A stretch of 64,000 nt of DNA from an uncultured Acidimicrobiia bacterium (GCA_963786955.1 CAWBAT010000005.1:1056001-1120000), one strand, 5' to 3'. Numbered from the stretch's first letter, positions 1 through 64,000 are shown. Translations and numbers: made by a program. The notes: a model not told the origin generated them from the sequence alone.

Positions 1-833
1 CTTTTCGCCCGTGAGCAGAGGAATCCGGGAAGAGCGTCTGAGAGACATCCAGGCTTCTGAAAATGGCACATTCAGAGGGTCTTCGTAAAACAGCGGCTCC
101 AGCGGTTCAACGGCTCTGGCAACTGCTATCGCACTAGGCGTATCTAGTTCGTTGTGGCAGTGCACCGCAATATCAATGTCAGTACCCACTGCTTCCCGGA
201 GGTTCGAGTAGGCACGAAATACGGTGCGAACTTGAGCGGGAGTGAGCGTGGTGGCGTAGCGCGCCGCAGCAATTCCGATGTAAGAATCGAAACTGATCTT
301 ATAGGCGGTGAATCCTTCCGGAGCCGAGCGCACGCGTTGGGCCCATTCACGGCAAGAACCTTTATCTAACATGTCGACATTGACTACCATGTGAATAGAG
401 AGGAATCGACTCGCGGAACGGCCCTCCCAGTAAGACGCAAACCGGACGGTTGAGGATCTTACCCGCGAGGTCCCACAGCGCGATATCAATCCCGCTGATC
501 GTAGGGATATGAGCCATCCAGGCGTGCATGAGGGTCGTCAGGTTGTGGAAATGAACTTCAATCGCCAGGGGATCCTTCCCAATGAGATATTGTTTCATCA
601 CTTCAATTCTGGCTCTCGCCATGGGTCCATTGGTGCCCGCTTCTCCATAACCCGGAGATGCCTGCATCCGTGTCAATGCGAATGAGACAGTTGGAACGAC
701 TTAATTTCATGGCCCAGATATTGGTGATGCGAATCTTTCCCAGTTCGGGCTCCGCCAAAGTTTGAAATCGACTCAACCAGGCTCCCGCTGGAAGCAAAAC
801 TGCAAATCGTAAGAGTTCCCTCCGCGTCATCAT
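1..833 (-). pseudogene. Mandelate racemase/muconate-lactonizing (enolase superfamily) gene with Tat-like leader, broken by two +1 frameshifts; runs off left edge
   Basis: Three successive frames join into one enolase-family protein: MMTRRELLR...IRIDTDAGISG | YGEAG...SGIDIALWDLAGKILNRPV..LLGG | DMLDKGSCREWAQ...DIAVHCHNELD...FYEDPL...IPLLTGEK. Shifts lie near 652 and 385. Confidence 0.75.
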
Positions 834-924
834 TGTAATGCTCCTCCTCGCATGGCGTGCTCGTCCTCATTCTTTGTTCTGGTAATCAGTCTTGTGGGGA
901 ATGTCTGAGGCGCCAGAGATCGCC

Positions 925-1098
925 CTAAGAACCCGATTCTAATGTTGATTTCGCTCTGAAAAAGACGTTGCTCGCGGCCTATCCCAAAGTAGGAAGCGCC
1001 GTAATCGCAGCTAGGGCCAAGAGTATAAGCAATAAGGCATACTCCACAAGGTCTTGGCCTTCCTCGTAATGAATTAGTTTCTCGAGTAATCTTTTCAG
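925..1098 (-). pseudogene. Flp/Fap type IVb pilin remnant
   Basis: KRLLEKLIHYEEGQDLVEYALLLILLALAAITALPTLG*AASNVFFRAKSTL contains the Flp GQ..VEY motif and hydrophobic helix; in-frame TAG at 979-981 and CTG where ATG is expected. Confidence 0.7.
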
Positions 1099-1339
1099 GA
1101 CGTTTCTCTTCCCTCGAAAAACACTTTCGAAGAAAAGAGGTCCATTACAACACCTCTGCAAGCGTGTATGAGGTCATTTCAGAATCAATTGAAGTTCGGA
1201 TAACTCTGCCTAATTGGGCATATTCTACAGAAGAAAAACCTCTCAAAGCATACTCCTCTGTAGCAATTTCTTCGATTGGAAAATTGCATCCGGCCTCAAG
1301 GGTCTGATAGGGATCGAGTGGAATAATGGGGGAGAAATT

Positions 1340-1365
1340 TGGTACGCCCGGAAGGACTCGAACCT
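1340..1365 (-). repeat. att site: 26-bp duplicate of the tRNA-Arg 3' end
   Basis: tggtacgcccggaaggactcgaacct is identical to 13396-13421. Confidence 0.92.
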
Positions 1366-4300
1366 CAAGCGGCACCAATACATTGGATAACTGCCAGTTC
1401 GGTGTCTAACGCGGTTTTTTGTGCGTATTTTTGGAGCGCATGATAAGTCGAAGGGAGGAGCGGCACCCCTTCCCGCAAGTTCCCATCCCGCGCTCGCATT
1501 TCCGTCTCACCGGGGATCAGGATCTCCTCCACGTTTTCAGCCCGCTCTCCCGCCTTCGTTTGCTCAATCATATGGTCGACTCGCGTTGTGAATTCGGCTA
1601 TCGGCATGAACAGCTCCGGATCGATCGCCATGAAAAAGTGACCAATATCCGGTGGCTGCATCTTCTGTCGCGCGTGCTCTCGGCGATGGTCCCAGCCAAA
1701 GCCCGCTCCGGTCAACACGCCTGCCAGCACCTCCATGACAAGAGTGAGACCATACCCTTTGTGACCTCCAATGGGCACACCTAGACCGGCAGCCAGATCT
1801 GCCGGATCCGTCGAGGGATGCCCAAAGCGGTCGAGAATCCAGCCTGGAGGCAGCGGTTTCCCCTCGGCGAGTTGCAGGCCGATCTTTCCCCGCGGTGCAA
1901 CACTCATTGCAATATCAAGCAGAATCGGGTGGTAGCGTCTTGCGGGGATGCCCACGCCAAGCGGATTGTTCCCGAACGTCGGGGTGATACCGCCGGTGGG
2001 CGCCAGGATCGCCGGGCCGTTGGTGGTGCACAAGCCAATCAGCCCCTCCCGTGCGGCTAGCCAAGGGTAATGGCCGGCCGCACCGAGGTGATTGGAGCGA
2101 TGCACACCCACTATCCCCACACCCCTCTCACGTGCCATCCGGATCGCCAGCTTCATTGCCACGACAGCAACCCACTGCCCTGGACCGTTGTCTCCATCGA
2201 CGTGTGCGCTGACTTCCGAATTGCGCTCGATCCGAATATGGGGTCGGGGATTTATTATGCCGGAGGCAATCCGTCGGGCATAACGCGGAATAGCGACCAT
2301 ATTGTGCGTCGGTTGGCCGCGCAGGCTGGCCTCGAGCTGCACTTCGGTAACAATTGCCGCTCCTTCCGGCACCAGGCCAGCTCGCTCCAGTGCCTCGCGG
2401 CCATATGAGCGCAGGCTCTCTGCAGTGACACGGAGTGTGGGTTGGATCTCAACCGTCATCGCTGGGTCTCTCCGTTGGACCCGTTCTATAGCCACTCTAT
2501 GTTCAGCCAGGCCGGCAGAGGATAGAAAAGGATTTGCGACAGCCACTCGTGCCAGCTCTGAAATGGTCTGGTGCTGAAAAACCAGCTTGGGGCTGAGTTG
2601 CAGTCCAGCCTGATTCGCGCGGTTGACCATCTGGATGCTGAGGTTGGAATCCCCACCCATGTCGAAGAAGTTGTCGTCCAGGCTCACGCGATCCAGTCCT
2701 AAGACCTGTGCCCAGACCGACGTCAATACCTCCTCGGCAGGGGTATGTGCTGCGACGTGCCCCGCTTCCAGTTCCAGTAGTGCACCCCCCGGACTGAGGG
2801 AGCCGGCCCCGTCTCGGTTGTCCGCACTCGGGGCGATAGGTTCTTGGGGTAGAGTGTAGAGTCCCGCCCGGTCCACTTTCCCATTGGGCGTTCGCGGCAG
2901 TGCCACCAATTTCACGATCAGCGACGGTACCATGTACTCGGGGAGCTTCTGTTTCAGATACTCACGAAGCTCACGGGCCATGGGTTCCTGTTGGAACGGT
3001 CGCAAGTTTTCAGGAGGGCTCGCCTGAACACCTGAATTCAACACCACATACGCGACGAGGCGTTTCTCCCCCGTCGTGTCCCGTTGCGTCACCACTGCGC
3101 ATTCCCGCACCCCGGGATGCTGCCCCATGACCGCCTCGATCTCCCCCGGTTCGATGCGGTAACCGCGGAGCTTCATCTGATAGTCGACACGACCCGAGAA
3201 CTCGATGCCTCCGTCTGGCAAGTAGCGCGTCACATCCCCGGTCCGGTAAAGACGTTCCCCGGGAATGGGGCTGAACGGATCGGGCACGAATTTTTCCGCA
3301 GTCAGCTCGGGCTGGTTGAGATAGCCCCGCCCTACCCCGGCACCGCCGATATACAGCTCGCCCCAAACGCCGACGGGTACGGGTTGCCCTGAGGGGTCTA
3401 ACACGTACACTCGCGTATTGGGGATCGGACGACCTATCGGGACGACCTTCACGGATTCGCCATCGTGAGAAGGAATTGGATAGACGGTCACGATGCCGGC
3501 CGTCTCTGTCTGCCCGAACATGTTGATCAACCGGGCGCCATGCCCGAACGCTACGCCCCACTCCCTGGGCACATCCGAATATAGCGGTTCGCTAGCGGAC
3601 AGGATCAGCCGCAGTTCGTTCCTCAGCAGATCGGCTCGGGAATTGGGTTCCAAGGTTGCCAGCACCTGATTGCAGTTCCGCCAGTACGACGGAACAATGT
3701 CAATGATTGACACTCCCTGCTGCCGGATAACTTCGAATAGAGCTTGTGGATCCCGGATCTGCTCGCTCTTGGCAACAACGACAGTTGCACCGCATGAGAG
3801 CGGGACTGCGAACTGCCGGACAGAGGAAGAAAACGCAACGGACGCCGTATGGAGATAGCAATCGTCAGCCTTGATCTCTAATGCCGCGTGCATCGCGTGG
3901 ATATAATGGGACAGGTTAGCATGCGTGATCATGACACCCTTTGGCTTCCCCGTTGAACCAGAGGTATAGATCACGTACGCCAGGTTCGCCGCCGTTGCGC
4001 CACTCACTGGGTTCTGTTCACACTCTGTGGCACTGATTTCCGATTCGGATTCCAGGCACACCACCGCCGGGATGTTGGATTCTTGATTTTCGACTCTGAA
4101 TAGCTGCTGACCGGTGGCGCGATTCGAAATCCCCATTGCCGTACCCAAAATCGGAAGCAACCGCTCCTCCGTAACGAGGACAGGTAGCCGGGCATCTTCC
4201 TGCATAAAGGCGAGGCGCTCCGCCGGATACCCCGGGTCTAGGGGCACGTAAGCGCCTCCGGCCTTCATGACACCCAGCAGGGCGGCTATCATCCCCACGG

Positions 4301-4643
4301 ACCGAGTCAGGAAAATCCCCACCGGTGTCTCCGGCCTCACGCCCATTCTCTGCAGGCGCCAGGCCAATTGATTCGCTCGCCTGTTTAGCTCGCTATAAGT
4401 GAGCTGTTCCTCTCCACACCGCACCGCGGGGGCATCAGGGGTCTGCTGCACTTGCTCCTCGAAGAGGTGATGGAAACAGCGGTGGAAATACGGCAGTTCG
4501 GTTTGATTCCACGTCACCAACAGTTGGTGCCGTTCGGCGTCACTCAGCAGCGGCAACTCGGAGAGAGGGGAATTCGGGATTCGCCACAATTCCTTCCAGC
4601 AGAGTTTGGAAATTCCCGGCCATCCGTGCAATTCGGACCCCAT
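1365..4643 (-). CDS. NRPS-like protein, C-terminal part: A-T-Ldh_2 family (malate/L-lactate/ureidoglycolate/sulfolactate dehydrogenase-type) oxidoreductase
   Basis: YVIYTSGSTGKPKG, YRTGD and LPRTPNGKVDR (A domain); FFDMGGDS (PCP); then DGDNGPGQ, SNHLGAAG, GNNPLGVGIP, GGHKGYGL, ILIPGE (Ldh_2, approx. 1365-2440). Same frame as 4971-7886. Confidence 0.88.
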   Translation of the reverse strand: MGSELHGWPGISKLCWKELWRIPNSPLSELPLLSDAERHQLLVTWNQTELPYFHRCFHHLFEEQVQQTPDAPAVRCGEEQLTYSELNRRANQLAWRLQRMGVRPETPVGIFLTRSVGMIAALLGVMKAGGAYVPLDPGYPAERLAFMQEDARLPVLVTEERLLPILGTAMGISNRATGQQLFRVENQESNIPAVVCLESESEISATECEQNPVSGATAANLAYVIYTSGSTGKPKGVMITHANLSHYIHAMHAALEIKADDCYLHTASVAFSSSVRQFAVPLSCGATVVVAKSEQIRDPQALFEVIRQQGVSIIDIVPSYWRNCNQVLATLEPNSRADLLRNELRLILSASEPLYSDVPREWGVAFGHGARLINMFGQTETAGIVTVYPIPSHDGESVKVVPIGRPIPNTRVYVLDPSGQPVPVGVWGELYIGGAGVGRGYLNQPELTAEKFVPDPFSPIPGERLYRTGDVTRYLPDGGIEFSGRVDYQMKLRGYRIEPGEIEAVMGQHPGVRECAVVTQRDTTGEKRLVAYVVLNSGVQASPPENLRPFQQEPMARELREYLKQKLPEYMVPSLIVKLVALPRTPNGKVDRAGLYTLPQEPIAPSADNRDGAGSLSPGGALLELEAGHVAAHTPAEEVLTSVWAQVLGLDRVSLDDNFFDMGGDSNLSIQMVNRANQAGLQLSPKLVFQHQTISELARVAVANPFLSSAGLAEHRVAIERVQRRDPAMTVEIQPTLRVTAESLRSYGREALERAGLVPEGAAIVTEVQLEASLRGQPTHNMVAIPRYARRIASGIINPRPHIRIERNSEVSAHVDGDNGPGQWVAVVAMKLAIRMARERGVGIVGVHRSNHLGAAGHYPWLAAREGLIGLCTTNGPAILAPTGGITPTFGNNPLGVGIPARRYHPILLDIAMSVAPRGKIGLQLAEGKPLPPGWILDRFGHPSTDPADLAAGLGVPIGGHKGYGLTLVMEVLAGVLTGAGFGWDHRREHARQKMQPPDIGHFFMAIDPELFMPIAEFTTRVDHMIEQTKAGERAENVEEILIPGETEMRARDGNLREGVPLLPSTYHALQKYAQKTALDTELAVIQCIGAA

Positions 4644-4974
4644 CGAACAAGTCGGCGTTATACTGCCACGTCGCCATCAACCCCTGCTTGGTTTCCGATA
4701 GATACAGAGTCAAGTCGAACTTGGCTGTCCTACTATTCAACTCCATCGGGCTAACAGTCAGACCCAACAAAGGCTCGATAGAGGCTCCACCTGTTTCAGC
4801 CTCAAACCCGAGCCCGGGCGGTGCTGGGTGGCTATCAGTGTGAATCCTCCTGCCTGGAACGTTCTGAAAGGCAAACATTACTTGGAAAAGTGGATTGTGG
4901 CGATGATCTCGCGCTGGTTGCAGCTCCTCGATCAACATCTCAAATGGCAGGTCTTGATGCGCATATGCGTTCAT
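4540..4974 (-). CDS. Frameshifted C-terminal half of an NRPS condensation domain
   Basis: AYAHQDLPFEMLIEELQPARD..NPLFQVMF..AKFDLTL..YNADLFD is the typical C-domain tail, continuing the C domain of 4971-7886. Confidence 0.85.
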   Translation of the reverse strand: MNAYAHQDLPFEMLIEELQPARDHRHNPLFQVMFAFQNVPGRRIHTDSHPAPPGLGFEAETGGASIEPLLGLTVSPMELNSRTAKFDLTLYLSETKQGLMATWQYNADLFDGVRIARMAGNFQTLLEGIVANPEFPSLRVAAAE

Positions 4975-7886
4975 GGCCGTGCTCGCACCCGCCCCAGAAC
5001 CTCACAGAATGTCGGATTCCCCGACAGATTCGCGTGCATCACCAGCGTGTTGGCAAAGAAACCAATTAAGTCCTCCGTTTCGACGAGAGTCCGATTGGCG
5101 ATCGGTGTGCCCACCGCGAGATCATCTTGTCCCGTGTAGCGGTGCAGCAAGGTCTGGAATGCCGCCAGCAGTGTCATGTAGAGCGTGGCTCTCTCCCGTT
5201 GGCTCAACGCCTTCAACCCTTCGGTCAGCTGGGCGGATATCTCCATTTGGTAACTGGAGCCCCGGAATGACTGGTGGGCAGGACGAGGTCGGTCGGTAGG
5301 CAGATCGAGCACCGGGGGGATCTTTTCGAACTGCCTCTTCCAGTATGCAAGTTGGGTCTCCAGTGCCTTCCCCTGCAACCATTTTCGCTGCCAGACAGCG
5401 AAATCACGATACTGGATCTGCAGTTCCGGCAGCGGTGATGGTCGGCCCGCCGAAAACGCTGCGTAGAGCGTCTCCAATTCCCGATTAAGTACTCTCGTGG
5501 ACCAGCCATCGGAAACGATGTGGTGCATGGTCAGGAGCAGCATGTGCTCTTCTACATCCAACCGTAGGAGTGTGACACGAAAGAGCGGTCCGTGGAGCAG
5601 ATGGAATGGACGGACGATCTCTTCGGAGGCCAGACGCACGGCCTCAGCCTGGCGGTCGGATACGGGAAGCCTCGTCAGATTCACCACCGGCAGCCGCAGG
5701 GGTTGCACCGGGGAAATGACCTGGATAGGGTGCCCGCCGACAGTGCGGAAGGTGGTGCGGAGAGCTTCGTGGCGGCGAAGGATCTCGTTGATGCTCTGCT
5801 CCAGCACCTCCTCGCGGAGCCTCCCCGTGAGACGCAGTGCGATATGCATATTATAGGCGGGGTTCCCAGGCTCAATCTGGTCGAGCAACCACAGTCGCTG
5901 CTGTGCAAATGACAGCACGCAATGCTCAGTCGCACTCCCCCGCGGAATACTCGGGCTTTCTGTGCGTAGATAAGTCGTCTTTCCATCAGCCACCCGCATC
6001 AGTAGGTAACGGGTAACAAGCTCTGCCAGCTCCGCGACGGTTGGCCTTTCAAACAGGGTTTGCATGGGCAGCTCGACCTGGAAGTCACGGTGCAACCGCG
6101 AAAATACCTGGGCTGCCTTTAGCGAGTCGCCACCTGACTGGAAGAAATTGTCATGGATGCCGAGCTGATCAATACCCAACACGCTAGCCCAGATCTCTGA
6201 CAGTCGCTCTTCTATGGACGTGCGGGGTGCAGTGAAATCGGCCAGCTTCTTGCCTGGCGCCACCAGATCCAGTTTCTCTGCCAATCCCATGCGCTGCAGT
6301 TTGCCAGTTGGCCCCTTTGGGATTTCATCCATGATCACAATTTGCTGCGGCACCTTGAAATGGGCGAGGCGCGCCGAGGCAAACTGACGGATCTCCTTGA
6401 TCAGGGGTTCCGTTGCTCGGAGATTTAGGTGTTGGGATGAGTTCACCTGAACACCTGACCTGAGAACGATCGCGACCGCGACATCCTCACCAAGGGTGGC
6501 ATGAGGGACCGGGAACGTAACAGCTTGTGCGATCACCGGGTGATCCAGCAGTACTTCATCCACCTCTCGCGGCGAGATTTTCTCCCCTCCGCGGTTGATG
6601 ATCTCCTTGAGACGCCCGGTGATGAAAAGGTAACCCTCCGCATCCAGGTAACCCCTATCGCCCGTACGGAACCACCCCCGGACAAAAGCGCTGCTATTGG
6701 CTTCGGGGTTGTTTTCATAAGCCAGCATGACGTTTGTGCCACGGATTACGACCTCGCCGTTTTCCCCTGGCGGCAACAGATTGCCGATCTCATCCATAAT
6801 CGCGACGTCCGGCCCCGCGGCCAGACCCACCGAACCTGGCTTCCGCCTGCTCGGCGGCAGCTGGCTGCTTGCAATCTGTGGAGCAGCCTCGGTCATCCCG
6901 TACGCCTCGATGAAGGGGATATGAAACACGCGTTCCATCTCCGTCATCAACTTCCTCGGCATCGGCGCGGAGGCCGAGCGGATGAATCGCAGCGAAGAGC
7001 GCGCGCGGATGCCCGGATGGTGAATAGCGTTCTCCAGGATCTCCTGGTGAATCGTGGGTGCCGCCGTGTACCACGTAGGGCGAAACGCCTCCATCCATTC
7101 AAAGAACCGCGGAGCGGAAAAGCCATCCGTGCAAATGACGCTCGCACCCGCCGCAATCGAAGCAAAAATCGTGCTCAGGCCATGAATGTGAAATAACGGC
7201 ATCACATTCAGACAACGATCGCTGTCGACTAACTCGACTGCAGCGCGAATATTGTTAGCGGAGGCGCAGATGTTACGGTGTGTCAGGGGTACCAGCTTCG
7301 GTAGTGCAGCCGATCCGGAAGTGTGAAGCGCCAACGCGACATCCTCCGGCTGTGCGAACCCCGCCTTCATGTTTTCAAACCTTAGGATTTCCGAGTGTTC
7401 CGCCCTGGGCACTTGAACACCCTGCTTCAGCGTGAAGAGACCTGCCTCTTCTTCTTCCAATGGTGTCAGTTCAATGATCGGGATGCCACGAGCTCGGGCA
7501 ACAGCGACTGCTGGCGATGAGCTGCCCGATTGCACCAGCAGCGCCCGGGCGCGGAGATCTGCAAGATGGAAATCGAATTCGCCGGCACGGTAGGCAGGAT
7601 TGAGGGGTGCGCAAGTGGCGCCGGCAGCGATGGTGATAAACGCTACAGCCATCTCGGGACCTTCGGGAAGCACCAATGCCACACGGTCATTCCTCCCGAC
7701 GCCGAGCGAGTTGAGCGCCTCCACGACCGTCACCAGCTGGCGGCACAAACGGCCGTAAGTAAGAGGCCTGCGTCCCGGGGCGAGAATCGCTACGGCATCG
7801 GGGTTCCGTTCGGCCTGCTCTTGGACCAGTTGACGCAGACAATAGTGCCGGGTGTGATCCGTGAATTGGATAGGATCAGCATTCAT
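4971..7886 (-). CDS. NRPS-like protein, N-terminal part: acyl/oxalate-CoA-ligase-like A domain, T, C
   Basis: LHTSGS, VPLTHRN, PLFHIHGL, RSASA, EAYGMTEAA, RKPGSVG and INRGGEKISPRE resemble AAE3/Pcs60 oxalate-CoA ligases; FFQSGGDSL PCP; intact HHIVSDGWS C domain. Confidence 0.88.
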   Translation of the reverse strand: MNADPIQFTDHTRHYCLRQLVQEQAERNPDAVAILAPGRRPLTYGRLCRQLVTVVEALNSLGVGRNDRVALVLPEGPEMAVAFITIAAGATCAPLNPAYRAGEFDFHLADLRARALLVQSGSSSPAVAVARARGIPIIELTPLEEEEAGLFTLKQGVQVPRAEHSEILRFENMKAGFAQPEDVALALHTSGSAALPKLVPLTHRNICASANNIRAAVELVDSDRCLNVMPLFHIHGLSTIFASIAAGASVICTDGFSAPRFFEWMEAFRPTWYTAAPTIHQEILENAIHHPGIRARSSLRFIRSASAPMPRKLMTEMERVFHIPFIEAYGMTEAAPQIASSQLPPSRRKPGSVGLAAGPDVAIMDEIGNLLPPGENGEVVIRGTNVMLAYENNPEANSSAFVRGWFRTGDRGYLDAEGYLFITGRLKEIINRGGEKISPREVDEVLLDHPVIAQAVTFPVPHATLGEDVAVAIVLRSGVQVNSSQHLNLRATEPLIKEIRQFASARLAHFKVPQQIVIMDEIPKGPTGKLQRMGLAEKLDLVAPGKKLADFTAPRTSIEERLSEIWASVLGIDQLGIHDNFFQSGGDSLKAAQVFSRLHRDFQVELPMQTLFERPTVAELAELVTRYLLMRVADGKTTYLRTESPSIPRGSATEHCVLSFAQQRLWLLDQIEPGNPAYNMHIALRLTGRLREEVLEQSINEILRRHEALRTTFRTVGGHPIQVISPVQPLRLPVVNLTRLPVSDRQAEAVRLASEEIVRPFHLLHGPLFRVTLLRLDVEEHMLLLTMHHIVSDGWSTRVLNRELETLYAAFSAGRPSPLPELQIQYRDFAVWQRKWLQGKALETQLAYWKRQFEKIPPVLDLPTDRPRPAHQSFRGSSYQMEISAQLTEGLKALSQRERATLYMTLLAAFQTLLHRYTGQDDLAVGTPIANRTLVETEDLIGFFANTLVMHANLSGNPTFCEVLGRVRARP

Positions 7887-7926
7887 GGTTCGTTCTCTCG
7901 TTTGTACTGCTGAAGCGTTTCACAGA

Positions 7927-10900
7927 TTACTCCTTCGATTTCCGTTCCAGCGGTCGGGGTAAAGAGACGCAGATGTCTACCAGGGCGGACCGGCCGCGGT
8001 GGACTTCTTGAAGCGCTTCCCGGAGTACCGACTGGAGTTTCGCCGGATCGTCCACGGTCCTGGCCCACAATCCCATCGCTTCCGCCACTTTGGAATACAG
8101 AGGCGGCTTCGGCAGATCGCACGCCGGGTAGTTGCCTGTCTTCCTTGCGTAGCCCTCGGGCGCTATGGCCAGAATTGCTTCGGTGGTGGCAGCATAAGCC
8201 TGATTATTGAAGATCACCGTCAAGAAAGGACTGCGGTGTTGCTCGGCCGCCCAGTACGTAACAATGGGAGAGCCGAATACCCAGGAGCCATCTCCTACCG
8301 TGCAAATAATCGTTTTAGAGGGGGAGGCAAGTTTGGCACCCAAGGCGGCTCCAAGGCCCCAACCAAGGCCGGACCCGAGGCTCTGGTAGTAGGTTCCGGG
8401 TTTATCTGAATTCAGATAATGCCAAAGGACCGGATTGTTACTGACAGCCTCGCTGACGATCACCGTGTCGTCATCCACAATTTCGTTCAAGCAGTAGGCA
8501 GCCCATTCTGGTGCGATCGGCTGCCGCACCGCCAAATCGAGAGCTCTCTGCCGCCACCCTGCCTTTTGCACCTCGTGCTCCGCGGTCAGAACATGGCGTC
8601 TTGTCTCAATCCGTGGCCGATCTGTGGGGCTCAGCCTGCGCTCGACCTCCTCCGCCAAGGCTGCCATGGCTTGCGAAGAATCGGCCTGAATGGAAAGGTC
8701 TACCGGGAATCCCCAGATCGGGATATCCCGTTTGAGGGGGTCAATGTCCACGTGGATAATTCGGCATTGAGAGGGTGGTTGTCCTTGCGCAGGGACCCAT
8801 GGAACATCGTGGTCGACAATCAGAACGCAATCAGCATGCTGCAAGTAGTGAGCGGCCGAAAATCCGAGATGAAGCGGGTGTCCCGTAGGAAAATTCATTC
8901 GGTGACGCAACTCCACTACTGGGGCTGCAAGCTTCTCGGCAAGTCTAACCAGAGAGGCCACAGCCTTGGGATTGCGGCCCGCATAGGCCACAAGAATTAA
9001 AGGTCTTTCCGCCTCGATCAGCCACTGCGCTGCCTGAGCAAGGCTCTCAGGGTCAGCCGCCAGTGTTGAAATCACTGGCGTGCGCCGGGGTCCCACAATC
9101 GGAGTCTCCAACTTCTCCAAGAGCACTTCCTTCGGGAGGGTCAAATATACCGGGCCCGCCGGCTCCGTGCCGGCTAACTGGAATGCACGCTGCATCGCCA
9201 CGTGAAGGTTTTCCCGGCGGGTCAGCTCGTAATGCCACTTGACGTAATTCTGCACAATGCCTGCCTGGTTAAACTGCTCTTGTATCCAGTCGATAGAGCG
9301 ATTGCGCCCACCCTCGACGTTGCCATCGACGGTGTAGGGGGATCTCCCCGCACAGATAACCACTCCGGCGCGACCACGCTGTGCGTTGTGTAGATTCGCA
9401 CCGATGTTCTGGGTGCCCACGTCAACGTGAACCAGGACTACCTGAGGCCTTCCGGTAATCATGAAGTAGCCGTGCGCAGCTGCCATAGCCACAGACTCAT
9501 GAAGACAGAGGATCAGCTCAGGTGCCCGGCGTCCCTGGGCTTTAAACTTGGCTATGGATTCCTGGATCGGCGCAATGTCGCTACCCGGGTTGATAAAGAT
9601 GTAATCGACGGCGTAGGCGTTGAGCAGCTCAATATAACCGTCGGAGACGTTGTCAATCAGCAGACTCTGTGGTTCTGCCTTGTGCAACCGTTGAGACTCA
9701 CGAGGCACGACATGTGGGAACACCTTCGCCGGTGCCTGAATTTGCGCGCGTTCGAGGCAAGCCTTCAACTGTTGGGCCAGGACCTGAACGTTTGGTTTCA
9801 CCAAGATTAAGCCGGAGTCATCGCCGGGCACATTGTAAATCTCCAGGCCTCCGGCAGCCAGCCGACTCCAGTGCAGCCTGCGATCCTCTTCGGGAGCAAC
9901 GTTACGGCCCTCGGCCTGAAAAAGGACAACGCGCCCTGGGTAGGTGTGCGGCTTGTAATGGTGAACCGCAGCTAGATTAGCCTGCCTAACAACCCCCCCA
10001 TAGAACACGTTGCGGTCACCCCTGAAAAGGTCGCGCTGGGCGACCATCTGCTTGAGTGTCTTAAGCCGCTCAATCAGGTATTCGAATCGCTGCCGGCCAC
10101 GGAGCCTCGCAAGCGTATCGCCGTAAAGCCGTATCCGGCTGACCGTGAGATTGAGGGCCGCCAGCACGCGCAGAGCGGGCCGGAACCATAGCTTAGAGGT
10201 CACCACCGGCGGCCTCGGCTCAAGGAGAGCTAAGAGGCCGACCTTTTGTCCTGCTGAGTGCAGCTGTTGTGCCATCTCATACGCGACAACAGCGCCCATG
10301 CACCCACCGGCGAGATAGTAGGGACCCTCGGGTTGCAGCTCACGGATTTCCTCCAGATAGGTCGCCGCGATCTCCTCAATGCTTGTCAGCGGCTTCTCCG
10401 TTCCACTGAGTCCGCGCGATTGCAGGCCATAGAAGGGCTGCTCCGGACCCAGAAGCCGCGCGAGGTCGTTAAAGCCGAGCACGTTACCCCCGACGCCCGG
10501 TACAGCAAATAGGGGTGGTCGGCTTCCCGCCGGCTGAATCGAAACCAGGGAGCGCCATGACTGTGACTCACTGCCCTTGCCAATGACTGCGGCGAGCCCT
10601 TCGATGGTGGGCGCCCGGAACAGCGTCGCGAGCGGTAGCCTGATCCGTAAACATTCTTCCAGCCGTGCGAACATCACGGCGGCGAGCAGTGAGTGGCCCC
10701 CGAGGTCGAAGAAGTTTTCTCGAGTCCCAACAGGATTAACCATGAGAATCTCTTCCCAAATCTTAACCAGTTGTCGCTCGACCTCATTTTGGGGTTGGGT
10801 GAATGTGGATGTCCGATCCCTGCTCCTGTCCGGCGGAGGAAGCGCTCGGCGGTCTATCTTACCGTTGGGCGTTAAAGGCAGTGCTTCCAAGAATACAAAC

Positions 10901-12426
10901 GCAGAGGGAATCATATAATCAGGCAACTTCTGCTGGAGAAAAGCGCGCAGTTCGCCGCCTGTCGGAGCCAGTTCTTGTGACGGAACAATATAGGCAATTA
11001 ATTGTTTATCATTTGGTACGTTGTCCAGCACTACAACCACTGCTTCTCGAACAATTGGATGTTGACGGAGTACGGCCTCAATCTCATTCAGCTCAACACG
11101 GAAGCCCCGGATCTTCACCTGATGATCAGCGCGGCCCAGAAACTCGAAACTGCCATCTGACAAGAATCGCCCACGGTCGCCGGTTCGATAAATCCGCTGC
11201 CCGGGAACTTCCGGGTCAGGCTTGAAGACTGGGGCCGTTTCTTCCGGGCGGTGCCAATACCCTTCGGCAATATAGCGGCTCTTGACGACTAATTCACCTA
11301 TCTCCCCCCTGGCGACAGGCTGACCTGATTCGTCAACGAGCTCGAGGCATTTGTCTGCTACCGGTCGACCAGCCGACAGGGCTCCAAGGTCTTTCACCAT
11401 ATTCGCATCGATGCGAGCTACGCATAGTAGGCCGGTCTCGGTCGTGGAAAAGCGATGCATCAGCACGCAGGAACTTCCGAAATGCAGCTTCCATTTTTCT
11501 ATATCGGTACGTAGGACCACATCTCCAGCCAGGGCCACCGACCTTACCGAGGGAAACAAATTCTCCCCCTCCAGAGTGGAAAGGAACCTCCGAAACAGCA
11601 GCACGGGGGGATGCAGCAGGGTGATTTGCTCCTCTTCGAGCCATTCCCTGAAGGCCGTCAGACCTTCTGATGCAAAATCAAACACACAGAGAGTGGCACC
11701 GTTAAGTAGGGCTCCAAACATGTCCGCTTCCGACGCCGAAAAACTGCAGTGGGTCAATAGAGACTGCCGATCAGCCGGAGTGATGGCATCATGTTGTGCG
11801 AAGAGCCATACACGGTGCAGAACCGCCCGATGGCTCTTCACTACCCCCTTCGGTTGGCCGGTCGTCCCAGAGGTATAGAAGATTGTTGACGGGTCATGCG
11901 GCCTTATCTCAATCTGCGGGCTATCCTCGGGAAACCCAGCATCGATCTCATCAAGCATCAAAAGGGAAGTGGGCCCGGCCATTAACTCGCGGGCGCGGGA
12001 TTCAAACGCGGCAGTCGTCAGAATCAAATCCGGGGCCACGTCTCGCACGATTTCCGCCTGCCGCTTGGCTGGCATTCTAGGGTGAATGGCTAAATATGTC
12101 TTTCCAGCCTTCAGCACCGCAAGCGTGGCAATCACCATTTCCGGCGAATGATCTAATAAATAGGGAACACATCCGACACCGGGATGTGTGCGCTCCTTGA
12201 TGGCGTGCGCAATCCGATTTACTTGTCTGTTTAGATCCTGGTAGGTCCACTGCCGGCCAGCGCCGGTGAGAGCGATGTGATTTGGAAAGCGGCAGACCAC
12301 TTGTTCGAAACGAGCCGGTACGGTCTGCTCAATTTCCGCCCTTGAAAAAGGGAGACTCGGGGGTGGAGCGGCTTCACCCGTGTTAGTCGTCGTCTCCACA
12401 AGCCTCAACATGAGCAGATTCCCCAA
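7927..12426 (-). CDS. NRPS-like A-T-TE fused to a full ThDP-dependent enzyme (acetolactate synthase/benzoylformate decarboxylase-like)
   Basis: YTSGTTGQPKG and YRTGD (A); FFDLGGHSL (PCP); TE with GGCMG; then NPGSD, LHESVAMAAAHGY, GPVYLTLP and GDGS..NN ThDP motifs (approx. 7927-9660). Confidence 0.92.
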   Translation of the reverse strand: MGNLLMLRLVETTTNTGEAAPPPSLPFSRAEIEQTVPARFEQVVCRFPNHIALTGAGRQWTYQDLNRQVNRIAHAIKERTHPGVGCVPYLLDHSPEMVIATLAVLKAGKTYLAIHPRMPAKRQAEIVRDVAPDLILTTAAFESRARELMAGPTSLLMLDEIDAGFPEDSPQIEIRPHDPSTIFYTSGTTGQPKGVVKSHRAVLHRVWLFAQHDAITPADRQSLLTHCSFSASEADMFGALLNGATLCVFDFASEGLTAFREWLEEEQITLLHPPVLLFRRFLSTLEGENLFPSVRSVALAGDVVLRTDIEKWKLHFGSSCVLMHRFSTTETGLLCVARIDANMVKDLGALSAGRPVADKCLELVDESGQPVARGEIGELVVKSRYIAEGYWHRPEETAPVFKPDPEVPGQRIYRTGDRGRFLSDGSFEFLGRADHQVKIRGFRVELNEIEAVLRQHPIVREAVVVVLDNVPNDKQLIAYIVPSQELAPTGGELRAFLQQKLPDYMIPSAFVFLEALPLTPNGKIDRRALPPPDRSRDRTSTFTQPQNEVERQLVKIWEEILMVNPVGTRENFFDLGGHSLLAAVMFARLEECLRIRLPLATLFRAPTIEGLAAVIGKGSESQSWRSLVSIQPAGSRPPLFAVPGVGGNVLGFNDLARLLGPEQPFYGLQSRGLSGTEKPLTSIEEIAATYLEEIRELQPEGPYYLAGGCMGAVVAYEMAQQLHSAGQKVGLLALLEPRPPVVTSKLWFRPALRVLAALNLTVSRIRLYGDTLARLRGRQRFEYLIERLKTLKQMVAQRDLFRGDRNVFYGGVVRQANLAAVHHYKPHTYPGRVVLFQAEGRNVAPEEDRRLHWSRLAAGGLEIYNVPGDDSGLILVKPNVQVLAQQLKACLERAQIQAPAKVFPHVVPRESQRLHKAEPQSLLIDNVSDGYIELLNAYAVDYIFINPGSDIAPIQESIAKFKAQGRRAPELILCLHESVAMAAAHGYFMITGRPQVVLVHVDVGTQNIGANLHNAQRGRAGVVICAGRSPYTVDGNVEGGRNRSIDWIQEQFNQAGIVQNYVKWHYELTRRENLHVAMQRAFQLAGTEPAGPVYLTLPKEVLLEKLETPIVGPRRTPVISTLAADPESLAQAAQWLIEAERPLILVAYAGRNPKAVASLVRLAEKLAAPVVELRHRMNFPTGHPLHLGFSAAHYLQHADCVLIVDHDVPWVPAQGQPPSQCRIIHVDIDPLKRDIPIWGFPVDLSIQADSSQAMAALAEEVERRLSPTDRPRIETRRHVLTAEHEVQKAGWRQRALDLAVRQPIAPEWAAYCLNEIVDDDTVIVSEAVSNNPVLWHYLNSDKPGTYYQSLGSGLGWGLGAALGAKLASPSKTIICTVGDGSWVFGSPIVTYWAAEQHRSPFLTVIFNNQAYAATTEAILAIAPEGYARKTGNYPACDLPKPPLYSKVAEAMGLWARTVDDPAKLQSVLREALQEVHRGRSALVDICVSLPRPLERKSKE

Positions 12427-12962
12427 GAACTAACGATGCAACCATCCCAGCTGCAATTTATTACGGCGAAGAATGACATCCATCTCCAATCAATCCGCTA
12501 CCTCTGCCCTTGCTCCTTCTCGGCATACTGCATTTGGCGTGCCTAATCCGGCAATCAGGGCTCCTTCAGGCTTCCCTGCGTGGCGCGGTTCAGCCCATGT
12601 GGGGGAATGCAAAAGGCAGGCAACCCCCCTGTTTTCTTGCAAATCTCCAACCAAATCAAAATGATACTTGCTAATATAGTCGGCGGCGGGTGCAACTACC
12701 AATTTCTCCTATGAATAAAAGCGTAGCTTCCTTATCCCATATTTTTTCCGCTCTTGAGAAAGTGGAAAACCTTTTCCATTAATGTCCATCCAAATGTGGT
12801 AGAGATTATAAGCAACATGGTTTGGACTATTTGCCACCAATTATTTGCCGATTTTTTGGGGCGCAAACTCGTGGCTGCACGACGGCAACCTGGAGTTAAC
12901 TAAGCGGAATCAGTCCAACCACTGAATACCGACATAAGTCGGCTTTTTCTTATTGTAAGTAG

Positions 12963-13330
12963 TTGTCTAATTCAATCGGCCCTATATGCATAATCAAGGT
13001 AAACGAACTGCTGCGGTGTTGTTCCGCGACTCTGTTCGGCTCGACTAAGGAAACCGTTACCTATGTGATGGGCAGCCACGTCTTGCCGAGGTGTGTCGAG
13101 ACACGCCTCTACAATCCGACGCGATTCAATCTCCATTCCCATTTGAACTAGCTCGCGAAGAAATATTCAGAATCGGCCGTTCAGAAGGCACGAACCTGAT
13201 TGAACGGCGCATTCGAGGAAGCTATTGATCAGGACTTCTCGTTTAAGAATCCTGCCAGGAAACTGGCAGTGTGGGTCACCCGCAAGAGCTGCAAACGTTA
13301 CCTTAGTGCCAAGGAAATCCACAAACCTGA
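12963..13330 (+). pseudogene. Tyrosine recombinase/integrase remnant (core-binding region only)
   Basis: One frame reads STKETVTYVMGSHVLP...TRFNLHSHLN*LAKKYSESAVQKART*LNGAFEEAIDQDFSFKNPARKL..RKSCKRYLSAKEI, an integrase 'NP' core-binding signature with two in-frame stops; catalytic domain missing; abuts the tRNA. Confidence 0.7.
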
Positions 13331-13395
13331 TCGCCCGGAGACTGATTGTTTGTGCTCTAAGACCTGGGAAGTTATTCGCTTAACGATTGAAAGGA

Positions 13396-13472
<77 letters not shown>

Positions 13473-13830
13473 GCGCGGCAAGAATTTCTCGTAAACATAG
13501 ATGAGCGGCCATAATGCCGCATGGGAAAAAGGCCCCCGTCCATGGGCTTCTTAAGCTTTGTAAGGTATCATAAGAAATCCGACCCGAAAAGCGGAAACCC
13601 CACAATATGCTATAGTGATAGGGTGTTACTCGAACTTAATGATGCATGATGTTTGATCTGTCTGAAAGTTAGTCTTAAGGAGCTGCACTGAATTAGGGTC
13701 TCCCCGGTCTGTCCGCTGAAGGACCGCCCTCTCCCCAAAGAGAGGGCAGAAATCATTATCTTTTTGCATGTTCGAATGGGAAAAGCCGCTGAGGGGATTT
13801 TGCCGTGATTTACTCGCGGGTTCTTTCGTT

Positions 13831-14151
13831 ATGCCTCGAATTCGAATTCTTCCGGACCAAGTTGAAGTTCAAGTCAGGCCAGGAATTACTCTGCTGAAAA
13901 GCGCTGAGCAAGCCGGTGTCGAGATCCTGCATTCTTGCGGAGGCCTCGGTGCCTGCACTTCCTGTCGTGTCCTCATCATAGAAGGGAGAGATCGATTGAC
14001 TCCGATCGGACAGGCTGAAGAAGAACAACTCGTCGAGTCGGGACTGCTCCATTCTCACCGCCTGGCCTGCCAAGCCGCCATTCTTGGGGATGTTGTCATC
14101 GAACGCCCGAAATGGCGATCCTCATTAGATTCTCCAATTACAGGAGAGTAG
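13831..14151 (+). CDS. 2Fe-2S ferredoxin
   Basis: CGGLGACTSC...RLACQ motif; start taken at MPRIRI. Confidence 0.9.
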   Translation: MPRIRILPDQVEVQVRPGITLLKSAEQAGVEILHSCGGLGACTSCRVLIIEGRDRLTPIGQAEEEQLVESGLLHSHRLACQAAILGDVVIERPKWRSSLDSPITGE

Positions 14152-14154
14152 CCC

Positions 14155-15834
14155 ATGAGTGTCGACCGAGAGATCCTCGAAGTCGATGTTTTGTTCATTG
14201 GAGCAGGACCCGCCAGTTTGAGCGGAGCACTGCACTTGCAAAATCTGATCGATGGCCACAACCAGAATTTGCCGAGCGGTCAGGAAAAGCTTCGTCCGAG
14301 CATTGCGGTGATTGAAAAGGGACGTGAAATTGGCGCCCATTGCTTATCCGGGGCAATCCTTGATCCGCGGGCTTTGGAGGAACTGCTCCCTAACTACCGA
14401 GACCTGGGAGTCCCACTGGCGACACCTGTCACCCAGGATGACATCTATTATCTCACCCCATCCCGAAAAATTCGGTTTCCAATCATTCCTCCGCCTCTGG
14501 ACAACCAGGGAAATTACCTCATTTCCCTAAACCGGTTCGTTCAATGGCTAGGAGAAAAGGTAGCCGCAAAGGGGGTTGACCTCTTCCCAGGCTTTGCGGG
14601 TACCGATTTGATTTTTGATGGGGACCGGATTGTCGGCATTCGCACAGGTGACAGAGGGGTCGATAAGCAAGGGAAGCCAAAAGCTTCTTTCGAACCCGGC
14701 GTTGATATTATGGCCAAGGTGGTCGTTTTCGGGGAGGGAGTGCGCGGGTCTTTGACCAAGCAGTTAGTAGAGCGATTGAAACTAGATCAGGGAAAAGCTC
14801 CCCAGGTGTATGCCATCGGCGTCAAAGAGGTCTGGGAATTGCCCGTAGAATCCTCTCAAAAAGGGCATGTCATCCACACCCTCGGTTATCCCCTGAAGCA
14901 CAAGAACTACGGGGGAGGCTTCATCTATAACATGGGATCTCTTCTATCTGTCGGTCTGGTCATCGGTTTAGACTACGAAGATCCTGCATTGGACCCCCAC
15001 CTATGCTTCCAGCAATTCAAGACTCATCCCTTGATCACCGGAATGTTGAAAGGTGCAAAATTAGCGCATTACGGAGCCAAAGCCATTCCCGAAGGAGGTT
15101 ACTATTCCATCCCGAAAAGCTCAATGAACGGCGGACTTATCATCGGCGACAGCGCAGGACTACTGAACTCGCAGCGTCTCAAAGGAATCCACCTAGCTAT
15201 GAAATCGGGGCTGTTGGCGGCCGAGACTCTGCTGGAGGCCCTGTTGAAAAAGGATTTCAGTGAGGCGACGCTGGCAGGCTATGAACGCCGTGTCAAAGCA
15301 AGTTGGGTGGAGAAGGAATTGTTTCCGGTTCGAAATTTTCGTCAGGGGTTTGAGCATGGTTTGTTCTCCGGTGTCGTCAATGCTGGACTACAGAGCCTCA
15401 CGGGAGGCCGGGGGTGGAAAGATCCGCTTTTATCAAGAGCAGGGCATGAGCGCATGAGAAAGCTTATGGACGACGACCTTGCCCGCGCGACGGTTTTACC
15501 TCCAGGGGCCAATGGGGAGTTGGCTGTCAGCAAGGCCACAGATATCTATTTTTCCAGCATCAAGCATGAAGAGGATCAACCAACGCACTTATTGATTTCC
15601 GACTATGACATTTGTAATCAGCGCTGTAGGGGGGAATATGACAATCCTTGTGTACGCTTCTGCCCGGCCCATGTGTATGAGATGGTTGAGCGAGAGGATG
15701 GAAAGGGAAAACGGCTGCAGTTGAACCCCAGCAACTGCATTCACTGCAAGACTTGTGACATTATGGACCCTTACCAGATTATTACCTGGGTGCCTCCGGA
15801 AGGAGGCAGCGGTCCCAATTTTGTAAACCTCTAG
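14155..15834 (+). CDS. Electron transfer flavoprotein-ubiquinone oxidoreductase
   Basis: GAGPAS FAD motif, SGAILDPRAL, KGIHLAMKSG, C-terminal CPA..CIHCKTC 4Fe-4S and WVPPEGGSGP. Confidence 0.93.
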   Translation: MSVDREILEVDVLFIGAGPASLSGALHLQNLIDGHNQNLPSGQEKLRPSIAVIEKGREIGAHCLSGAILDPRALEELLPNYRDLGVPLATPVTQDDIYYLTPSRKIRFPIIPPPLDNQGNYLISLNRFVQWLGEKVAAKGVDLFPGFAGTDLIFDGDRIVGIRTGDRGVDKQGKPKASFEPGVDIMAKVVVFGEGVRGSLTKQLVERLKLDQGKAPQVYAIGVKEVWELPVESSQKGHVIHTLGYPLKHKNYGGGFIYNMGSLLSVGLVIGLDYEDPALDPHLCFQQFKTHPLITGMLKGAKLAHYGAKAIPEGGYYSIPKSSMNGGLIIGDSAGLLNSQRLKGIHLAMKSGLLAAETLLEALLKKDFSEATLAGYERRVKASWVEKELFPVRNFRQGFEHGLFSGVVNAGLQSLTGGRGWKDPLLSRAGHERMRKLMDDDLARATVLPPGANGELAVSKATDIYFSSIKHEEDQPTHLLISDYDICNQRCRGEYDNPCVRFCPAHVYEMVEREDGKGKRLQLNPSNCIHCKTCDIMDPYQIITWVPPEGGSGPNFVNL

Positions 15835-15879
15835 TCCTATTGACAGCCCATCTTCGGTGCCGTCTCGAAATCCTCCCTA

Positions 15880-16042
15880 GAGTAATGCGTTAATTATCGG
15901 GGGAATTTCTAGTAGGGCGCGCGCGCCGCGGACGGCCCGGCGGTCCGTCCCTACCCACTCAGCCGCTACAGAAGCGACAATCTCAAATCGTCACCGAAGG
16001 CATTGCCCTTACAGATTTCCCCCCGTAACTAACGCATTACTC
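15880..16042. mobile_element. MITE-like element with terminal inverted repeats, CCTA target duplication and an internal GTAG REP hairpin
   Basis: GAGTAATGCGTTAATTATCGGGGGAA ... TTCCCCCCGTAACTAACGCATTACTC flanked by CCTA at 15876-15879 and 16043-16046. Confidence 0.75.
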
Positions 16043-16059
16043 CCTAGACTATTTTGTTA

Positions 16060-16087
16060 TTGCTATTCTATCAATTACCGATATAAT
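16060..16087 (+). promoter_or_regulatory. Putative sigma70 promoter of the DEAD-box helicase
   Basis: TTGCTA-16 nt-TATAAT. Confidence 0.5.
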
Positions 16088-16354
16088 CACTGACCAGGGT
16101 TACATCTGCGTAGCAAATCCTCTCGGTTTATCTAACCTAGAAGTCTTCCTCCGCCGAATGTGCCAACCAATGTGGTAAGAATTCTGAGACTTCGTTGCAC
16201 TGTCTCTTTGCCCGAGCTGCAGAAAAGTTCTTACTCCTCCGATTGGCTGTGATCCTTCAACGCCGACAAAACTCTTAAACGAGGGCCACCTGCGCCCGGC
16301 GTTTTCAAAACACTTTACTTGGAATTCGAATAGATTTCCAATCATGGAGACATA

Positions 16355-17857
16355 ATGCCTTTTTCACAACTCGGCTTACAGCCTGAATTGGCCCGCGCCT
16401 TGAGCGATGCCAATTATCTTCGTCCCACCCCGATTCAATCTAAAGCCATCCCGGTGATCCTGGAAGGTAACGACGTGGTCGGCACCGCCCAAACCGGTAC
16501 CGGCAAAACAGCCGCTTTTCTTCTTCCCCTCTTGCAGCGGCTGGCGAGCCCTTCCCATAAGACACGGGGGCTCATCCTCACTCCCACCCGGGAACTCGCC
16601 ACACAAGTTGAGCTCTTCCTACGCAAGTACGGACGGTTCCTCAAATTGCGTTCCACCGCAATTTTTGGGGGAGTCCCTCAGAAACCGCAAGTACAGGCCC
16701 TGCGAAAGGGCGTGGACGTACTCGTCGCAACCCCGGGACGTTTGTTGGATTTGATCCAGCAACACTGCATTGATCTCTCCGCGGTTGAAATTTTTGTTCT
16801 AGACGAGGCGGATCGTATGTTGGACATGGGGTTTTTGCCGGATATCCAGAAGGTCGTCAAGCTTCTTCCGAAGCAGCGCCAGACGATTCTCTTCTCCGCC
16901 ACCATGCCTCAAGAAATCCGGGATTTAGCCTGCTCGTTGCAAAAGAATTCGGTTCTCGTTGAAGTCGCAAGACATCCGGAATCGGTGGCGGTCGTGGAGC
17001 AGAAATTTTTTCCGGTTCCCTCTCACTTAAAGGCGGATCTGCTCATGCATCTCCTCACCCGCGAGACCATGAAACCACTGCTTGTGTTCTCCAGAACCAA
17101 ACATGGCGCAGACCGGCTTCATTCCTTCTTGGGAAGCCATGGGATATCGTCGGCGCGCATCCACTCGGGGTTGACGCAAAGCCAACGCAAAGAGGCCATG
17201 GACGGGTTCCGGCAATCGCGTTGGCAAATCCTGATTGCGACTGACATCGCGGCTCGAGGAATTGATGTCCATGATATTTCGCATGTCATCAATTTCGATA
17301 TCCCGAATAATCCCGATGACTATACCCATCGCATTGGTCGCACCGGACGGGCCGAGAAGGCTGGAACGGCTTACACTTTCGTTAGCCCTGAAGAGGAAGC
17401 CTTTGCCCGGGCCATTGAGAAGTCCAGTCGGCGAAAAATTGAAAGAGTGCGATTGGAAGATTTTGATTATGGCGCCCCCCCCAAATCCAGGGGCTTGTCT
17501 CCACGCGCCCAACCACGAAATGACGCGGTCTCTCGCTTTCTTGCGCCCCAAAAGGAAAAAGAAAGTTCTCCCAAAGTATTTGACCGGGCAGCTCACGCCG
17601 TGCAAGGCCGGACGGGGCCGACGAGAAATGCGAGTTCTCCCTCTCATGGGAAGAAAGGCCAGCGGGATAACGCCCGTGGCCGCAGTCGAAATTCCAAAGA
17701 TGGGAAATCTAGCGCAAAAGAAGGATGGCTCGGGTTACCGAGTTCTGAGGAGCAACAGGAATTAAAACGGATCCGATTGAAGCTATTCGGTACAACCGGG
17801 GGAAACTCATTTCGCGAACGGCCTTCGTTCAAGAAGAATTCACGAGCCCGGTATTAG
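16355..17857 (+). CDS. DEAD-box RNA helicase (RhlE-like)
   Basis: PTPIQ, AQTGTGKT, PTRELA, DEAD, SAT and HRIGRTGR motifs; basic C-terminal tail. Confidence 0.95.
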   Translation: MPFSQLGLQPELARALSDANYLRPTPIQSKAIPVILEGNDVVGTAQTGTGKTAAFLLPLLQRLASPSHKTRGLILTPTRELATQVELFLRKYGRFLKLRSTAIFGGVPQKPQVQALRKGVDVLVATPGRLLDLIQQHCIDLSAVEIFVLDEADRMLDMGFLPDIQKVVKLLPKQRQTILFSATMPQEIRDLACSLQKNSVLVEVARHPESVAVVEQKFFPVPSHLKADLLMHLLTRETMKPLLVFSRTKHGADRLHSFLGSHGISSARIHSGLTQSQRKEAMDGFRQSRWQILIATDIAARGIDVHDISHVINFDIPNNPDDYTHRIGRTGRAEKAGTAYTFVSPEEEAFARAIEKSSRRKIERVRLEDFDYGAPPKSRGLSPRAQPRNDAVSRFLAPQKEKESSPKVFDRAAHAVQGRTGPTRNASSPSHGKKGQRDNARGRSRNSKDGKSSAKEGWLGLPSSEEQQELKRIRLKLFGTTGGNSFRERPSFKKNSRARY

Positions 17858-17894
17858 TTTACGAGCGCTCAGATCCCTCCGCGCTCACCCGTTT

Positions 17895-18959
17895 TCATAG
17901 GATCAGCATACAGTCCCCATAGCTATAGAACCGGTAGCCTAAGAGAATGGCTTGGCGATAGGCTTCCCGAATCAACTCTGGGCCTGCAAAGGCAGAAACC
18001 AGCATCAGCAAAGTGGATCGAGGCAGGTGAAAGTTGGTGAGCAAGCCATTCACGCAACGAAAGGAAAACCCCGGATAGATAAATAGATTCGTTTCGCCCA
18101 CCTCCGGAACCATTTGGCCCCCATGTCTTAAGGCAATGAATTCCAGCGTCCGCGTTACGGTTGTCCCGACTGCGATGACCCGCCTTTTTTCGGCGATGGC
18201 GCATTGAATAAGATTGGCGGTTTCTAAAGTAACCTCGAAAGATTCCGGTTCCATCGAATGTTCTTCAAGTGTGTCACTACGGACTGGCTGAAATGTCCCT
18301 AGACCGACATGCAGGGTAATCTCTTGCCATTGGATTCCCTTGGCTCTAAGCCGATCAAACACGGCCGGAGTAAAGTGGAGACCTGCCGTCGGCGCGGCAA
18401 CAGCGCCACGCCTCTTGGCAAAAACTGTCTGATAACGGTTAATATCTTCTGCGGTATCCGGACGCGCAAGATACGGTGGCAAAGGCACATGTCCGAGTCT
18501 GTCGACCAAGGCTTCGAAGCTACCCTCAAAATCAAATTTTAGTTTGCGGATGCCGCGGAGACCGCGCTCGAGTACCGTACCCTCCAATTCCCCTTTTCCG
18601 AAACTTACCCTTTCTCCAATTCGCAGTTTGCGCCCCGGTTTTACTAACGCTTCCCATACTTTTTCTTCCACTTGCCTGACTAATAGAACCTCAATCTGGG
18701 CACTGCAAGAGCCGGCTTTCCCTTCCATTGCCGCAAAACCGAGCCTTCGCCCCAAAAGGCGGGCTGGGAAAACCTTGGTATTATTCAGCACGACGATATC
18801 GGAGCACTCCAGAAGGTCTGGAAAGTCAGAAAACAAATGGTGCGAGATCGAACCGGTGTTCCGGTGCAGCAGCATGAGTTTCGACTGGTCTCGGCTGGTT
18901 AGCGGGTAAGCGGCGATGCGTTCCGGGGGCAACTGAAAATCAAAATCGGAAACTCTCAC
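17895..18959 (-). CDS. queA: S-adenosylmethionine:tRNA ribosyltransferase-isomerase
   Basis: DFDFQLP, PLPPY, AAPTAGLHF, TNFHLPRSTL, FYSYGD. Confidence 0.97.
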   Translation of the reverse strand: MRVSDFDFQLPPERIAAYPLTSRDQSKLMLLHRNTGSISHHLFSDFPDLLECSDIVVLNNTKVFPARLLGRRLGFAAMEGKAGSCSAQIEVLLVRQVEEKVWEALVKPGRKLRIGERVSFGKGELEGTVLERGLRGIRKLKFDFEGSFEALVDRLGHVPLPPYLARPDTAEDINRYQTVFAKRRGAVAAPTAGLHFTPAVFDRLRAKGIQWQEITLHVGLGTFQPVRSDTLEEHSMEPESFEVTLETANLIQCAIAEKRRVIAVGTTVTRTLEFIALRHGGQMVPEVGETNLFIYPGFSFRCVNGLLTNFHLPRSTLLMLVSAFAGPELIREAYRQAILLGYRFYSYGDCMLIL

Positions 18960-19018
18960 CAGGCAATCAAAACACAACCTCGTTTGGGGTTCAACATATC
19001 TGTGGTAAATTCAGCCCT

Positions 19019-20185
19019 ATGAGCAAGGATCGGGCAGTCATTTCTCTTAAGGGTCTGGAACGCTTGCAGGCAGGGCATTTGTGGATCTATCGGTCTGATG
19101 TTCTGGAGTGCGAAGCGTCCGCGGGAAGCATCGTGGCGGTTTACAATAAGAAGGGGCATTGCGTCGGAAGAGCTTTTTTTAGCGACCGCTCGCAGATTAG
19201 CTTGCGCTTCTTAAGCAGAGAAGATATCCCGATCAATCGCGAATTCTTCGAAAAGAGGCTTCTCCAGGCTTCCGAACTCAGGCAACGAGTCGTGAAAAAC
19301 AGTGAGGTCTATCGACTCGTTCATGCCGAAGCCGATGGGCTTCCGTCAATTATCGTTGATCGTTACGGGGATTTCCTGAGCATTCAGACATTGACACAGG
19401 GTTCAGACTCTGTGAAATCAATGCTCGTGGATCTGCTCGCCGATTTGTTTCACCCGACGGGAATTGTTGAACGTAATGATGGCAAGGTTCGCGAACTGGA
19501 AGGCTTGGACTTGATAAACTCAAGTTTGTACGGGGAAGTTCCTGCTGAAGTCTTGTCTATGGAAAATGGATTTAATTTTCGTTACCAACTGGCCGGTGGG
19601 CAAAAGACCGGGGCGTTTCTCGATCAACGAGAAAATAGAGCCCGAGCGAGTGAGTTTGCTTTTGGACGGGCGTTGGACTGTTTTTGCTATGAAGGCGGGT
19701 TTGCCGTCCAAATCGCTCGAAATTGTGAGGAAGTTGAAGCCCTGGATATTTCTGAAGATGCCGTTCGAAAGGCGGAGGCGAATGCCGAGCTCAACCAAGT
19801 CCACAATGTCCACTTCGAAGTTGAAAATGCCTTTGACCGGCTGAGGCTTCTCGATAACCTCAAAAGGCGATATGATACCATCATTCTTGATCCTCCTGCA
19901 TTTGCCAAGAATCGGAGCCACATGGATGCCGCCTTGCGAGGTTATAAAGAGATTAACCTCCGTGCCTTCCGGCTTCTCAATCCTGGGGGGTACCTCATTA
20001 CCTCTACTTGCTCCCAGCTCATTAATGAAGATACATTTCTGAATGTGCTTTCAGAAGCCTCTACCGACGCAAAACGAGTGGTTCAAGTGATTGAAAAAAG
20101 AACACAATCTAGGGATCATCCCATTTTGTTAACCATGCCAGAAACCTATTATCTTAAATGCATGATCGTCAGAGTAATTCACTGA
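19019..20185 (+). CDS. RlmI-like SAM-dependent rRNA methyltransferase
   Basis: PUA-like N terminus (GHLWIY), GQKTGAFLDQRENR, LDPPAF, PETYYLK. Confidence 0.9.
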   Translation: MSKDRAVISLKGLERLQAGHLWIYRSDVLECEASAGSIVAVYNKKGHCVGRAFFSDRSQISLRFLSREDIPINREFFEKRLLQASELRQRVVKNSEVYRLVHAEADGLPSIIVDRYGDFLSIQTLTQGSDSVKSMLVDLLADLFHPTGIVERNDGKVRELEGLDLINSSLYGEVPAEVLSMENGFNFRYQLAGGQKTGAFLDQRENRARASEFAFGRALDCFCYEGGFAVQIARNCEEVEALDISEDAVRKAEANAELNQVHNVHFEVENAFDRLRLLDNLKRRYDTIILDPPAFAKNRSHMDAALRGYKEINLRAFRLLNPGGYLITSTCSQLINEDTFLNVLSEASTDAKRVVQVIEKRTQSRDHPILLTMPETYYLKCMIVRVIH

Positions 20186-20259
20186 AAGGAATCATTCGTC
20201 ACTATCATTAAATAAATCAAATGTTTACGAAATAAGAAGAAAATTTTTCAATCGGTGAT

Positions 20260-20288
20260 TTGACAACCTTATACTCAGATTTTATTAT
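20260..20288 (+). promoter_or_regulatory. Putative sigma70 promoter of the hsp20-clpB genes
   Basis: TTGACA-17 nt-TATTAT, followed by an AGGAGG RBS. Confidence 0.6.
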
Positions 20289-20323
20289 AACTCTGTACTA
20301 ATCATTAGTTAGGAGGAGATATC

Positions 20324-20776
20324 ATGACAATAGCCAAGTGGGAGCCACTAAGAGATTTGCTGACTTTGCAGGATCGAATGAATCGACTCTTTGACGATTC
20401 TGTAAGAGGGTTACGCCCGGGAGATGAGGGGCTAACTTCTGGGATATGGAGTCCGCCTGTTGATATCTATGAAACGGACAATGAAGTGATCTTAAAAGCT
20501 GAATTGCCTGAAGTGAATCAGAAAGATATCGACATTCAAATTGAGAACAATACGTTAACTCTCAAGGGAGAGCGGAAGTTCGAAAAGGAAACCAAAAAGG
20601 AGAATTTCCATCGCGTTGAGCGTTCTTACGGCGCGTTTTCCCGCTCCTTTACGCTCCCTAACGCGATCGATCAGGACAAGATCCACGCTGACTACAAGGA
20701 TGGTGTCCTGAAAATCTCGATGCCTAAACGTGAAGAGACCAAGCCAAAGCAAATCAAGGTTGCGTTAGATTCATAA
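20324..20776 (+). CDS. Hsp20/alpha-crystallin small heat-shock protein
   Basis: PPVDIYE, ERSYGAFSRSF, DGVLKI, IKV. Confidence 0.95.
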   Translation: MTIAKWEPLRDLLTLQDRMNRLFDDSVRGLRPGDEGLTSGIWSPPVDIYETDNEVILKAELPEVNQKDIDIQIENNTLTLKGERKFEKETKKENFHRVERSYGAFSRSFTLPNAIDQDKIHADYKDGVLKISMPKREETKPKQIKVALDS

Positions 20777-21053
20777 CATAATGGTGGATCCGGACGTTTT
20801 TCTTTAGCACGCAGACGAAGAGGGAGCTGTCTGTGAGATTCCATGCCAGGCCGCCGAGCTAACTTAGCCTTTAGCTCAGCAGAGTGGCGTAATGGCTTCG
20901 GAGGGGATGTGTGTTGAAATAGCCTGGAAACTGTTGTTTGGCCATTATTTCAAGCCCTCCAAATCAAAGCCAATTTGAGGGCAAGGGGCGGGCTTCTTTC
21001 GCCGCTGAGTTCTCCGGAAAAAGAGTCCTGGAAGATTGGAAAGGGGTTTTAGA

Positions 21054-23666
21054 ATGAATTTTGAAAAATTGACTTTGAAGGCCCAGGAAGCCGTTATCGA
21101 GGCCGAACGGCTAGCGGGCGAATTTTCAAACCCGCAGATCGAGCCGGAGCACCTCTTAAGGGCGCTACTCGTTCAATCTGAAGGCATCATCCTTCCGGTT
21201 CTCAACAAACTCGAGGTGTCGCAAGGGTCTTTTTTTCAAGCAGTTGAAGAATCCCTCTCGAAGCTCCCCAAAGTCGAGGGTGTCACGGGCAGGCCGATTT
21301 CGCCGAAATTAAATCGAGTGCTGGAAAATGCACTGAAACAGGCTGATCGCCTCAAAGATGAATACGTTAGCACGGAGCATCTGTTGCTCGCACTGGCAGA
21401 GATCAAAGACACTGCCGCCCAAGGGGTCCTTGCGACTCAGGGGATCACGACGGAGAAGGTTCTAAAGGTGTTGGTCGGCGTACGCGGTCATCAGCGAGTG
21501 ACCGATCAGAACCCCGAGAATAAGTATCAAGCTCTCGAGCGTTATGCTCGCAATCTCACCGATTTGGCTCGCCGAGGAAAATTAGACCCTGTCATTGGAA
21601 GAGACGATGAAGTTCGCCGGGTCATTCAAGTCCTCTCGCGCAGAACCAAGAATAACCCCGTATTGATCGGTGAACCGGGTGTCGGGAAGACAGCCATTGT
21701 GGAAGGTCTGGCACAACGGATCATCGCCGGGGATGTGCCTGAAAGCCTGAAACACAAGAGGTTGGTGGCACTGGACTTGGGTGCGATGATTGCCGGAGCC
21801 AAGTATCGCGGCGAATTTGAGGATCGTCTGAAGGCCGTTTTGAAAGAAATTGCCGAAGCTGAAGGGGAGATTGTTCTCTTCATCGACGAACTCCACACAT
21901 TGGTTGGCGCGGGGGGAGCGGAAGGGGCTGTCGATGCGTCGAACATGCTCAAGCCGGCTTTGGCGCGAGGTGAGTTACGTTGTATTGGTGCGACCACCCT
22001 CAACGAATATAAGAAGCATATTGAAAAAGATGCGGCTCTGGAACGGCGATTCCAGCAAGTCTATGTAGGCGAGCCCACTGTGGAGGACACAATTGCAATT
22101 CTGCGTGGCTTGAAAGAGCGCTACGAAGTGTATCATGGCATCAAGATCAAAGATTCTGCCATTGTCGCGGCTGCCACGTTATCCAATCGTTACATTTCGG
22201 ATCGCTTTCTGCCGGACAAAGCCATCGACCTGGTAGATGAAGCCGCCGCTTCATTGCGCATTGAAATCGATTCAATGCCCGTGGAAATCGACGAGGTGGA
22301 GCGCCGCATTACCCAGCTGGAAATTGAACGCCAGGCCTTAACGAAAGAACAAGATTCGTCTTCCCGCGAACGTTTGAAACTGCTGGAGGCGGAACTTGCT
22401 AACCTAAAAGAAAAATCGGGAGAGATGAAAGCCCGATGGCAGCATGAAAAAGAGGTGATCTCCAAGATTCAAGAGCTCAAGGAGAAGATTGAACAAAGCA
22501 AGCTGGAAGAACAGAAATATGAAAGGGAAGGGAACCTGGGCAAAGTTGCAGAGATCCGCTATGGGTCACAGGTTGATCTCAAACGGCAGTTGGATTCCGT
22601 CAACCAGAAATTGGCCGAGCTTCAACAAAATAGCCGGATGTTAAAAGAGGAAGTCGATGAGGAAGACATCGCCAAAGTCGTGGCCAAATGGACTGGAATT
22701 CCAGTCACCCGGATGTTAGAAGGAGAAATCGGGAAACTGGTTCACATGGAAGAGCGTTTAGAGACCCGGGTCGTCGGCCAAGGTGCCGCCCTCGCTTCCG
22801 TCTCAAACGCGATTCGCCGGAGCCGCTCGGGGCTGCAAGATCAGCAACGGCCGGTGGGGTCCTTTATTTTTCTCGGACCCACGGGGGTCGGGAAAACGGA
22901 GTTGGCGCGTGCGCTGGCGGAATTCCTGTTTGACAGCGAGAAAGCTATGATCCGGATGGACATGTCTGAGTACATGGAAAAGCACTCCGTCGCAAGGCTC
23001 ATCGGCGCACCTCCAGGATATGTCGGCTATGAGGAAGGTGGATTTCTGACTGAAGCCATCAAGCGGCGTCCCTATTCGGTGATTCTCTTCGATGAAATCG
23101 AAAAGGCCCACCCGGATGTCTTTAACATTCTCTTGCAGATTCTCGACGATGGGAGGTTAACGGACGGGAAGGGTCGAACGGTGAATTTCAAGAACACTGT
23201 CATCATCATGACTTCCAATATCGGGAGCACCTGGATTCAAGAGCTCGGCGAGAAGGATCCCGCGCAGATGCAGTCACGGGTGATGGATGCGCTACGCTCC
23301 ACGTTTAAACCTGAGTTCTTGAATCGGGTTGATGACATCATGATCTTCAATTCTTTAGGTCGTCACGAGATCAACCGGATCATCGATATTCAATTGCAGC
23401 GCCTGCAACGCCTGCTGGCAGAAAAGAAACTGTCCATCGAATTGACCGCTAAGGCAAGAGAGTTGCTCTTCAAAGAAGGGTACGATCCGACCTATGGAGC
23501 CCGACCCTTGAAAAGGGCTCTCCAGCATCAGATTCAGGACAAGCTGGCTCTTAAGATCTTGGACGGTGAATTCCTGCCGGGAGATCACATCTTGGTGGAT
23601 GCCGATTGGTCGGCGGGAAAGATGACTTTCAGCAAGACCTCGAGTGAGAAGCAAGTCCATGCTTGA
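21054..23666 (+). CDS. clpB: ATP-dependent chaperone ClpB
   Basis: Two AAA modules ([16 protein letters not shown]), coiled-coil middle domain, GARPL. Confidence 0.97.
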
Positions 23667-23803
23667 AGCACGCTCCGGTCATTTGACAGAAGGAACCGTC
23701 AATATTATTTATAGGGTCACCTAAAGCCTGGCGACGTTGTAGAAAACCTTAACTTCAGAAAAGAGTCACCGCAGGCAAATTAAACTCAAGGAGGTAAAAA
23801 CCT

Positions 23804-24298
23804 ATGTCTTTATTAGCTCGAAATCTGTTTGAGGATCTCTTCTCACTGCATCGGGAATTGGACACCCTGTTCGAACACAGCTGGCATTCCTTAGGGCGAG
23901 CCCTTCCCGAGCCCGCAGCTCATTGGGGAGGCTTCTTTCCGGAAATTGAAACCTACACGAAGGACGGAAGTGTGGTCTATCGGCTTGCGATTCCTGGAGT
24001 CGATCCCAAAGATGTTGAGCTTTCCATTGTAGGCGGGGAAATCGCAATCAAGGGGGAAAGGAAATTACCCGTCGAAGTTAAGGATGAGAACTGGCTGGTC
24101 CGAAATTTTCGATACGGCCGTTTTGAAAGAACCTTACGGTTGCCTGAAGGAGTCGACCTAGACAAGGTGAATGCCACTTTCCACAACGGACTGCTCGAGA
24201 TCACGGTGCCTGCCTCGATGGCCGCTCTGCCACGGAAGATCGAAATCAAGCGGGTTGAAAGCGGAGAAGAGAAACCCAGACTCAAAGCCAGCGCCTGA
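23804..24298 (+). CDS. Hsp20 family protein
   Basis: IPGVDPKDVE, YGRFERTLRLP, NGLLEI, IEI. Confidence 0.93.
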   Translation: MSLLARNLFEDLFSLHRELDTLFEHSWHSLGRALPEPAAHWGGFFPEIETYTKDGSVVYRLAIPGVDPKDVELSIVGGEIAIKGERKLPVEVKDENWLVRNFRYGRFERTLRLPEGVDLDKVNATFHNGLLEITVPASMAALPRKIEIKRVESGEEKPRLKASA

Positions 24299-24324
24299 TC
24301 ATTTTTTTCCAATTGGAAAGGATA

Positions 24325-24361
24325 GGGAGATTGGAGTGGCTGTTCCAATCTCCTTTTTTTT
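24325..24361 (+). terminator. Intrinsic terminator
   Basis: GGAGATTGGA-loop-TCCAATCTCC followed by a T-run. Confidence 0.8.
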
Positions 24362-24420
24362 GTGAGATTCTTATCGGGCCCGGAAATACCTCAAATTCTG
24401 CGTCAGAGGAAACAATCTGA

Positions 24421-25113
24421 ATGAAAGAAGCAAAGACTAAAGCGAAAGATGATCAACCCCAAGGAGAGAAAAAAGGACTGCCGATTCCTGTGAAGATTAT
24501 TCAACACGAAGAGGATCCCGTTCGCGTTACCGACAAACGGTTCTGGGTCCAGGATGGGGCTCAGGCAGCGGAGGAAACTCTGCCGTATTCTTTCAAACCA
24601 AGCTTTGTTGAAGAGCTGGAAAAAAAGCTTTCCGATTCGCAAAAGAAAATTGAAGAAGTATTGTCCTCATACAAAGAGGTCAAACAGGAGTCTGCAGCCG
24701 AAATTCAAAAGGCGAGAGAGAGAATCCAGAATGAATTTAACCGTCGCACCGCCAAGACAAAGTCCGATCTCGCCAGCAAATTCATCGATATCCTGGAAAA
24801 CTTCGAAAGGGCATTGGCCATTGCCAGCCAAAAGCATAGCTTTGATAGCCTCCTTGAGGGGGTACAGCTGATTCGAAATCAGTTTATTGCTGCCCTGGCC
24901 GAACACGACGTGACAGAGTTGAACGTGGAAGGGCAGCCCTTCAATCCTGAGTTAGCCGAGGCTGTTGGTGTCATTGACGTGGAAAGTCCCGAGCATGACC
25001 AAATGATCCTAGAAGTCGTCAACAAGGGATATCGCATGGGTGATCTCTTGATACGACCGGCAAAAGTCAAAATCGGACGTGCTACGGTCCCTGCCGATGA
25101 ACCTGGCCATTGA
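24421..25113 (+). CDS. grpE: Nucleotide exchange factor GrpE
   Basis: ILENFERAL, FNPELAEAV, KGYRMGDLLIRPAKV. Confidence 0.88.
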   Translation: MKEAKTKAKDDQPQGEKKGLPIPVKIIQHEEDPVRVTDKRFWVQDGAQAAEETLPYSFKPSFVEELEKKLSDSQKKIEEVLSSYKEVKQESAAEIQKARERIQNEFNRRTAKTKSDLASKFIDILENFERALAIASQKHSFDSLLEGVQLIRNQFIAALAEHDVTELNVEGQPFNPELAEAVGVIDVESPEHDQMILEVVNKGYRMGDLLIRPAKVKIGRATVPADEPGH

Positions 25114-25277
25114 TTCCTTGCTGCAGAATCCTGCAAATTCCAAGTTACAGGGTGCCGCCAATGGAGTCACGCCGGCCTGCTCTCCGCTTCTGGATGGATC
25201 CCTTGACTGACCCGCAAAGCAAAATTGCAAAACGGATTTCTCTTGCCTCCAGATCACTTCCTCCAGGAGTTCTTCCC

Positions 25278-26237
25278 TCACACTTGATGGGGAGTAGGAC
25301 CCGCGCTGCGTAAGCCTTGCAACAAGAGAGGAGTGTAAACCCGCACGCAATTTTTTCCTTCGTGCTTGGCCTTCATTAGCGCCGCTTCAGCAGCATGAAG
25401 GAGGTCTGAAGCCGATTTGAAGTTTTTCCTCCAACAGGTGGCCACTCCGACGCTTCCCGCCACCCGAAACGGGGTTCCCCTAAAAGCAAAGCTTTTCTTG
25501 GAGATAGTGCGGCGGAGTTTCTCTGCTATTGTGATGACCACTTCTTTGTCAGCCTCGGGAGCGAGGAGTACAAATTCCTCCCCTCCAAATCGGCATTTCA
25601 GATCACAGGAGCGGAAACTGTTGAGGAGGAGGTCTCCAATCTGGTTGAGCACCTGATCGCCCATCCGGTGTCCGAAGGCATGGTTGATTCTCTTAAAATC
25701 GTCGATATCCAGGATGATGCAGCTCAGAGGACGGTCATAGCGCTCACTCCGTTCAAACTCGAGTTTGAACTGTGACTCGAAATATTGGCGGTTCGACAAG
25801 CCGGTCAGTGAATCCGTGTAGGCCAAGTGAACTAATTCCTGAAAACATCGCTTATTTTCAAGATATTGTCGCTGGTTTTTCAAAACTGACTGAATCGCTA
25901 CCTTCAGTTCTCTCATTCTGACCGGTTTCAGCAGATAGTCATTGGCGCCCCTCTGGGGTATTTTTACCGTCGGCTCAGCTCTGTCCGGAATCTCACCCGT
26001 CAGCAGGATGACTCCGATCAATGGATGGGTTTCTTTGACGGCTCGAAGAATCTCAAATCCGGAGAGTTTCGGCATCTGGATGCCGCTGATGACTAGATCA
26101 AAATCGCCATTGCGGAATATTTCCAGCGCTCGTTCTGGCTGGTGAGTAGAAATGACGTGGTATTCATGGCGGAGGGCCATCTCAAGCTTGCGAGCAAGGT
26201 TCATCTCATCATCGACGATCAAAATATTCGGCTTCAA
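25278..26237 (-). CDS. REC-GGDEF diguanylate cyclase
   Basis: Receiver fold (ILIVDDE, KP) plus DSLTGLSNR, RxxD I-site and GGEEF. Confidence 0.9.
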   Translation of the reverse strand: MKPNILIVDDEMNLARKLEMALRHEYHVISTHQPERALEIFRNGDFDLVISGIQMPKLSGFEILRAVKETHPLIGVILLTGEIPDRAEPTVKIPQRGANDYLLKPVRMRELKVAIQSVLKNQRQYLENKRCFQELVHLAYTDSLTGLSNRQYFESQFKLEFERSERYDRPLSCIILDIDDFKRINHAFGHRMGDQVLNQIGDLLLNSFRSCDLKCRFGGEEFVLLAPEADKEVVITIAEKLRRTISKKSFAFRGTPFRVAGSVGVATCWRKNFKSASDLLHAAEAALMKAKHEGKNCVRVYTPLLLQGLRSAGPTPHQV

Positions 26238-26363
26238 GTGTTATGCCCTCTCCTGGAAAATGACCCGTTCGAACACGACGGCGAAATTAGCAAATTACAA
26301 GCTAATGACATTTTCGGCATCTGAAGTTTAGGAGCTTAGTTTTTTCGAACGTCGAGAGTTGGG

Positions 26364-26948
26364 CTACTTCGAAAAATCAACTTTGGGGACCTCTCGTGCT
26401 TGTCCTTCTGCCTTAAAATAGGCATCCTCTCGTTGAAACCCGGAGATTGAGGCAATCAGGTTATTGGGAAAGAGTTGGATGTTCGTGTTGTACTTCTGGA
26501 CGACTTCGTTATAGCGACGCCGTTCTACGGCAATTCGGTTTTCCGTTCCCGACAACTCATCCTGGAGTTTAAGGAATTGTTGGTCGGCTTTCAGATTAGG
26601 ATAGTTTTCCACAACGACTAATAATCGGCTCAGAGCACCGTCCAGCTGGCTATTGGCTGCAATTCGATCAGCGGGTGTGCGGGCGCCAGCCAACTGGGCC
26701 CGAGCTGAGGCAATGTCGTCAAAAACCTTTTGCTCATGGGCGGCGTACCCTTTGACGGTGTTCACCAGATTGGGAATCAGGTCTGCGCGGCGCTGGAGGA
26801 CATTATCGACTTGAGCCCAGGCAGCGCGAATTGCCTCCTTCTGCGATACCATTTCATTGCGTCGGCTGACGAACGCACCCCCGAGAAAGATCGCAGCGAT
26901 CAAAAGAAAAGTGAGTATCACACCAAACCCAATCAATAGTTTTTTCAT
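26364..26948 (-). CDS. lemA: LemA family protein
   Basis: QRRADLIPNLVNTVKGYA, ENYPNLKA, ENRIAVERRRYN. Confidence 0.95.
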   Translation of the reverse strand: MKKLLIGFGVILTFLLIAAIFLGGAFVSRRNEMVSQKEAIRAAWAQVDNVLQRRADLIPNLVNTVKGYAAHEQKVFDDIASARAQLAGARTPADRIAANSQLDGALSRLLVVVENYPNLKADQQFLKLQDELSGTENRIAVERRRYNEVVQKYNTNIQLFPNNLIASISGFQREDAYFKAEGQAREVPKVDFSK

Positions 26949-27206
26949 TGTGCTCTCCGCATGAACCGATCATGATCCTGCCCCATGATCGGAGAATTTT
27001 GAATTGCGATTGAACCGCTTTGACTACTAATACAAACGTACGAAGTAAAGTTACACTTTGGCTCATCCTCGAATCATCCCTCCCTCACCCGGCCTTTGGC
27101 CACCGCGTTGGGGCGAGGGATCCGGCCTTATAAGGGCCGAGTTCCACGAGGCCGCGGTTCTCGGCGTCGGCGCGGGGCGCAGCTATGCGCAAACTTGATG
27201 CCTCAC

Positions 27207-28064
27207 TCACCAATCGCTCGACCCGCCGCCGCCGCCACTCTGGCCTCCTCCGAAGCCGCCAAATCCGCCGGAATCTGATCCGCCCCCGCCCATTCCTCCA
27301 AAACCGCCCATCCCACCAGGAAACCCTCCCCCCCGGTAGAATCTTCCCGGCGGCGTTCGATAGATCTGTTTTTTTCTGGCAGACAATAATAAGGGAAGAA
27401 GGAAAAAGATTCCTAAAAAAATCAAAGTCCCTAACGATCCGATTGCAGGGTGTGGCTCTCTGTTATTGTGAATTCTTAAGGGGTTGGCTCCGAGGTTTGG
27501 AGAGAGCTGCACTCCGGAGCTTTCCGCAACCCGACTGGCCAGCGCAAAGGCACCCTGGTAAAGCCCTTCCCCATATTGATTGGCCCGAAAATAAGGACGA
27601 AGAGAGCGGAGAATTTCTCCTGAAATGCCATCCGTGATGACCGGTTCAAATCCATAACCTACTTCGATTTTGGATTTTCGATCCTGTACACCAATCAGCA
27701 GCAGTAGGCCATTGGATTTGTCTTTCTTCCCAATTCCCCACTGTTCAAAAAGCTTGACGGCAAAATCGTCAATCGGTTCCCCCTTCAATGACTCGATCGT
27801 CACGACAGTTAGCTGTGCGCCGGTCTTGTCTTCCAATTCCTGACACAATCGTTCTATCCGCTGCAGGGACGACGGGTCAATGACTCGAGCGAAATCGCTG
27901 ACATAACGGCTCGGCTTAGGAAGCGCTTGGGCATGAACTGCCGCTTGATTCACGAGCAAGGTGTATGAAAAAGCCCAGAAGCACGCAATTGTACTTCCCA
28001 GAATCCATGACTGCTTTGTTCGGTCGGCATTCATCCGTTCAGCCAGACATCCTTTCCCTTTCAT
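27207..28064 (-). CDS. TPM-domain (YgcG-like) membrane protein
   Basis: WGIGKKDKSNGLLLLI, IEVGYG, Gly-rich tail ending GGGSSDW; next to lemA as usual. Confidence 0.9.
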   Translation of the reverse strand: MKGKGCLAERMNADRTKQSWILGSTIACFWAFSYTLLVNQAAVHAQALPKPSRYVSDFARVIDPSSLQRIERLCQELEDKTGAQLTVVTIESLKGEPIDDFAVKLFEQWGIGKKDKSNGLLLLIGVQDRKSKIEVGYGFEPVITDGISGEILRSLRPYFRANQYGEGLYQGAFALASRVAESSGVQLSPNLGANPLRIHNNREPHPAIGSLGTLIFLGIFFLLPLLLSARKKQIYRTPPGRFYRGGGFPGGMGGFGGMGGGGSDSGGFGGFGGGQSGGGGGSSDW

Positions 28065-28302
28065 AGACTATCAGAGAATATAGTACTCAGGGTAGATTTC
28101 CAGCAGATGCCGCTCCCAGGGTTATTGCGATACATTAGGGAGTGATAAACGTTTTTGAGTTTAAGGAAATAGGCAAAATTACGGGTTGCAGCAAGTTGTA
28201 TTTAGGCTATAATCGCAGCATTTTGAAGTCGGAAAGAATCGTCGCATCTTCCTCGTTGAGTTGAGAGGATGTAGTTCAAAATAAAGTATTGAGGTTATCT
28301 AA

Positions 28303-28635
28303 ATGAAGAGAGGAATTACTGTTCTTGCATTGGTATTGAGTCTCGGATTCATGTCAATGACATATCTCAGAGCCGAGGATCAGCCGTCCCCGGCAGATCT
28401 CTATAAGAAGAAATGTGCGATGTGTCACAAAGCGGATGGGAAAGGCTATGCCTCGATGAAGACTCCAGATTTTACCAGCAAGGAGTGGCAGGACAGCAGA
28501 AAGGACGAAGAACTAATTGAGACAGTATCCAAAGGGAAGCCCCCGATGCCCGCTTTCGAAAAGCAACTGAGTCCTGAAGAGATCAAAGCGATCATAACCG
28601 ACGTAGTGCGGAAGTTTGTGGAAGAGAGTAAGTAA
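28303..28635 (+). CDS. Monoheme c-type cytochrome
   Basis: Signal peptide, CAMCH, MPAF. Confidence 0.9.
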   Translation: MKRGITVLALVLSLGFMSMTYLRAEDQPSPADLYKKKCAMCHKADGKGYASMKTPDFTSKEWQDSRKDEELIETVSKGKPPMPAFEKQLSPEEIKAIITDVVRKFVEESK

Positions 28636-28814
28636 GGGCCCGCAAAAACTTCGTGCATAAAAAGGCGTGGAAGAAACTCCACGCTTTTTTTATTTTCACC
28701 CAGCAGAAGCACAGCGTGTCTCCATCCCCAAGTACTGCTTTTCAAAAATACGACGACGTTAACCCCGGGGAGGTGATGAAGCATTGAGAATGCTTCATGC
28801 CTACAACTATGTAA

Positions 28815-28848
28815 TGGGGCTATCTCAAAGCCCCAACCTCACGCGGCG
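28815..28848. repeat. Dispersed palindromic repeat (second copy at 53261-53294)
   Basis: tggggct(a/t)tctcaaagccccaacctcacgcggcg at both sites. Confidence 0.8.
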
Positions 28849-28989
28849 CCTATCCTAAGGTAAGTTGCCGTAATTACGAATAGTAGTACTAAGGAAGTGA
28901 ATCGCCCCAGTAACTTCCTTCGCTCAACATTCTCTTCGAAAGCTCGAATCAATGCAGCCGTTCCGAATGCCGGTTCAGGAAGTTTCTGC

Positions 28990-29907
28990 CTACCAGGGGA
29001 TAGTCAGGTTAAACTGCTTCAACTTCTCCTCGAGTTCCTGTCGTTCCCGATTCCGCTTCAACCCTTCCGAACCGTATGAGACGAGTCCGTAGCTCATGGC
29101 TAACGCTTTGGCCTGCTCAGGCTGGGACGACGTTAACGCCTTGATGATCTCTTCCTCTAAGCGGGAAAGGTGGGTGGCGTGGAAACGATAATCAAGAAAA
29201 GCTTCCCACGCGAAGGGGCACCACTTGCTGACTATTTCATACCCTATCACCCGGCTATATTGGCGAATCTCCAATTGGGCATGTTCGTCCATGCGCAGCG
29301 CCAGGAAATGGAAGAGATTATGCAAATCAATTTTCCAATAGGCTTCCGTGTAGGTGGATAAAGGGAGATCTTTTCTAGCCTGCTCGCGGGCCACTCCGGC
29401 CTGAAGGCGTTCTTCATACAGATCCCGACTCAAACGCTGTAAGTCCCGCTCTTTTTGGGAAAGTTCGGCACCTTTTTCTGAAACGAGGAATCCACCACTG
29501 CCTTGGCGATTTCCTGCCGCCTGGAGCCGCCAGTCCCCTTCTACAGTCGTTTGGGCTGCATCGATCGCTTCCGAATAACGCGTGGAGTACTCATTGACGT
29601 TGGCCGTTCGATGGCGGATCCACTGCCGCCAGCAGTCCATGGGGACTCTGACGTGGAGTTTAATCTCACACATCTCAAAGGGAGTCGTGTGATGGTGTCG
29701 CATCAAATAACGGATGAGGCCCCGATCCTCATGAACCTTTTTAGTCCCCTTTCCGTAGGAGACGCGGGCCGCTTGGACGATAGAATCGTCAGAGCCCATA
29801 TAGTCGATCACCCGCACAAATCCGTCATCCAGGACTTTGATCGGAATACCCAGCATTTGATCCAGGCCGTCCACTACCACGCGTTCCATTTTATCAAGTT
29901 CGTTCAT
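28990..29907 (-). CDS. thyX: FAD-dependent thymidylate synthase
   Basis: AARVSY, HTTPFE, RHRTANVNEYSTRY, AREQAR, HAQLEIR. Confidence 0.96.
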   Translation of the reverse strand: MNELDKMERVVVDGLDQMLGIPIKVLDDGFVRVIDYMGSDDSIVQAARVSYGKGTKKVHEDRGLIRYLMRHHHTTPFEMCEIKLHVRVPMDCWRQWIRHRTANVNEYSTRYSEAIDAAQTTVEGDWRLQAAGNRQGSGGFLVSEKGAELSQKERDLQRLSRDLYEERLQAGVAREQARKDLPLSTYTEAYWKIDLHNLFHFLALRMDEHAQLEIRQYSRVIGYEIVSKWCPFAWEAFLDYRFHATHLSRLEEEIIKALTSSQPEQAKALAMSYGLVSYGSEGLKRNRERQELEEKLKQFNLTIPW

Positions 29908-29940
29908 TGAAAATCCTTTTTCTGATCGTCTGGGTCCCCA

Positions 29941-31824
29941 TCATGACTTCAACACCAGCTCATTAATCCGCGCTCGATACTTCTGATACATCATAGAAAC
30001 CACCAGAAGAAGAACGCCCAATCCGATGGAAGCAACAATCCGGTAGATCTTTTCCATCTGTTGAAGGTCAAACAGGAACACTTTGAGAATTGTGACTGCA
30101 AAGAGAAGAATTGCCATGATTCGAATGGAACGAAACCGACGGATGATACCGATCGAGACTAGAATGATCGAATAAAGCCCCCATAAGCCAGAAATAGCCA
30201 GTTGCATCCGGCTGCGAATTTCTCGCCGCAGGCCCCGATTTTCGATCTGGTAATAATCGCGCTCGAAGTATCGTGACACTTCAGTCGTCAAGAAGAAGAG
30301 CATGAGGAAATTGGCCAGCACAACCAATCCGGCCATGAGCCCGTGTTCCGTCTCGTCTAAGCATTTGGAATAGCGGGTATAACAATGCGCCATAGCAAAT
30401 ATACCCACCACCCCGAACAAAAAAGTTAGCCCGCGTGGATTCACAAGAAATGTATAGTCGTCTGCCAATCCGTCCCTCGAAGGGTTGTCGAAAAAAAGAA
30501 GACGAATCGTAAACAAGAAAACAACGATCAGAGCGGCCCAGCGGGTGTAGCGATTGTCGAAGCGAAACCCAACCCAGCATAATGCAAAAGCCTCTATTGT
30601 CCAGCCAATGCTAATCCAGTTCTTCTCCAATTGAATGGGGATTGCCAAGGTCAGAAATGTCAGAGATAGCCCCAGAAGTACGAGCGACAATTTAGAGTCG
30701 GTCGAGGAACGTCGAAGCAGAGAGGAACCGATCCCAAGATAGAAAATCGCGAGGCAAATTGTATAAAGCCCCAAAGAATGGAAGTATTGGGCCTCATAAA
30801 GGGCATAGGTCCAGAGGAAGTACAGGAGGCCGTTGGCGGCGACGAGCCAAAGATCCCAAAATTTTGTCTTCTGCTTGTGAGTGAAGCTGTAAAGGAGTGA
30901 GGTGACCGCAAAAATTAAAAAGAAAAGGGTCAGAAAGCCTTCTGTTTGCCATAGTTTGCTTTCATCGTAGTAGCTCAGGCTCCAGGCGAGGGAAACCAAA
31001 TGCGTGAAAAGAAAGGACAACAGGCTGAGCCCACGCCAATTCTTGAAATAAGCGAGTGAAAGAACACCTAAGTCCAGTAGTGCGATGTAACAAAAAAGAC
31101 CGACCTGATTGTCCCTTCCCGAACTCAAAAGAGATGGAGTGAGGAAGCCCCCGACCGTTGCGAAAATCGCAATAGTCAACGAATCATGGCGAACGGAGAT
31201 CACCACTGCTGTCGTCGTGATCAGGATCATGATGAAAAGGGCGGGTAATTGGGAAAGCAAGTTATAGAAATTGAAGGCGGCAAATATTGAGAAATAGAGG
31301 ATGGCGATTCCGCCGCCTTGCACGGTGATCGAATAGCCGCGGTATCTTCTTCTCTGAAGGACCTCTCCCCAACCCAGGAAACCCAAACCTGTAAGGATAC
31401 CAATGATCACTCTCCCCATTTCCCCTATCCATCGATTTTCGATGGCATACTTCAGAAAATAGGACATTCCGAGAAGGATTGCCACCATACCAATCTTGTT
31501 CAAAACATTGCCGCCGATGGTTGACTCCAGCGACTCTTGCTGAGAGGCGACAGACGTATGAGTCGCCCTACGATCTTCGCTTAATTGCGGGTGCGCTCCC
31601 CGTCCTGCCGAGGCTGGATGCGGCTCCTGGGTTCCAGCGTCTTCGATCTTAGGCAGCGGGACTTGTGGTGTGTGTAGGATGCCCGTGGAACTCCGCAATT
31701 CCGAGGAGGGGAATGCCCATTTTTCAAGCGCATGAGTTCGCTGAATCAACGCTTGAATTAAATCCTCGAGGCGATCCAGGCGTTGCTGGAGTAGTTTTAG
31801 CTGATCCTCAGGACGGTTGGCCAT
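29941..31824 (-). CDS. DUF2339-like multi-pass membrane protein
   Basis: LESTIGGNVLNKIG, FLKYAIEN.WIG, GGFLTP.LLSSG, KVFLFDL..RIVASIGLG. Confidence 0.8.
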   Translation of the reverse strand: MANRPEDQLKLLQQRLDRLEDLIQALIQRTHALEKWAFPSSELRSSTGILHTPQVPLPKIEDAGTQEPHPASAGRGAHPQLSEDRRATHTSVASQQESLESTIGGNVLNKIGMVAILLGMSYFLKYAIENRWIGEMGRVIIGILTGLGFLGWGEVLQRRRYRGYSITVQGGGIAILYFSIFAAFNFYNLLSQLPALFIMILITTTAVVISVRHDSLTIAIFATVGGFLTPSLLSSGRDNQVGLFCYIALLDLGVLSLAYFKNWRGLSLLSFLFTHLVSLAWSLSYYDESKLWQTEGFLTLFFLIFAVTSLLYSFTHKQKTKFWDLWLVAANGLLYFLWTYALYEAQYFHSLGLYTICLAIFYLGIGSSLLRRSSTDSKLSLVLLGLSLTFLTLAIPIQLEKNWISIGWTIEAFALCWVGFRFDNRYTRWAALIVVFLFTIRLLFFDNPSRDGLADDYTFLVNPRGLTFLFGVVGIFAMAHCYTRYSKCLDETEHGLMAGLVVLANFLMLFFLTTEVSRYFERDYYQIENRGLRREIRSRMQLAISGLWGLYSIILVSIGIIRRFRSIRIMAILLFAVTILKVFLFDLQQMEKIYRIVASIGLGVLLLVVSMMYQKYRARINELVLKS

Positions 31825-31884
31825 ATTGAGGGTTCACTATAGATTCGCGAGGAATTGAAGTCAAGCGAGGGGGCACGCGTCCTA

Positions 31885-31945
31885 CAAAGGTGTAGGCCGG
31901 GTCACTGACCCGGCGTTAACGTTATCGAATTTCTGAAACGCAGTA
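31885..31945. repeat. GTAG-type REP-like repeat (inverted copy at 53194-53254)
   Basis: caaaggtgtaggccgggtcactgacccggcgttaacgttatcgaatttctgaaac closely matches the reverse complement of 53194-53254. Confidence 0.8.
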
Positions 31946-33091
<1,146 letters not shown>

Positions 33092-33106
33092 TTAATCCAT
33101 TTGCCA

Positions 33107-33155
33107 ACAAAAAAAAATCGGTGAGAGCCCTGACTCTCACCGATTCTGGAAATTA
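33107..33155 (-). terminator. Riboswitch expression-platform terminator
   Basis: Minus strand AATCGGTGAGAG-TCAGGG-CTCTCACCGATT followed by a long U-run, about 35 nt before the start codon. Confidence 0.88.
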
Positions 33156-33182
33156 AGGTTAAGAATATAATTTCAAAAGCGG

Positions 33183-33358
33183 CAAGATAGCGCTCCACCC
33201 TGACTCTCTCAGAGTGACAGTTGAAGAGATCTTGTCTCAGCAACCAACCTCACTGATGCCCAAACCAGTGAGATTTCGGCGACAGCCCCTTTCCTTCAAG
33301 TTCATCGACTCAGGCGGTCTCACTTGAAGTACTCTTGGCGGTTCGCACCTCTATCTCA
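33183..33358 (-). ncRNA. Lysine riboswitch (L-box) aptamer
   Basis: Minus strand GAGATAGAGGTGCG..AAGAGTA..GAAAGGGG..GCCGAA..TTGG..CTGTC..GGAGCGCTATCTTG matches the conserved L-box elements, with P1 pairing. Confidence 0.9.
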
Positions 33359-33994
33359 AAAACGCACTCAGTATAAATCATTCCGCAAAAAAAAACCAGC
33401 GCCGGCCTTCGCGGATATTGGGTCCGTTTCCAGTTTCGCTATATTACGCCAGTAGGTCAACATTAACGAACCCGACCTCCAATGTTGAAAAAATCGAAAG
33501 GAATGAGACGCCACCGCTTGCAGTCCCGCTTTTTTGATGACCCGCAATTGGGCTCAGCCAAATACCGTCTACGTTAAATCGGAATGAGACTTCGCTTTAA
33601 ATGAACCTGGAGGATATTTAAGCGCCACAGGTGACCACAAAGCAACAAACCTCTAAACTTCCTTTTTCTCCAGGGTTAAAGCGTTCGCTAAAGTATGCAG
33701 TGATACCCCTCTTCCATTCCAGCGAGTACATCCCCCTCAATCGCCAGTCCTCCTGCCGGATGAAACCCTGTCGTCCTTCATTTCTTTTGCGTAAGAAATG
33801 CTATCAGTATGGAAGAACTACGTTGCCAACTCGATTGATTCTCCATTAACCCTTTGTGGAAGATTGTGGTTAGGATTGGAAGGAGATTTGCTTCACTCAT
33901 AGAACGCTCTCCTGACAGAGTGGTGGAAGAATTCTATCAGGAGGAGCGATCTTTTCTCTATGGATGAAAACAGGTTCAAGCAAACGAGGATAAA

Positions 33995-34774
33995 TTGATG
34001 AAACTGGTCCCTGACCTGCTTGTTCTCAGCGGCGTTAAGCGTGGATACACCGATATGCGCCGTCCATCAGCGCACGAATGCTCCTCCTGTCATTCAACTT
34101 CAAAGGGTATTTTCTGTGATCTCAACAACTCTGTGCTCGGGGAACTTTCAAAACTCCGACAATGTATTATGTATCCTCCAGGGTCCGTTGTATTCATGGA
34201 AGGCGAGCAGGCGCGGGCTGCTTACTGTATTTGTTCTGGACGCCTCAAGCGATCCAGCAGTTCAGCAGAAGGACGAGTGTTGATTCATGGATTTTCAACC
34301 CCAGGGGATGTCTTGGGGGTCCGTGCGCTATTACTGGGAAAACCCCATGATCTAACGGCCGAGGCTGTTGAAGCGACCGAACTATGCCTCTTTCCAAAGG
34401 ACGAATTTATCCCCTTCATCAAACAAAACGGGGACATTAGCCTGCGAGTGGCTCAGAAACTTAGCCTTGACCTTTATGAGGCCTATAGACGAGTTCGCGG
34501 AACAGCTCTCAAGGGTTCTTCAGAGCGGCTGGCAGAACTTCTGCTGAGATTGTGTCATTCTCACGGCAAAGCTACGCCCAAAGGGATAAGCCTCGATGCC
34601 AATTTGTGCCAGGATGAGCTGGCCGCCCTCCTCGGAATTTCAAGACGAAGCCTAAACCGGTTGCTGGCAGAACTTAGAGTCCAGGGCGTCATTGAATGCC
34701 GCAGACGTTCCATTCTGGTACGCAACATTACCGCTCTCCGCAATCGCCTGTCTTTAGTAGAGCTTCCTGCATAA
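33995..34774 (+). CDS. Crp/Fnr family regulator with N-terminal Cys cluster
   Basis: CSSCH..IFC, cNMP-like barrel (PGDVLG), ERLAELL, HTH QDELAALLGISRRSLNR. Confidence 0.88.
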   Translation: MMKLVPDLLVLSGVKRGYTDMRRPSAHECSSCHSTSKGIFCDLNNSVLGELSKLRQCIMYPPGSVVFMEGEQARAAYCICSGRLKRSSSSAEGRVLIHGFSTPGDVLGVRALLLGKPHDLTAEAVEATELCLFPKDEFIPFIKQNGDISLRVAQKLSLDLYEAYRRVRGTALKGSSERLAELLLRLCHSHGKATPKGISLDANLCQDELAALLGISRRSLNRLLAELRVQGVIECRRRSILVRNITALRNRLSLVELPA

Positions 34775-34934
34775 AATCTCCCAAGCACCACTCTTCCAGC
34801 ACCTGTGGTTTTGAGCCAGATGGCACAAAACCTCTGGGACAACTGGCCTTGTTCCGGCCTCTTCCTTTAAGTTATTAATAAGCCATCATCGCATTTTAAG
34901 TGCAGGAAACTCTCATCTGAGGAGGGAAGAGTCT

Positions 34935-35306
34935 ATGAAGCTCATGCATCTTTGCAGCAAGGGGAGCTACATTCTTGTAGGGCTTTGGGTGATCTTCGTC
35001 TGGACTATTGTGTGCTGGGGTGATGTGTCTGCGCCGTACCAGCGTAACATTATTGACATCCAGAACACAAAACCGGGACAACGGCCTATCAAAACCTTTT
35101 CAGTGACGAACACGGCGACCTGCCCGCCGACTAATCTGCAAACCGACCCGGCTTGGACGCAGGCCAACAACGCCAGCCAGCTCGGCGTTGGCGAACTGAA
35201 GGCAGAGATGCTGGGAGATAAATCGCGTGCTTGGAGGGTAGGCATTGCCCGCGCACTTTTTCAGTATTTCTTATGCCCCAAAGGAGGGGGCAAATCCATG
35301 CCGTAG
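34935..35306 (+). CDS. Small protein or gene fragment resembling the beta-domain of the downstream OmcA/MtrC-like cytochrome
   Basis: YQRNIIDIQNTKPGQRPIKTFSVTN..TDPAWTQ..ASQLGVG parallels FQYNVENV..KVIFSVTNP..DLPF..GSLTIDIGW. Confidence 0.45.
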   Translation: MKLMHLCSKGSYILVGLWVIFVWTIVCWGDVSAPYQRNIIDIQNTKPGQRPIKTFSVTNTATCPPTNLQTDPAWTQANNASQLGVGELKAEMLGDKSRAWRVGIARALFQYFLCPKGGGKSMP

Positions 35307-35382
35307 TTGTGCATTCCGGTGAAAAGCATCTACAAGTATCAAACATTTCAACCATCGCTTGGCGCGAAAGGAAGGTGTTCTT

Positions 35383-36822
35383 ATGAAGTCATCCATTGCA
35401 TTGCACAAGACCGGTAACGGCATTCTGTTTGCTGCGATGTTGCTCGTCATGTCTCAAACAGCGTTTAGTCAGAACCCGCCCCCAGCTTGGGGTTTAACTA
35501 AGTATTTTCAGTACAACGTTGAGAACGTCCTTGTTAATACAACCATTACTGGCACCTGGAACGTGAAGGTCATCTTTTCGGTAACCAATCCCAACCCTGG
35601 CCCCAGCGTCCCGAACAACACATGGGATATCAAAAACGATCTGCCTTTCAAAAGCACGGGCGGTAGCTTAACGATAGATATTGGATGGGATTCCACGGAA
35701 TTCACTAATACCGGGAGCGTACCCGTAATAGGGACACCCTCACTAGTGCCTCGCCTTACTGCCTTGGATCCAGTAGTCACTACCAGTCTAGGGACGGGCG
35801 CGGCCTATCCGATCCAAATCCGAGGTCTCGTAACGGGCGCCAACGCGTGCGCCAGCCTGGCAGATTGCCCGGGGGCGGTGTCTCTTACCAACCGGTTCTG
35901 GATCTCACGGACCGTAACCCCATTGGTATTCAAGGGGGCGGTAACTATCGGACGAATTGGAATGGAAGGCCATCCGGTATGTAATGGCCTACCAGGCTGC
36001 CCCACGACCATTGCACCGTTTGCGAATATCCCGGTCCGAAGCGCGGTCGCAGACTTCTCGTTCACGGCTACCGCGACACCCACCTCTGCAGTGATTGCGG
36101 ACCCACGGCGACCCATCGTGGACTTCAACAGCAAATGCAATGGCTGCCATAACGGGAGCACCCTCAGCGGAAACGGAACCCTGATTCCCCGCCTCAGCCT
36201 GCATGGTAATAATCGCAACGAGAACCTGGCGCTCTGTGTGATGTGCCACAACCCCAATCAGACCGATGTCCCATTCCGCGTCATCACTGCAGACCCCAGA
36301 ACTTCAGGCCCCGAGACACCCGTTGACTTCAAAAGAATGGTTCATGCCATCCATGCTGGCGGGTTCCGGCAGACTCCGTGGGTCATTATCGGATTCAACA
36401 CTTCGATCAATGATTATAGCGTGGTGCGCTTCCCCAAGAGTTTGAGGAACTGCGTGAATTGCCACTTGGATAACAACGGGAAAGGCACGTTCGAACTCCC
36501 GCTCAAAAACACGGTTCTGGGCACCACTGTGAACACTGGCAGCCTGTATGCCGTAATGCAGGGGGCCAGCCGCACCATCGACGTCAACCCCTCTAACGAC
36601 CTGAAGATCACTCCCATAGCCGCAGCCTGTTCTGCCTGCCATGATAATAGCGAAGTGCGATCCCACATGATTCAAACTGGTGGCGCTTCTTTCTCCACGC
36701 TACAGGCGAACATCGGTTCCAAAGTCATCGAGCGCTGCCCAGCCTGCCACGGACCTGGAAAAGAAAAGGATGTCAGGAAGGTTCATGAAATCCCTACTTC
36801 CGGCACATCTCACGACGACTAG
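35383..36822 (+). CDS. OmcA/MtrC-family multiheme cytochrome c with five hemes
   Basis: CNGCH, CVMCH, CVNCH, CSACH, CPACH; PRRPIVD, LHGNNR, CHNPNQTD, DFKRMVHAIH, SHMIQTGG; signal peptide. Confidence 0.85.
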   Translation: MKSSIALHKTGNGILFAAMLLVMSQTAFSQNPPPAWGLTKYFQYNVENVLVNTTITGTWNVKVIFSVTNPNPGPSVPNNTWDIKNDLPFKSTGGSLTIDIGWDSTEFTNTGSVPVIGTPSLVPRLTALDPVVTTSLGTGAAYPIQIRGLVTGANACASLADCPGAVSLTNRFWISRTVTPLVFKGAVTIGRIGMEGHPVCNGLPGCPTTIAPFANIPVRSAVADFSFTATATPTSAVIADPRRPIVDFNSKCNGCHNGSTLSGNGTLIPRLSLHGNNRNENLALCVMCHNPNQTDVPFRVITADPRTSGPETPVDFKRMVHAIHAGGFRQTPWVIIGFNTSINDYSVVRFPKSLRNCVNCHLDNNGKGTFELPLKNTVLGTTVNTGSLYAVMQGASRTIDVNPSNDLKITPIAAACSACHDNSEVRSHMIQTGGASFSTLQANIGSKVIERCPACHGPGKEKDVRKVHEIPTSGTSHDD

Positions 36823-36842
36823 AAAGAATAGGAACCCATCGC

Positions 36843-36886
36843 AAAGCGCGGGGAAATGGTTCCTCCCCGCGCTCTGCTCTTTCTGG
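36843..36886 (+). terminator. Putative intrinsic terminator
   Basis: AGCGCGGGGA..TCCCCGCGCT hairpin with a weak T-tract. Confidence 0.55.
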
Positions 36887-37181
36887 TTCGATCACCGGGG
36901 GCTTATGACACCATTTGCACCAAAAGCGTGTGCGGCGCTTCCGCAATCTACTGTTGGTGCCTGGCCCTCAACATTTTATTGGAAAACACTTGCTCTCCGT
37001 TTTGGGGCTAACTAGAATTGGTGAAGCCAAGTTTTGGCTGTAGCCTGTTGTTGCCTAAATCTTTCCACGAACCCGACCCACAATTGATGACGGAACCGCC
37101 AGTCGTAGAGTCATATTCTTCAAAAACTGATCGAATAACTAATGTCTGTCAAGACGTCTCGGTCCGCTGAAAGCAGTCCTT

Positions 37182-38363
37182 ATGAGCAAGACTGAAACCG
37201 ACTATTCCTGGGCGCAATACCTGGATTACATGGAAGGCGTTCCCATGGTTGTGCGGTTGCAACCGACCATGAGGGAGGAAAAACCCGAATGGCTGGGCTG
37301 GGGAGTTGTGGTCGTTGGGATACTAACAGCTTTAGCAATTTGGTTGAGTGAACTCCAGGTTTGGCCCTTCACACTGAAGGCGGGTAAGCATCCTATTGAA
37401 CCCGTCATGTTGGCAATTATCACCGGAATGCTCGTTAGCAACCTTTGGACCTTGCCCAATTCATGTTCGCCTGGAATCAAATTTTCGATCAAGAAGCTTT
37501 TACCGCTCGGCATTATACTGCTCGGTGCCAGGCTCAATTTCTTTGACATCGTTCGCGTAGGGTTGATGGGTATTCTTCTGAGCATCATTGAGATTATCGT
37601 GGCGCTTTACTTGCTGCTCTATCTAACCAGGCGGATGAAGCTTCCACCGAAGCTAGGGACACTGTTGGGCGTGGGCACGGCCATCTGCGGAGGCACAGCC
37701 ATTATTGCTACCGCACCTGTGATTGAAGCAGAGGAAAAGGATGTGGTCTTCAGCGTAGCGACTGTTACCCTACTTGGGCTGCTGGCAATGTTTACCATGC
37801 CTCTTGTGGGCAGTTTTCTTCATCTTTCTTCAAAGGCCTTTGGCGTCTGGGTAGGGCTGGCCATCCACCAGACCCCCCAGGTGGTGGCATCCGGGTTTGC
37901 TTACAGTCCAGAGGCGGGTGAAACCGCCACGATCACAAAACTCGCACGCGTCTGCCTCTTGGCACCTGTGGTCTTTTTTCTGGGAGTCATTCACGTTCGT
38001 GACAAATATCAGCGTGGGGACACGACGGTTGGTCGGAAGATCAACTATCTTGGTATGTTTCCCAAATTTGTACTCGGATTCCTGGGGATGGCGCTGTTAC
38101 GCACTCTTGGTCTTATACCCGATCTGACAATCCATTTGACACAAGCGGTCTTATTGGGTCGATTCGATTACAGTGTCAACCTTGCCAACTTCGCTCAAGA
38201 AATCTCGAAGGGATGTATCATCGCCAGCATGGTTGGGGTGGGGTTGGAAACAAGGTTTTCTGCCATGCGACAGACAGGCCTTCGACCTTTCCTGGCCGGG
38301 TTGTTCGGTGCGACAGTGATTGCAGTAATGGTATTAGGCGCCGTCACGTTCTTAAGGTTGTAG
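37182..38363 (+). CDS. YeiH/PSE family putative sulfate/sulfite exporter
   Basis: GIILLGARL, GTAICGGTAIIA, G.AIHQTPQVVA, TKLARV..L.P. Confidence 0.88.
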   Translation: MSKTETDYSWAQYLDYMEGVPMVVRLQPTMREEKPEWLGWGVVVVGILTALAIWLSELQVWPFTLKAGKHPIEPVMLAIITGMLVSNLWTLPNSCSPGIKFSIKKLLPLGIILLGARLNFFDIVRVGLMGILLSIIEIIVALYLLLYLTRRMKLPPKLGTLLGVGTAICGGTAIIATAPVIEAEEKDVVFSVATVTLLGLLAMFTMPLVGSFLHLSSKAFGVWVGLAIHQTPQVVASGFAYSPEAGETATITKLARVCLLAPVVFFLGVIHVRDKYQRGDTTVGRKINYLGMFPKFVLGFLGMALLRTLGLIPDLTIHLTQAVLLGRFDYSVNLANFAQEISKGCIIASMVGVGLETRFSAMRQTGLRPFLAGLFGATVIAVMVLGAVTFLRL

Positions 38364-38574
38364 GCGTATGAAAATGAGGAGTCCTGGCTCTCCCGTGCCC
38401 CAAAAAGGGCAGGACGGCCCCATCTCGGTCGTGGTGGGGTCACTCGGGATGATAAACAAAAAAAAGCCCCAACGGAGGCGATCGGTTGTATATTTATGCC
38501 ATCCAGTAAGCTAAATTGGAAGTCCTTGCAAATCCTAATGTCTCGACTTTCACGATTCAAGATAGGAGCCCGCA

Positions 38575-39807
38575 ATGGTAGAACGGCTAAACGATGAAGT
38601 CTGGACTGCGGGAGACCTACTCGTACGGCTGGAACATCGCGACAAATTCTTCGTCCTTGATGTGCGCAATCGCGATGAGTTCGAGAGGTTTCGACTCGAA
38701 GGCCGCATCCCGGTGCCCGCCATCAATATTCCCTATTTCGAGATGCTCGAACTTGGCGGCAAAGACGAAATGTTGGACTCCGTCGTCGCTTACGTCGAGC
38801 GGGACCTCGCGGACCAGCTTCCCTCTGATCTGCCGATCCTTGCGGTATGCGCCAAGGGCGACACTTCGGAGTTCGTCGCGCAAGGGCTGCGCCGCCTGGG
38901 CTACGCCAGCGCCAACCTTAAGGGTGGGATGAAAGCCTGGGGTGAGTACTATGCGACCCGCGCTCTGGTCGAAGGTCCCGATCTGGCAATCTACCAGGTG
39001 AGCCGGCCCGCGCGAGGGTGCCTGAGCTACGTGGTGGCAAGCGCGGGGAAGGCAATCGTGATCGATCCCCTCCGCCACCTCCATCCTTATCTGGACTTGG
39101 CTCGCGGTAAGGGCCTCACGATCGAAGCGGTGATTGACACCCACGGCCACGCGGACCACATCAGCGGCGGACTTGCTCTCGCCGCCAAGACCAGTGCTTC
39201 CTACTACCTGCATCCGCACGACGCCATTCATCCTATCGACGTGCTGCCCGCGACTTTTCCCTATGAGTTCATTCGTGACAGCCAGATGTTCCCGGTCGGA
39301 CACCACCAACTCGAGGCGCTCCACATCCCCGGCCACACACTCGGTCAGGTTGCGTTTCGGCTCGACGACAAATACCTCTTTACTGGTGACAGCATTTGTA
39401 TCCGGTCCATTGCGCGGCCGGATCTTGGTGGGAAGGCCGGAACCTGGGCGCCCTTGCACGGCCGTTCACTGCGCAAGCTTCTTGGCCTCCCGGGAGGCAT
39501 TACCGTGTTGCCCGGACACTTCAGCAGCCTTAATGAAGCGGACGAGACGGGACGCTTCGCGGCGTCGCTTGACGATCTGAAAAAGCGGAATGACGGCCTT
39601 GTCGTGCTTCAGCGGGAGAGCGAGGAAGGATTCGTCCGCTATCTGCTTGGAAACCTTCCCAAGTTCATTCCCGAGTACGTGGACATCAAGCGTGTTAATG
39701 CGGGATTGTTGGCGCCCACGGAAGAAGACGCCGCAACGCTGGAGTTGGGCAAGAACGTTTGTGCCATTTCGCAGGCAATCTTAGCTTCCAGTGGAGGAAT
39801 ACCATGA
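38575..39807 (+). CDS. Rhodanese + metallo-beta-lactamase-fold (persulfide dioxygenase-like) fusion
   Basis: LDVRN..EF, CAKGDTS, LKGGMKAW; GCLSY, DTHGHADH, PGHT, TGD, RPDL. Confidence 0.88.
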   Translation: MVERLNDEVWTAGDLLVRLEHRDKFFVLDVRNRDEFERFRLEGRIPVPAINIPYFEMLELGGKDEMLDSVVAYVERDLADQLPSDLPILAVCAKGDTSEFVAQGLRRLGYASANLKGGMKAWGEYYATRALVEGPDLAIYQVSRPARGCLSYVVASAGKAIVIDPLRHLHPYLDLARGKGLTIEAVIDTHGHADHISGGLALAAKTSASYYLHPHDAIHPIDVLPATFPYEFIRDSQMFPVGHHQLEALHIPGHTLGQVAFRLDDKYLFTGDSICIRSIARPDLGGKAGTWAPLHGRSLRKLLGLPGGITVLPGHFSSLNEADETGRFAASLDDLKKRNDGLVVLQRESEEGFVRYLLGNLPKFIPEYVDIKRVNAGLLAPTEEDAATLELGKNVCAISQAILASSGGIP

Positions 39808-40055
39808 GCCAGGACTTCGATAAGTTACTCGACGCACGCGGCCTCAATTGCCCGATGCCTCTGGTCAACGCACGCAAGGAGATTGGCAAGCTTGAGCTTG
39901 GCCAGGTGCTCAAGGTCGTGGCCACGGATCGGGGCTCTGTGGCAGATTTTCAAGGCTGGGCCAAGGTTGCGAAGAATGTGGCCCTGGTCGGCCAGGAGAC
40001 CGAGTCCACGGACGGGGCCAATGTGTACGTTCACTACGTAAAGAAAACTGCGTGA
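39804..40055 (+). CDS. tusA: TusA family sulfur carrier
   Basis: LDARGLNCPMP, ATDRGSVADF; overlaps the upstream stop (ATGA). Confidence 0.9.
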   Translation: MSQDFDKLLDARGLNCPMPLVNARKEIGKLELGQVLKVVATDRGSVADFQGWAKVAKNVALVGQETESTDGANVYVHYVKKTA

Positions 40056-40067
40056 GGAGGAAACAAT

Positions 40068-40649
40068 ATGGATGCCAGTACTGAAGCAAGACTCGTCGCC
40101 GACCCGTCCCGGCTGCAGAAGCTCGAGGAAAAGCTCCAGGAGTTCGAGAAGCGGCTCGCGCAGGTTGAGGGACAAGCGGCGGAGGACCGGGTCGCGCTCG
40201 TCGTCTTCTCAGGTGATCTTGACCGCGTCCTGGCGGCTTTCGTGATTGCTACCGGCGCCGCAGCCATGGGTCAGCAAGTGAGCATGTTCTTTACCTTCTG
40301 GGGCTTGAGTGTCCTCAAGAAGGATAACCAGCTTTCCGGAAAGACCCTCTTTCAAAAAATGATGACCCTTATGTCTCCGGGATCGAGCAAGAGCCTTCCT
40401 GTCTCGAAGATGAACTACTTCGGCGTGGGCGCAAAGATGCTACGGTCCATGATGAAGGAGAAGAACGTCAGCTCGCTTGAGGAGATGATTTCCCTTGCAC
40501 GGGAACTGGGTGTGCGAATGATCGCCTGCGAGATGTCTCGGGACGTGATGGGGATCAGGGAGTCAGAACTCGTCGCCGGCCTGGAGTGCGGCGGAGTCGC
40601 CAGCTTCCTTGCCGATTCGTTGAAGTCACGCACGAGCCTGTTCATCTGA
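40068..40649 (+). CDS. DsrE/DsrF/DsrH-like (DsrE2-type) sulfurtransferase
   Basis: FSGDLD, MFFTFWGL, ACEMSRDVMGI, SLFI end. Confidence 0.88.
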   Translation: MDASTEARLVADPSRLQKLEEKLQEFEKRLAQVEGQAAEDRVALVVFSGDLDRVLAAFVIATGAAAMGQQVSMFFTFWGLSVLKKDNQLSGKTLFQKMMTLMSPGSSKSLPVSKMNYFGVGAKMLRSMMKEKNVSSLEEMISLARELGVRMIACEMSRDVMGIRESELVAGLECGGVASFLADSLKSRTSLFI

Positions 40650-40805
40650 TGTGGTGTAAAGAAAGGGACGGGTGGACCCGGCCGGCCGTGCCGGCTTGCC
40701 CCGGATCCGGTTGCAGCCTCGCCAGCCCCGGGTTCCCGGTATGGCTCGATTTGGTGTGATCGTCGGAAAGAACTCCGTAGGAGATCCTGACAACAGGTAA
40801 AAGCC

Positions 40806-42179
40806 ATGCTGATTCCCCGCAGAAATTTCTTGTTTCTTGCCGCTGGCGCCCTTCTCTCGGTTGACGATCGTCCCAAGCGAGACATGCTGGTGCGCTCGAC
40901 TCGCCCCGAGGACCTGGAGATGCCGCTTTCCGGCTTCTCAGATTACATCACCCCGATCGAGCATTTCTTCGTCCGCACGCACGTCTACGTCCCCACGGTG
41001 AATGTGAACGAATGGCGGCTGAAGGTGGAGGGTGAGGTGGCTACACCTCTGACGCTCTCCATGGAAGACTTGAAAAAGCTGCCGCCAGCCGAACTGGTGA
41101 GTGTCGCTGAGTGCGCAGGCAACGGCCGCGGATTTTACGAGCCCACAGTTCCAGGCCTGCAATGGGGGAACGGCAGCGTGGGGAACGGCCGGTGGCGGGG
41201 CGTGCGGCTGGCCGACGTCCTCACCCGAGCCGGCCTCAAGGATTCCGCCAAGGAGATTCTCTTCGACGGCGCGGACACTCCGATCGGCACGATGCCGGAT
41301 TTCCAACGGTCAATCCCGGTGAAGAAAGCGCTCGATGCCAATACGCTTCTCGCATACCAGATGAACGGCGAGACACTGCCGGTGAAGCATGGCTTCCCGC
41401 TGCGGGTGGTGGCGCCGGGTTGGGCGAGTGATTCGTGGGTCAAATGGCTTACGTCCATTCGCGCGCTTGACAAAGAACACGACGGGTTCTGGATGAAGAG
41501 TGCTTACCGGCATCCGGGGAAACCAGTCGCACCCGGGACGCTTGTCCCGCCCGAGCAAATGCAGCCGGTCACCAGCCTAAGGGTGAAGAGCGTGATCAGC
41601 GATCCACCGGACGGTGTGCAGGTTCTCGCCGGCAAGCCGGTTCCGATTCGCGGCGTTGCCTGGGGTGGAGATGGAGGCCCCATAACGGGGGTTGACGTGA
41701 GTGTCGATGGCGGGCGCAGCTGGATAGCAGCGGCGTTGCGCCAGGATCAGCTGACCCAATTCGGCTGGCGACAATGGGAATTCAACTGGACGCCATCTCA
41801 AGTGGCTTACTACACAATCCTGGCGCGTGCACGTGACGCAGCCGGCAACACCCAACCGTTCGACCAAGAGTGGAACCCTGCGGGGTACGGCTGGAACGTC
41901 GTCCCGCGCGTGGGCGTGGATGTGGTCGGGGAACTTTCCAGAACATCTCAACTCGCGCAGTCGTCTGGCTCCGCTACGGCACAGCCCGCCGCGTTCCAGA
42001 ATGGTTGTCTGGTCTGTCATGATGACGACGTCATCCGCCAGCAACGCCTTACGCGTGCCCAGTGGGACCGCGAAATCAACAAAATGACCAAATGGGGCGC
42101 AGAATTGAAAAAAGAGGATCGTGACAGAATCCTCGATTATTTGTTCAGCAACTACGGGCCGCGCACCTGTGTTCGTTAA
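40806..42179 (+). CDS. Sulfite oxidase family molybdoenzyme (SorA/SoxC-like) with fused C-terminal cytochrome c
   Basis: RRNFL Tat motif, FFVRTH, ECAGNGR, HGFPLRVVAPGW, VKWL, dimerisation domain, then CLVCH..KMTKWGA. Confidence 0.88.
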   Translation: MLIPRRNFLFLAAGALLSVDDRPKRDMLVRSTRPEDLEMPLSGFSDYITPIEHFFVRTHVYVPTVNVNEWRLKVEGEVATPLTLSMEDLKKLPPAELVSVAECAGNGRGFYEPTVPGLQWGNGSVGNGRWRGVRLADVLTRAGLKDSAKEILFDGADTPIGTMPDFQRSIPVKKALDANTLLAYQMNGETLPVKHGFPLRVVAPGWASDSWVKWLTSIRALDKEHDGFWMKSAYRHPGKPVAPGTLVPPEQMQPVTSLRVKSVISDPPDGVQVLAGKPVPIRGVAWGGDGGPITGVDVSVDGGRSWIAAALRQDQLTQFGWRQWEFNWTPSQVAYYTILARARDAAGNTQPFDQEWNPAGYGWNVVPRVGVDVVGELSRTSQLAQSSGSATAQPAAFQNGCLVCHDDDVIRQQRLTRAQWDREINKMTKWGAELKKEDRDRILDYLFSNYGPRTCVR

Positions 42180-42314
42180 TCGTGAAACCGGAAACTGACC
42201 CACTACTCCATCGCGCTGGTCATCATTTCTCAAAAAAAGGGTTTTTTCCGGCTTGCGTTGTGGTGAGATCTCAGGGCTTCACTCCGTTTTTCCGGACGAA
42301 GAGATCTCCCTTAA

Positions 42315-42725
42315 TTAACCTTCCCGTTCCTCACGGACCCGAATGCGCGCCATTGCGCGCTCCAGGCTAGCCATGGCTCGGGCAAAATCAATCTCAGGAT
42401 TATTGACGTCAGCCAGTCGTTTCTCGGCCCGTTCCTTGGATGCTCGGGCCCGCTCCAGATCAATTTCATCGGCTTTCTCAGCCGTCTCCGCCAAGATCCG
42501 GACATGATCCCGGACGACTTCACAGTAGCCCATGGCGAGAGCGAGACGATGCCGGATTTTCCCCTGGCGATAAGACACTTCGCCGACCTGCAGTTCCGAG
42601 ATCAACGGCGCGTGTCCCGGGAGAATTCCGAGATAGCCATTCTTACCCGGCACTTGTACATCATCCACCTCCTCGCTGAGAAGAAGTCTGGCGGGAGTGA
42701 CAATTTCTAAGAGCAATTTGTCCAT
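42315..42725 (-). CDS. atpC: F1 ATP synthase epsilon subunit
   Basis: LEIVTP, GILPGHAPL. Confidence 0.96.
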   Translation of the reverse strand: MDKLLLEIVTPARLLLSEEVDDVQVPGKNGYLGILPGHAPLISELQVGEVSYRQGKIRHRLALAMGYCEVVRDHVRILAETAEKADEIDLERARASKERAEKRLADVNNPEIDFARAMASLERAMARIRVREEREG

Positions 42726-42731
42726 GACTTC

Positions 42732-44156
<1,425 letters not shown>

Positions 44157-44171
44157 CTAATCAATTCTTTA

Positions 44172-45026
44172 TTATTCCAACGCTGCTGCGCCACTGACAA
44201 TTTCGATGATTTCCTTAGTGATTCCTGCCTGCCGGGCTCGGTTCATTGACAACGTCAATGCATCGATAAGGTCCGTTGCATTGTTCGTCGCTGCTTCCAT
44301 GGCAGTCATCCGGGCACCATGCTCGGCGGCGGTCGACTCCAAAAGCGCTCGATAGACTTGCACTTCAACATACCTGGGAATCAGGCTGTTGAATATCTCG
44401 TCGGGCGGTTGCTCGTAAATATAGTCAATCGCATGCTGTGACTGCGAAGTGGCCAGCTGTTGGATAGGCAACAGCCGCTCAACGACAATTCTCTGCTGGA
44501 TGACGGACTTGAACTCGTTGTAGATGACGTAAATGGCGTCGAAAGTGCGCTGTCCGTAGGCATCCATCAACTGCCCGGCAATCCCCTTTGCCCGATCATA
44601 ATTCAGGTCGGAAAGATTAATGTACTCTTGCGCAATCGGAACTTCTTGGCGGCGGAAATAGTCCCGCCCTTTGCGGCCAATGCAAGCCAAGGTTACGGTT
44701 TTCCCTCTGTTCTGGTTCATGAAGGCTTGAGTTGCCTTAATCACATTGGCATTGAAGGCGCCACACAACCCCTTATCCGCTGTCACCACGGTCACCAGTA
44801 TCTTTTCTTCAACACGTTCTTCCAGCAATGGGTGAGACTTCTGCTCCGTCCGCATCACTAGGCTGTTCAAGACAGCAACAATTTCGTTGGCGTAAGGACG
44901 CGCATTGATGACCCGCTCTTTTGCCCGGCGCAGTTTGGCTGTCGAAACCATCTTCATCGCTTTGGTAATTTGCTGCGTATTCTTTACCGAGCGAATCCGT
45001 CGACGGATGTCTAATAAGTTGGCCAT
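44172..45026 (-). CDS. atpG: F1 ATP synthase gamma subunit
   Basis: ITKAMKMV, DKGLCGAFN, RQAGITKEI. Confidence 0.98.
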   Translation of the reverse strand: MANLLDIRRRIRSVKNTQQITKAMKMVSTAKLRRAKERVINARPYANEIVAVLNSLVMRTEQKSHPLLEERVEEKILVTVVTADKGLCGAFNANVIKATQAFMNQNRGKTVTLACIGRKGRDYFRRQEVPIAQEYINLSDLNYDRAKGIAGQLMDAYGQRTFDAIYVIYNEFKSVIQQRIVVERLLPIQQLATSQSQHAIDYIYEQPPDEIFNSLIPRYVEVQVYRALLESTAAEHGARMTAMEAATNNATDLIDALTLSMNRARQAGITKEIIEIVSGAAALE

Positions 45027-45156
45027 TCTTTAATTACCCATCACTCTGTAAATGCCTGCCCCTGAATTGTCCCGGGGATTGACGATTCTTCCCGGTTTCC
45101 TCTTCGGCCCAGCCGAAATTCTCGCGGATTCCCATCACGGGCCTGACATCCCATGT

Positions 45157-46689
<1,533 letters not shown>

Positions 46690-46780
46690 TCAGTCGCCCG
46701 TCTTGTGAAAAGGTCTGTATCTTCCTATCCGACAAGCCGAACCGTGATCGGTTGCCGCTCGAATCGAGTCCTACGAACTA

Positions 46781-47317
46781 TCAATCAGAACGGAGCTGCG
46801 CCTTTAACGTATTGAGGCGCTGGCGAATGGATCCGTCATAGATCGTGTCACCGATACGGGTAACAATCCCTCCGATAATGTCCGGATCCTTTGTAAACTT
46901 TAAGGTGACTTTCCGCCCTGTCATTTCATTTAATCTGGCAAGCAGAAGATCTTGAGTGACAGGATCCAAGTCACCAGCCATCGTCACTTCGGCCTCCACG
47001 ACTCCCAACTGGTCATTCAGAAACTGGTGAAAGGCTTTCCGGATAGGAGAGAAATAACCAATCCGGTGCTGGTCGACTAGCACATTGATGAAATTGGTCG
47101 TCGTCTGAGTGAAATTGAACCGCTTTAAAATCTCGGCCGTAATCGCCTTTTTCTTAGGGACTGGAACGACTGGATTTAAATACAGCGACCGCAATTCCGT
47201 TTGAGTGTTGAGCAGGTTTTCAAAGGCGAGCAGATCTTCAGCGACTCGATCCTGGACGCTCAACTTGTGACAAACATCCGCTAGTGCTTTGGCGTATCGG
47301 TTGGCTAGAGCAGACAA
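46781..47317 (-). CDS. atpH: ATP synthase delta subunit
   Basis: ANRYAKAL, DPDIIGG..IGDTIYDGS. Confidence 0.95.
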   Translation of the reverse strand: MSALANRYAKALADVCHKLSVQDRVAEDLLAFENLLNTQTELRSLYLNPVVPVPKKKAITAEILKRFNFTQTTTNFINVLVDQHRIGYFSPIRKAFHQFLNDQLGVVEAEVTMAGDLDPVTQDLLLARLNEMTGRKVTLKFTKDPDIIGGIVTRIGDTIYDGSIRQRLNTLKAQLRSD

Positions 47318-47351
47318 TTCTGAACCTCAATGAGAGATGGTTGTGGCGGAA

Positions 47352-48008
47352 TCAATTCTTTCCGGCGTGGAGGGATTCGATAAACTGATGAATAATTTTC
47401 TTATTTTCTTCGGTTCCTACCGCCTTCTTCAAACGTTCCTCAGCCAGCCTGACAGCCAATTCTGCAACATGCCCTTTCAGCTCCAAATGGGCTAACTTCT
47501 TCAGCCCCTCAATCTCTCGTTGGGCTAGCTCCAGAATCTTGGATGCTTCCGTTCTGGCGCCATCGATAATCCGGGCTTTTTCTTCATTGGCTTCCCGCAT
47601 TCCTTCGGCTTTCAATGCCTGAATCTCTTGGTCAAGCTGTGCCATCCGGGTTTCCATCTCACGGACGTGTCTCAGCGCCCCTTCCTTGGCCTCACGCGCA
47701 TTCCGCAGTCCCTCCTCAATGGAGCGCGTTCTGGATTCAAAGAACTCGCGCATCGGCTTCCTCAGGTAATATCCAAGGCCGCCAAAGAGGATGAAAAAAT
47801 TGGCCCACTTCCATACCGAACTCCATGGACTTTCGTGTTGGTGCGATTCACCGTGCCCCGGGGACGGCTCTGGCTGGTTGGTTTCTTCTGCCCTGACCAG
47901 GGCTGGACCCAAGAGGAAAAACGTTATGACGACGCCGGCCAAAACCAGCCGAACGCTTTTAAATATCCTATTGCAAAACGCTTTTGGCAATTCCATCGGC
48001 AATTTCAT
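47352..48008 (-). CDS. atpF: ATP synthase F0 subunit b
   Basis: WKWANFFIL TM segment plus coiled coil; operon position. Confidence 0.88.
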   Translation of the reverse strand: MKLPMELPKAFCNRIFKSVRLVLAGVVITFFLLGPALVRAEETNQPEPSPGHGESHQHESPWSSVWKWANFFILFGGLGYYLRKPMREFFESRTRSIEEGLRNAREAKEGALRHVREMETRMAQLDQEIQALKAEGMREANEEKARIIDGARTEASKILELAQREIEGLKKLAHLELKGHVAELAVRLAEERLKKAVGTEENKKIIHQFIESLHAGKN

Positions 48009-48390
48009 TCACTTGGGATTCAAGAACTTTTTTGGCCGTATCGACCTGAGATTGGATTACCTTCCGAGCCCCGCCAATGTGGTGCTCCGCATCCTCTCGG
48101 CCTGCGGAGATGACCTGGGAACGCTCACTCATCGCTTCCGCCCGTAAGACCTCTTGCTTCCGATAGCTCTCCAAGCGGGCCTCTTTGATAGCTTTCGCAT
48201 ACACTTTGGATTGTTTGTCAACTTCGGTCAGTTGTTCCTTGGCTTGTTGCTGTGTACCCTCAATGGCCGCATGACGCTTGGAAAGGATATGGTTGATGGG
48301 GTCAAAAAAGAACGTCTTCAGTACAAAGTAGAGACTCCATACCAGAATCACGATTACAACCACCGATAGGTCCAACTGCATCGAGCTCAT
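47968..48390 (-). CDS. ATP synthase F0 subunit b'
   Basis: TM segment, FFDPI..L..R, coiled coil; operon position. Confidence 0.85.
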   Translation of the reverse strand: MSSMQLDLSVVVIVILVWSLYFVLKTFFFDPINHILSKRHAAIEGTQQQAKEQLTEVDKQSKVYAKAIKEARLESYRKQEVLRAEAMSERSQVISAGREDAEHHIGGARKVIQSQVDTAKKVLESQVNEIADGIAKSVLQ

Positions 48391-48588
48391 GGGCGAGAGT
48401 TTTTCCGGCTTGAAAGATAGAAAGAGTCAAACAGGCAGAGCTTTCCCTGCCCTCAAAGAATGCGTAAAGTAACATATAAAAATTCAAGGGGTCAAGCGGC
48501 AAAAATCTGCTCTAATGAGATGAACTCTCTTATAAAAAATCGTTGATTTTGTGTGACATCCAGTCTGCAGTAATGGAGATCGTGATTC

Positions 48589-48779
48589 ACCACGGGGAAC
48601 ACGGGGAAGATCTGCGAATTGGCAAAAATCAAATCACAAATCCAACCAGTACATATGCCGTTAGCGTAGCCTCTTTATTTCCGTCAGTGGACCCCTATTG
48701 CTCTCAAACTTAATTACCATTAGCGTTTATTCGCGTTCATTTGCGGCTATCCAGTCATATTCCCCGTGTCCCCCGTGGT
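48589..48779. repeat. Inverted repeat pair in the intergenic region
   Basis: ccacggggaacacggggaa ... ttccccgtgtcccccgtgg. Confidence 0.6.
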
Positions 48780-48926
48780 TAATACCTCGTGATGAGTTTC
48801 TCCTGTTTAAGCATTCGCGAAATCGGCAACAGCTTTTTTTGAACTGTCCCTTTCCCATGCTAAGATACTCACCCGGTTTGAACAGTGCCAATAGGCAAAC
48901 TGGGAATTTTATGGCAGGGAGTGAAC

Positions 48927-49850
48927 ATGCGAAACGTTGTCATCATCGGTTCCGGTCCGGCAGGCTACACGGCGGCGATCTATACCGCACGCGCCAATCT
49001 GAGTCCCTTGCTCATCGAAGGCCTCCAGGTGGGGGGGCAACTTTCCATTACGACGGAAGTGGATAATTTTCCTGGATTCCCCCAAGGAGTCATGGGCCCC
49101 GAGCTCATGGAGTCCATGAAAAAACAGGCCGCCCGTTTTGGGACCGAATTTCTTCCTGAGCTAGTCACCAAGGTCGATTTTTCTGCCCGTCCTTTTCGGC
49201 TCTACACCGACGAACAAACGATTGAAGCCAAAACGGTCATCATTTGCTCAGGCGCTTCGGCGCGCATGATTGGTATTGAATCCGAACGCAAGCTGGTTGG
49301 GTATGGGGTTTCAACCTGCGCCACCTGTGATGGTTATTTCTTCAGGGGAAAGGAAATCGTTGTCGTCGGTGGTGGAGATTCAGCCATGGAGGAGGCCACT
49401 TTCCTGACCAAGTTTGCGAGTAAAGTCACCGTCATTCATCGCCGTGACAAGCTCAGAGCCTCCAAAATCATGCAGGATCGGGCCTTTAAAAATCCCAAGA
49501 TTGAATTCATTTGGGACACGGTCGTCGATGAGATTCATGATGTTGAAACCAAGAACGTAAACAGCATCAAATTGACCAATTTGAAGACCAAGGAAGTGCG
49601 GGATTTCAAATGTGCCGGCGTTTTTGTGGCAATCGGGCACGACCCGAACACGCAGATTTTCAAAGGCCAGATCGCATTGGACGACAATGGTTATGTCCTC
49701 ACACATGACGGAACGAAGACCAGCGTTCCAGGGGTTTTTGCGGCCGGAGATGTTCAGGATCACGTCTATCGTCAAGCCATCTCTGCGGCCGGCTCTGGTT
49801 GCATGGCGGCCATCGACGCCGAGAGATACTTGGAAGGATTGGAACATTGA
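48927..49850 (+). CDS. trxB: Thioredoxin-disulfide reductase
   Basis: GSGPAGYTAA, CATCDG, GGGDSAMEEA, AAGDVQD. Confidence 0.97.
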   Translation: MRNVVIIGSGPAGYTAAIYTARANLSPLLIEGLQVGGQLSITTEVDNFPGFPQGVMGPELMESMKKQAARFGTEFLPELVTKVDFSARPFRLYTDEQTIEAKTVIICSGASARMIGIESERKLVGYGVSTCATCDGYFFRGKEIVVVGGGDSAMEEATFLTKFASKVTVIHRRDKLRASKIMQDRAFKNPKIEFIWDTVVDEIHDVETKNVNSIKLTNLKTKEVRDFKCAGVFVAIGHDPNTQIFKGQIALDDNGYVLTHDGTKTSVPGVFAAGDVQDHVYRQAISAAGSGCMAAIDAERYLEGLEH

Positions 49851-50055
49851 AGGCCTGGTTGGTTAGTGAAACCCTTGTTGTAGCCGGGATCGGTGATCCC
49901 GGCCGGGTTGCCGGGCCCACCGAGTGCCGGCTACAGCTGTTTTTCAGTCTGGCGAGTGGAGCGGCGTGGCGTTAGGAAGGAAGAAGTGAACGTCACTATA
50001 GAGTCGGATCTCAAAATACGAATGATTTATAACAGAGACCAAGCCGCGAATCGAA

Positions 50056-50445
50056 GTGGGCGCCGCTGTCATTTTCAATCACGGAAACATCCTCATTTCC
50101 CAGCGGGATGATTCCTCCCACTTATCAGGATTGTGGGAATTTCCCGGTGGAAAGCGAGAAGACCATGAGACCTTCGAGGAATGTGTTCGCCGAGAGATCC
50201 AGGAGGAGTTGAATGTCGAGGTTGCCGTGGAGAACCTCTTTGAGGCAGTCGAGTATGAATACGCCGAAAAGATTGTCTTATTGAAGTTTTATCTTTGCCA
50301 GTATGTCGGCGGTGAAGCCAAGGCTTTGGGCTGCCGTCAATTCCAATGGGTTTCCCCGTCAAATCTGCCTTCCTACGCTTTCCCACCCGCCAATGAAGCG
50401 GTTATTCAAAAACTAATTCGGCTGGAAGCCTCCAAACCAGCTTAG
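50056..50445 (+). CDS. mutT: MutT/NUDIX 8-oxo-dGTP diphosphatase
   Basis: WEFPGGK..E..RREIQEE, FPPAN; start codon uncertain. Confidence 0.85.
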   Translation: MGAAVIFNHGNILISQRDDSSHLSGLWEFPGGKREDHETFEECVRREIQEELNVEVAVENLFEAVEYEYAEKIVLLKFYLCQYVGGEAKALGCRQFQWVSPSNLPSYAFPPANEAVIQKLIRLEASKPA

Positions 50446-50494
50446 TACTAAGTACTCTAATTCATAAGTACCCTAACAAATAGAGTTTAGAGGC

Positions 50495-50587
50495 AGGTAC
50501 AGGCATCCTTGCCTGTACCTGCCGCAAAGTCAGGCCAAATCCTCAATCCAATCATCATTCGACAGGCAAGGATGCCTGTCGCTACCG
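50495..50587. repeat. REP-like doublet (related copy at 53308-53389)
   Basis: gcctgtac..aagtcaggccaaat.ctcaatccaatca..tcgacaggcaag.atgcctgtcgctacc at both sites. Confidence 0.75.
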
Positions 50588-50686
50588 GACTCTGTGGCGA
50601 CAGGCGTCCACGCCTGTCGTGCGTTTTTGCATTGATCAGTTTTAGCAGGGAGTTTGATATCGGCCGTTCATCCCGGTGTGAAGCAG

Positions 50687-51349
50687 CTATCGCAGCTCAA
50701 TCTGGCCCTTCGGGCTCATGATGGTGGCGACAAGGGAGGCCGTGGGGGCTTGCCGAATTGGAATACTGACTCCAAGCACTTCAAAGGCATGCGCTAGGAC
50801 TCGAGGCGTGGGATGCTCGGCACGAAGCTCTACGAGGGACAACCCAACAGATGCCGAGGCGGCAGGATGAGGTGACACACCCCAGTCAATAAAGAAAGGG
50901 ATCAACCCGCCTTCGAGCAGGGAAAATGGGCTTGTCATCTGCCAAGCAAGGATATCACCGTCCGAAAGGATGCGGCTTCCGGAGAATAACTCGCCGAGAA
51001 TGACACCTCGTCGTGCGACTGCACGTGAGAAGTCTTCGAGACCACCGCCACGAACAGCCCAAGTGACAAGCCGTGAGTGGCGTAGGCCGTCGATACCGAA
51101 TGGCCGCACTCCTGGCGGCTTGGGCTGAGTGGGATCTGGCGCGATGATCTCGAGGTAGATGTCTGGCCCTAGCGCGTAAAGGCAATTGTGGGTAGCCCAT
51201 GCCAGATGTTGTCCCCCGGGCGATGCACGGACGCCGGTGAGCGCTTCGATTTCACTAACACCTCGAGCCAAGTCTGGAGTGGCATAGACGAGGTGATCAA
51301 TTCGGGTCAGTCGGGATTGAGATGCCTGATTTAGATTGTGCGGACTCAT
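50687..51349 (-). CDS. VOC/glyoxalase-like family protein
   Basis: IDHLVYA, GGQH..THN, YLEIIAPDP, PFFIDWG..HPA. Confidence 0.85.
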   Translation of the reverse strand: MSPHNLNQASQSRLTRIDHLVYATPDLARGVSEIEALTGVRASPGGQHLAWATHNCLYALGPDIYLEIIAPDPTQPKPPGVRPFGIDGLRHSRLVTWAVRGGGLEDFSRAVARRGVILGELFSGSRILSDGDILAWQMTSPFSLLEGGLIPFFIDWGVSPHPAASASVGLSLVELRAEHPTPRVLAHAFEVLGVSIPIRQAPTASLVATIMSPKGQIELR

Positions 51350-51448
51350 GCCACGAAGAGGTAACGCCTAGTGACCCGGATGGGACTTTGCAAAGTCGGG
51401 CAACCCATTTCGAATAGATTAGTCTGTCCCTGATTTAGCGTGAACTAT

Positions 51449-51634
51449 GGCTGGCGCAGACATGTGGTTTTTGCATGTCTGCGTAAAAGAGCAATGCGAG
51501 AATAGACTCCTCATAATCAAATACTCCTTACCCCTTAGGAAGATAGAATCTGGGGCGGGGGCGAGTCCAAGCCTTTAAAATCTACTCCAGCTTACTCTTC
51601 GCAGACATGCAAAAACCACATGTCTGCGCCAGCC
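51449..51634. repeat. Perfect 35-bp inverted REP doublet (third degenerate copy near 52216-52255)
   Basis: ggctggcgcagacatgtggtttttgcatgtctgcg at 51449-51483 and its exact reverse complement at 51600-51634. Confidence 0.85.
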
Positions 51635-51659
51635 GGCGAGGGTGCCGCTGGTTAAGTGC

Positions 51660-52187
51660 TCATTTCTTTTTTTCACGGGTCATCAATTTGCTCAGTCTAA
51701 CTTTGAACTGTGCCTCGGCAAGAGTCGACTTGTCTCGCCCAACCGTCTTAACATTGTCGGGTGCGCTCAAGACAAAATCGGCGTCAGTAATAGGACCAAC
51801 GTAATCATCCAGATTACGGATTTTACAATCAGTGATTGTAATAAAGTCGGTAGGAAAGTGCCATGACTGGTGGCCTCCAGAACTCGACATGCTGTAAACG
51901 AAAAACTTTGAATCTGGTGTCCATGCCGCCTTTTCTACTCCGAAGCCATGCTCACCATCTTCCGAGGCGTAGCTCTTCAAACACAAGGTCTTGCCATTCT
52001 TTACTTCAATGGTTATTTGGAATTCTCCAGACCCGAGTGCATTCGGCAAAGAAATGATGTAAGCACGATACTTGCCGTCAGGGGATAAATACTCCTTCTG
52101 TTCAGCGGAGTGAACGAGTGTGGAAATCAGGACAAGGGCAAGGAATGATATGAAAATCGTCTGTTTCATCACATATTCAAGTTGCAC
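51660..52187 (-). CDS. Hypothetical secreted protein
   Basis: Signal peptide; SPDGK and WTPDSK beta-propeller-like repeats. Confidence 0.65.
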   Translation of the reverse strand: MQLEYVMKQTIFISFLALVLISTLVHSAEQKEYLSPDGKYRAYIISLPNALGSGEFQITIEVKNGKTLCLKSYASEDGEHGFGVEKAAWTPDSKFFVYSMSSSGGHQSWHFPTDFITITDCKIRNLDDYVGPITDADFVLSAPDNVKTVGRDKSTLAEAQFKVRLSKLMTREKKK

Positions 52188-52313
52188 TTAACACTACAGT
52201 TCGTCGGGCCCGCTGGCTGACTCAGACATGCGTTTTTTGCATGTCTTCGCCACCCAGAGGCAACTCATCCCAATGGGTTCTCCCTCTATCGATCTGTCGT
52301 CCTGCATGTCCGC

Positions 52314-53174
52314 TTATGTCCTGAAAAAATTTTTCAAAACGAAATAGACGTTCTCTTTCCGCTCACGCAAGCGCCGGTAGAAATACGGTAGCCAATGGGT
52401 GCCGTAAGGAACATAGACGCGCATATTGTAGCCTTCCGCAGCCAACTTCCGTTGTGTGTCGGGACGAACCCCGTAGAGCATCTGGAATTCAAATTTCTCC
52501 TTGCCAATGCCACGACTGGCCGTAAATGACTTGACCCAGCTAATGAGTTCATCATCGTGCGTGGCGATGGCGGGATACTCTCCTTTAAGGAGCAGCGCTT
52601 CGGCCAGAGTTTTGAAATTCTGCCGAATATCCGGCATTTCTTGTAGGGCAAGCAAGGGGGGCTCTTTGTACGCCCCTTTGCAAATCCGGACGCGCGCTCC
52701 CAGGTCAACGAGTTGCTGAATGTCTTTCAGGCTTCGATGCAAGTAGGCCTGAATGACAACCCCCACATTTTGGTGCTTTCGAAACAGATCATAGAAAAGA
52801 TCGAGGGTTTTCTGGGTGTAGTTGGATCCCTCCATGTCAATGCGAACAAAACATGAAAGCGCCGCTGCCCTTTCACAAATTCGCAGCATATTCGCAAGAC
52901 AAAACTCCCGGTCAATATCCAGGCCCATCTGGGTGAGCTTTAAAGAGACATTGGCCCGAATGTTCGACTGCCCGATCGCATCGAGAGTTTGAAGATAGCT
53001 GGACACGGCCGACTCGGCAGTCTTCCTCTCTGCCACGTTCTCACCCAAGACATCCAATGTGGCAGTAATCCCCTGCGCATTCAGTTGGCGCACGGCAGCA
53101 ACGGCCTCACCAATGGTGTGACCCGAAACAAATCGCCTGGCAAAGGGGAAAAGAATCTGACTCAACATGGCCAT
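52314..53174 (-). CDS. Monofunctional proline dehydrogenase
   Basis: DVLGE, SLKLTQMG, RIDMEGS, QAYL, KGAYKE, ATHD, YFYRRLRER. Confidence 0.93.
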   Translation of the reverse strand: MAMLSQILFPFARRFVSGHTIGEAVAAVRQLNAQGITATLDVLGENVAERKTAESAVSSYLQTLDAIGQSNIRANVSLKLTQMGLDIDREFCLANMLRICERAAALSCFVRIDMEGSNYTQKTLDLFYDLFRKHQNVGVVIQAYLHRSLKDIQQLVDLGARVRICKGAYKEPPLLALQEMPDIRQNFKTLAEALLLKGEYPAIATHDDELISWVKSFTASRGIGKEKFEFQMLYGVRPDTQRKLAAEGYNMRVYVPYGTHWLPYFYRRLRERKENVYFVLKNFFRT

Positions 53175-53425
53175 TCAGCCTGAGGGAACTAATTACTGGG
53201 TTTTAGAAATTCAATGACGTTAACGCCGGGTCGGTGACCCGGCCTAAACCTTTGAAGGCTTGGGGCTTTCTCAAAGCCCCAACCTCACGCGGCGAAAGGC
53301 AGCAATTTGCCTGTACATGACCGCGAAGTCAGGCCAAATTCTCAATCCAATCACCACTCACTCGACAGGCAAGCATGCCTGTCGCTACCGCGTATCATAC
53401 GTTAGCGTATTTTTGAATCGGAGCA

Positions 53426-53833
53426 CTAACTCTCTTCTTGAATTTGCTGGATGAAGTCGAGGACCTTTACTTCAATCTCGTCGCGAACAGCCCTGTAAGT
53501 ATCGAGCGACTGCCCGACCGGGTCCGAAATGAACCAATGCTCGAGCTGAGTCCGACGAGAAGCCGGCCTCAGGACCTTCTCAAGAGAGGCTTCGAGATTG
53601 ATGATCCAAGCCATCCGCTCCAGATCGACAGCGGTCAATCCCTTCGACATTTGATGCGAGATATCGATACCCTTTTCCTGCATGACTTCAATCGTGGAAG
53701 GCATGATGAAGCCAGCAGGGCGGCTGCCCGCGCTATGAGCCTTCAGGAGCCCCTTGGCATAGTAGTTGGCAAACCCTTCAGCCATCGGGCTCCGGCATGC
53801 ATTTCCGATACAAACAAATAGAATCTCAATCAT
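53426..53833 (-). CDS. arsC: LMW-PTP family arsenate reductase
   Basis: CIGNACRSPMAEG, SAGS, HW...DP; the longer ORF extension runs through repeats. Confidence 0.8.
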   Translation of the reverse strand: MIEILFVCIGNACRSPMAEGFANYYAKGLLKAHSAGSRPAGFIMPSTIEVMQEKGIDISHQMSKGLTAVDLERMAWIINLEASLEKVLRPASRRTQLEHWFISDPVGQSLDTYRAVRDEIEVKVLDFIQQIQEES

Positions 53834-53879
53834 TCTGGAGAAATCATTCGTATCCGTGGGTGGAGACCTCGGATAAAGT

Positions 53880-54030
53880 TGTCGCCGGGACCGCTGGTCC
53901 CGGCACTGGAGTTTGGACATTTGTGCAGGCCAGAGGCCCGCACCAGAACCTTGTGGTGCAGGCGTCCTCGCCTGCCCCCAAGCGGCCTGAATGGCCGCCA
54001 TTGCGGGCGGGACGCCCGCGCTCCCAGGGG
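53880..54030. repeat. Cluster of REP-like GC hairpins
   Basis: gccgggaccgctggtcccggc (related at ~54194), gtggtgcaggcgtcctcgcctgc, gcgggcgggacgcccgc. Confidence 0.65.
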
Positions 54031-54599
54031 AATTCCTTCTTACTCTTCCATGTCTGATTCAAACTGCCATGGTCAACTGTCGCTTCGTTGTCAAGTTTCA
54101 CCATTTCAAAGGGAAACGGTTACTTAGACAATTCGCCGCGCTTGACTACCCTATCTTCGGCATTCTGCCTTTGACAAAATGTTCAATCTCCGGCGCCGGG
54201 ACCGCTGGTACCGGCAATACGGGCCGGGGTCATCGACCCCGGCTACAACGATTTTTTCAGCAACCCGTCTGACGACAGAGCATGCCTGCTCGGCAGTATC
54301 AATATTGCTTTAAAATAGGAGTCGTTGCATTAGAAATCATGCGCGCGCATCACGAACTAGCCCCAAGAAATTGGAATTCCTTCGGACGATGAGTTTCGTG
54401 CTTTTGGAGAGCCTGGCCTTAAAATCAGCTTCCTCTCTAGTCGTCATACGGAGCTAGAGAATCCTGGTTGTTTCCCGCAAATACTCGTGCCTATAATGAA
54501 CCGTGGTTGTTGCGCGTCCAATCAGCCAGGACACGGGCAAGCTGTTTTCAAGGCTGAGACACCCCATTCAACTGGTCATTTTTCCACCTGAACCCAAAC

Positions 54600-56081
54600 A
54601 TGAGCGAAAAACCCAAGACTCTTGGTGAATTGAAGAAAAGCCCCTGGGGAACCCCTTCAATGCGGCAGCGGACCGTCAAAGACGAGATGCGAGCCAATTT
54701 GATTGGCAAGCTCGAAGAAGGAGATCACCTCTTTCCCGGAATTGTTGGTTATGAAGACTCGGTAATCCCTCAGATTATCAACGCGGTCCTTTCCAGGCAT
54801 AACATGATCTTGCTTGGGTTGCGAGGGCAGGCCAAATCAAAAATTCTCAGAAGTCTCATCGATCTGCTCGATCCCGAAATACCTGTCATTGCAGGTTGCG
54901 AAATCAATGACAGCCCTTTCTCTCCGGTGTGTCGATTTTGCCGATCCTTGTTACGCGAGAAAGGAGACGCGACGCCGATTCACTTCATTGCTCGATCGGA
55001 GCGCTATGTTGAGAAGTTGGCTACTCCCGATGTCACCATCGCAGACATGCTTGGCGATGTGGATCCGATCCGGGCCGCACGCGGTGGCCTGAATCTTTCA
55101 GACGAGCTCACGATCCATTATGGCCTCTTGCCTCGAGCCAATCGAGGAATCTTCGCCATTAACGAGTTGCCGGATCTGGCTGGGAAGATCCAAGTCGGTC
55201 TTTTCAATATCCTACAGGAAGGGGATATTCAAATTAAGGGTTTCCCCCTCCGTCTCGCCCTGGATGTGGCCATTGTGTTTACAGCGAATCCGGAAGACTA
55301 CACTGCTCGGGGCAAAATCATCACTCCGCTCAAAGACCGCATCGGGTCGGAGATCAGGACCCATTATCCGGTGACTCTCGATCATGGAATTGCCATCACG
55401 GAACAGGAGGCTTGGGTCCAGCGGCAACAAAACACTCCTTTGCTGGTCCCGCTTTACATCAAAGAAATTGTTGAGGGAATCGCATTCCAGGCGCGTCAGG
55501 ACAAGAAAATCGACAAACGTTCCGGTGTCAGTCAGCGACTTCCGATCACCGTATTAGAAAACGTCGTGTCGAATGCCGAACGCCGATCGATTGTCCATCG
55601 GGAAAAGACGGTGGTGCCGCGTGTTGCCGACATTTACGCCGCTATTCCCTCGATGACAGGAAAGCTTGAACTCGAGTATGAAGGTGAGCTCAAAGGGGCT
55701 GAGAGCGTGGCGCTGGAATTGATCCGGGCTTCCGTTCGACAGGCCTTTCAGCGAATCCTGGGGGACTCAGACCTGCAACAGATCGTGGACTGGTTTGAGC
55801 TGGGGGGGAGCCTCAAACTCTCCGACATGGCGACTGCTGCTGAAGTATTCAAACAGCTCAGCCTCATTCAGGGCCTCACAGACAAACTGGGCCTGCTCGG
55901 AGTTAACAAGAAAGATGATGTTGCGTTTCAAGTTTCCGCCGGCGAGTTTATTCTCGAAGGTCTCTATGCCATGCAAAAGATCCACCGGAGTGAAGAAAAA
56001 GGATACATCGCCGCGGAAAGAAAGCGCGTGGAGACCTATTTCGACGAAAAGCCGGGGCGGTCGCGGAAGTCGTTCAATTAA
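54600..56081 (+). CDS. ChlI/Mg-chelatase-like AAA+ ATPase
   Basis: GLRGQAKS, EKLATPD, RANRGIFAINELPDL, NPEDYTARG. Confidence 0.85.
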   Translation: MSEKPKTLGELKKSPWGTPSMRQRTVKDEMRANLIGKLEEGDHLFPGIVGYEDSVIPQIINAVLSRHNMILLGLRGQAKSKILRSLIDLLDPEIPVIAGCEINDSPFSPVCRFCRSLLREKGDATPIHFIARSERYVEKLATPDVTIADMLGDVDPIRAARGGLNLSDELTIHYGLLPRANRGIFAINELPDLAGKIQVGLFNILQEGDIQIKGFPLRLALDVAIVFTANPEDYTARGKIITPLKDRIGSEIRTHYPVTLDHGIAITEQEAWVQRQQNTPLLVPLYIKEIVEGIAFQARQDKKIDKRSGVSQRLPITVLENVVSNAERRSIVHREKTVVPRVADIYAAIPSMTGKLELEYEGELKGAESVALELIRASVRQAFQRILGDSDLQQIVDWFELGGSLKLSDMATAAEVFKQLSLIQGLTDKLGLLGVNKKDDVAFQVSAGEFILEGLYAMQKIHRSEEKGYIAAERKRVETYFDEKPGRSRKSFN

Positions 56082-56098
56082 GCATTCAAAGGTGTCCA

Positions 56099-57358
56099 GT
56101 GAAGAGCATCAAGTATTCAAAATTTCTCGGGTTTGATTGGGACTCTTTGAGCCTTGAGGACCTCCTTCAAAAACTGTCCGATTATTTGTTACAAAGCGGA
56201 TTCCAAAGTGATTATGGTGGTTATTCGATGGGTGGGGAGGACCACACGCTCGAGAGTCTCCAAGATGCCATTCTGGATGCCCTTCTGAACCATGGACTGC
56301 TTTCCGATGAGCAATTGGAACAGTTGCTGGCGCAGCCGGAAGAAGAACGCGATTCCCGCCTTTCTGAGTTGGTTCAAAAGCTCGTCCAGCGTTTGTTGGA
56401 AGAAGGGTATATTTCATTTTCGGATGAACCGTCTCAAGGGGATGGCCAGGATGCGTTTGAGGGCCCGGGATATGAGGATCTCGAAGTTGGACAGGTGCGG
56501 TTTGAACTGACAAACAAAGGTCTTGATTTTCTGGGATTCAAAACCCTTAAAGATCTCTTAGGCTCGATTGGCAAAAGCAGCTTTGGAAGGCATGACACGC
56601 GCGACTTGTCGACAGGGATCGAAAGTAGCGGGGCGTCACGTCCTTATCAATTTGGGGACACCCTCAATCTGGATGTGAGCGGAACCTTGCTGAATGCCGT
56701 GGAACGGGAAGGGCTGGGGGTTCCCCTCAATATTGACTACCAGGACTTGATGGTTCATCAAACCGAATACCACAGCTCCTGCGCGACGGTTGTCATGCTG
56801 GATTGCAGCCACAGCATGATTCTTTATGGAGAAGACCGCTTTACGCCGGCTAAGAAAGTGGCCCTGGCTCTCGCCCACCTGATCCACACGCAGTATCCCG
56901 GCGACACACTTAACCTCGTGTTGTTTCATGATTCAGCCGAAGAGGTTCCTCTCAGTCAGTTGGCACGCGTCCAGGTGGGACCGTATTACACCAATACGCG
57001 AGAAGGATTGCGCTTGGCACAGCGAATCCTGGCGCGACAACGGAAAGACATGAAGCAAATTATTATGATTACGGATGGGAAGCCTTCCGCCCTCACGAAG
57101 GAGAATGGATACATCTATAAAAATGCCTTCGGGCTTGATCCGCTGGTGGTCAGTGAGACCATCAAGGAAGTGGCAAACTGCCGCCGATCTGGAATTCTCA
57201 TCAACACCTTCATGCTGGCCCGGGATTTTGACTTAGTGAGCTTTGTCAAGAAGGTCACCGAGATCTGCCGTGGGAAAGCCTACTTTACGTCCCCCAACAC
57301 CCTCGGCCGTTATCTCCTACTCGATTACATGCAGAAGAAAAGCAAGACCATCCATTAA
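56099..57358 (+). CDS. VWA domain-containing protein
   Basis: DCSHSM MIDAS motif, YTNT, ITDGKPS. Confidence 0.88.
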
Positions 57359-57477
57359 CGCAGAATTCTGAAGTCATTTCCATGTCGCTAGGTAAAGCGG
57401 GCGCGCGGGACCGCTGTCACTCGGCGTACGCTCATAGAACGCGCGGGGGGGACAGCGGTCCCGCGCGTGCGTTCCAC

Positions 57478-59256
57478 CTAATGCTTGAACCAGTCGTCAC
57501 GGAAATAAAACGGGATGGTAATCTCCGCTTGGATTTCCACAGGCTGGCCACTCTTGAGACTGGGTTTAAACTTCCAACCAATCAAAGCATCGCGGGCGCT
57601 AATGTCCAGACGCGGATCCAACCTCTGAATGATTCGCACTGTGGCAGGATCGATGATTCCGTCCTTTCGTAAAACAGCATACAAAATCACGTGACCTTCC
57701 ACCTTTTCCCGAATCACCTCGGGGGGGTATTTGGGATCTACCTTCACGGTGGCGGATGGAGCCGTCAAGGGCGCATCCGTACGATTGGGGCCCGGCGGAA
57801 TGGCACTGGGGTCGGAGTTCATCGATTCATTGGGCAGTTCAGCAAAGCGAAAGATCCAGCTTCCTCGTTTGCTCGTGAAGTTAGGTGAATTCATGGAAGT
57901 GGTGTAAATCGTTTTCCCTTGCCTTTCCATTTCCTGAAGTGGGGAGGTGGTCACATCGGGTGGGAGATTGAGTTCCAGTTTCGCCGGCTGAGTGCCTGGC
58001 AAGAGAGAAGGCAAACGATCCCGTGATGCCGATAGCTTGGGCTGTTTCTTCTGTTCTTCTTTTTTCGTCTCTTCCTCAGGCTTCGGCGGAATTGGTGCCT
58101 GAATGACTGCGACACCTGCTCCGGAAGGGAGGGCAGGAGCCTGGCTCTTGATGGAGATCGCTGCAATGACGATGTCCGCTTTCCCCAATTCTTCTGTGCC
58201 TGCAGGCGCTTTGGCGTGTGACGGACTAACCATCCTTCCCACTGCGTTCACCTTGGGTACGGCTAGTTCCCCCTTCGGCAGTGCGGGCTGGTTCGAGTAA
58301 ACCAATAGATCCGACCCACTGGCTGAGCGGAGTTCCCTTTCTTGAACCTCACCCTTTGGCTCCTCAATCACCGGCACTGCTGGGAGCGGCTGCGAAGGGA
58401 GCGCCAGCTTCAGCTTCTGTGCAATTGCAGATTCTGGATTGACTGCTTGTGGCTGGACCTCCACCGATTGAGTCAATGCGGGCTCATCAGGAATCGTGAA
58501 CTTTGGTTTCTCAAGAACTACGGGTGCTTTCCCGGGTTCTAACTTGGCAGATTTGAGAAGAATATTGGGAAGAAGCAGTTTGGGGAGCGAATCAACTGAA
58601 GGCATCTCGGGCTGTTCGATAATCATTTCAACCGGTTTTTGAATCTCCGGGTGGATACGGGTTTCGGCTTCGGCCATTTTGGTATCAGGGATCTTCTCTT
58701 CCACGGGGGAGGAGAGGGTCTTCTCAGCAGCCTTTTCCAGAGTTTGTGAGGGCGCTATCGTGGGGAATTGACCATTCACTTTGTAGTAAGTGATTTTTTC
58801 CTTATCAAAATCAATGAATGCATTCCTTTTGGGGGCAATATGAATGACACTGATGAGGCAAATGATGATGAGATGCAGGAGCGTGGAGGTCAGTAGCGAA
58901 CGGACCGGCCGATAGGGTGCTACAAGCTCAAGGAACTGAACATCTGAAGAAGAATGAGCGGCTTCCCCCACCGGCTCGGACTGCCAAGGAATGCTGAGCC
59001 GACCTGACGGGAAGGGATCGGTCTCTTCAGAGTCCCCATCTAGTTTGCCCGGGGAAAGCGCTATAAGAGTATCAAGCCTGCCCCTCAACCGCACGATCGC
59101 GTCGGAGCGAGTGAGCAGCTCCTCGCCAAAGTGGGATTGACGATAATAGCTCTCGAAAACCTCGTCACTTAGGTTTTCCCAGAGTCGAAGATTGACCTCC
59201 AGCTGCTCTAACTCGCCAGGCTCATTTGTGGTTGAATTTTGTCTTTGATACTCCAT
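57478..59256 (-). CDS. TonB family protein
   Basis: S..LH TM segment, Pro-rich linker, DPKYP..VEG.VIL..LD..A..W.FKP. Confidence 0.82.
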   Translation of the reverse strand: MEYQRQNSTTNEPGELEQLEVNLRLWENLSDEVFESYYRQSHFGEELLTRSDAIVRLRGRLDTLIALSPGKLDGDSEETDPFPSGRLSIPWQSEPVGEAAHSSSDVQFLELVAPYRPVRSLLTSTLLHLIIICLISVIHIAPKRNAFIDFDKEKITYYKVNGQFPTIAPSQTLEKAAEKTLSSPVEEKIPDTKMAEAETRIHPEIQKPVEMIIEQPEMPSVDSLPKLLLPNILLKSAKLEPGKAPVVLEKPKFTIPDEPALTQSVEVQPQAVNPESAIAQKLKLALPSQPLPAVPVIEEPKGEVQERELRSASGSDLLVYSNQPALPKGELAVPKVNAVGRMVSPSHAKAPAGTEELGKADIVIAAISIKSQAPALPSGAGVAVIQAPIPPKPEEETKKEEQKKQPKLSASRDRLPSLLPGTQPAKLELNLPPDVTTSPLQEMERQGKTIYTTSMNSPNFTSKRGSWIFRFAELPNESMNSDPSAIPPGPNRTDAPLTAPSATVKVDPKYPPEVIREKVEGHVILYAVLRKDGIIDPATVRIIQRLDPRLDISARDALIGWKFKPSLKSGQPVEIQAEITIPFYFRDDWFKH

Positions 59257-59477
59257 CCCGAATCGGATTCCACGTTTAGATCAATTTGGGGCGAAGCTTG
59301 GGCACGCAAAATAATGCGCATTAGACCATAATTTGATCGTGAGCTACAATGCTCAAATATCTGAAAATTACTTTAACAGCCTAAAGATGGCATGGCATCC
59401 TCTTTCTTCGCTTTGGAATCTGATCTATCATAACAAAAGAGGTTATCGGTTCAATTGGGGGAAGGATAGCGACACGC

Positions 59478-60137
59478 ATGGGTATCGAGGTTCAAGAGAT
59501 TAAAGATGTCAGAAAGGGCGTTCTAATTGGAGGGGCCTGCGCTCTGTTGTTGGTTTCAACAACCTTCGCCGGGTACAAGAGTCAAAAGGTAAGAATGGAT
59601 CCAGCCGGCAGTTACGCCTGCCATCAGAAACAGGGTACCCTGACGATTGCGGCCGACCCGTATCAAACCTGGGAAAAATTAAAGACCGTATTCGATCTGA
59701 AAGAATTAGATCAGATGGGTGTCATTCCGGTTCAAGTGGTCCTGACTAATGAAGGGGAAGAAACGATTGTCGTTCAAGGAAGTGAGATTCACTTGCTGGA
59801 TAGAAAGAACCGCTCGATTGAGGGAATGACGGTTGACGATGTCATACGAGTTGTGATGGGCAAAAGCGCTCCCCCAACTAAGAGTCCGACGAAGTCTCCT
59901 CTTCCCTTTCCCAGGCCGGGCGGGCATCGAGGAGACTTATTTGAGATTGAAACCGATTTGACCAATAAGTCTTTGGGGGAAACGCGGGTGACGCCGAAGT
60001 CTACGGTTGGCGGCTTCCTGTATTTTCGATTACCTGAAAATCAACGGGATCTGAGCGGTTACAAAGTTTATATTCCTGAAATTAGGCAGCTCCGGAGCGG
60101 GGAATCGCTCCTTTTTTTTGAGATCGACTTGAAGTGA
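59478..60137 (+). CDS. Hypothetical exported protein
   Basis: Signal peptide, long ORF, GFLYF motif. Confidence 0.7.
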   Translation: MGIEVQEIKDVRKGVLIGGACALLLVSTTFAGYKSQKVRMDPAGSYACHQKQGTLTIAADPYQTWEKLKTVFDLKELDQMGVIPVQVVLTNEGEETIVVQGSEIHLLDRKNRSIEGMTVDDVIRVVMGKSAPPTKSPTKSPLPFPRPGGHRGDLFEIETDLTNKSLGETRVTPKSTVGGFLYFRLPENQRDLSGYKVYIPEIRQLRSGESLLFFEIDLK

Positions 60138-60167
60138 AATCGTTTTCGGGAGGAGGGTTGATTCACT

Positions 60168-60848
60168 ATGCGAACCTGGACGGAGTTCTTTCACTTGAAT
60201 TTGGTTTTTTTCCTTTTTTCACTTTCGGGCAGTGCCCAAACCATCGAACAGGTCACCATACCGGCTGGGATAAAATTCAAAGCGCGGCTCGAGACACCTA
60301 TCAGCTCAAAAATCTCGGAAGTTGGTGATAAGATTGTAGTTACATTGTTGGAACCCTTACCGATTGACTCTCAACATGCCTTACCTCGTGGGATCGAAAT
60401 GACCGGACAGATTACGCAGGTGAAGCGGGCCGGGCAGGTAAAAGGCAAGGCGGAGGTATATGCCCTCATCAATGAGCTGACAACAAGCTACGGATCAGAA
60501 CCCATCGCCGTTTCTGTTGTCTCGGCAGACGATTTCGTGAACGACGAGAAGATCCGAACGGATGAGGAAGGGAAACTCATATCGAACCGTGATTTGGGAG
60601 ATGATGTCAAGAAAGCCGGAGCCGGGGCGGGGCTTGGGTCAATCGCCACGGCGCCCGTCGCCATCGCAACTGAGAACGTCGGTGCTGCCATTGCAGGTCC
60701 TGCAGCCGGAGCCTTGGCGGGCCTTCTTTTGACGCGGGGGAAAGAGATTCGGCTGGCAGTAGGAACTGTATTTCGAATGAAGTTCGACAAACCCGTGACG
60801 ATCCCCCTCTCCATGACTCGCCCCTTGTCTCACCCATCGACCCTTTGA
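60168..60848 (+). CDS. Hypothetical secreted protein (TrbI/VirB10-like beta domain with glycine zipper)
   Basis: IPAG...LETPISS, AGQVKGKA, AGAGAGLG, TRGKEIRL..GT. Confidence 0.65.
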   Translation: MRTWTEFFHLNLVFFLFSLSGSAQTIEQVTIPAGIKFKARLETPISSKISEVGDKIVVTLLEPLPIDSQHALPRGIEMTGQITQVKRAGQVKGKAEVYALINELTTSYGSEPIAVSVVSADDFVNDEKIRTDEEGKLISNRDLGDDVKKAGAGAGLGSIATAPVAIATENVGAAIAGPAAGALAGLLLTRGKEIRLAVGTVFRMKFDKPVTIPLSMTRPLSHPSTL

Positions 60849-60864
60849 GGGTCGTCTTGCTGCT

Positions 60865-61704
60865 TCACCGGGTCAGATGATCATAGAGCCGATGCAAGTC
60901 TTCTTGTGAGTAGTATTCAATCTCAATTTTTCCGCGTGGGCCGTTTTCGACGATCCGGACCCGCGTCCCGAGGACTCTTTCCAAATGCTCAAGAGCCGCT
61001 CGGACATTGGGATCGAGAGGATTTTGGACAATTTTCTTAGGCCTGGCTTTCCTGCCCGCCGCGATAGTTCTTTCTAATTGTCGGACGGACCACCCCTGGA
61101 CACAGGCTTTTTCAGCGATTTCCCGCTGGAGAGAATGCGGTTCCAGCCCAAGTAGTGCGCGCGCATGTCCCATGGAAAGGATCCCCTCTTGGATCATCTG
61201 CTGAATGTCTTTGGGCAATTTCAGCAAGCGGAGGAAGTTTGCGATGGTTGAACGATCCTTACCCGTACGCTGGGCTACCTCTTCTTGAGTGAGGCCGAAT
61301 TCGTGGGCGAGCCGGTGATAGGCTCGAGCCTCTTCGATTGGATTTAAGTTCTCCCTCTGAATATTTTCAATGAGCGAGACCTCCAACAGCTTTTCGTTGG
61401 AGACTTCCCGGACGAGGGCTGGAACTCGCAGCAGGCCTAATCTCTGCGCCGCCCGCCAACGGCGCTCTCCCGCCACAATCTGATAGCGGTTGCCGTGTCT
61501 GCGAACGATCAAGGGTTGCACGAATCCATGGGTTCGAATGGATTGGCTGAGTTCTTCGAGCTTGGCGTCAGCAAAGACCTGTCGAGGCTGGAAAGGATTG
61601 GGCTCGAGCAGATCGAGGTCGAGTTCCCGAAGCTCAGGTTCTGTCGTTTCTTCACGATCCTTGAGAAGCGCGCTCAGTCCTTTCCCGAGAGCTTGTCTTG
61701 TCAT
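60865..61704 (-). CDS. parB: Chromosome partitioning protein ParB
   Basis: LGKGLSAL, PNPFQPR, AGERRWRA, ENIQRENL. Confidence 0.97.
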   Translation of the reverse strand: MTRQALGKGLSALLKDREETTEPELRELDLDLLEPNPFQPRQVFADAKLEELSQSIRTHGFVQPLIVRRHGNRYQIVAGERRWRAAQRLGLLRVPALVREVSNEKLLEVSLIENIQRENLNPIEEARAYHRLAHEFGLTQEEVAQRTGKDRSTIANFLRLLKLPKDIQQMIQEGILSMGHARALLGLEPHSLQREIAEKACVQGWSVRQLERTIAAGRKARPKKIVQNPLDPNVRAALEHLERVLGTRVRIVENGPRGKIEIEYYSQEDLHRLYDHLTR

Positions 61705-62458
61705 TTCGAATGACCTCCTTGGCTAAATCGAGATAACTTTCGGCCCCGCGAGACCGTATGTCATAGAGCAGGATGGGTTTCCCGTGGCTAGGGGCCTCTG
61801 CCAGGCGAATATTCCGCGGGATTACAGTCTTGAAGACCTGTGAGCCGAAATAGTCCCGCAGATCCTGCACCACCTGACGCGATAGCTTGGTCCTCTCGTC
61901 ATACATGGTTAGAACAAAGCCTTCGACTTCCAGTTCAGGGTTCAAATTGCGGCGGATCCGGATGAGTGTGTCCAGCATTTCAGAGACCCCCTCGAGCGCG
62001 AAGTATTCGCACTGAATGGGGATCAATAGCGACGCGGCTGCCGTCAGGGCATTTACTGTCAGGATGTCCAGGGATGGCGGGCAATCCAGCAGCACGAAGT
62101 CATACCGCGCAAGAATCGGCTGAATGGCGTCTTTGAGCCGAAACTCCCGACGATCAAGGGAAAACAATTCTACAGCCGCTCCGACTAAGTTGCGATCCGA
62201 AGGAACAAGATCCAACCCATCCAGTTCCGTTGCCTGGATGAGATCTTCAATCGAGGCCTGCCCTAGGAAAAGATGGTAAAGACTTCGACGTCGCGGGTCT
62301 TTTCGCAACCCCAGTCCGCTCGAAGCATTCGCCTGGGGATCGCAATCAATAAGCAGGGTTTTCATCTCGGCCGCTGCCAACGAGGCACCGAGGTTGATGG
62401 AGGTGGTAGTTTTCCCTACCCCGCCCTTTTGATTGGCTATGGCAATAACACGACTCAA
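61652..62458 (-). CDS. parA: Chromosome partitioning ATPase ParA/Soj
   Basis: NQKGGVGKTT, DPQAN, DCPPSL, QCEYFALEG, LAEAPSHG. Confidence 0.97.
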   Translation of the reverse strand: MSRVIAIANQKGGVGKTTTSINLGASLAAAEMKTLLIDCDPQANASSGLGLRKDPRRRSLYHLFLGQASIEDLIQATELDGLDLVPSDRNLVGAAVELFSLDRREFRLKDAIQPILARYDFVLLDCPPSLDILTVNALTAAASLLIPIQCEYFALEGVSEMLDTLIRIRRNLNPELEVEGFVLTMYDERTKLSRQVVQDLRDYFGSQVFKTVIPRNIRLAEAPSHGKPILLYDIRSRGAESYLDLAKEVIRNDKTSSRERTERASQGS

Positions 62459-62590
62459 GTCAGGAAGTCATCCTAAGCGCATTCACGGGATTCAAGAACC
62501 TCTTTCTTCTATCAGATTGCCTCTGGGAGATCAAACAATTTTACCCCGCCGAGAAAAGGCACCGGCATTCGGGGGAATGCGTTTTTATCT

Positions 62591-62642
62591 TGTTCCACGT
62601 GGAACCCTTCCCTGCCTCTCGCAAACTGTTCCACGTGGAACA
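62591..62642. promoter_or_regulatory. Two parS centromere sites
   Basis: TGTTCCACGTGGAACC (62591-62606) and the perfect palindrome TGTTCCACGTGGAACA (62627-62642), upstream of parA. Confidence 0.93.
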
Positions 62643-62697
62643 CTCCCCCAGTTCCAGATTCTTCCTCACAGGATCCTGCCTGAAGAAATACCAACCG

Positions 62698-63345
62698 TCA
62701 GGAATACCATTGGCCTGTCAGCAAGACATGATTGGTGTTCCAAGGAACCGAAACAGGATCGTTCCATTGAATTCCTTCCAGCCTCTTACGTAAAGTTGCC
62801 GCAGAACCCGGGGTCATGAACAGCAGCACTTTTCGAGACCCGCTCAAAAGAGGTCTTCCCGCCTTTAGAATTGCTGCTTGGTTCCCAACCCCTCTGGAAA
62901 TCAATACAGCCGGCAGGCGCGGCAAGATCGGGAGAGGATCCGCTTCTAACCGACAGGATAGAATCTCCACACCCTTCAGCCCCAGTTCTCGTTTCAAGGC
63001 AGCCAGGAAGGCAGCTCGTTTCTGGCGGGGTTCCATCAAGATCAACTCGAGATCCGGTCGGTAAACCTTCATGGCCATTCCCGGAAATCCTGCCCCGGAG
63101 CCAATGTCTAGGCAAGGTGAATCCTCGCTTCGGAGTAGTCGGGCACCCAGGAAAGACTCAGCAAACAAGTTTTCCAAGACTTCGACCGGGGCCATCCGAG
63201 CCGTCAAGTTTATTCGTGTGTTCCATTTTTGGAGCAATTCAAAGTAGGCACACACCTGCTCAGCCGTCGATTGACCGATCGGTAGACCCCGGCGTCCAAG
63301 CACCTCCTGGACCCAGTTTGGAGCGATTTCTCGGGGTTTTCCCAT
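62698..63345 (-). CDS. rsmG: 16S rRNA m7G527 methyltransferase
   Basis: WNTRINLTA, DIGSGAGFPG, KRAAFL; lies between mnmG and parA. Confidence 0.93.
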   Translation of the reverse strand: MGKPREIAPNWVQEVLGRRGLPIGQSTAEQVCAYFELLQKWNTRINLTARMAPVEVLENLFAESFLGARLLRSEDSPCLDIGSGAGFPGMAMKVYRPDLELILMEPRQKRAAFLAALKRELGLKGVEILSCRLEADPLPILPRLPAVLISRGVGNQAAILKAGRPLLSGSRKVLLFMTPGSAATLRKRLEGIQWNDPVSVPWNTNHVLLTGQWYS

Positions 63346-63356
63346 AAGATAAGAGG

Positions 63357-64000
63357 CTACGGGTTCGAGGGCTGATGGGAATTCATCTCGAGATAGATAT
63401 TGAGGATGGACAAGGCGGCCGGTGTCATCCCAGGAATCCGGCCGGCTTGTCCAATGGTCAGCGGACGGACCCGGGACAATTTCTCAACCACCTCCCGAGA
63501 GAGGCCGGATATCCCCAAATACTCGAAACCTGCAGGGATGGTCCGAGATTCGGCTTTTTTCAAGCGCTCGATTTCCGTGGTCTGCTGAGCCAGATAACCT
63601 TCGTATTTGATGGCCGTTTCAACTGCTTTGGTCTCTTCCCAGCTCAACCGAGATTGCAGTTCTGAAGGCAAGAGATTCAAGAACCCTTCAATCTTGACTT
63701 CGGGACGCTTCAAGGCTTGAGCGGCGCTGATTTTCCCATCTTCTACTTTAACGCGAATCGATTGGAGCTGCTCCTGTAACAGTCGGAGACGTTCTTGTTT
63801 TTCAAGATAGCGACGATAGTCTTGCTCCTGGATCATTCCGATCTGATACCCGAGCGGCGTTAATCGCTGGTCGGCATTGTCGATACGAAGGTGCAGCCGG
63901 TATTCCGCTCTGGAAGTGAACATGCGGTAAGGTTCATTGGTCCCTTGGGTCACGAGATCATCAATTAGGATCCCGATGTAGGCCTGGTCACGGCGCAGGA
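63357..64000 (-). CDS. mnmG: tRNA modification enzyme MnmG/GidA, C-terminal part (runs off right edge)
   Basis: EPYRMFTSRAEYRL, KYEGY, GQAGRIPGMTPA. Confidence 0.96.
   Translation of the reverse strand, partial: LRRDQAYIGILIDDLVTQGTNEPYRMFTSRAEYRLHLRIDNADQRLTPLGYQIGMIQEQDYRRYLEKQERLRLLQEQLQSIRVKVEDGKISAAQALKRPEVKIEGFLNLLPSELQSRLSWEETKAVETAIKYEGYLAQQTTEIERLKKAESRTIPAGFEYLGISGLSREVVEKLSRVRPLTIGQAGRIPGMTPAALSILNIYLEMNSHQPSNP

Follow-up and report, generated by a model that had tools for sequence, protein, structure and literature searches.

NRPS-like enzymes of the terrequinone, atromentin and ralfuranone type are A-T-TE proteins that act on 2-oxo acids, free of a C domain and with an A domain that lacks Asp235. 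The cereulide (CesA/B), StsA and valinomycin (Vlm1/2) synthetases, which contain A-KR-T modules, likewise have A domains devoid of Asp235 and the A5 proline, and their reductase makes, in cis, the ester-forming 2-hydroxy nucleophile from a 2-oxo acid; PMC11253843 gives loss of both residues as the mark of A domains for 2-hydroxy or 2-oxo acids. ThDP enzymes have also been tied to thiotemplate assembly, since a section of PMC5725682 mentions transketolase/E1-type enzymes that feed C2 units to NRPS lines in trans, cited there as Peng et al. 2012, and an N-terminal TPP domain in an NRPS/PKS transcript of the dinoflagellate Karenia brevis.

Here, we describe a two-gene locus in a 64,000-nucleotide stretch of DNA from an uncultured Acidimicrobiia bacterium, the whole of which we call the window. 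The locus is comparable to the cereulide and valinomycin systems in having a putative reductase in cis; however, this reductase has the Ldh_2 fold and follows T, whereas theirs is an SDR ketoreductase inserted in A. Unlike the E1/transketolase donors acting in trans and the uncharacterised N-terminal Karenia domain, the ThDP enzyme is of the BFDC/ALS type, bacterial, and C-terminal to A-T(-TE). ThDP-less relatives of the locus are organized like the terrequinone-type enzymes, but their A-T-TE unit is always paired with A-T-C-A-T-Ldh_2, and the window copy adds ThDP and a TE without the catalytic His. The initial annotation of this DNA knew of no characterised NRPS with either terminal fusion, and our full-text literature search found none.

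Two NRPS-like genes are the sole cargo of a decayed tRNA-Arg island

The ORF listing and Pfam placed gene 1, A-T-TE-ThDP, at 7927-12411/12426 and gene 2, A-T-C-A-T-Ldh_2, at 1365-7886, both on the minus strand and 40 bp apart, the latter with two compensating 1-base frameshifts. The gene 1 ORF (7927..12426) is one uninterrupted frame of 1499 aa from a TTG start, with Pfam matches to AMP-binding (aa 40-391), AMP-binding_C (448-523), PP-binding (552-615), Thioesterase (638-775) and TPP_enzyme_N/M/C (926-1485); the copy of the protein in the collection searched (P0002) has 1494 aa, a length that would be consistent with initiation at the ATG at 12411. Gene 2 is distributed over three minus-strand ORFs: 4971..7886 (971 aa; AMP-binding, PP-binding and Condensation profile positions 3-318), 4540..4974 (144 aa; Condensation profile 322-439) and 1365..4643 (1092 aa; AMP-binding, PP-binding and full-length Ldh_2, 371 bits). 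The architecture and the spacing given in the initial annotation were thus borne out, as was its statement that the island holds nothing besides the two genes and carries no PPTase, transporter or regulator; PPTase hits lie elsewhere in the genome.

The island spans 12,030 bp and has a GC content of 0.572, against 0.518 in the remaining window. A repeat search identified a 26-nt direct repeat of 100% identity at 1340-1365 and 13396-13421, the distal copy of which (1340..1365) forms the island border, is identical to the 3′ end of the tRNA-Arg and shares its last base, 1365, with the stop codon of gene 2. The integration site is this tRNA-Arg(TCT), at 13396..13472 on the minus strand (ARAGORN; Rfam tRNA 69 bits). 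Adjacent to it, an internal fragment of a tyrosine integrase, of which 345 bp are left as a pseudogene remnant, lies at 13041..13386 on the plus strand and is 84% identical to L042:8673-8956, within an intact 445-aa Phage_integrase ORF adjoining the same tRNA in G002. Neither the repeat nor the integrase remnant figured in the initial annotation. The element is a decayed tRNA-Arg island of 12 kb with the cassette as its only cargo.

Between gene 1 and the tRNA, the ORF listing contained no ORF of at least 80 aa, and no family match was found for the 70-aa ORF at 12490-12702 or the ORF at 13200-13514. A conserved non-coding stretch upstream of gene 1 (12631..12832, minus strand) aligned by blastn with the upstream regions of related clusters (76% in G002, 68% in G012) and is probably a promoter or leader. 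Rfam gave no match for this stretch; a promoter-like site lies at 12702-12673, such sites being no commoner than in shuffled sequence.

Gene 2 contains two compensating frameshifts

A tblastn comparison with three intact homologues read gene 2 without loss through 7841-4983 (frame -2), 4983-4567 (-1) and 4577-1386 (-2), indicating exactly two 1-base shifts of opposite sign that lie 416 nt from each other; the read-through length agrees with the ~2170 aa previously given for the repaired gene. On the minus strand, the first shift (4981..4985) lacks one base at GCA(A)CGG, and the second (4566..4577) is an extra base in the C run TTCCCCTCTCTCC, located by the tblastn frame switch and also by three-frame reading against homologue sequences. 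It is possible, though we consider it doubtful, that the frameshifts are real and that the cassette in this genome is a dead relic on an island decaying along with its integrase. Both shifts fall within the C domain, the integrase is reduced to its 345-bp fragment, and the adjoining dehydratase-like gene at 1-676 is likewise split, whereas the ~40 other ORFs of the window mostly gave ordinary Pfam matches with no further split gene seen, so that indels are not everywhere in the window. Conversely, each shift alters the length of a short run (AA, CCCC) by a single base, the two cancel with zero residues lost, as consensus errors would, and the 11 kb are otherwise free of a stop codon or deletion.

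Gene 2 begins with an oxalate-CoA-ligase-like starter

A1, the A domain that opens gene 2 (6300..7823, minus strand), was defined by its PDB and NCBIfam profile matches. It aligns over its full length with the oxalyl-CoA synthetases LsOCS (6qjz, 383 bits), AtAAE3 (5ie0-5ie3; 5ie0, 371 bits) and yeast Pcs60 (8aff, 338 bits), roughly double what any other ANL enzyme reaches (next kind, FadD13, 188 bits), and scores 385 bits against the NCBIfam FadD7 family, below the cut-off of 650. These matches make it an acyl-CoA-ligase-type rather than an amino-acid-type domain. Unlike the oxalyl-CoA synthetases, A1 is fused to a carrier and a C domain, which points to phosphopantetheine rather than CoA as the acceptor. 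The carrier, T1 (GGDS; 6015..6209, minus strand; Pfam), has kept its Ser in 100/100 homologues. The initial annotation made no mention of an oxalate-CoA-ligase-like starter.

PMC8905533 names eight residues of the AtAAE3 oxalate pocket. The pocket of A1 reads I-H/A-S/G-M/P/K, conserved in 97-100 of 100 homologues: His216, Ser289, Met314 and Lys500 are retained, and Val215, Cys288 and Ala313 are replaced by Ile, Ala and Gly, respectively. The position of His319, one of two residues that the same paper calls oxalyl-CoA-synthetase-specific, is Pro in 97/100 homologues, which leaves room for a starter other than oxalate.

The NRPS-type A domains lack the amino-acid signature

Downstream of T1 lies the genome's sole C domain (4570..5927, minus strand; Pfam PF00668, positions 3-318 and 322-439), which is split by the first frameshift and has an intact HHIVSDG motif, its His-His-Asp being present in 100/100 homologues. 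It is followed by the NRPS-type A2 (2877..4463, minus strand; Pfam/TIGR01733), with the pocket code S-S-R-D-L-A-M-G-I-K at positions conserved in 90-100 of 100 homologues, and by the carrier T2 (GGDS; 2547..2729, minus strand; Pfam PP-binding), with its Ser kept in 100/100. The Asp235 position of A2 is Ser (99/100 homologues; FD to FS in the LgrA alignment), its A5-proline position is Gln (93/100), and Arg239 and Asp278 are each fixed in 99/100. A3 of gene 1 (10858..12309, minus strand; Pfam/TIGR01733, 339 bits, cut-off 317) has the code S-A-A-L-A-A-R-L-L-K by LgrA alignment; Asp235 is replaced by Ser (42 of 50 homologues, the other 8 having Ala), the A5-proline position is Thr and never Pro in 49 homologues, and Arg322 is fixed in 48/50. 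The earlier proposal that the line handles keto or hydroxy acids thereby gains indirect support, as both A2 and A3 lack Asp235 and the A5 proline. Moreover, the fixed Arg in both pockets suggests acidic substrates, rather than the branched-chain substrates of the cereulide and valinomycin systems. Neither pocket code matched a verifiable one. Asp278 of A2 could bind an amine, an observation that counts against a non-amino-acid reading.

An amide product is quite unlikely. A2 would activate the side-chain carboxyl of an Asp- or Glu-like amino-dicarboxylic acid and load it, C would make an N-oxalyl or similar N-acyl amino acid, and Ldh_2 and ThDP would act on oxalyl-type or 2-oxo groups, in the manner of AllD and oxalyl-CoA decarboxylase. 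Asp278 together with Arg239 could hold an amine and a deeper carboxylate, and C domains usually form amides. In L017 and L021 the cassette contains TauD-type oxygenases, and in L015 it contains a cupin/JmjC protein; hydroxylation of carrier-bound amino acids is common for enzymes of these types. Ureidoglycolate dehydrogenase, matched here at 156-202 bits, belongs to the Ldh_2 family. Against an amide product, the models for AllD and oxalyl-CoA decarboxylase give scores well under those of the best matches. Other residues also stand in the places of Asp235 and the A5 proline, as is usual in A domains for non-amino acids, whereas beta-amino-acid A domains still have an Asp235 equivalent according to PMC11253843.

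An Ldh_2 dehydrogenase and a ThDP enzyme terminate the two proteins

The C-terminus of gene 2 is a type-2 malate/L-lactate dehydrogenase, Ldh_2 (1431..2429, minus strand; Pfam PF02615, 371 bits, profile 1-333/333), whose best PDB matches are 1v9n (228 bits), 1vbi and the L-sulfolactate dehydrogenase 2x06; the Arg and two His checked are present in 100/100 homologues. Ldh_2 enzymes normally require a free 1-carboxylate, and the closest free-standing relatives are 62-64% identical (L028-L031, L068-L073, L078), both of which favour a free acid over a tethered substrate.

In gene 1, A3 is followed by the carrier T3 (GGHS; 10582..10773, minus strand; Pfam; Ser kept in 50/50) and a TE-fold domain (9757..10521, minus strand; Pfam PF00975). 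Cys-thioesterases are exemplified by ObiF and SulM. The best solved match is AB3403 (Acinetobacter baumannii C-A-T-TE, PDB 4zxh), which also has a Cys nucleophile; alignment to its TE motifs (GWCFG, PGDHSS) revealed a Cys nucleophile in GGCMG, with Glu at the Asp position and, in VPGDDSG, Asp where the catalytic His would be. AB3403 retains Asp and His (PGDH), whereas the window domain has Glu and Asp/Asn instead. Cys is present and His absent in 25/28 TE-ThDP proteins of the family. The TE reported earlier for gene 1 is atypical; its His-less Cys character had gone unremarked.

The C-terminal ThDP domain (PYR-TH3-PP; 7966..9651, minus strand; Pfam TPP_enzyme_N/M/C) scores 659.6 bits against NF006203, above the cut-off of 456, a family labelled by NCBIfam only as 'thiamine pyrophosphate-requiring protein'. 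It shares the three-domain fold, cofactor Glu and GDG...N with NF006203/PRK08327 and with benzoylformate decarboxylases, its best PDB matches, from which it is distant (about 145 bits; BFDC model 216.6, below the cut-off of 493). The cofactor Glu (HE), GDG and N occur in 50/50 homologues. NF006203/PRK08327 proteins are free-standing, whereas this domain is fused behind A-T or A-T-TE, and the fused clade is 47-82% identical internally, with the numerous free-standing relatives reaching at most 44%.

The cassette recurs in many phyla

At least 100 intact A-T-C-A-T-Ldh_2 proteins were found in many phyla, including cultured Mesorhizobium, and C, A, T and Ldh_2 were present in 100/100 of those listed (1955-2415 aa). 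Among the matches listed for the ThDP region, P0003-P0061 are A-T-ThDP or A-T-TE-ThDP proteins or fragments; A-T-(TE)-ThDP proteins likewise occur across many phyla, often adjoining a gene of the gene 2 type. Both gene types are adjacent in the window, in L010 and in 7/21 genome loci. The initial annotation had allowed for assembly artefacts or one-off stop-codon losses; the fusions are conserved in many independent assemblies and loci, which speaks against both. Assembly or gene-calling artefacts are extremely improbable: nothing was found in their support, the sole weak point being at least three local frameshifts in the genome, whereas gene 1 is a single unbroken 1499-codon frame and the same fusions recur in dozens of independent assemblies, including Mesorhizobium isolate genomes, a recurrence by which we ruled this explanation out. 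The locus is one copy of a thiotemplate cassette that is conserved, has spread horizontally and recurs in soil bacteria of many phyla, where it has so far been neither described nor studied; if our reading is true, the cassette would join small organic acids.

An A3-type A domain adjoins gene 2 in 18/21 genome loci, and ThDP is present in 7/21 genome and 5/24 metagenome loci. ThDP and TE are thus optional parts of the cassette, and the core chemistry cannot depend on ThDP, which most cassettes lack; the initial annotation's wording of an assembly line that ends in a ThDP enzyme therefore goes too far. In ThDP-less cassettes, the TE nucleophile is Ser in L020, L024 and L035 and Cys in L023 and L025; the PGDH His is present in L020 and L035, and the stretch read in L024 ends before this region. 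No conventional TE was found in the ThDP-bearing loci examined, except in the separate P0003/P0009 type. Of the six Mesorhizobium loci, four (L016, L018, L019, L022) gave no T3 or TE beside A3 by tblastn, the one ORF checked among these, in L016, being A only by Pfam; L034 has a weak T-like match and L020 has A-T-TE.

A proposed route to oxalyl esters

From the domain sequences, we tentatively favour, as plausible rather than probable, a line that would join small carboxylic acids, not amino acids: an oxalyl-type starter would be esterified to 2-hydroxy acids, with Ldh_2 as a ketoreductase and ThDP processing or releasing a third unit. A1 would load oxalate, or a very similar small acid, onto T1, and A2 would charge T2 with a 2-oxo or 2-hydroxy acid whose side chain is acidic. 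Ldh_2, the putative counterpart of the SDR ketoreductase in cereulide- and valinomycin-type synthetases, would use NAD(P)H to reduce a free or tethered 2-oxo acid and so supply the 2-hydroxy group, and the single C domain would form the ester between the two units. A3-T3 would add a third, non-amino acid, on whose 2-oxo function ThDP may act by decarboxylation or carboligation, and ThDP with the His-less Cys domain would replace the conventional hydrolytic TE of ThDP-less versions. We infer the substrates, the step order and what Ldh_2, ThDP and the Cys domain do; the expected product would be an oxalyl depsi-ester or acyloin, small and very acidic, for which metal binding is a guess. The ester, lactone or acyloin product and the possible new release chemistry of the initial annotation are likewise proposals. 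Counting against our line are the Mesorhizobium loci in which A3 has no T3 or TE beside it and, in this genome, the two breaks in the frame of gene 2.

Alternatively, both fusions might serve substrate supply, Ldh_2 feeding a free 2-hydroxy acid and ThDP a decarboxylated or ligated acid to the adjacent A domains, neither touching carrier-bound intermediates, with release by hydrolysis or spontaneous cyclisation. This is unlikely, even though D-hydroxyisovalerate dehydrogenase feeds enniatin synthetase in trans, Ldh_2 has the close free-standing relatives noted above, and ThDP is optional across loci, exceeds the cut-off of a free-standing family of about 570 aa and has numerous relatives of up to 44% identity. 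Such supply would leave unexplained the missing conventional TE in ThDP-bearing cassettes, the distinct fused ThDP clade (47-82% versus at most 44% identity) and the conserved His-less Cys domain between T3 and ThDP. Regarding the processing or releasing role assigned to ThDP in the favoured ester-forming line, a C domain follows the ThDP domain in frame in G002, an order more in keeping with initiation than with release.

Architecture and recurrence of the cassette

Gene 1 (A3-T3-TE-ThDP) lies on the minus strand at 7927..12426 as a single open frame of 1499 codons; its copy in the protein collection has 1494 aa, which would fit an ATG start at 12411. Pfam placed AMP-binding, AMP-binding_C, PP-binding, Thioesterase, TPP_enzyme_N, TPP_enzyme_M and TPP_enzyme_C along it in that order. 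Gene 2 (A1-T1-C-A2-T2-Ldh_2) starts at 7886, 40 bases downstream, and was recovered in three minus-strand pieces, which by Pfam comprise A, T and the Condensation profile up to position 318 (4971..7886), Condensation positions 322-439 (4540..4974), and A, T and a full-length Ldh_2 domain (1365..4643). Three intact homologues aligned by tblastn without loss across 7841-4983 (frame -2), 4983-4567 (frame -1) and 4577-1386 (frame -2), and gene 2 therefore contains just two single-base shifts, which lie 416 nt from each other and run in opposite directions; its read-through length is ~2170 aa. Compared with the homologues, one base is missing at GCA(A)CGG in the first shift, and one extra C lies within a CCCC run in the second. 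ORF, Pfam and tblastn analyses thus confirmed the initial annotation, which had proposed a two-gene line whose second gene is broken by frameshifts and reaches about 2170 aa once repaired. Adenylation, carrier and condensation domains occur in the modular order of a thiotemplate (NRPS) system (Pfam), with the carrier-domain Ser kept in 100/100, 100/100 and 50/50 homologues and the condensation HH..D motif in 100/100.

The terminal ThDP and Ldh_2 fusions are real rather than artefacts, as they recur in many independent assemblies, including Mesorhizobium isolates. A search with the ThDP part, restricted to proteins of 824-2624 aa, returned 89 matches, of which P0003-P0061 are A-T-ThDP (~1160-1270 aa) or A-T-TE-ThDP (~1390-1565 aa) proteins, or fragments thereof, from JGI, ENA, NCBI and Logan assemblies, some labelled Vicinamibacterales, Gemmatimonadales, Bryobacteraceae or Eremiobacterota; above 2624 aa no protein with the ThDP domain was found, which is weak evidence. 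When proteins longer than 1911 aa were searched with the Ldh_2 part, Condensation, AMP-binding, PP-binding and Ldh_2 were combined in 100 of the 100 listed matches (1955-2415 aa), among them proteins from isolates of several Mesorhizobium species.

In the genome collection, an Ldh_2-domain relative was present at 26 loci, forming the end of an A-T-C-A-T-Ldh_2 gene in 21 and standing alone in 5. A gene-1-type A domain adjoined the A-T-C-A-T-Ldh_2 gene in 18 of the 21 loci, a ThDP domain was also present in 7, and the 3 loci without a companion were all on contigs cut at one side. A metagenome scan added 41 loci, with A2/T2 fused to Ldh_2 in 24; ThDP adjoined in 5 of these and an A3-type domain lay downstream in 7, while the 10 without a companion were all cut within gene 2, on the upstream side. 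Other NRPS modules followed downstream in one metagenome locus (L080), and a TE-like stretch came directly after Ldh_2 in another (L057).

Five arrangements were seen among the genome loci and the same-genus genome. The order of the window, A-T-TE-ThDP followed by gene 2, recurs in L013, and A-T-ThDP followed by gene 2 occurs in L014, L015 and L010, the last from a genome of the same family. Gene 2 is followed by a convergent A-T-ThDP gene in L017, L021 and also L033; in the first two of these loci a TauD-type oxygenase gene separates the pair. In Mesorhizobium, Phycisphaerales, Tepidisphaerales and Obscuribacteraceae, gene 2 is followed by A-T-TE without ThDP, with a stand-alone A domain instead in the Mesorhizobium locus L016. 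Finally, in the same-genus genome, gene 2 is preceded by A-T-ThDP and an additional C-A-T module that share one reading frame. This locus (L011, G002:C2:692000-711000), in which ThDP runs into Condensation at 10173-11519 (-) and an extra A-T module follows, is the only case seen with ThDP inside the assembly line, and its many frameshifts make the fusion provisional.

Adenylation domains

The best solved relatives of A1 were oxalyl-CoA synthetases (OCS; 6qjz, 383 bits; 5ie0, 371; 8aff, 338), the next kind being FadD13 at 188 bits, so that its full-length similarity to OCS is clearly above that to other ANL enzymes. The pocket description in the LsOCS paper (PMC8905533) gives Val215-His216, Cys288-Ser289, Ala313-Met314, His319 and Lys500 as the oxalate pocket of AtAAE3, and the same account describes Ser289 and His319 as conserved in oxalyl-CoA synthetases only. 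Alignment placed Ile-His, Ala-Ser, Gly-Met, Pro and Lys at these positions in the A1 of the window, and the pocket residues are fixed in 97-100 of 100 homologues. Within the signature pair, Ser289 is kept (100/100) and His319 is Pro (97/100); because of this replacement we class A1 as OCS-like, not as OCS. It also counts against our main reading of the cassette, in which an oxalyl-type starter would be esterified to 2-hydroxy acids. Judged by these similarities, oxalate is our best guess for the substrate of A1, and a closely related small acid would be possible.

A1 is not of the amino-acid type; A2 and A3 are NRPS-type domains (TIGR01733). [quoted passage not shown] HMMER alignments to LgrA (FD vs FS) placed Ser at position 235 in both A2 and A3, a residue found in 99/100 of the A2 family and in 42 of 50 in the A3 family, the other 8 having Ala. 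The proline of the A5 motif (NxYGPTE) is likewise replaced in both: A2 reads NMFGQTE (Gln in 93/100, Pro in 1/100) and A3 reads HRFSTTE, its family having Thr, Ile, Ser or Ala and Pro in 0/49. Both marks of 2-oxo/2-hydroxy-acid domains are therefore present, although the Ser of the window differs from the Gly, Ala, Val or Ile that the same section of PMC11253843 quotes for depsipeptide-type domains.

We placed the ten pocket positions used in that section of PMC11253843 by motif, guided by the surrounding GrsA sequence. The A2 code is S-S-R-D-L-A-M-G-I-K, with positions kept in 90-100 of 100 homologues, and the A3 code is S-A-A-L-A-A-R-L-L-K, with positions kept in 42-50 of 50 family members except at variable position 239, where 21 of the 50 have Ala, 16 have Ser and 9 have Thr. 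The fixed Arg in each pocket suggests that the substrates of A2 and A3 may carry an acidic side chain. Arg/Lys239-Asp278-Leu299 is reminiscent of Glu-type codes, and Asp-type codes likewise have a basic residue at 322; as a lead, the codes would then point to 2-oxoglutarate-like and oxaloacetate-like acids. The same pockets bear on a rival reading in which the product would be an N-oxalyl amino acid: the replacement of Asp235 in A2 and A3 speaks against this rival, and the Asp278 fixed in A2 speaks against the ester reading.

The terminal Ldh_2 and ThDP domains

The Ldh_2 domain matched PF02615 over its full length (371.4 bits, profile 1-333/333); its nearest relatives are type-2 malate/lactate dehydrogenases of archaea and Thermus, together with L-sulfolactate dehydrogenase. 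It scored below the cut-offs of the equivalog models for the named enzymes L-sulfolactate and ureidoglycolate dehydrogenase (NF040650, 241.3 vs 500; NF011599, 201.6 vs 356; TIGR03175, 194.8 vs 496.2). Free-standing relatives exist at 62-64% identity. No KR or SDR family domain was detected by Pfam in any of the four cassette ORFs; Ldh_2 follows T2 instead.

The ThDP domain contains PYR, TH3 and PP parts (Pfam N/M/C) and scored 659.6 bits on NF006203/PRK08327 ('thiamine pyrophosphate-requiring protein'), above the cut-off of 456. Its nearest solved structures are benzoylformate decarboxylases (BFDC; ~145 bits), and its score on the BFDC model NF005485 (216.6 bits) is below the cut-off of 493. 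All 50 family members compared retain the cofactor-activating Glu and the GDG and Asn of the metal/diphosphate motif. Among 1.84 billion representatives searched, the fused ThDP clade collapsed to ~5, and the next relatives were mostly free-standing proteins of ~550-620 aa with at most 44% identity. About 20 further proteins (P0062-P0081, ~830-875 aa), one of them from Nannocystis pusilla, join another kind of alpha/beta-hydrolase (Abhydrolase_1/6 or Hydrolase_4) to a ThDP domain 32-38% identical to that of the window; pairing of a hydrolase with ThDP seems to have arisen more than once.

A TE-like domain without the catalytic His

Between T3 and ThDP, gene 1 carries a TE-like domain with an alpha/beta-hydrolase fold, a Pfam match and a Cys nucleophile, in which the nucleophile-acid-His triad is incomplete. 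Its best solved match, the AB3403 TE (4zxh), shares the Cys nucleophile; where AB3403 has PGDH the window has PGDD, His being replaced by Asp, and Glu occupies the acid position. Of 28 TE-bearing family members (the window and 27 others), 25 combine GxCMG with an Asp or Asn where His would be expected. The His-less form also occurs in L013, the other genome locus with the arrangement of the window. The 3 exceptions keep His, and two of them (P0003 and P0009) have Ser and an A domain only 41% identical to that of the window. In cassettes without ThDP, the TE nucleophile is Ser in L020, L024 and L035 and Cys in L023 and L025; the PGDH His was seen in L020 and L035, and the stretch read in L024 ends before that region. 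A conventional releasing TE and ThDP are thus largely mutually exclusive.

The A, T and TE domains of gene 1 are closest to those of P0019 and P0022 (78-79, 70-76 and 70-72% identity, respectively), and its ThDP domain is closest to P0003-P0005 (80-82%), among which only P0003 has a TE, of the Ser-His type. Gene 1 is thus a mosaic, which suggests domain-level recombination.

Proposed course of synthesis

Our main reading starts from a cassette that combines three modules with carrier domains, a single C domain, A domains of non-amino-acid type and two intact 2-oxo-acid enzyme domains, with every specificity position strictly conserved over many phyla. A1 would load oxalate or a near relative, A2 would load a 2-oxo/2-hydroxy diacid, and Ldh_2 would make the 2-hydroxy group, a role we liken to that of the ketoreductase in cereulide- and valinomycin-type lines. 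The C domain would then form an ester, A3-T3 would add a third acid, and the ThDP domain would decarboxylate or ligate at its 2-oxo group, ThDP and the His-less Cys domain taking over from hydrolytic release. As a complete sequence of six steps, from oxalate starter through Ldh_2 reduction and ester to ThDP step, we hold this course tentatively, at somewhat under an even chance. ThDP and Ldh_2 enzymes function as dimers, and by analogy the synthetase would probably dimerise through those ends.

Several observations weigh against the proposed course. ThDP is optional, no T or TE was detectable with A3 in 4 of 6 Mesorhizobium loci, and ThDP is fused to a C domain in the same-genus genome. A rival reading confines both terminal domains purely to substrate supply, and it must be set beside this optional ThDP and the free-standing relatives of both domains on one side, and the lack of a conventional TE in ThDP-bearing cassettes on the other. 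In a further alternative, the His-less Cys and ThDP domains would act jointly in the manner of a ketosynthase, carrying out ThDP-dependent condensation and release. The gene 2 chain would be parked as a thioester on Cys, and ThDP would decarboxylate a 2-oxo acid from A3-T3 to a carbanion or enamine that would attack this thioester, so that two units brought by carriers would be joined through a C-C bond with neither a C nor a KS domain, yielding a 1,2-diketone or acyloin. We judge the idea improbable; if true, it would be a new way to extend and off-load thiotemplate chains.

The cassette is a genuine variation on the NRPS theme, conserved and mobile, that has yet to be characterised. The initial annotation had known of no characterised NRPS with either terminal fusion, and full-text searches of the openly accessible literature agreed, returning no description of the recruited Ldh_2 or BFDC/ALS-type ThDP folds as domains of a bacterial NRPS and none of an oxalate-loading module. 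The nearest mention is in PMC5725682, where a dinoflagellate NRPS/PKS transcript carries a TPP domain, uncharacterised, at its N-terminus, and where transketolase-type donors acting in trans are cited. Three features stand out: the oxalate-type starter, Ldh_2 as reductase, and the replacement of a TE by the ThDP/His-less Cys pair. If the main reading is right, NRPS hardware combines an oxalate-type starter with 2-oxo/2-hydroxy acids into small acids that are not peptides, in a widespread, unstudied assembly-line class spanning Acidobacteriota, Gemmatimonadota, Mesorhizobium, Verrucomicrobiota, Planctomycetota, Chloroflexota and others. The oxalate-loading module, the non-SDR ketoreductase surrogate and the possible ThDP-dependent release or C-C coupling are testable questions, and comparison experiments are practical because cultured Mesorhizobium strains have the ThDP-less version. 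The compact two-gene form, conserved specificity positions and mobility suggest that the cassette makes a single defined product that serves some ecological role, for which metal binding is one possibility.

The tRNA-Arg island and the frameshifts

The cassette occupies an island of 12,030 bp (1366-13395) with a GC content of 0.572, against 0.518 in the rest of the window. Its borders are marked by two identical copies of a 26-nt direct repeat, one at 1340-1365 and one at 13396-13421, where it forms the 3′ end of tRNA-Arg(TCT) (13396-13472). Of the marks of a tRNA-linked island, repeat, tRNA and deviating GC are present, whereas the tyrosine integrase is reduced to an internal gene fragment of 345 bp (13041-13386) between gene 1 and the tRNA; an intact 445-aa integrase gene lies beside the same tRNA in the same-genus genome, there as part of a different island. 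With this fragment and no other cargo, the two synthetase genes stand alone on an island that is no longer self-mobile. When 13.5 kb from this region were compared with the E. coli genome collection, no match was found.

A conserved non-coding stretch of 200 nt (12631-12832) upstream of gene 1 belongs to no Rfam family and also lies upstream of related clusters in two same-family genomes (76% and 68%). Rfam over 1-14200 returned the tRNA only, with no riboswitch upstream of gene 1, and promoter and terminator scans performed no better than on shuffled sequence. A 70-aa ORF (12490-12702), considered as MbtH, was dropped for want of a Pfam match.

The two mutually cancelling shifts in gene 2 look like homopolymer-length errors, against which stand a third broken gene and the decayed integrase close by. 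Among public reads, only two metagenome runs contained 6-7% of the sampled words, in scattered contigs of 150-450 nt, none over 4292-4665 and almost none over 4666-5039, which leaves the frameshift sites uncovered; no RNA dataset with the region was listed. Programmed frameshifting was dropped, as the shifts are two, opposite and without a known signal, and so was an alternative genetic code, the frames being otherwise open under table 11. The third frameshift inside the first 5 kb of the window splits a galactonate-dehydratase-like gene of the enolase superfamily (1-676, minus strand), adjoining the island, into overlapping frames 1..489 and 362..676. No further split genes were seen among the ORFs scanned in the remaining 59 kb, and ~40 other ORFs of the window (Pfam scan) are mostly ordinary housekeeping genes, such as those for ATP synthase, ClpB and ParAB.

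Genes near the cassette and its relatives

The initial annotation had seen no PPTase in the island, and this holds: PPTase matches in the genome of the window lie elsewhere only, and the Condensation domain of gene 2 is the only one in that genome. In both Mesorhizobium loci scanned (L016 and L020), the gene immediately before the cassette encodes an Sfp/EntD-type PPTase, and in L025 such a gene follows the cassette. In two gammaproteobacterial loci, gene 2 and the convergent A-T-ThDP gene flank a TauD-family dioxygenase gene (L017:11101-12093 and L021:11098-12117), and a cupin/JmjC-type protein is encoded after gene 2 in an acidobacterial locus (L015:11151-12053); both proteins may be oxygenases that tailor the product of the cassette. 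ExbB/TonB-type genes follow the cassette in Mesorhizobium sp. STM 4661 (L020:14454-17271), a weak hint of a link to TonB-dependent uptake, for example of a metallophore.

Around free-standing Ldh_2 genes (L028, L029 and L031), no substrate clue was found among transporters, xylose-isomerase-like TIM barrels and unrelated genes. A TIM-barrel gene of this kind lies beside or close to the nearest free-standing relatives of the Ldh_2 domain in two of the three loci (L028:7615-8481 and L029:1684-2598), with one MFS gene intervening in L028. The family includes hydroxypyruvate isomerase, and these neighbours may hint at C2/C3 acid substrates for Ldh_2. Elsewhere in the genome of the window (G000:C3:173927-176596), a 920-aa open frame without ThDP is 38% identical to residues 23-898 (A-T-TE) of gene 1.
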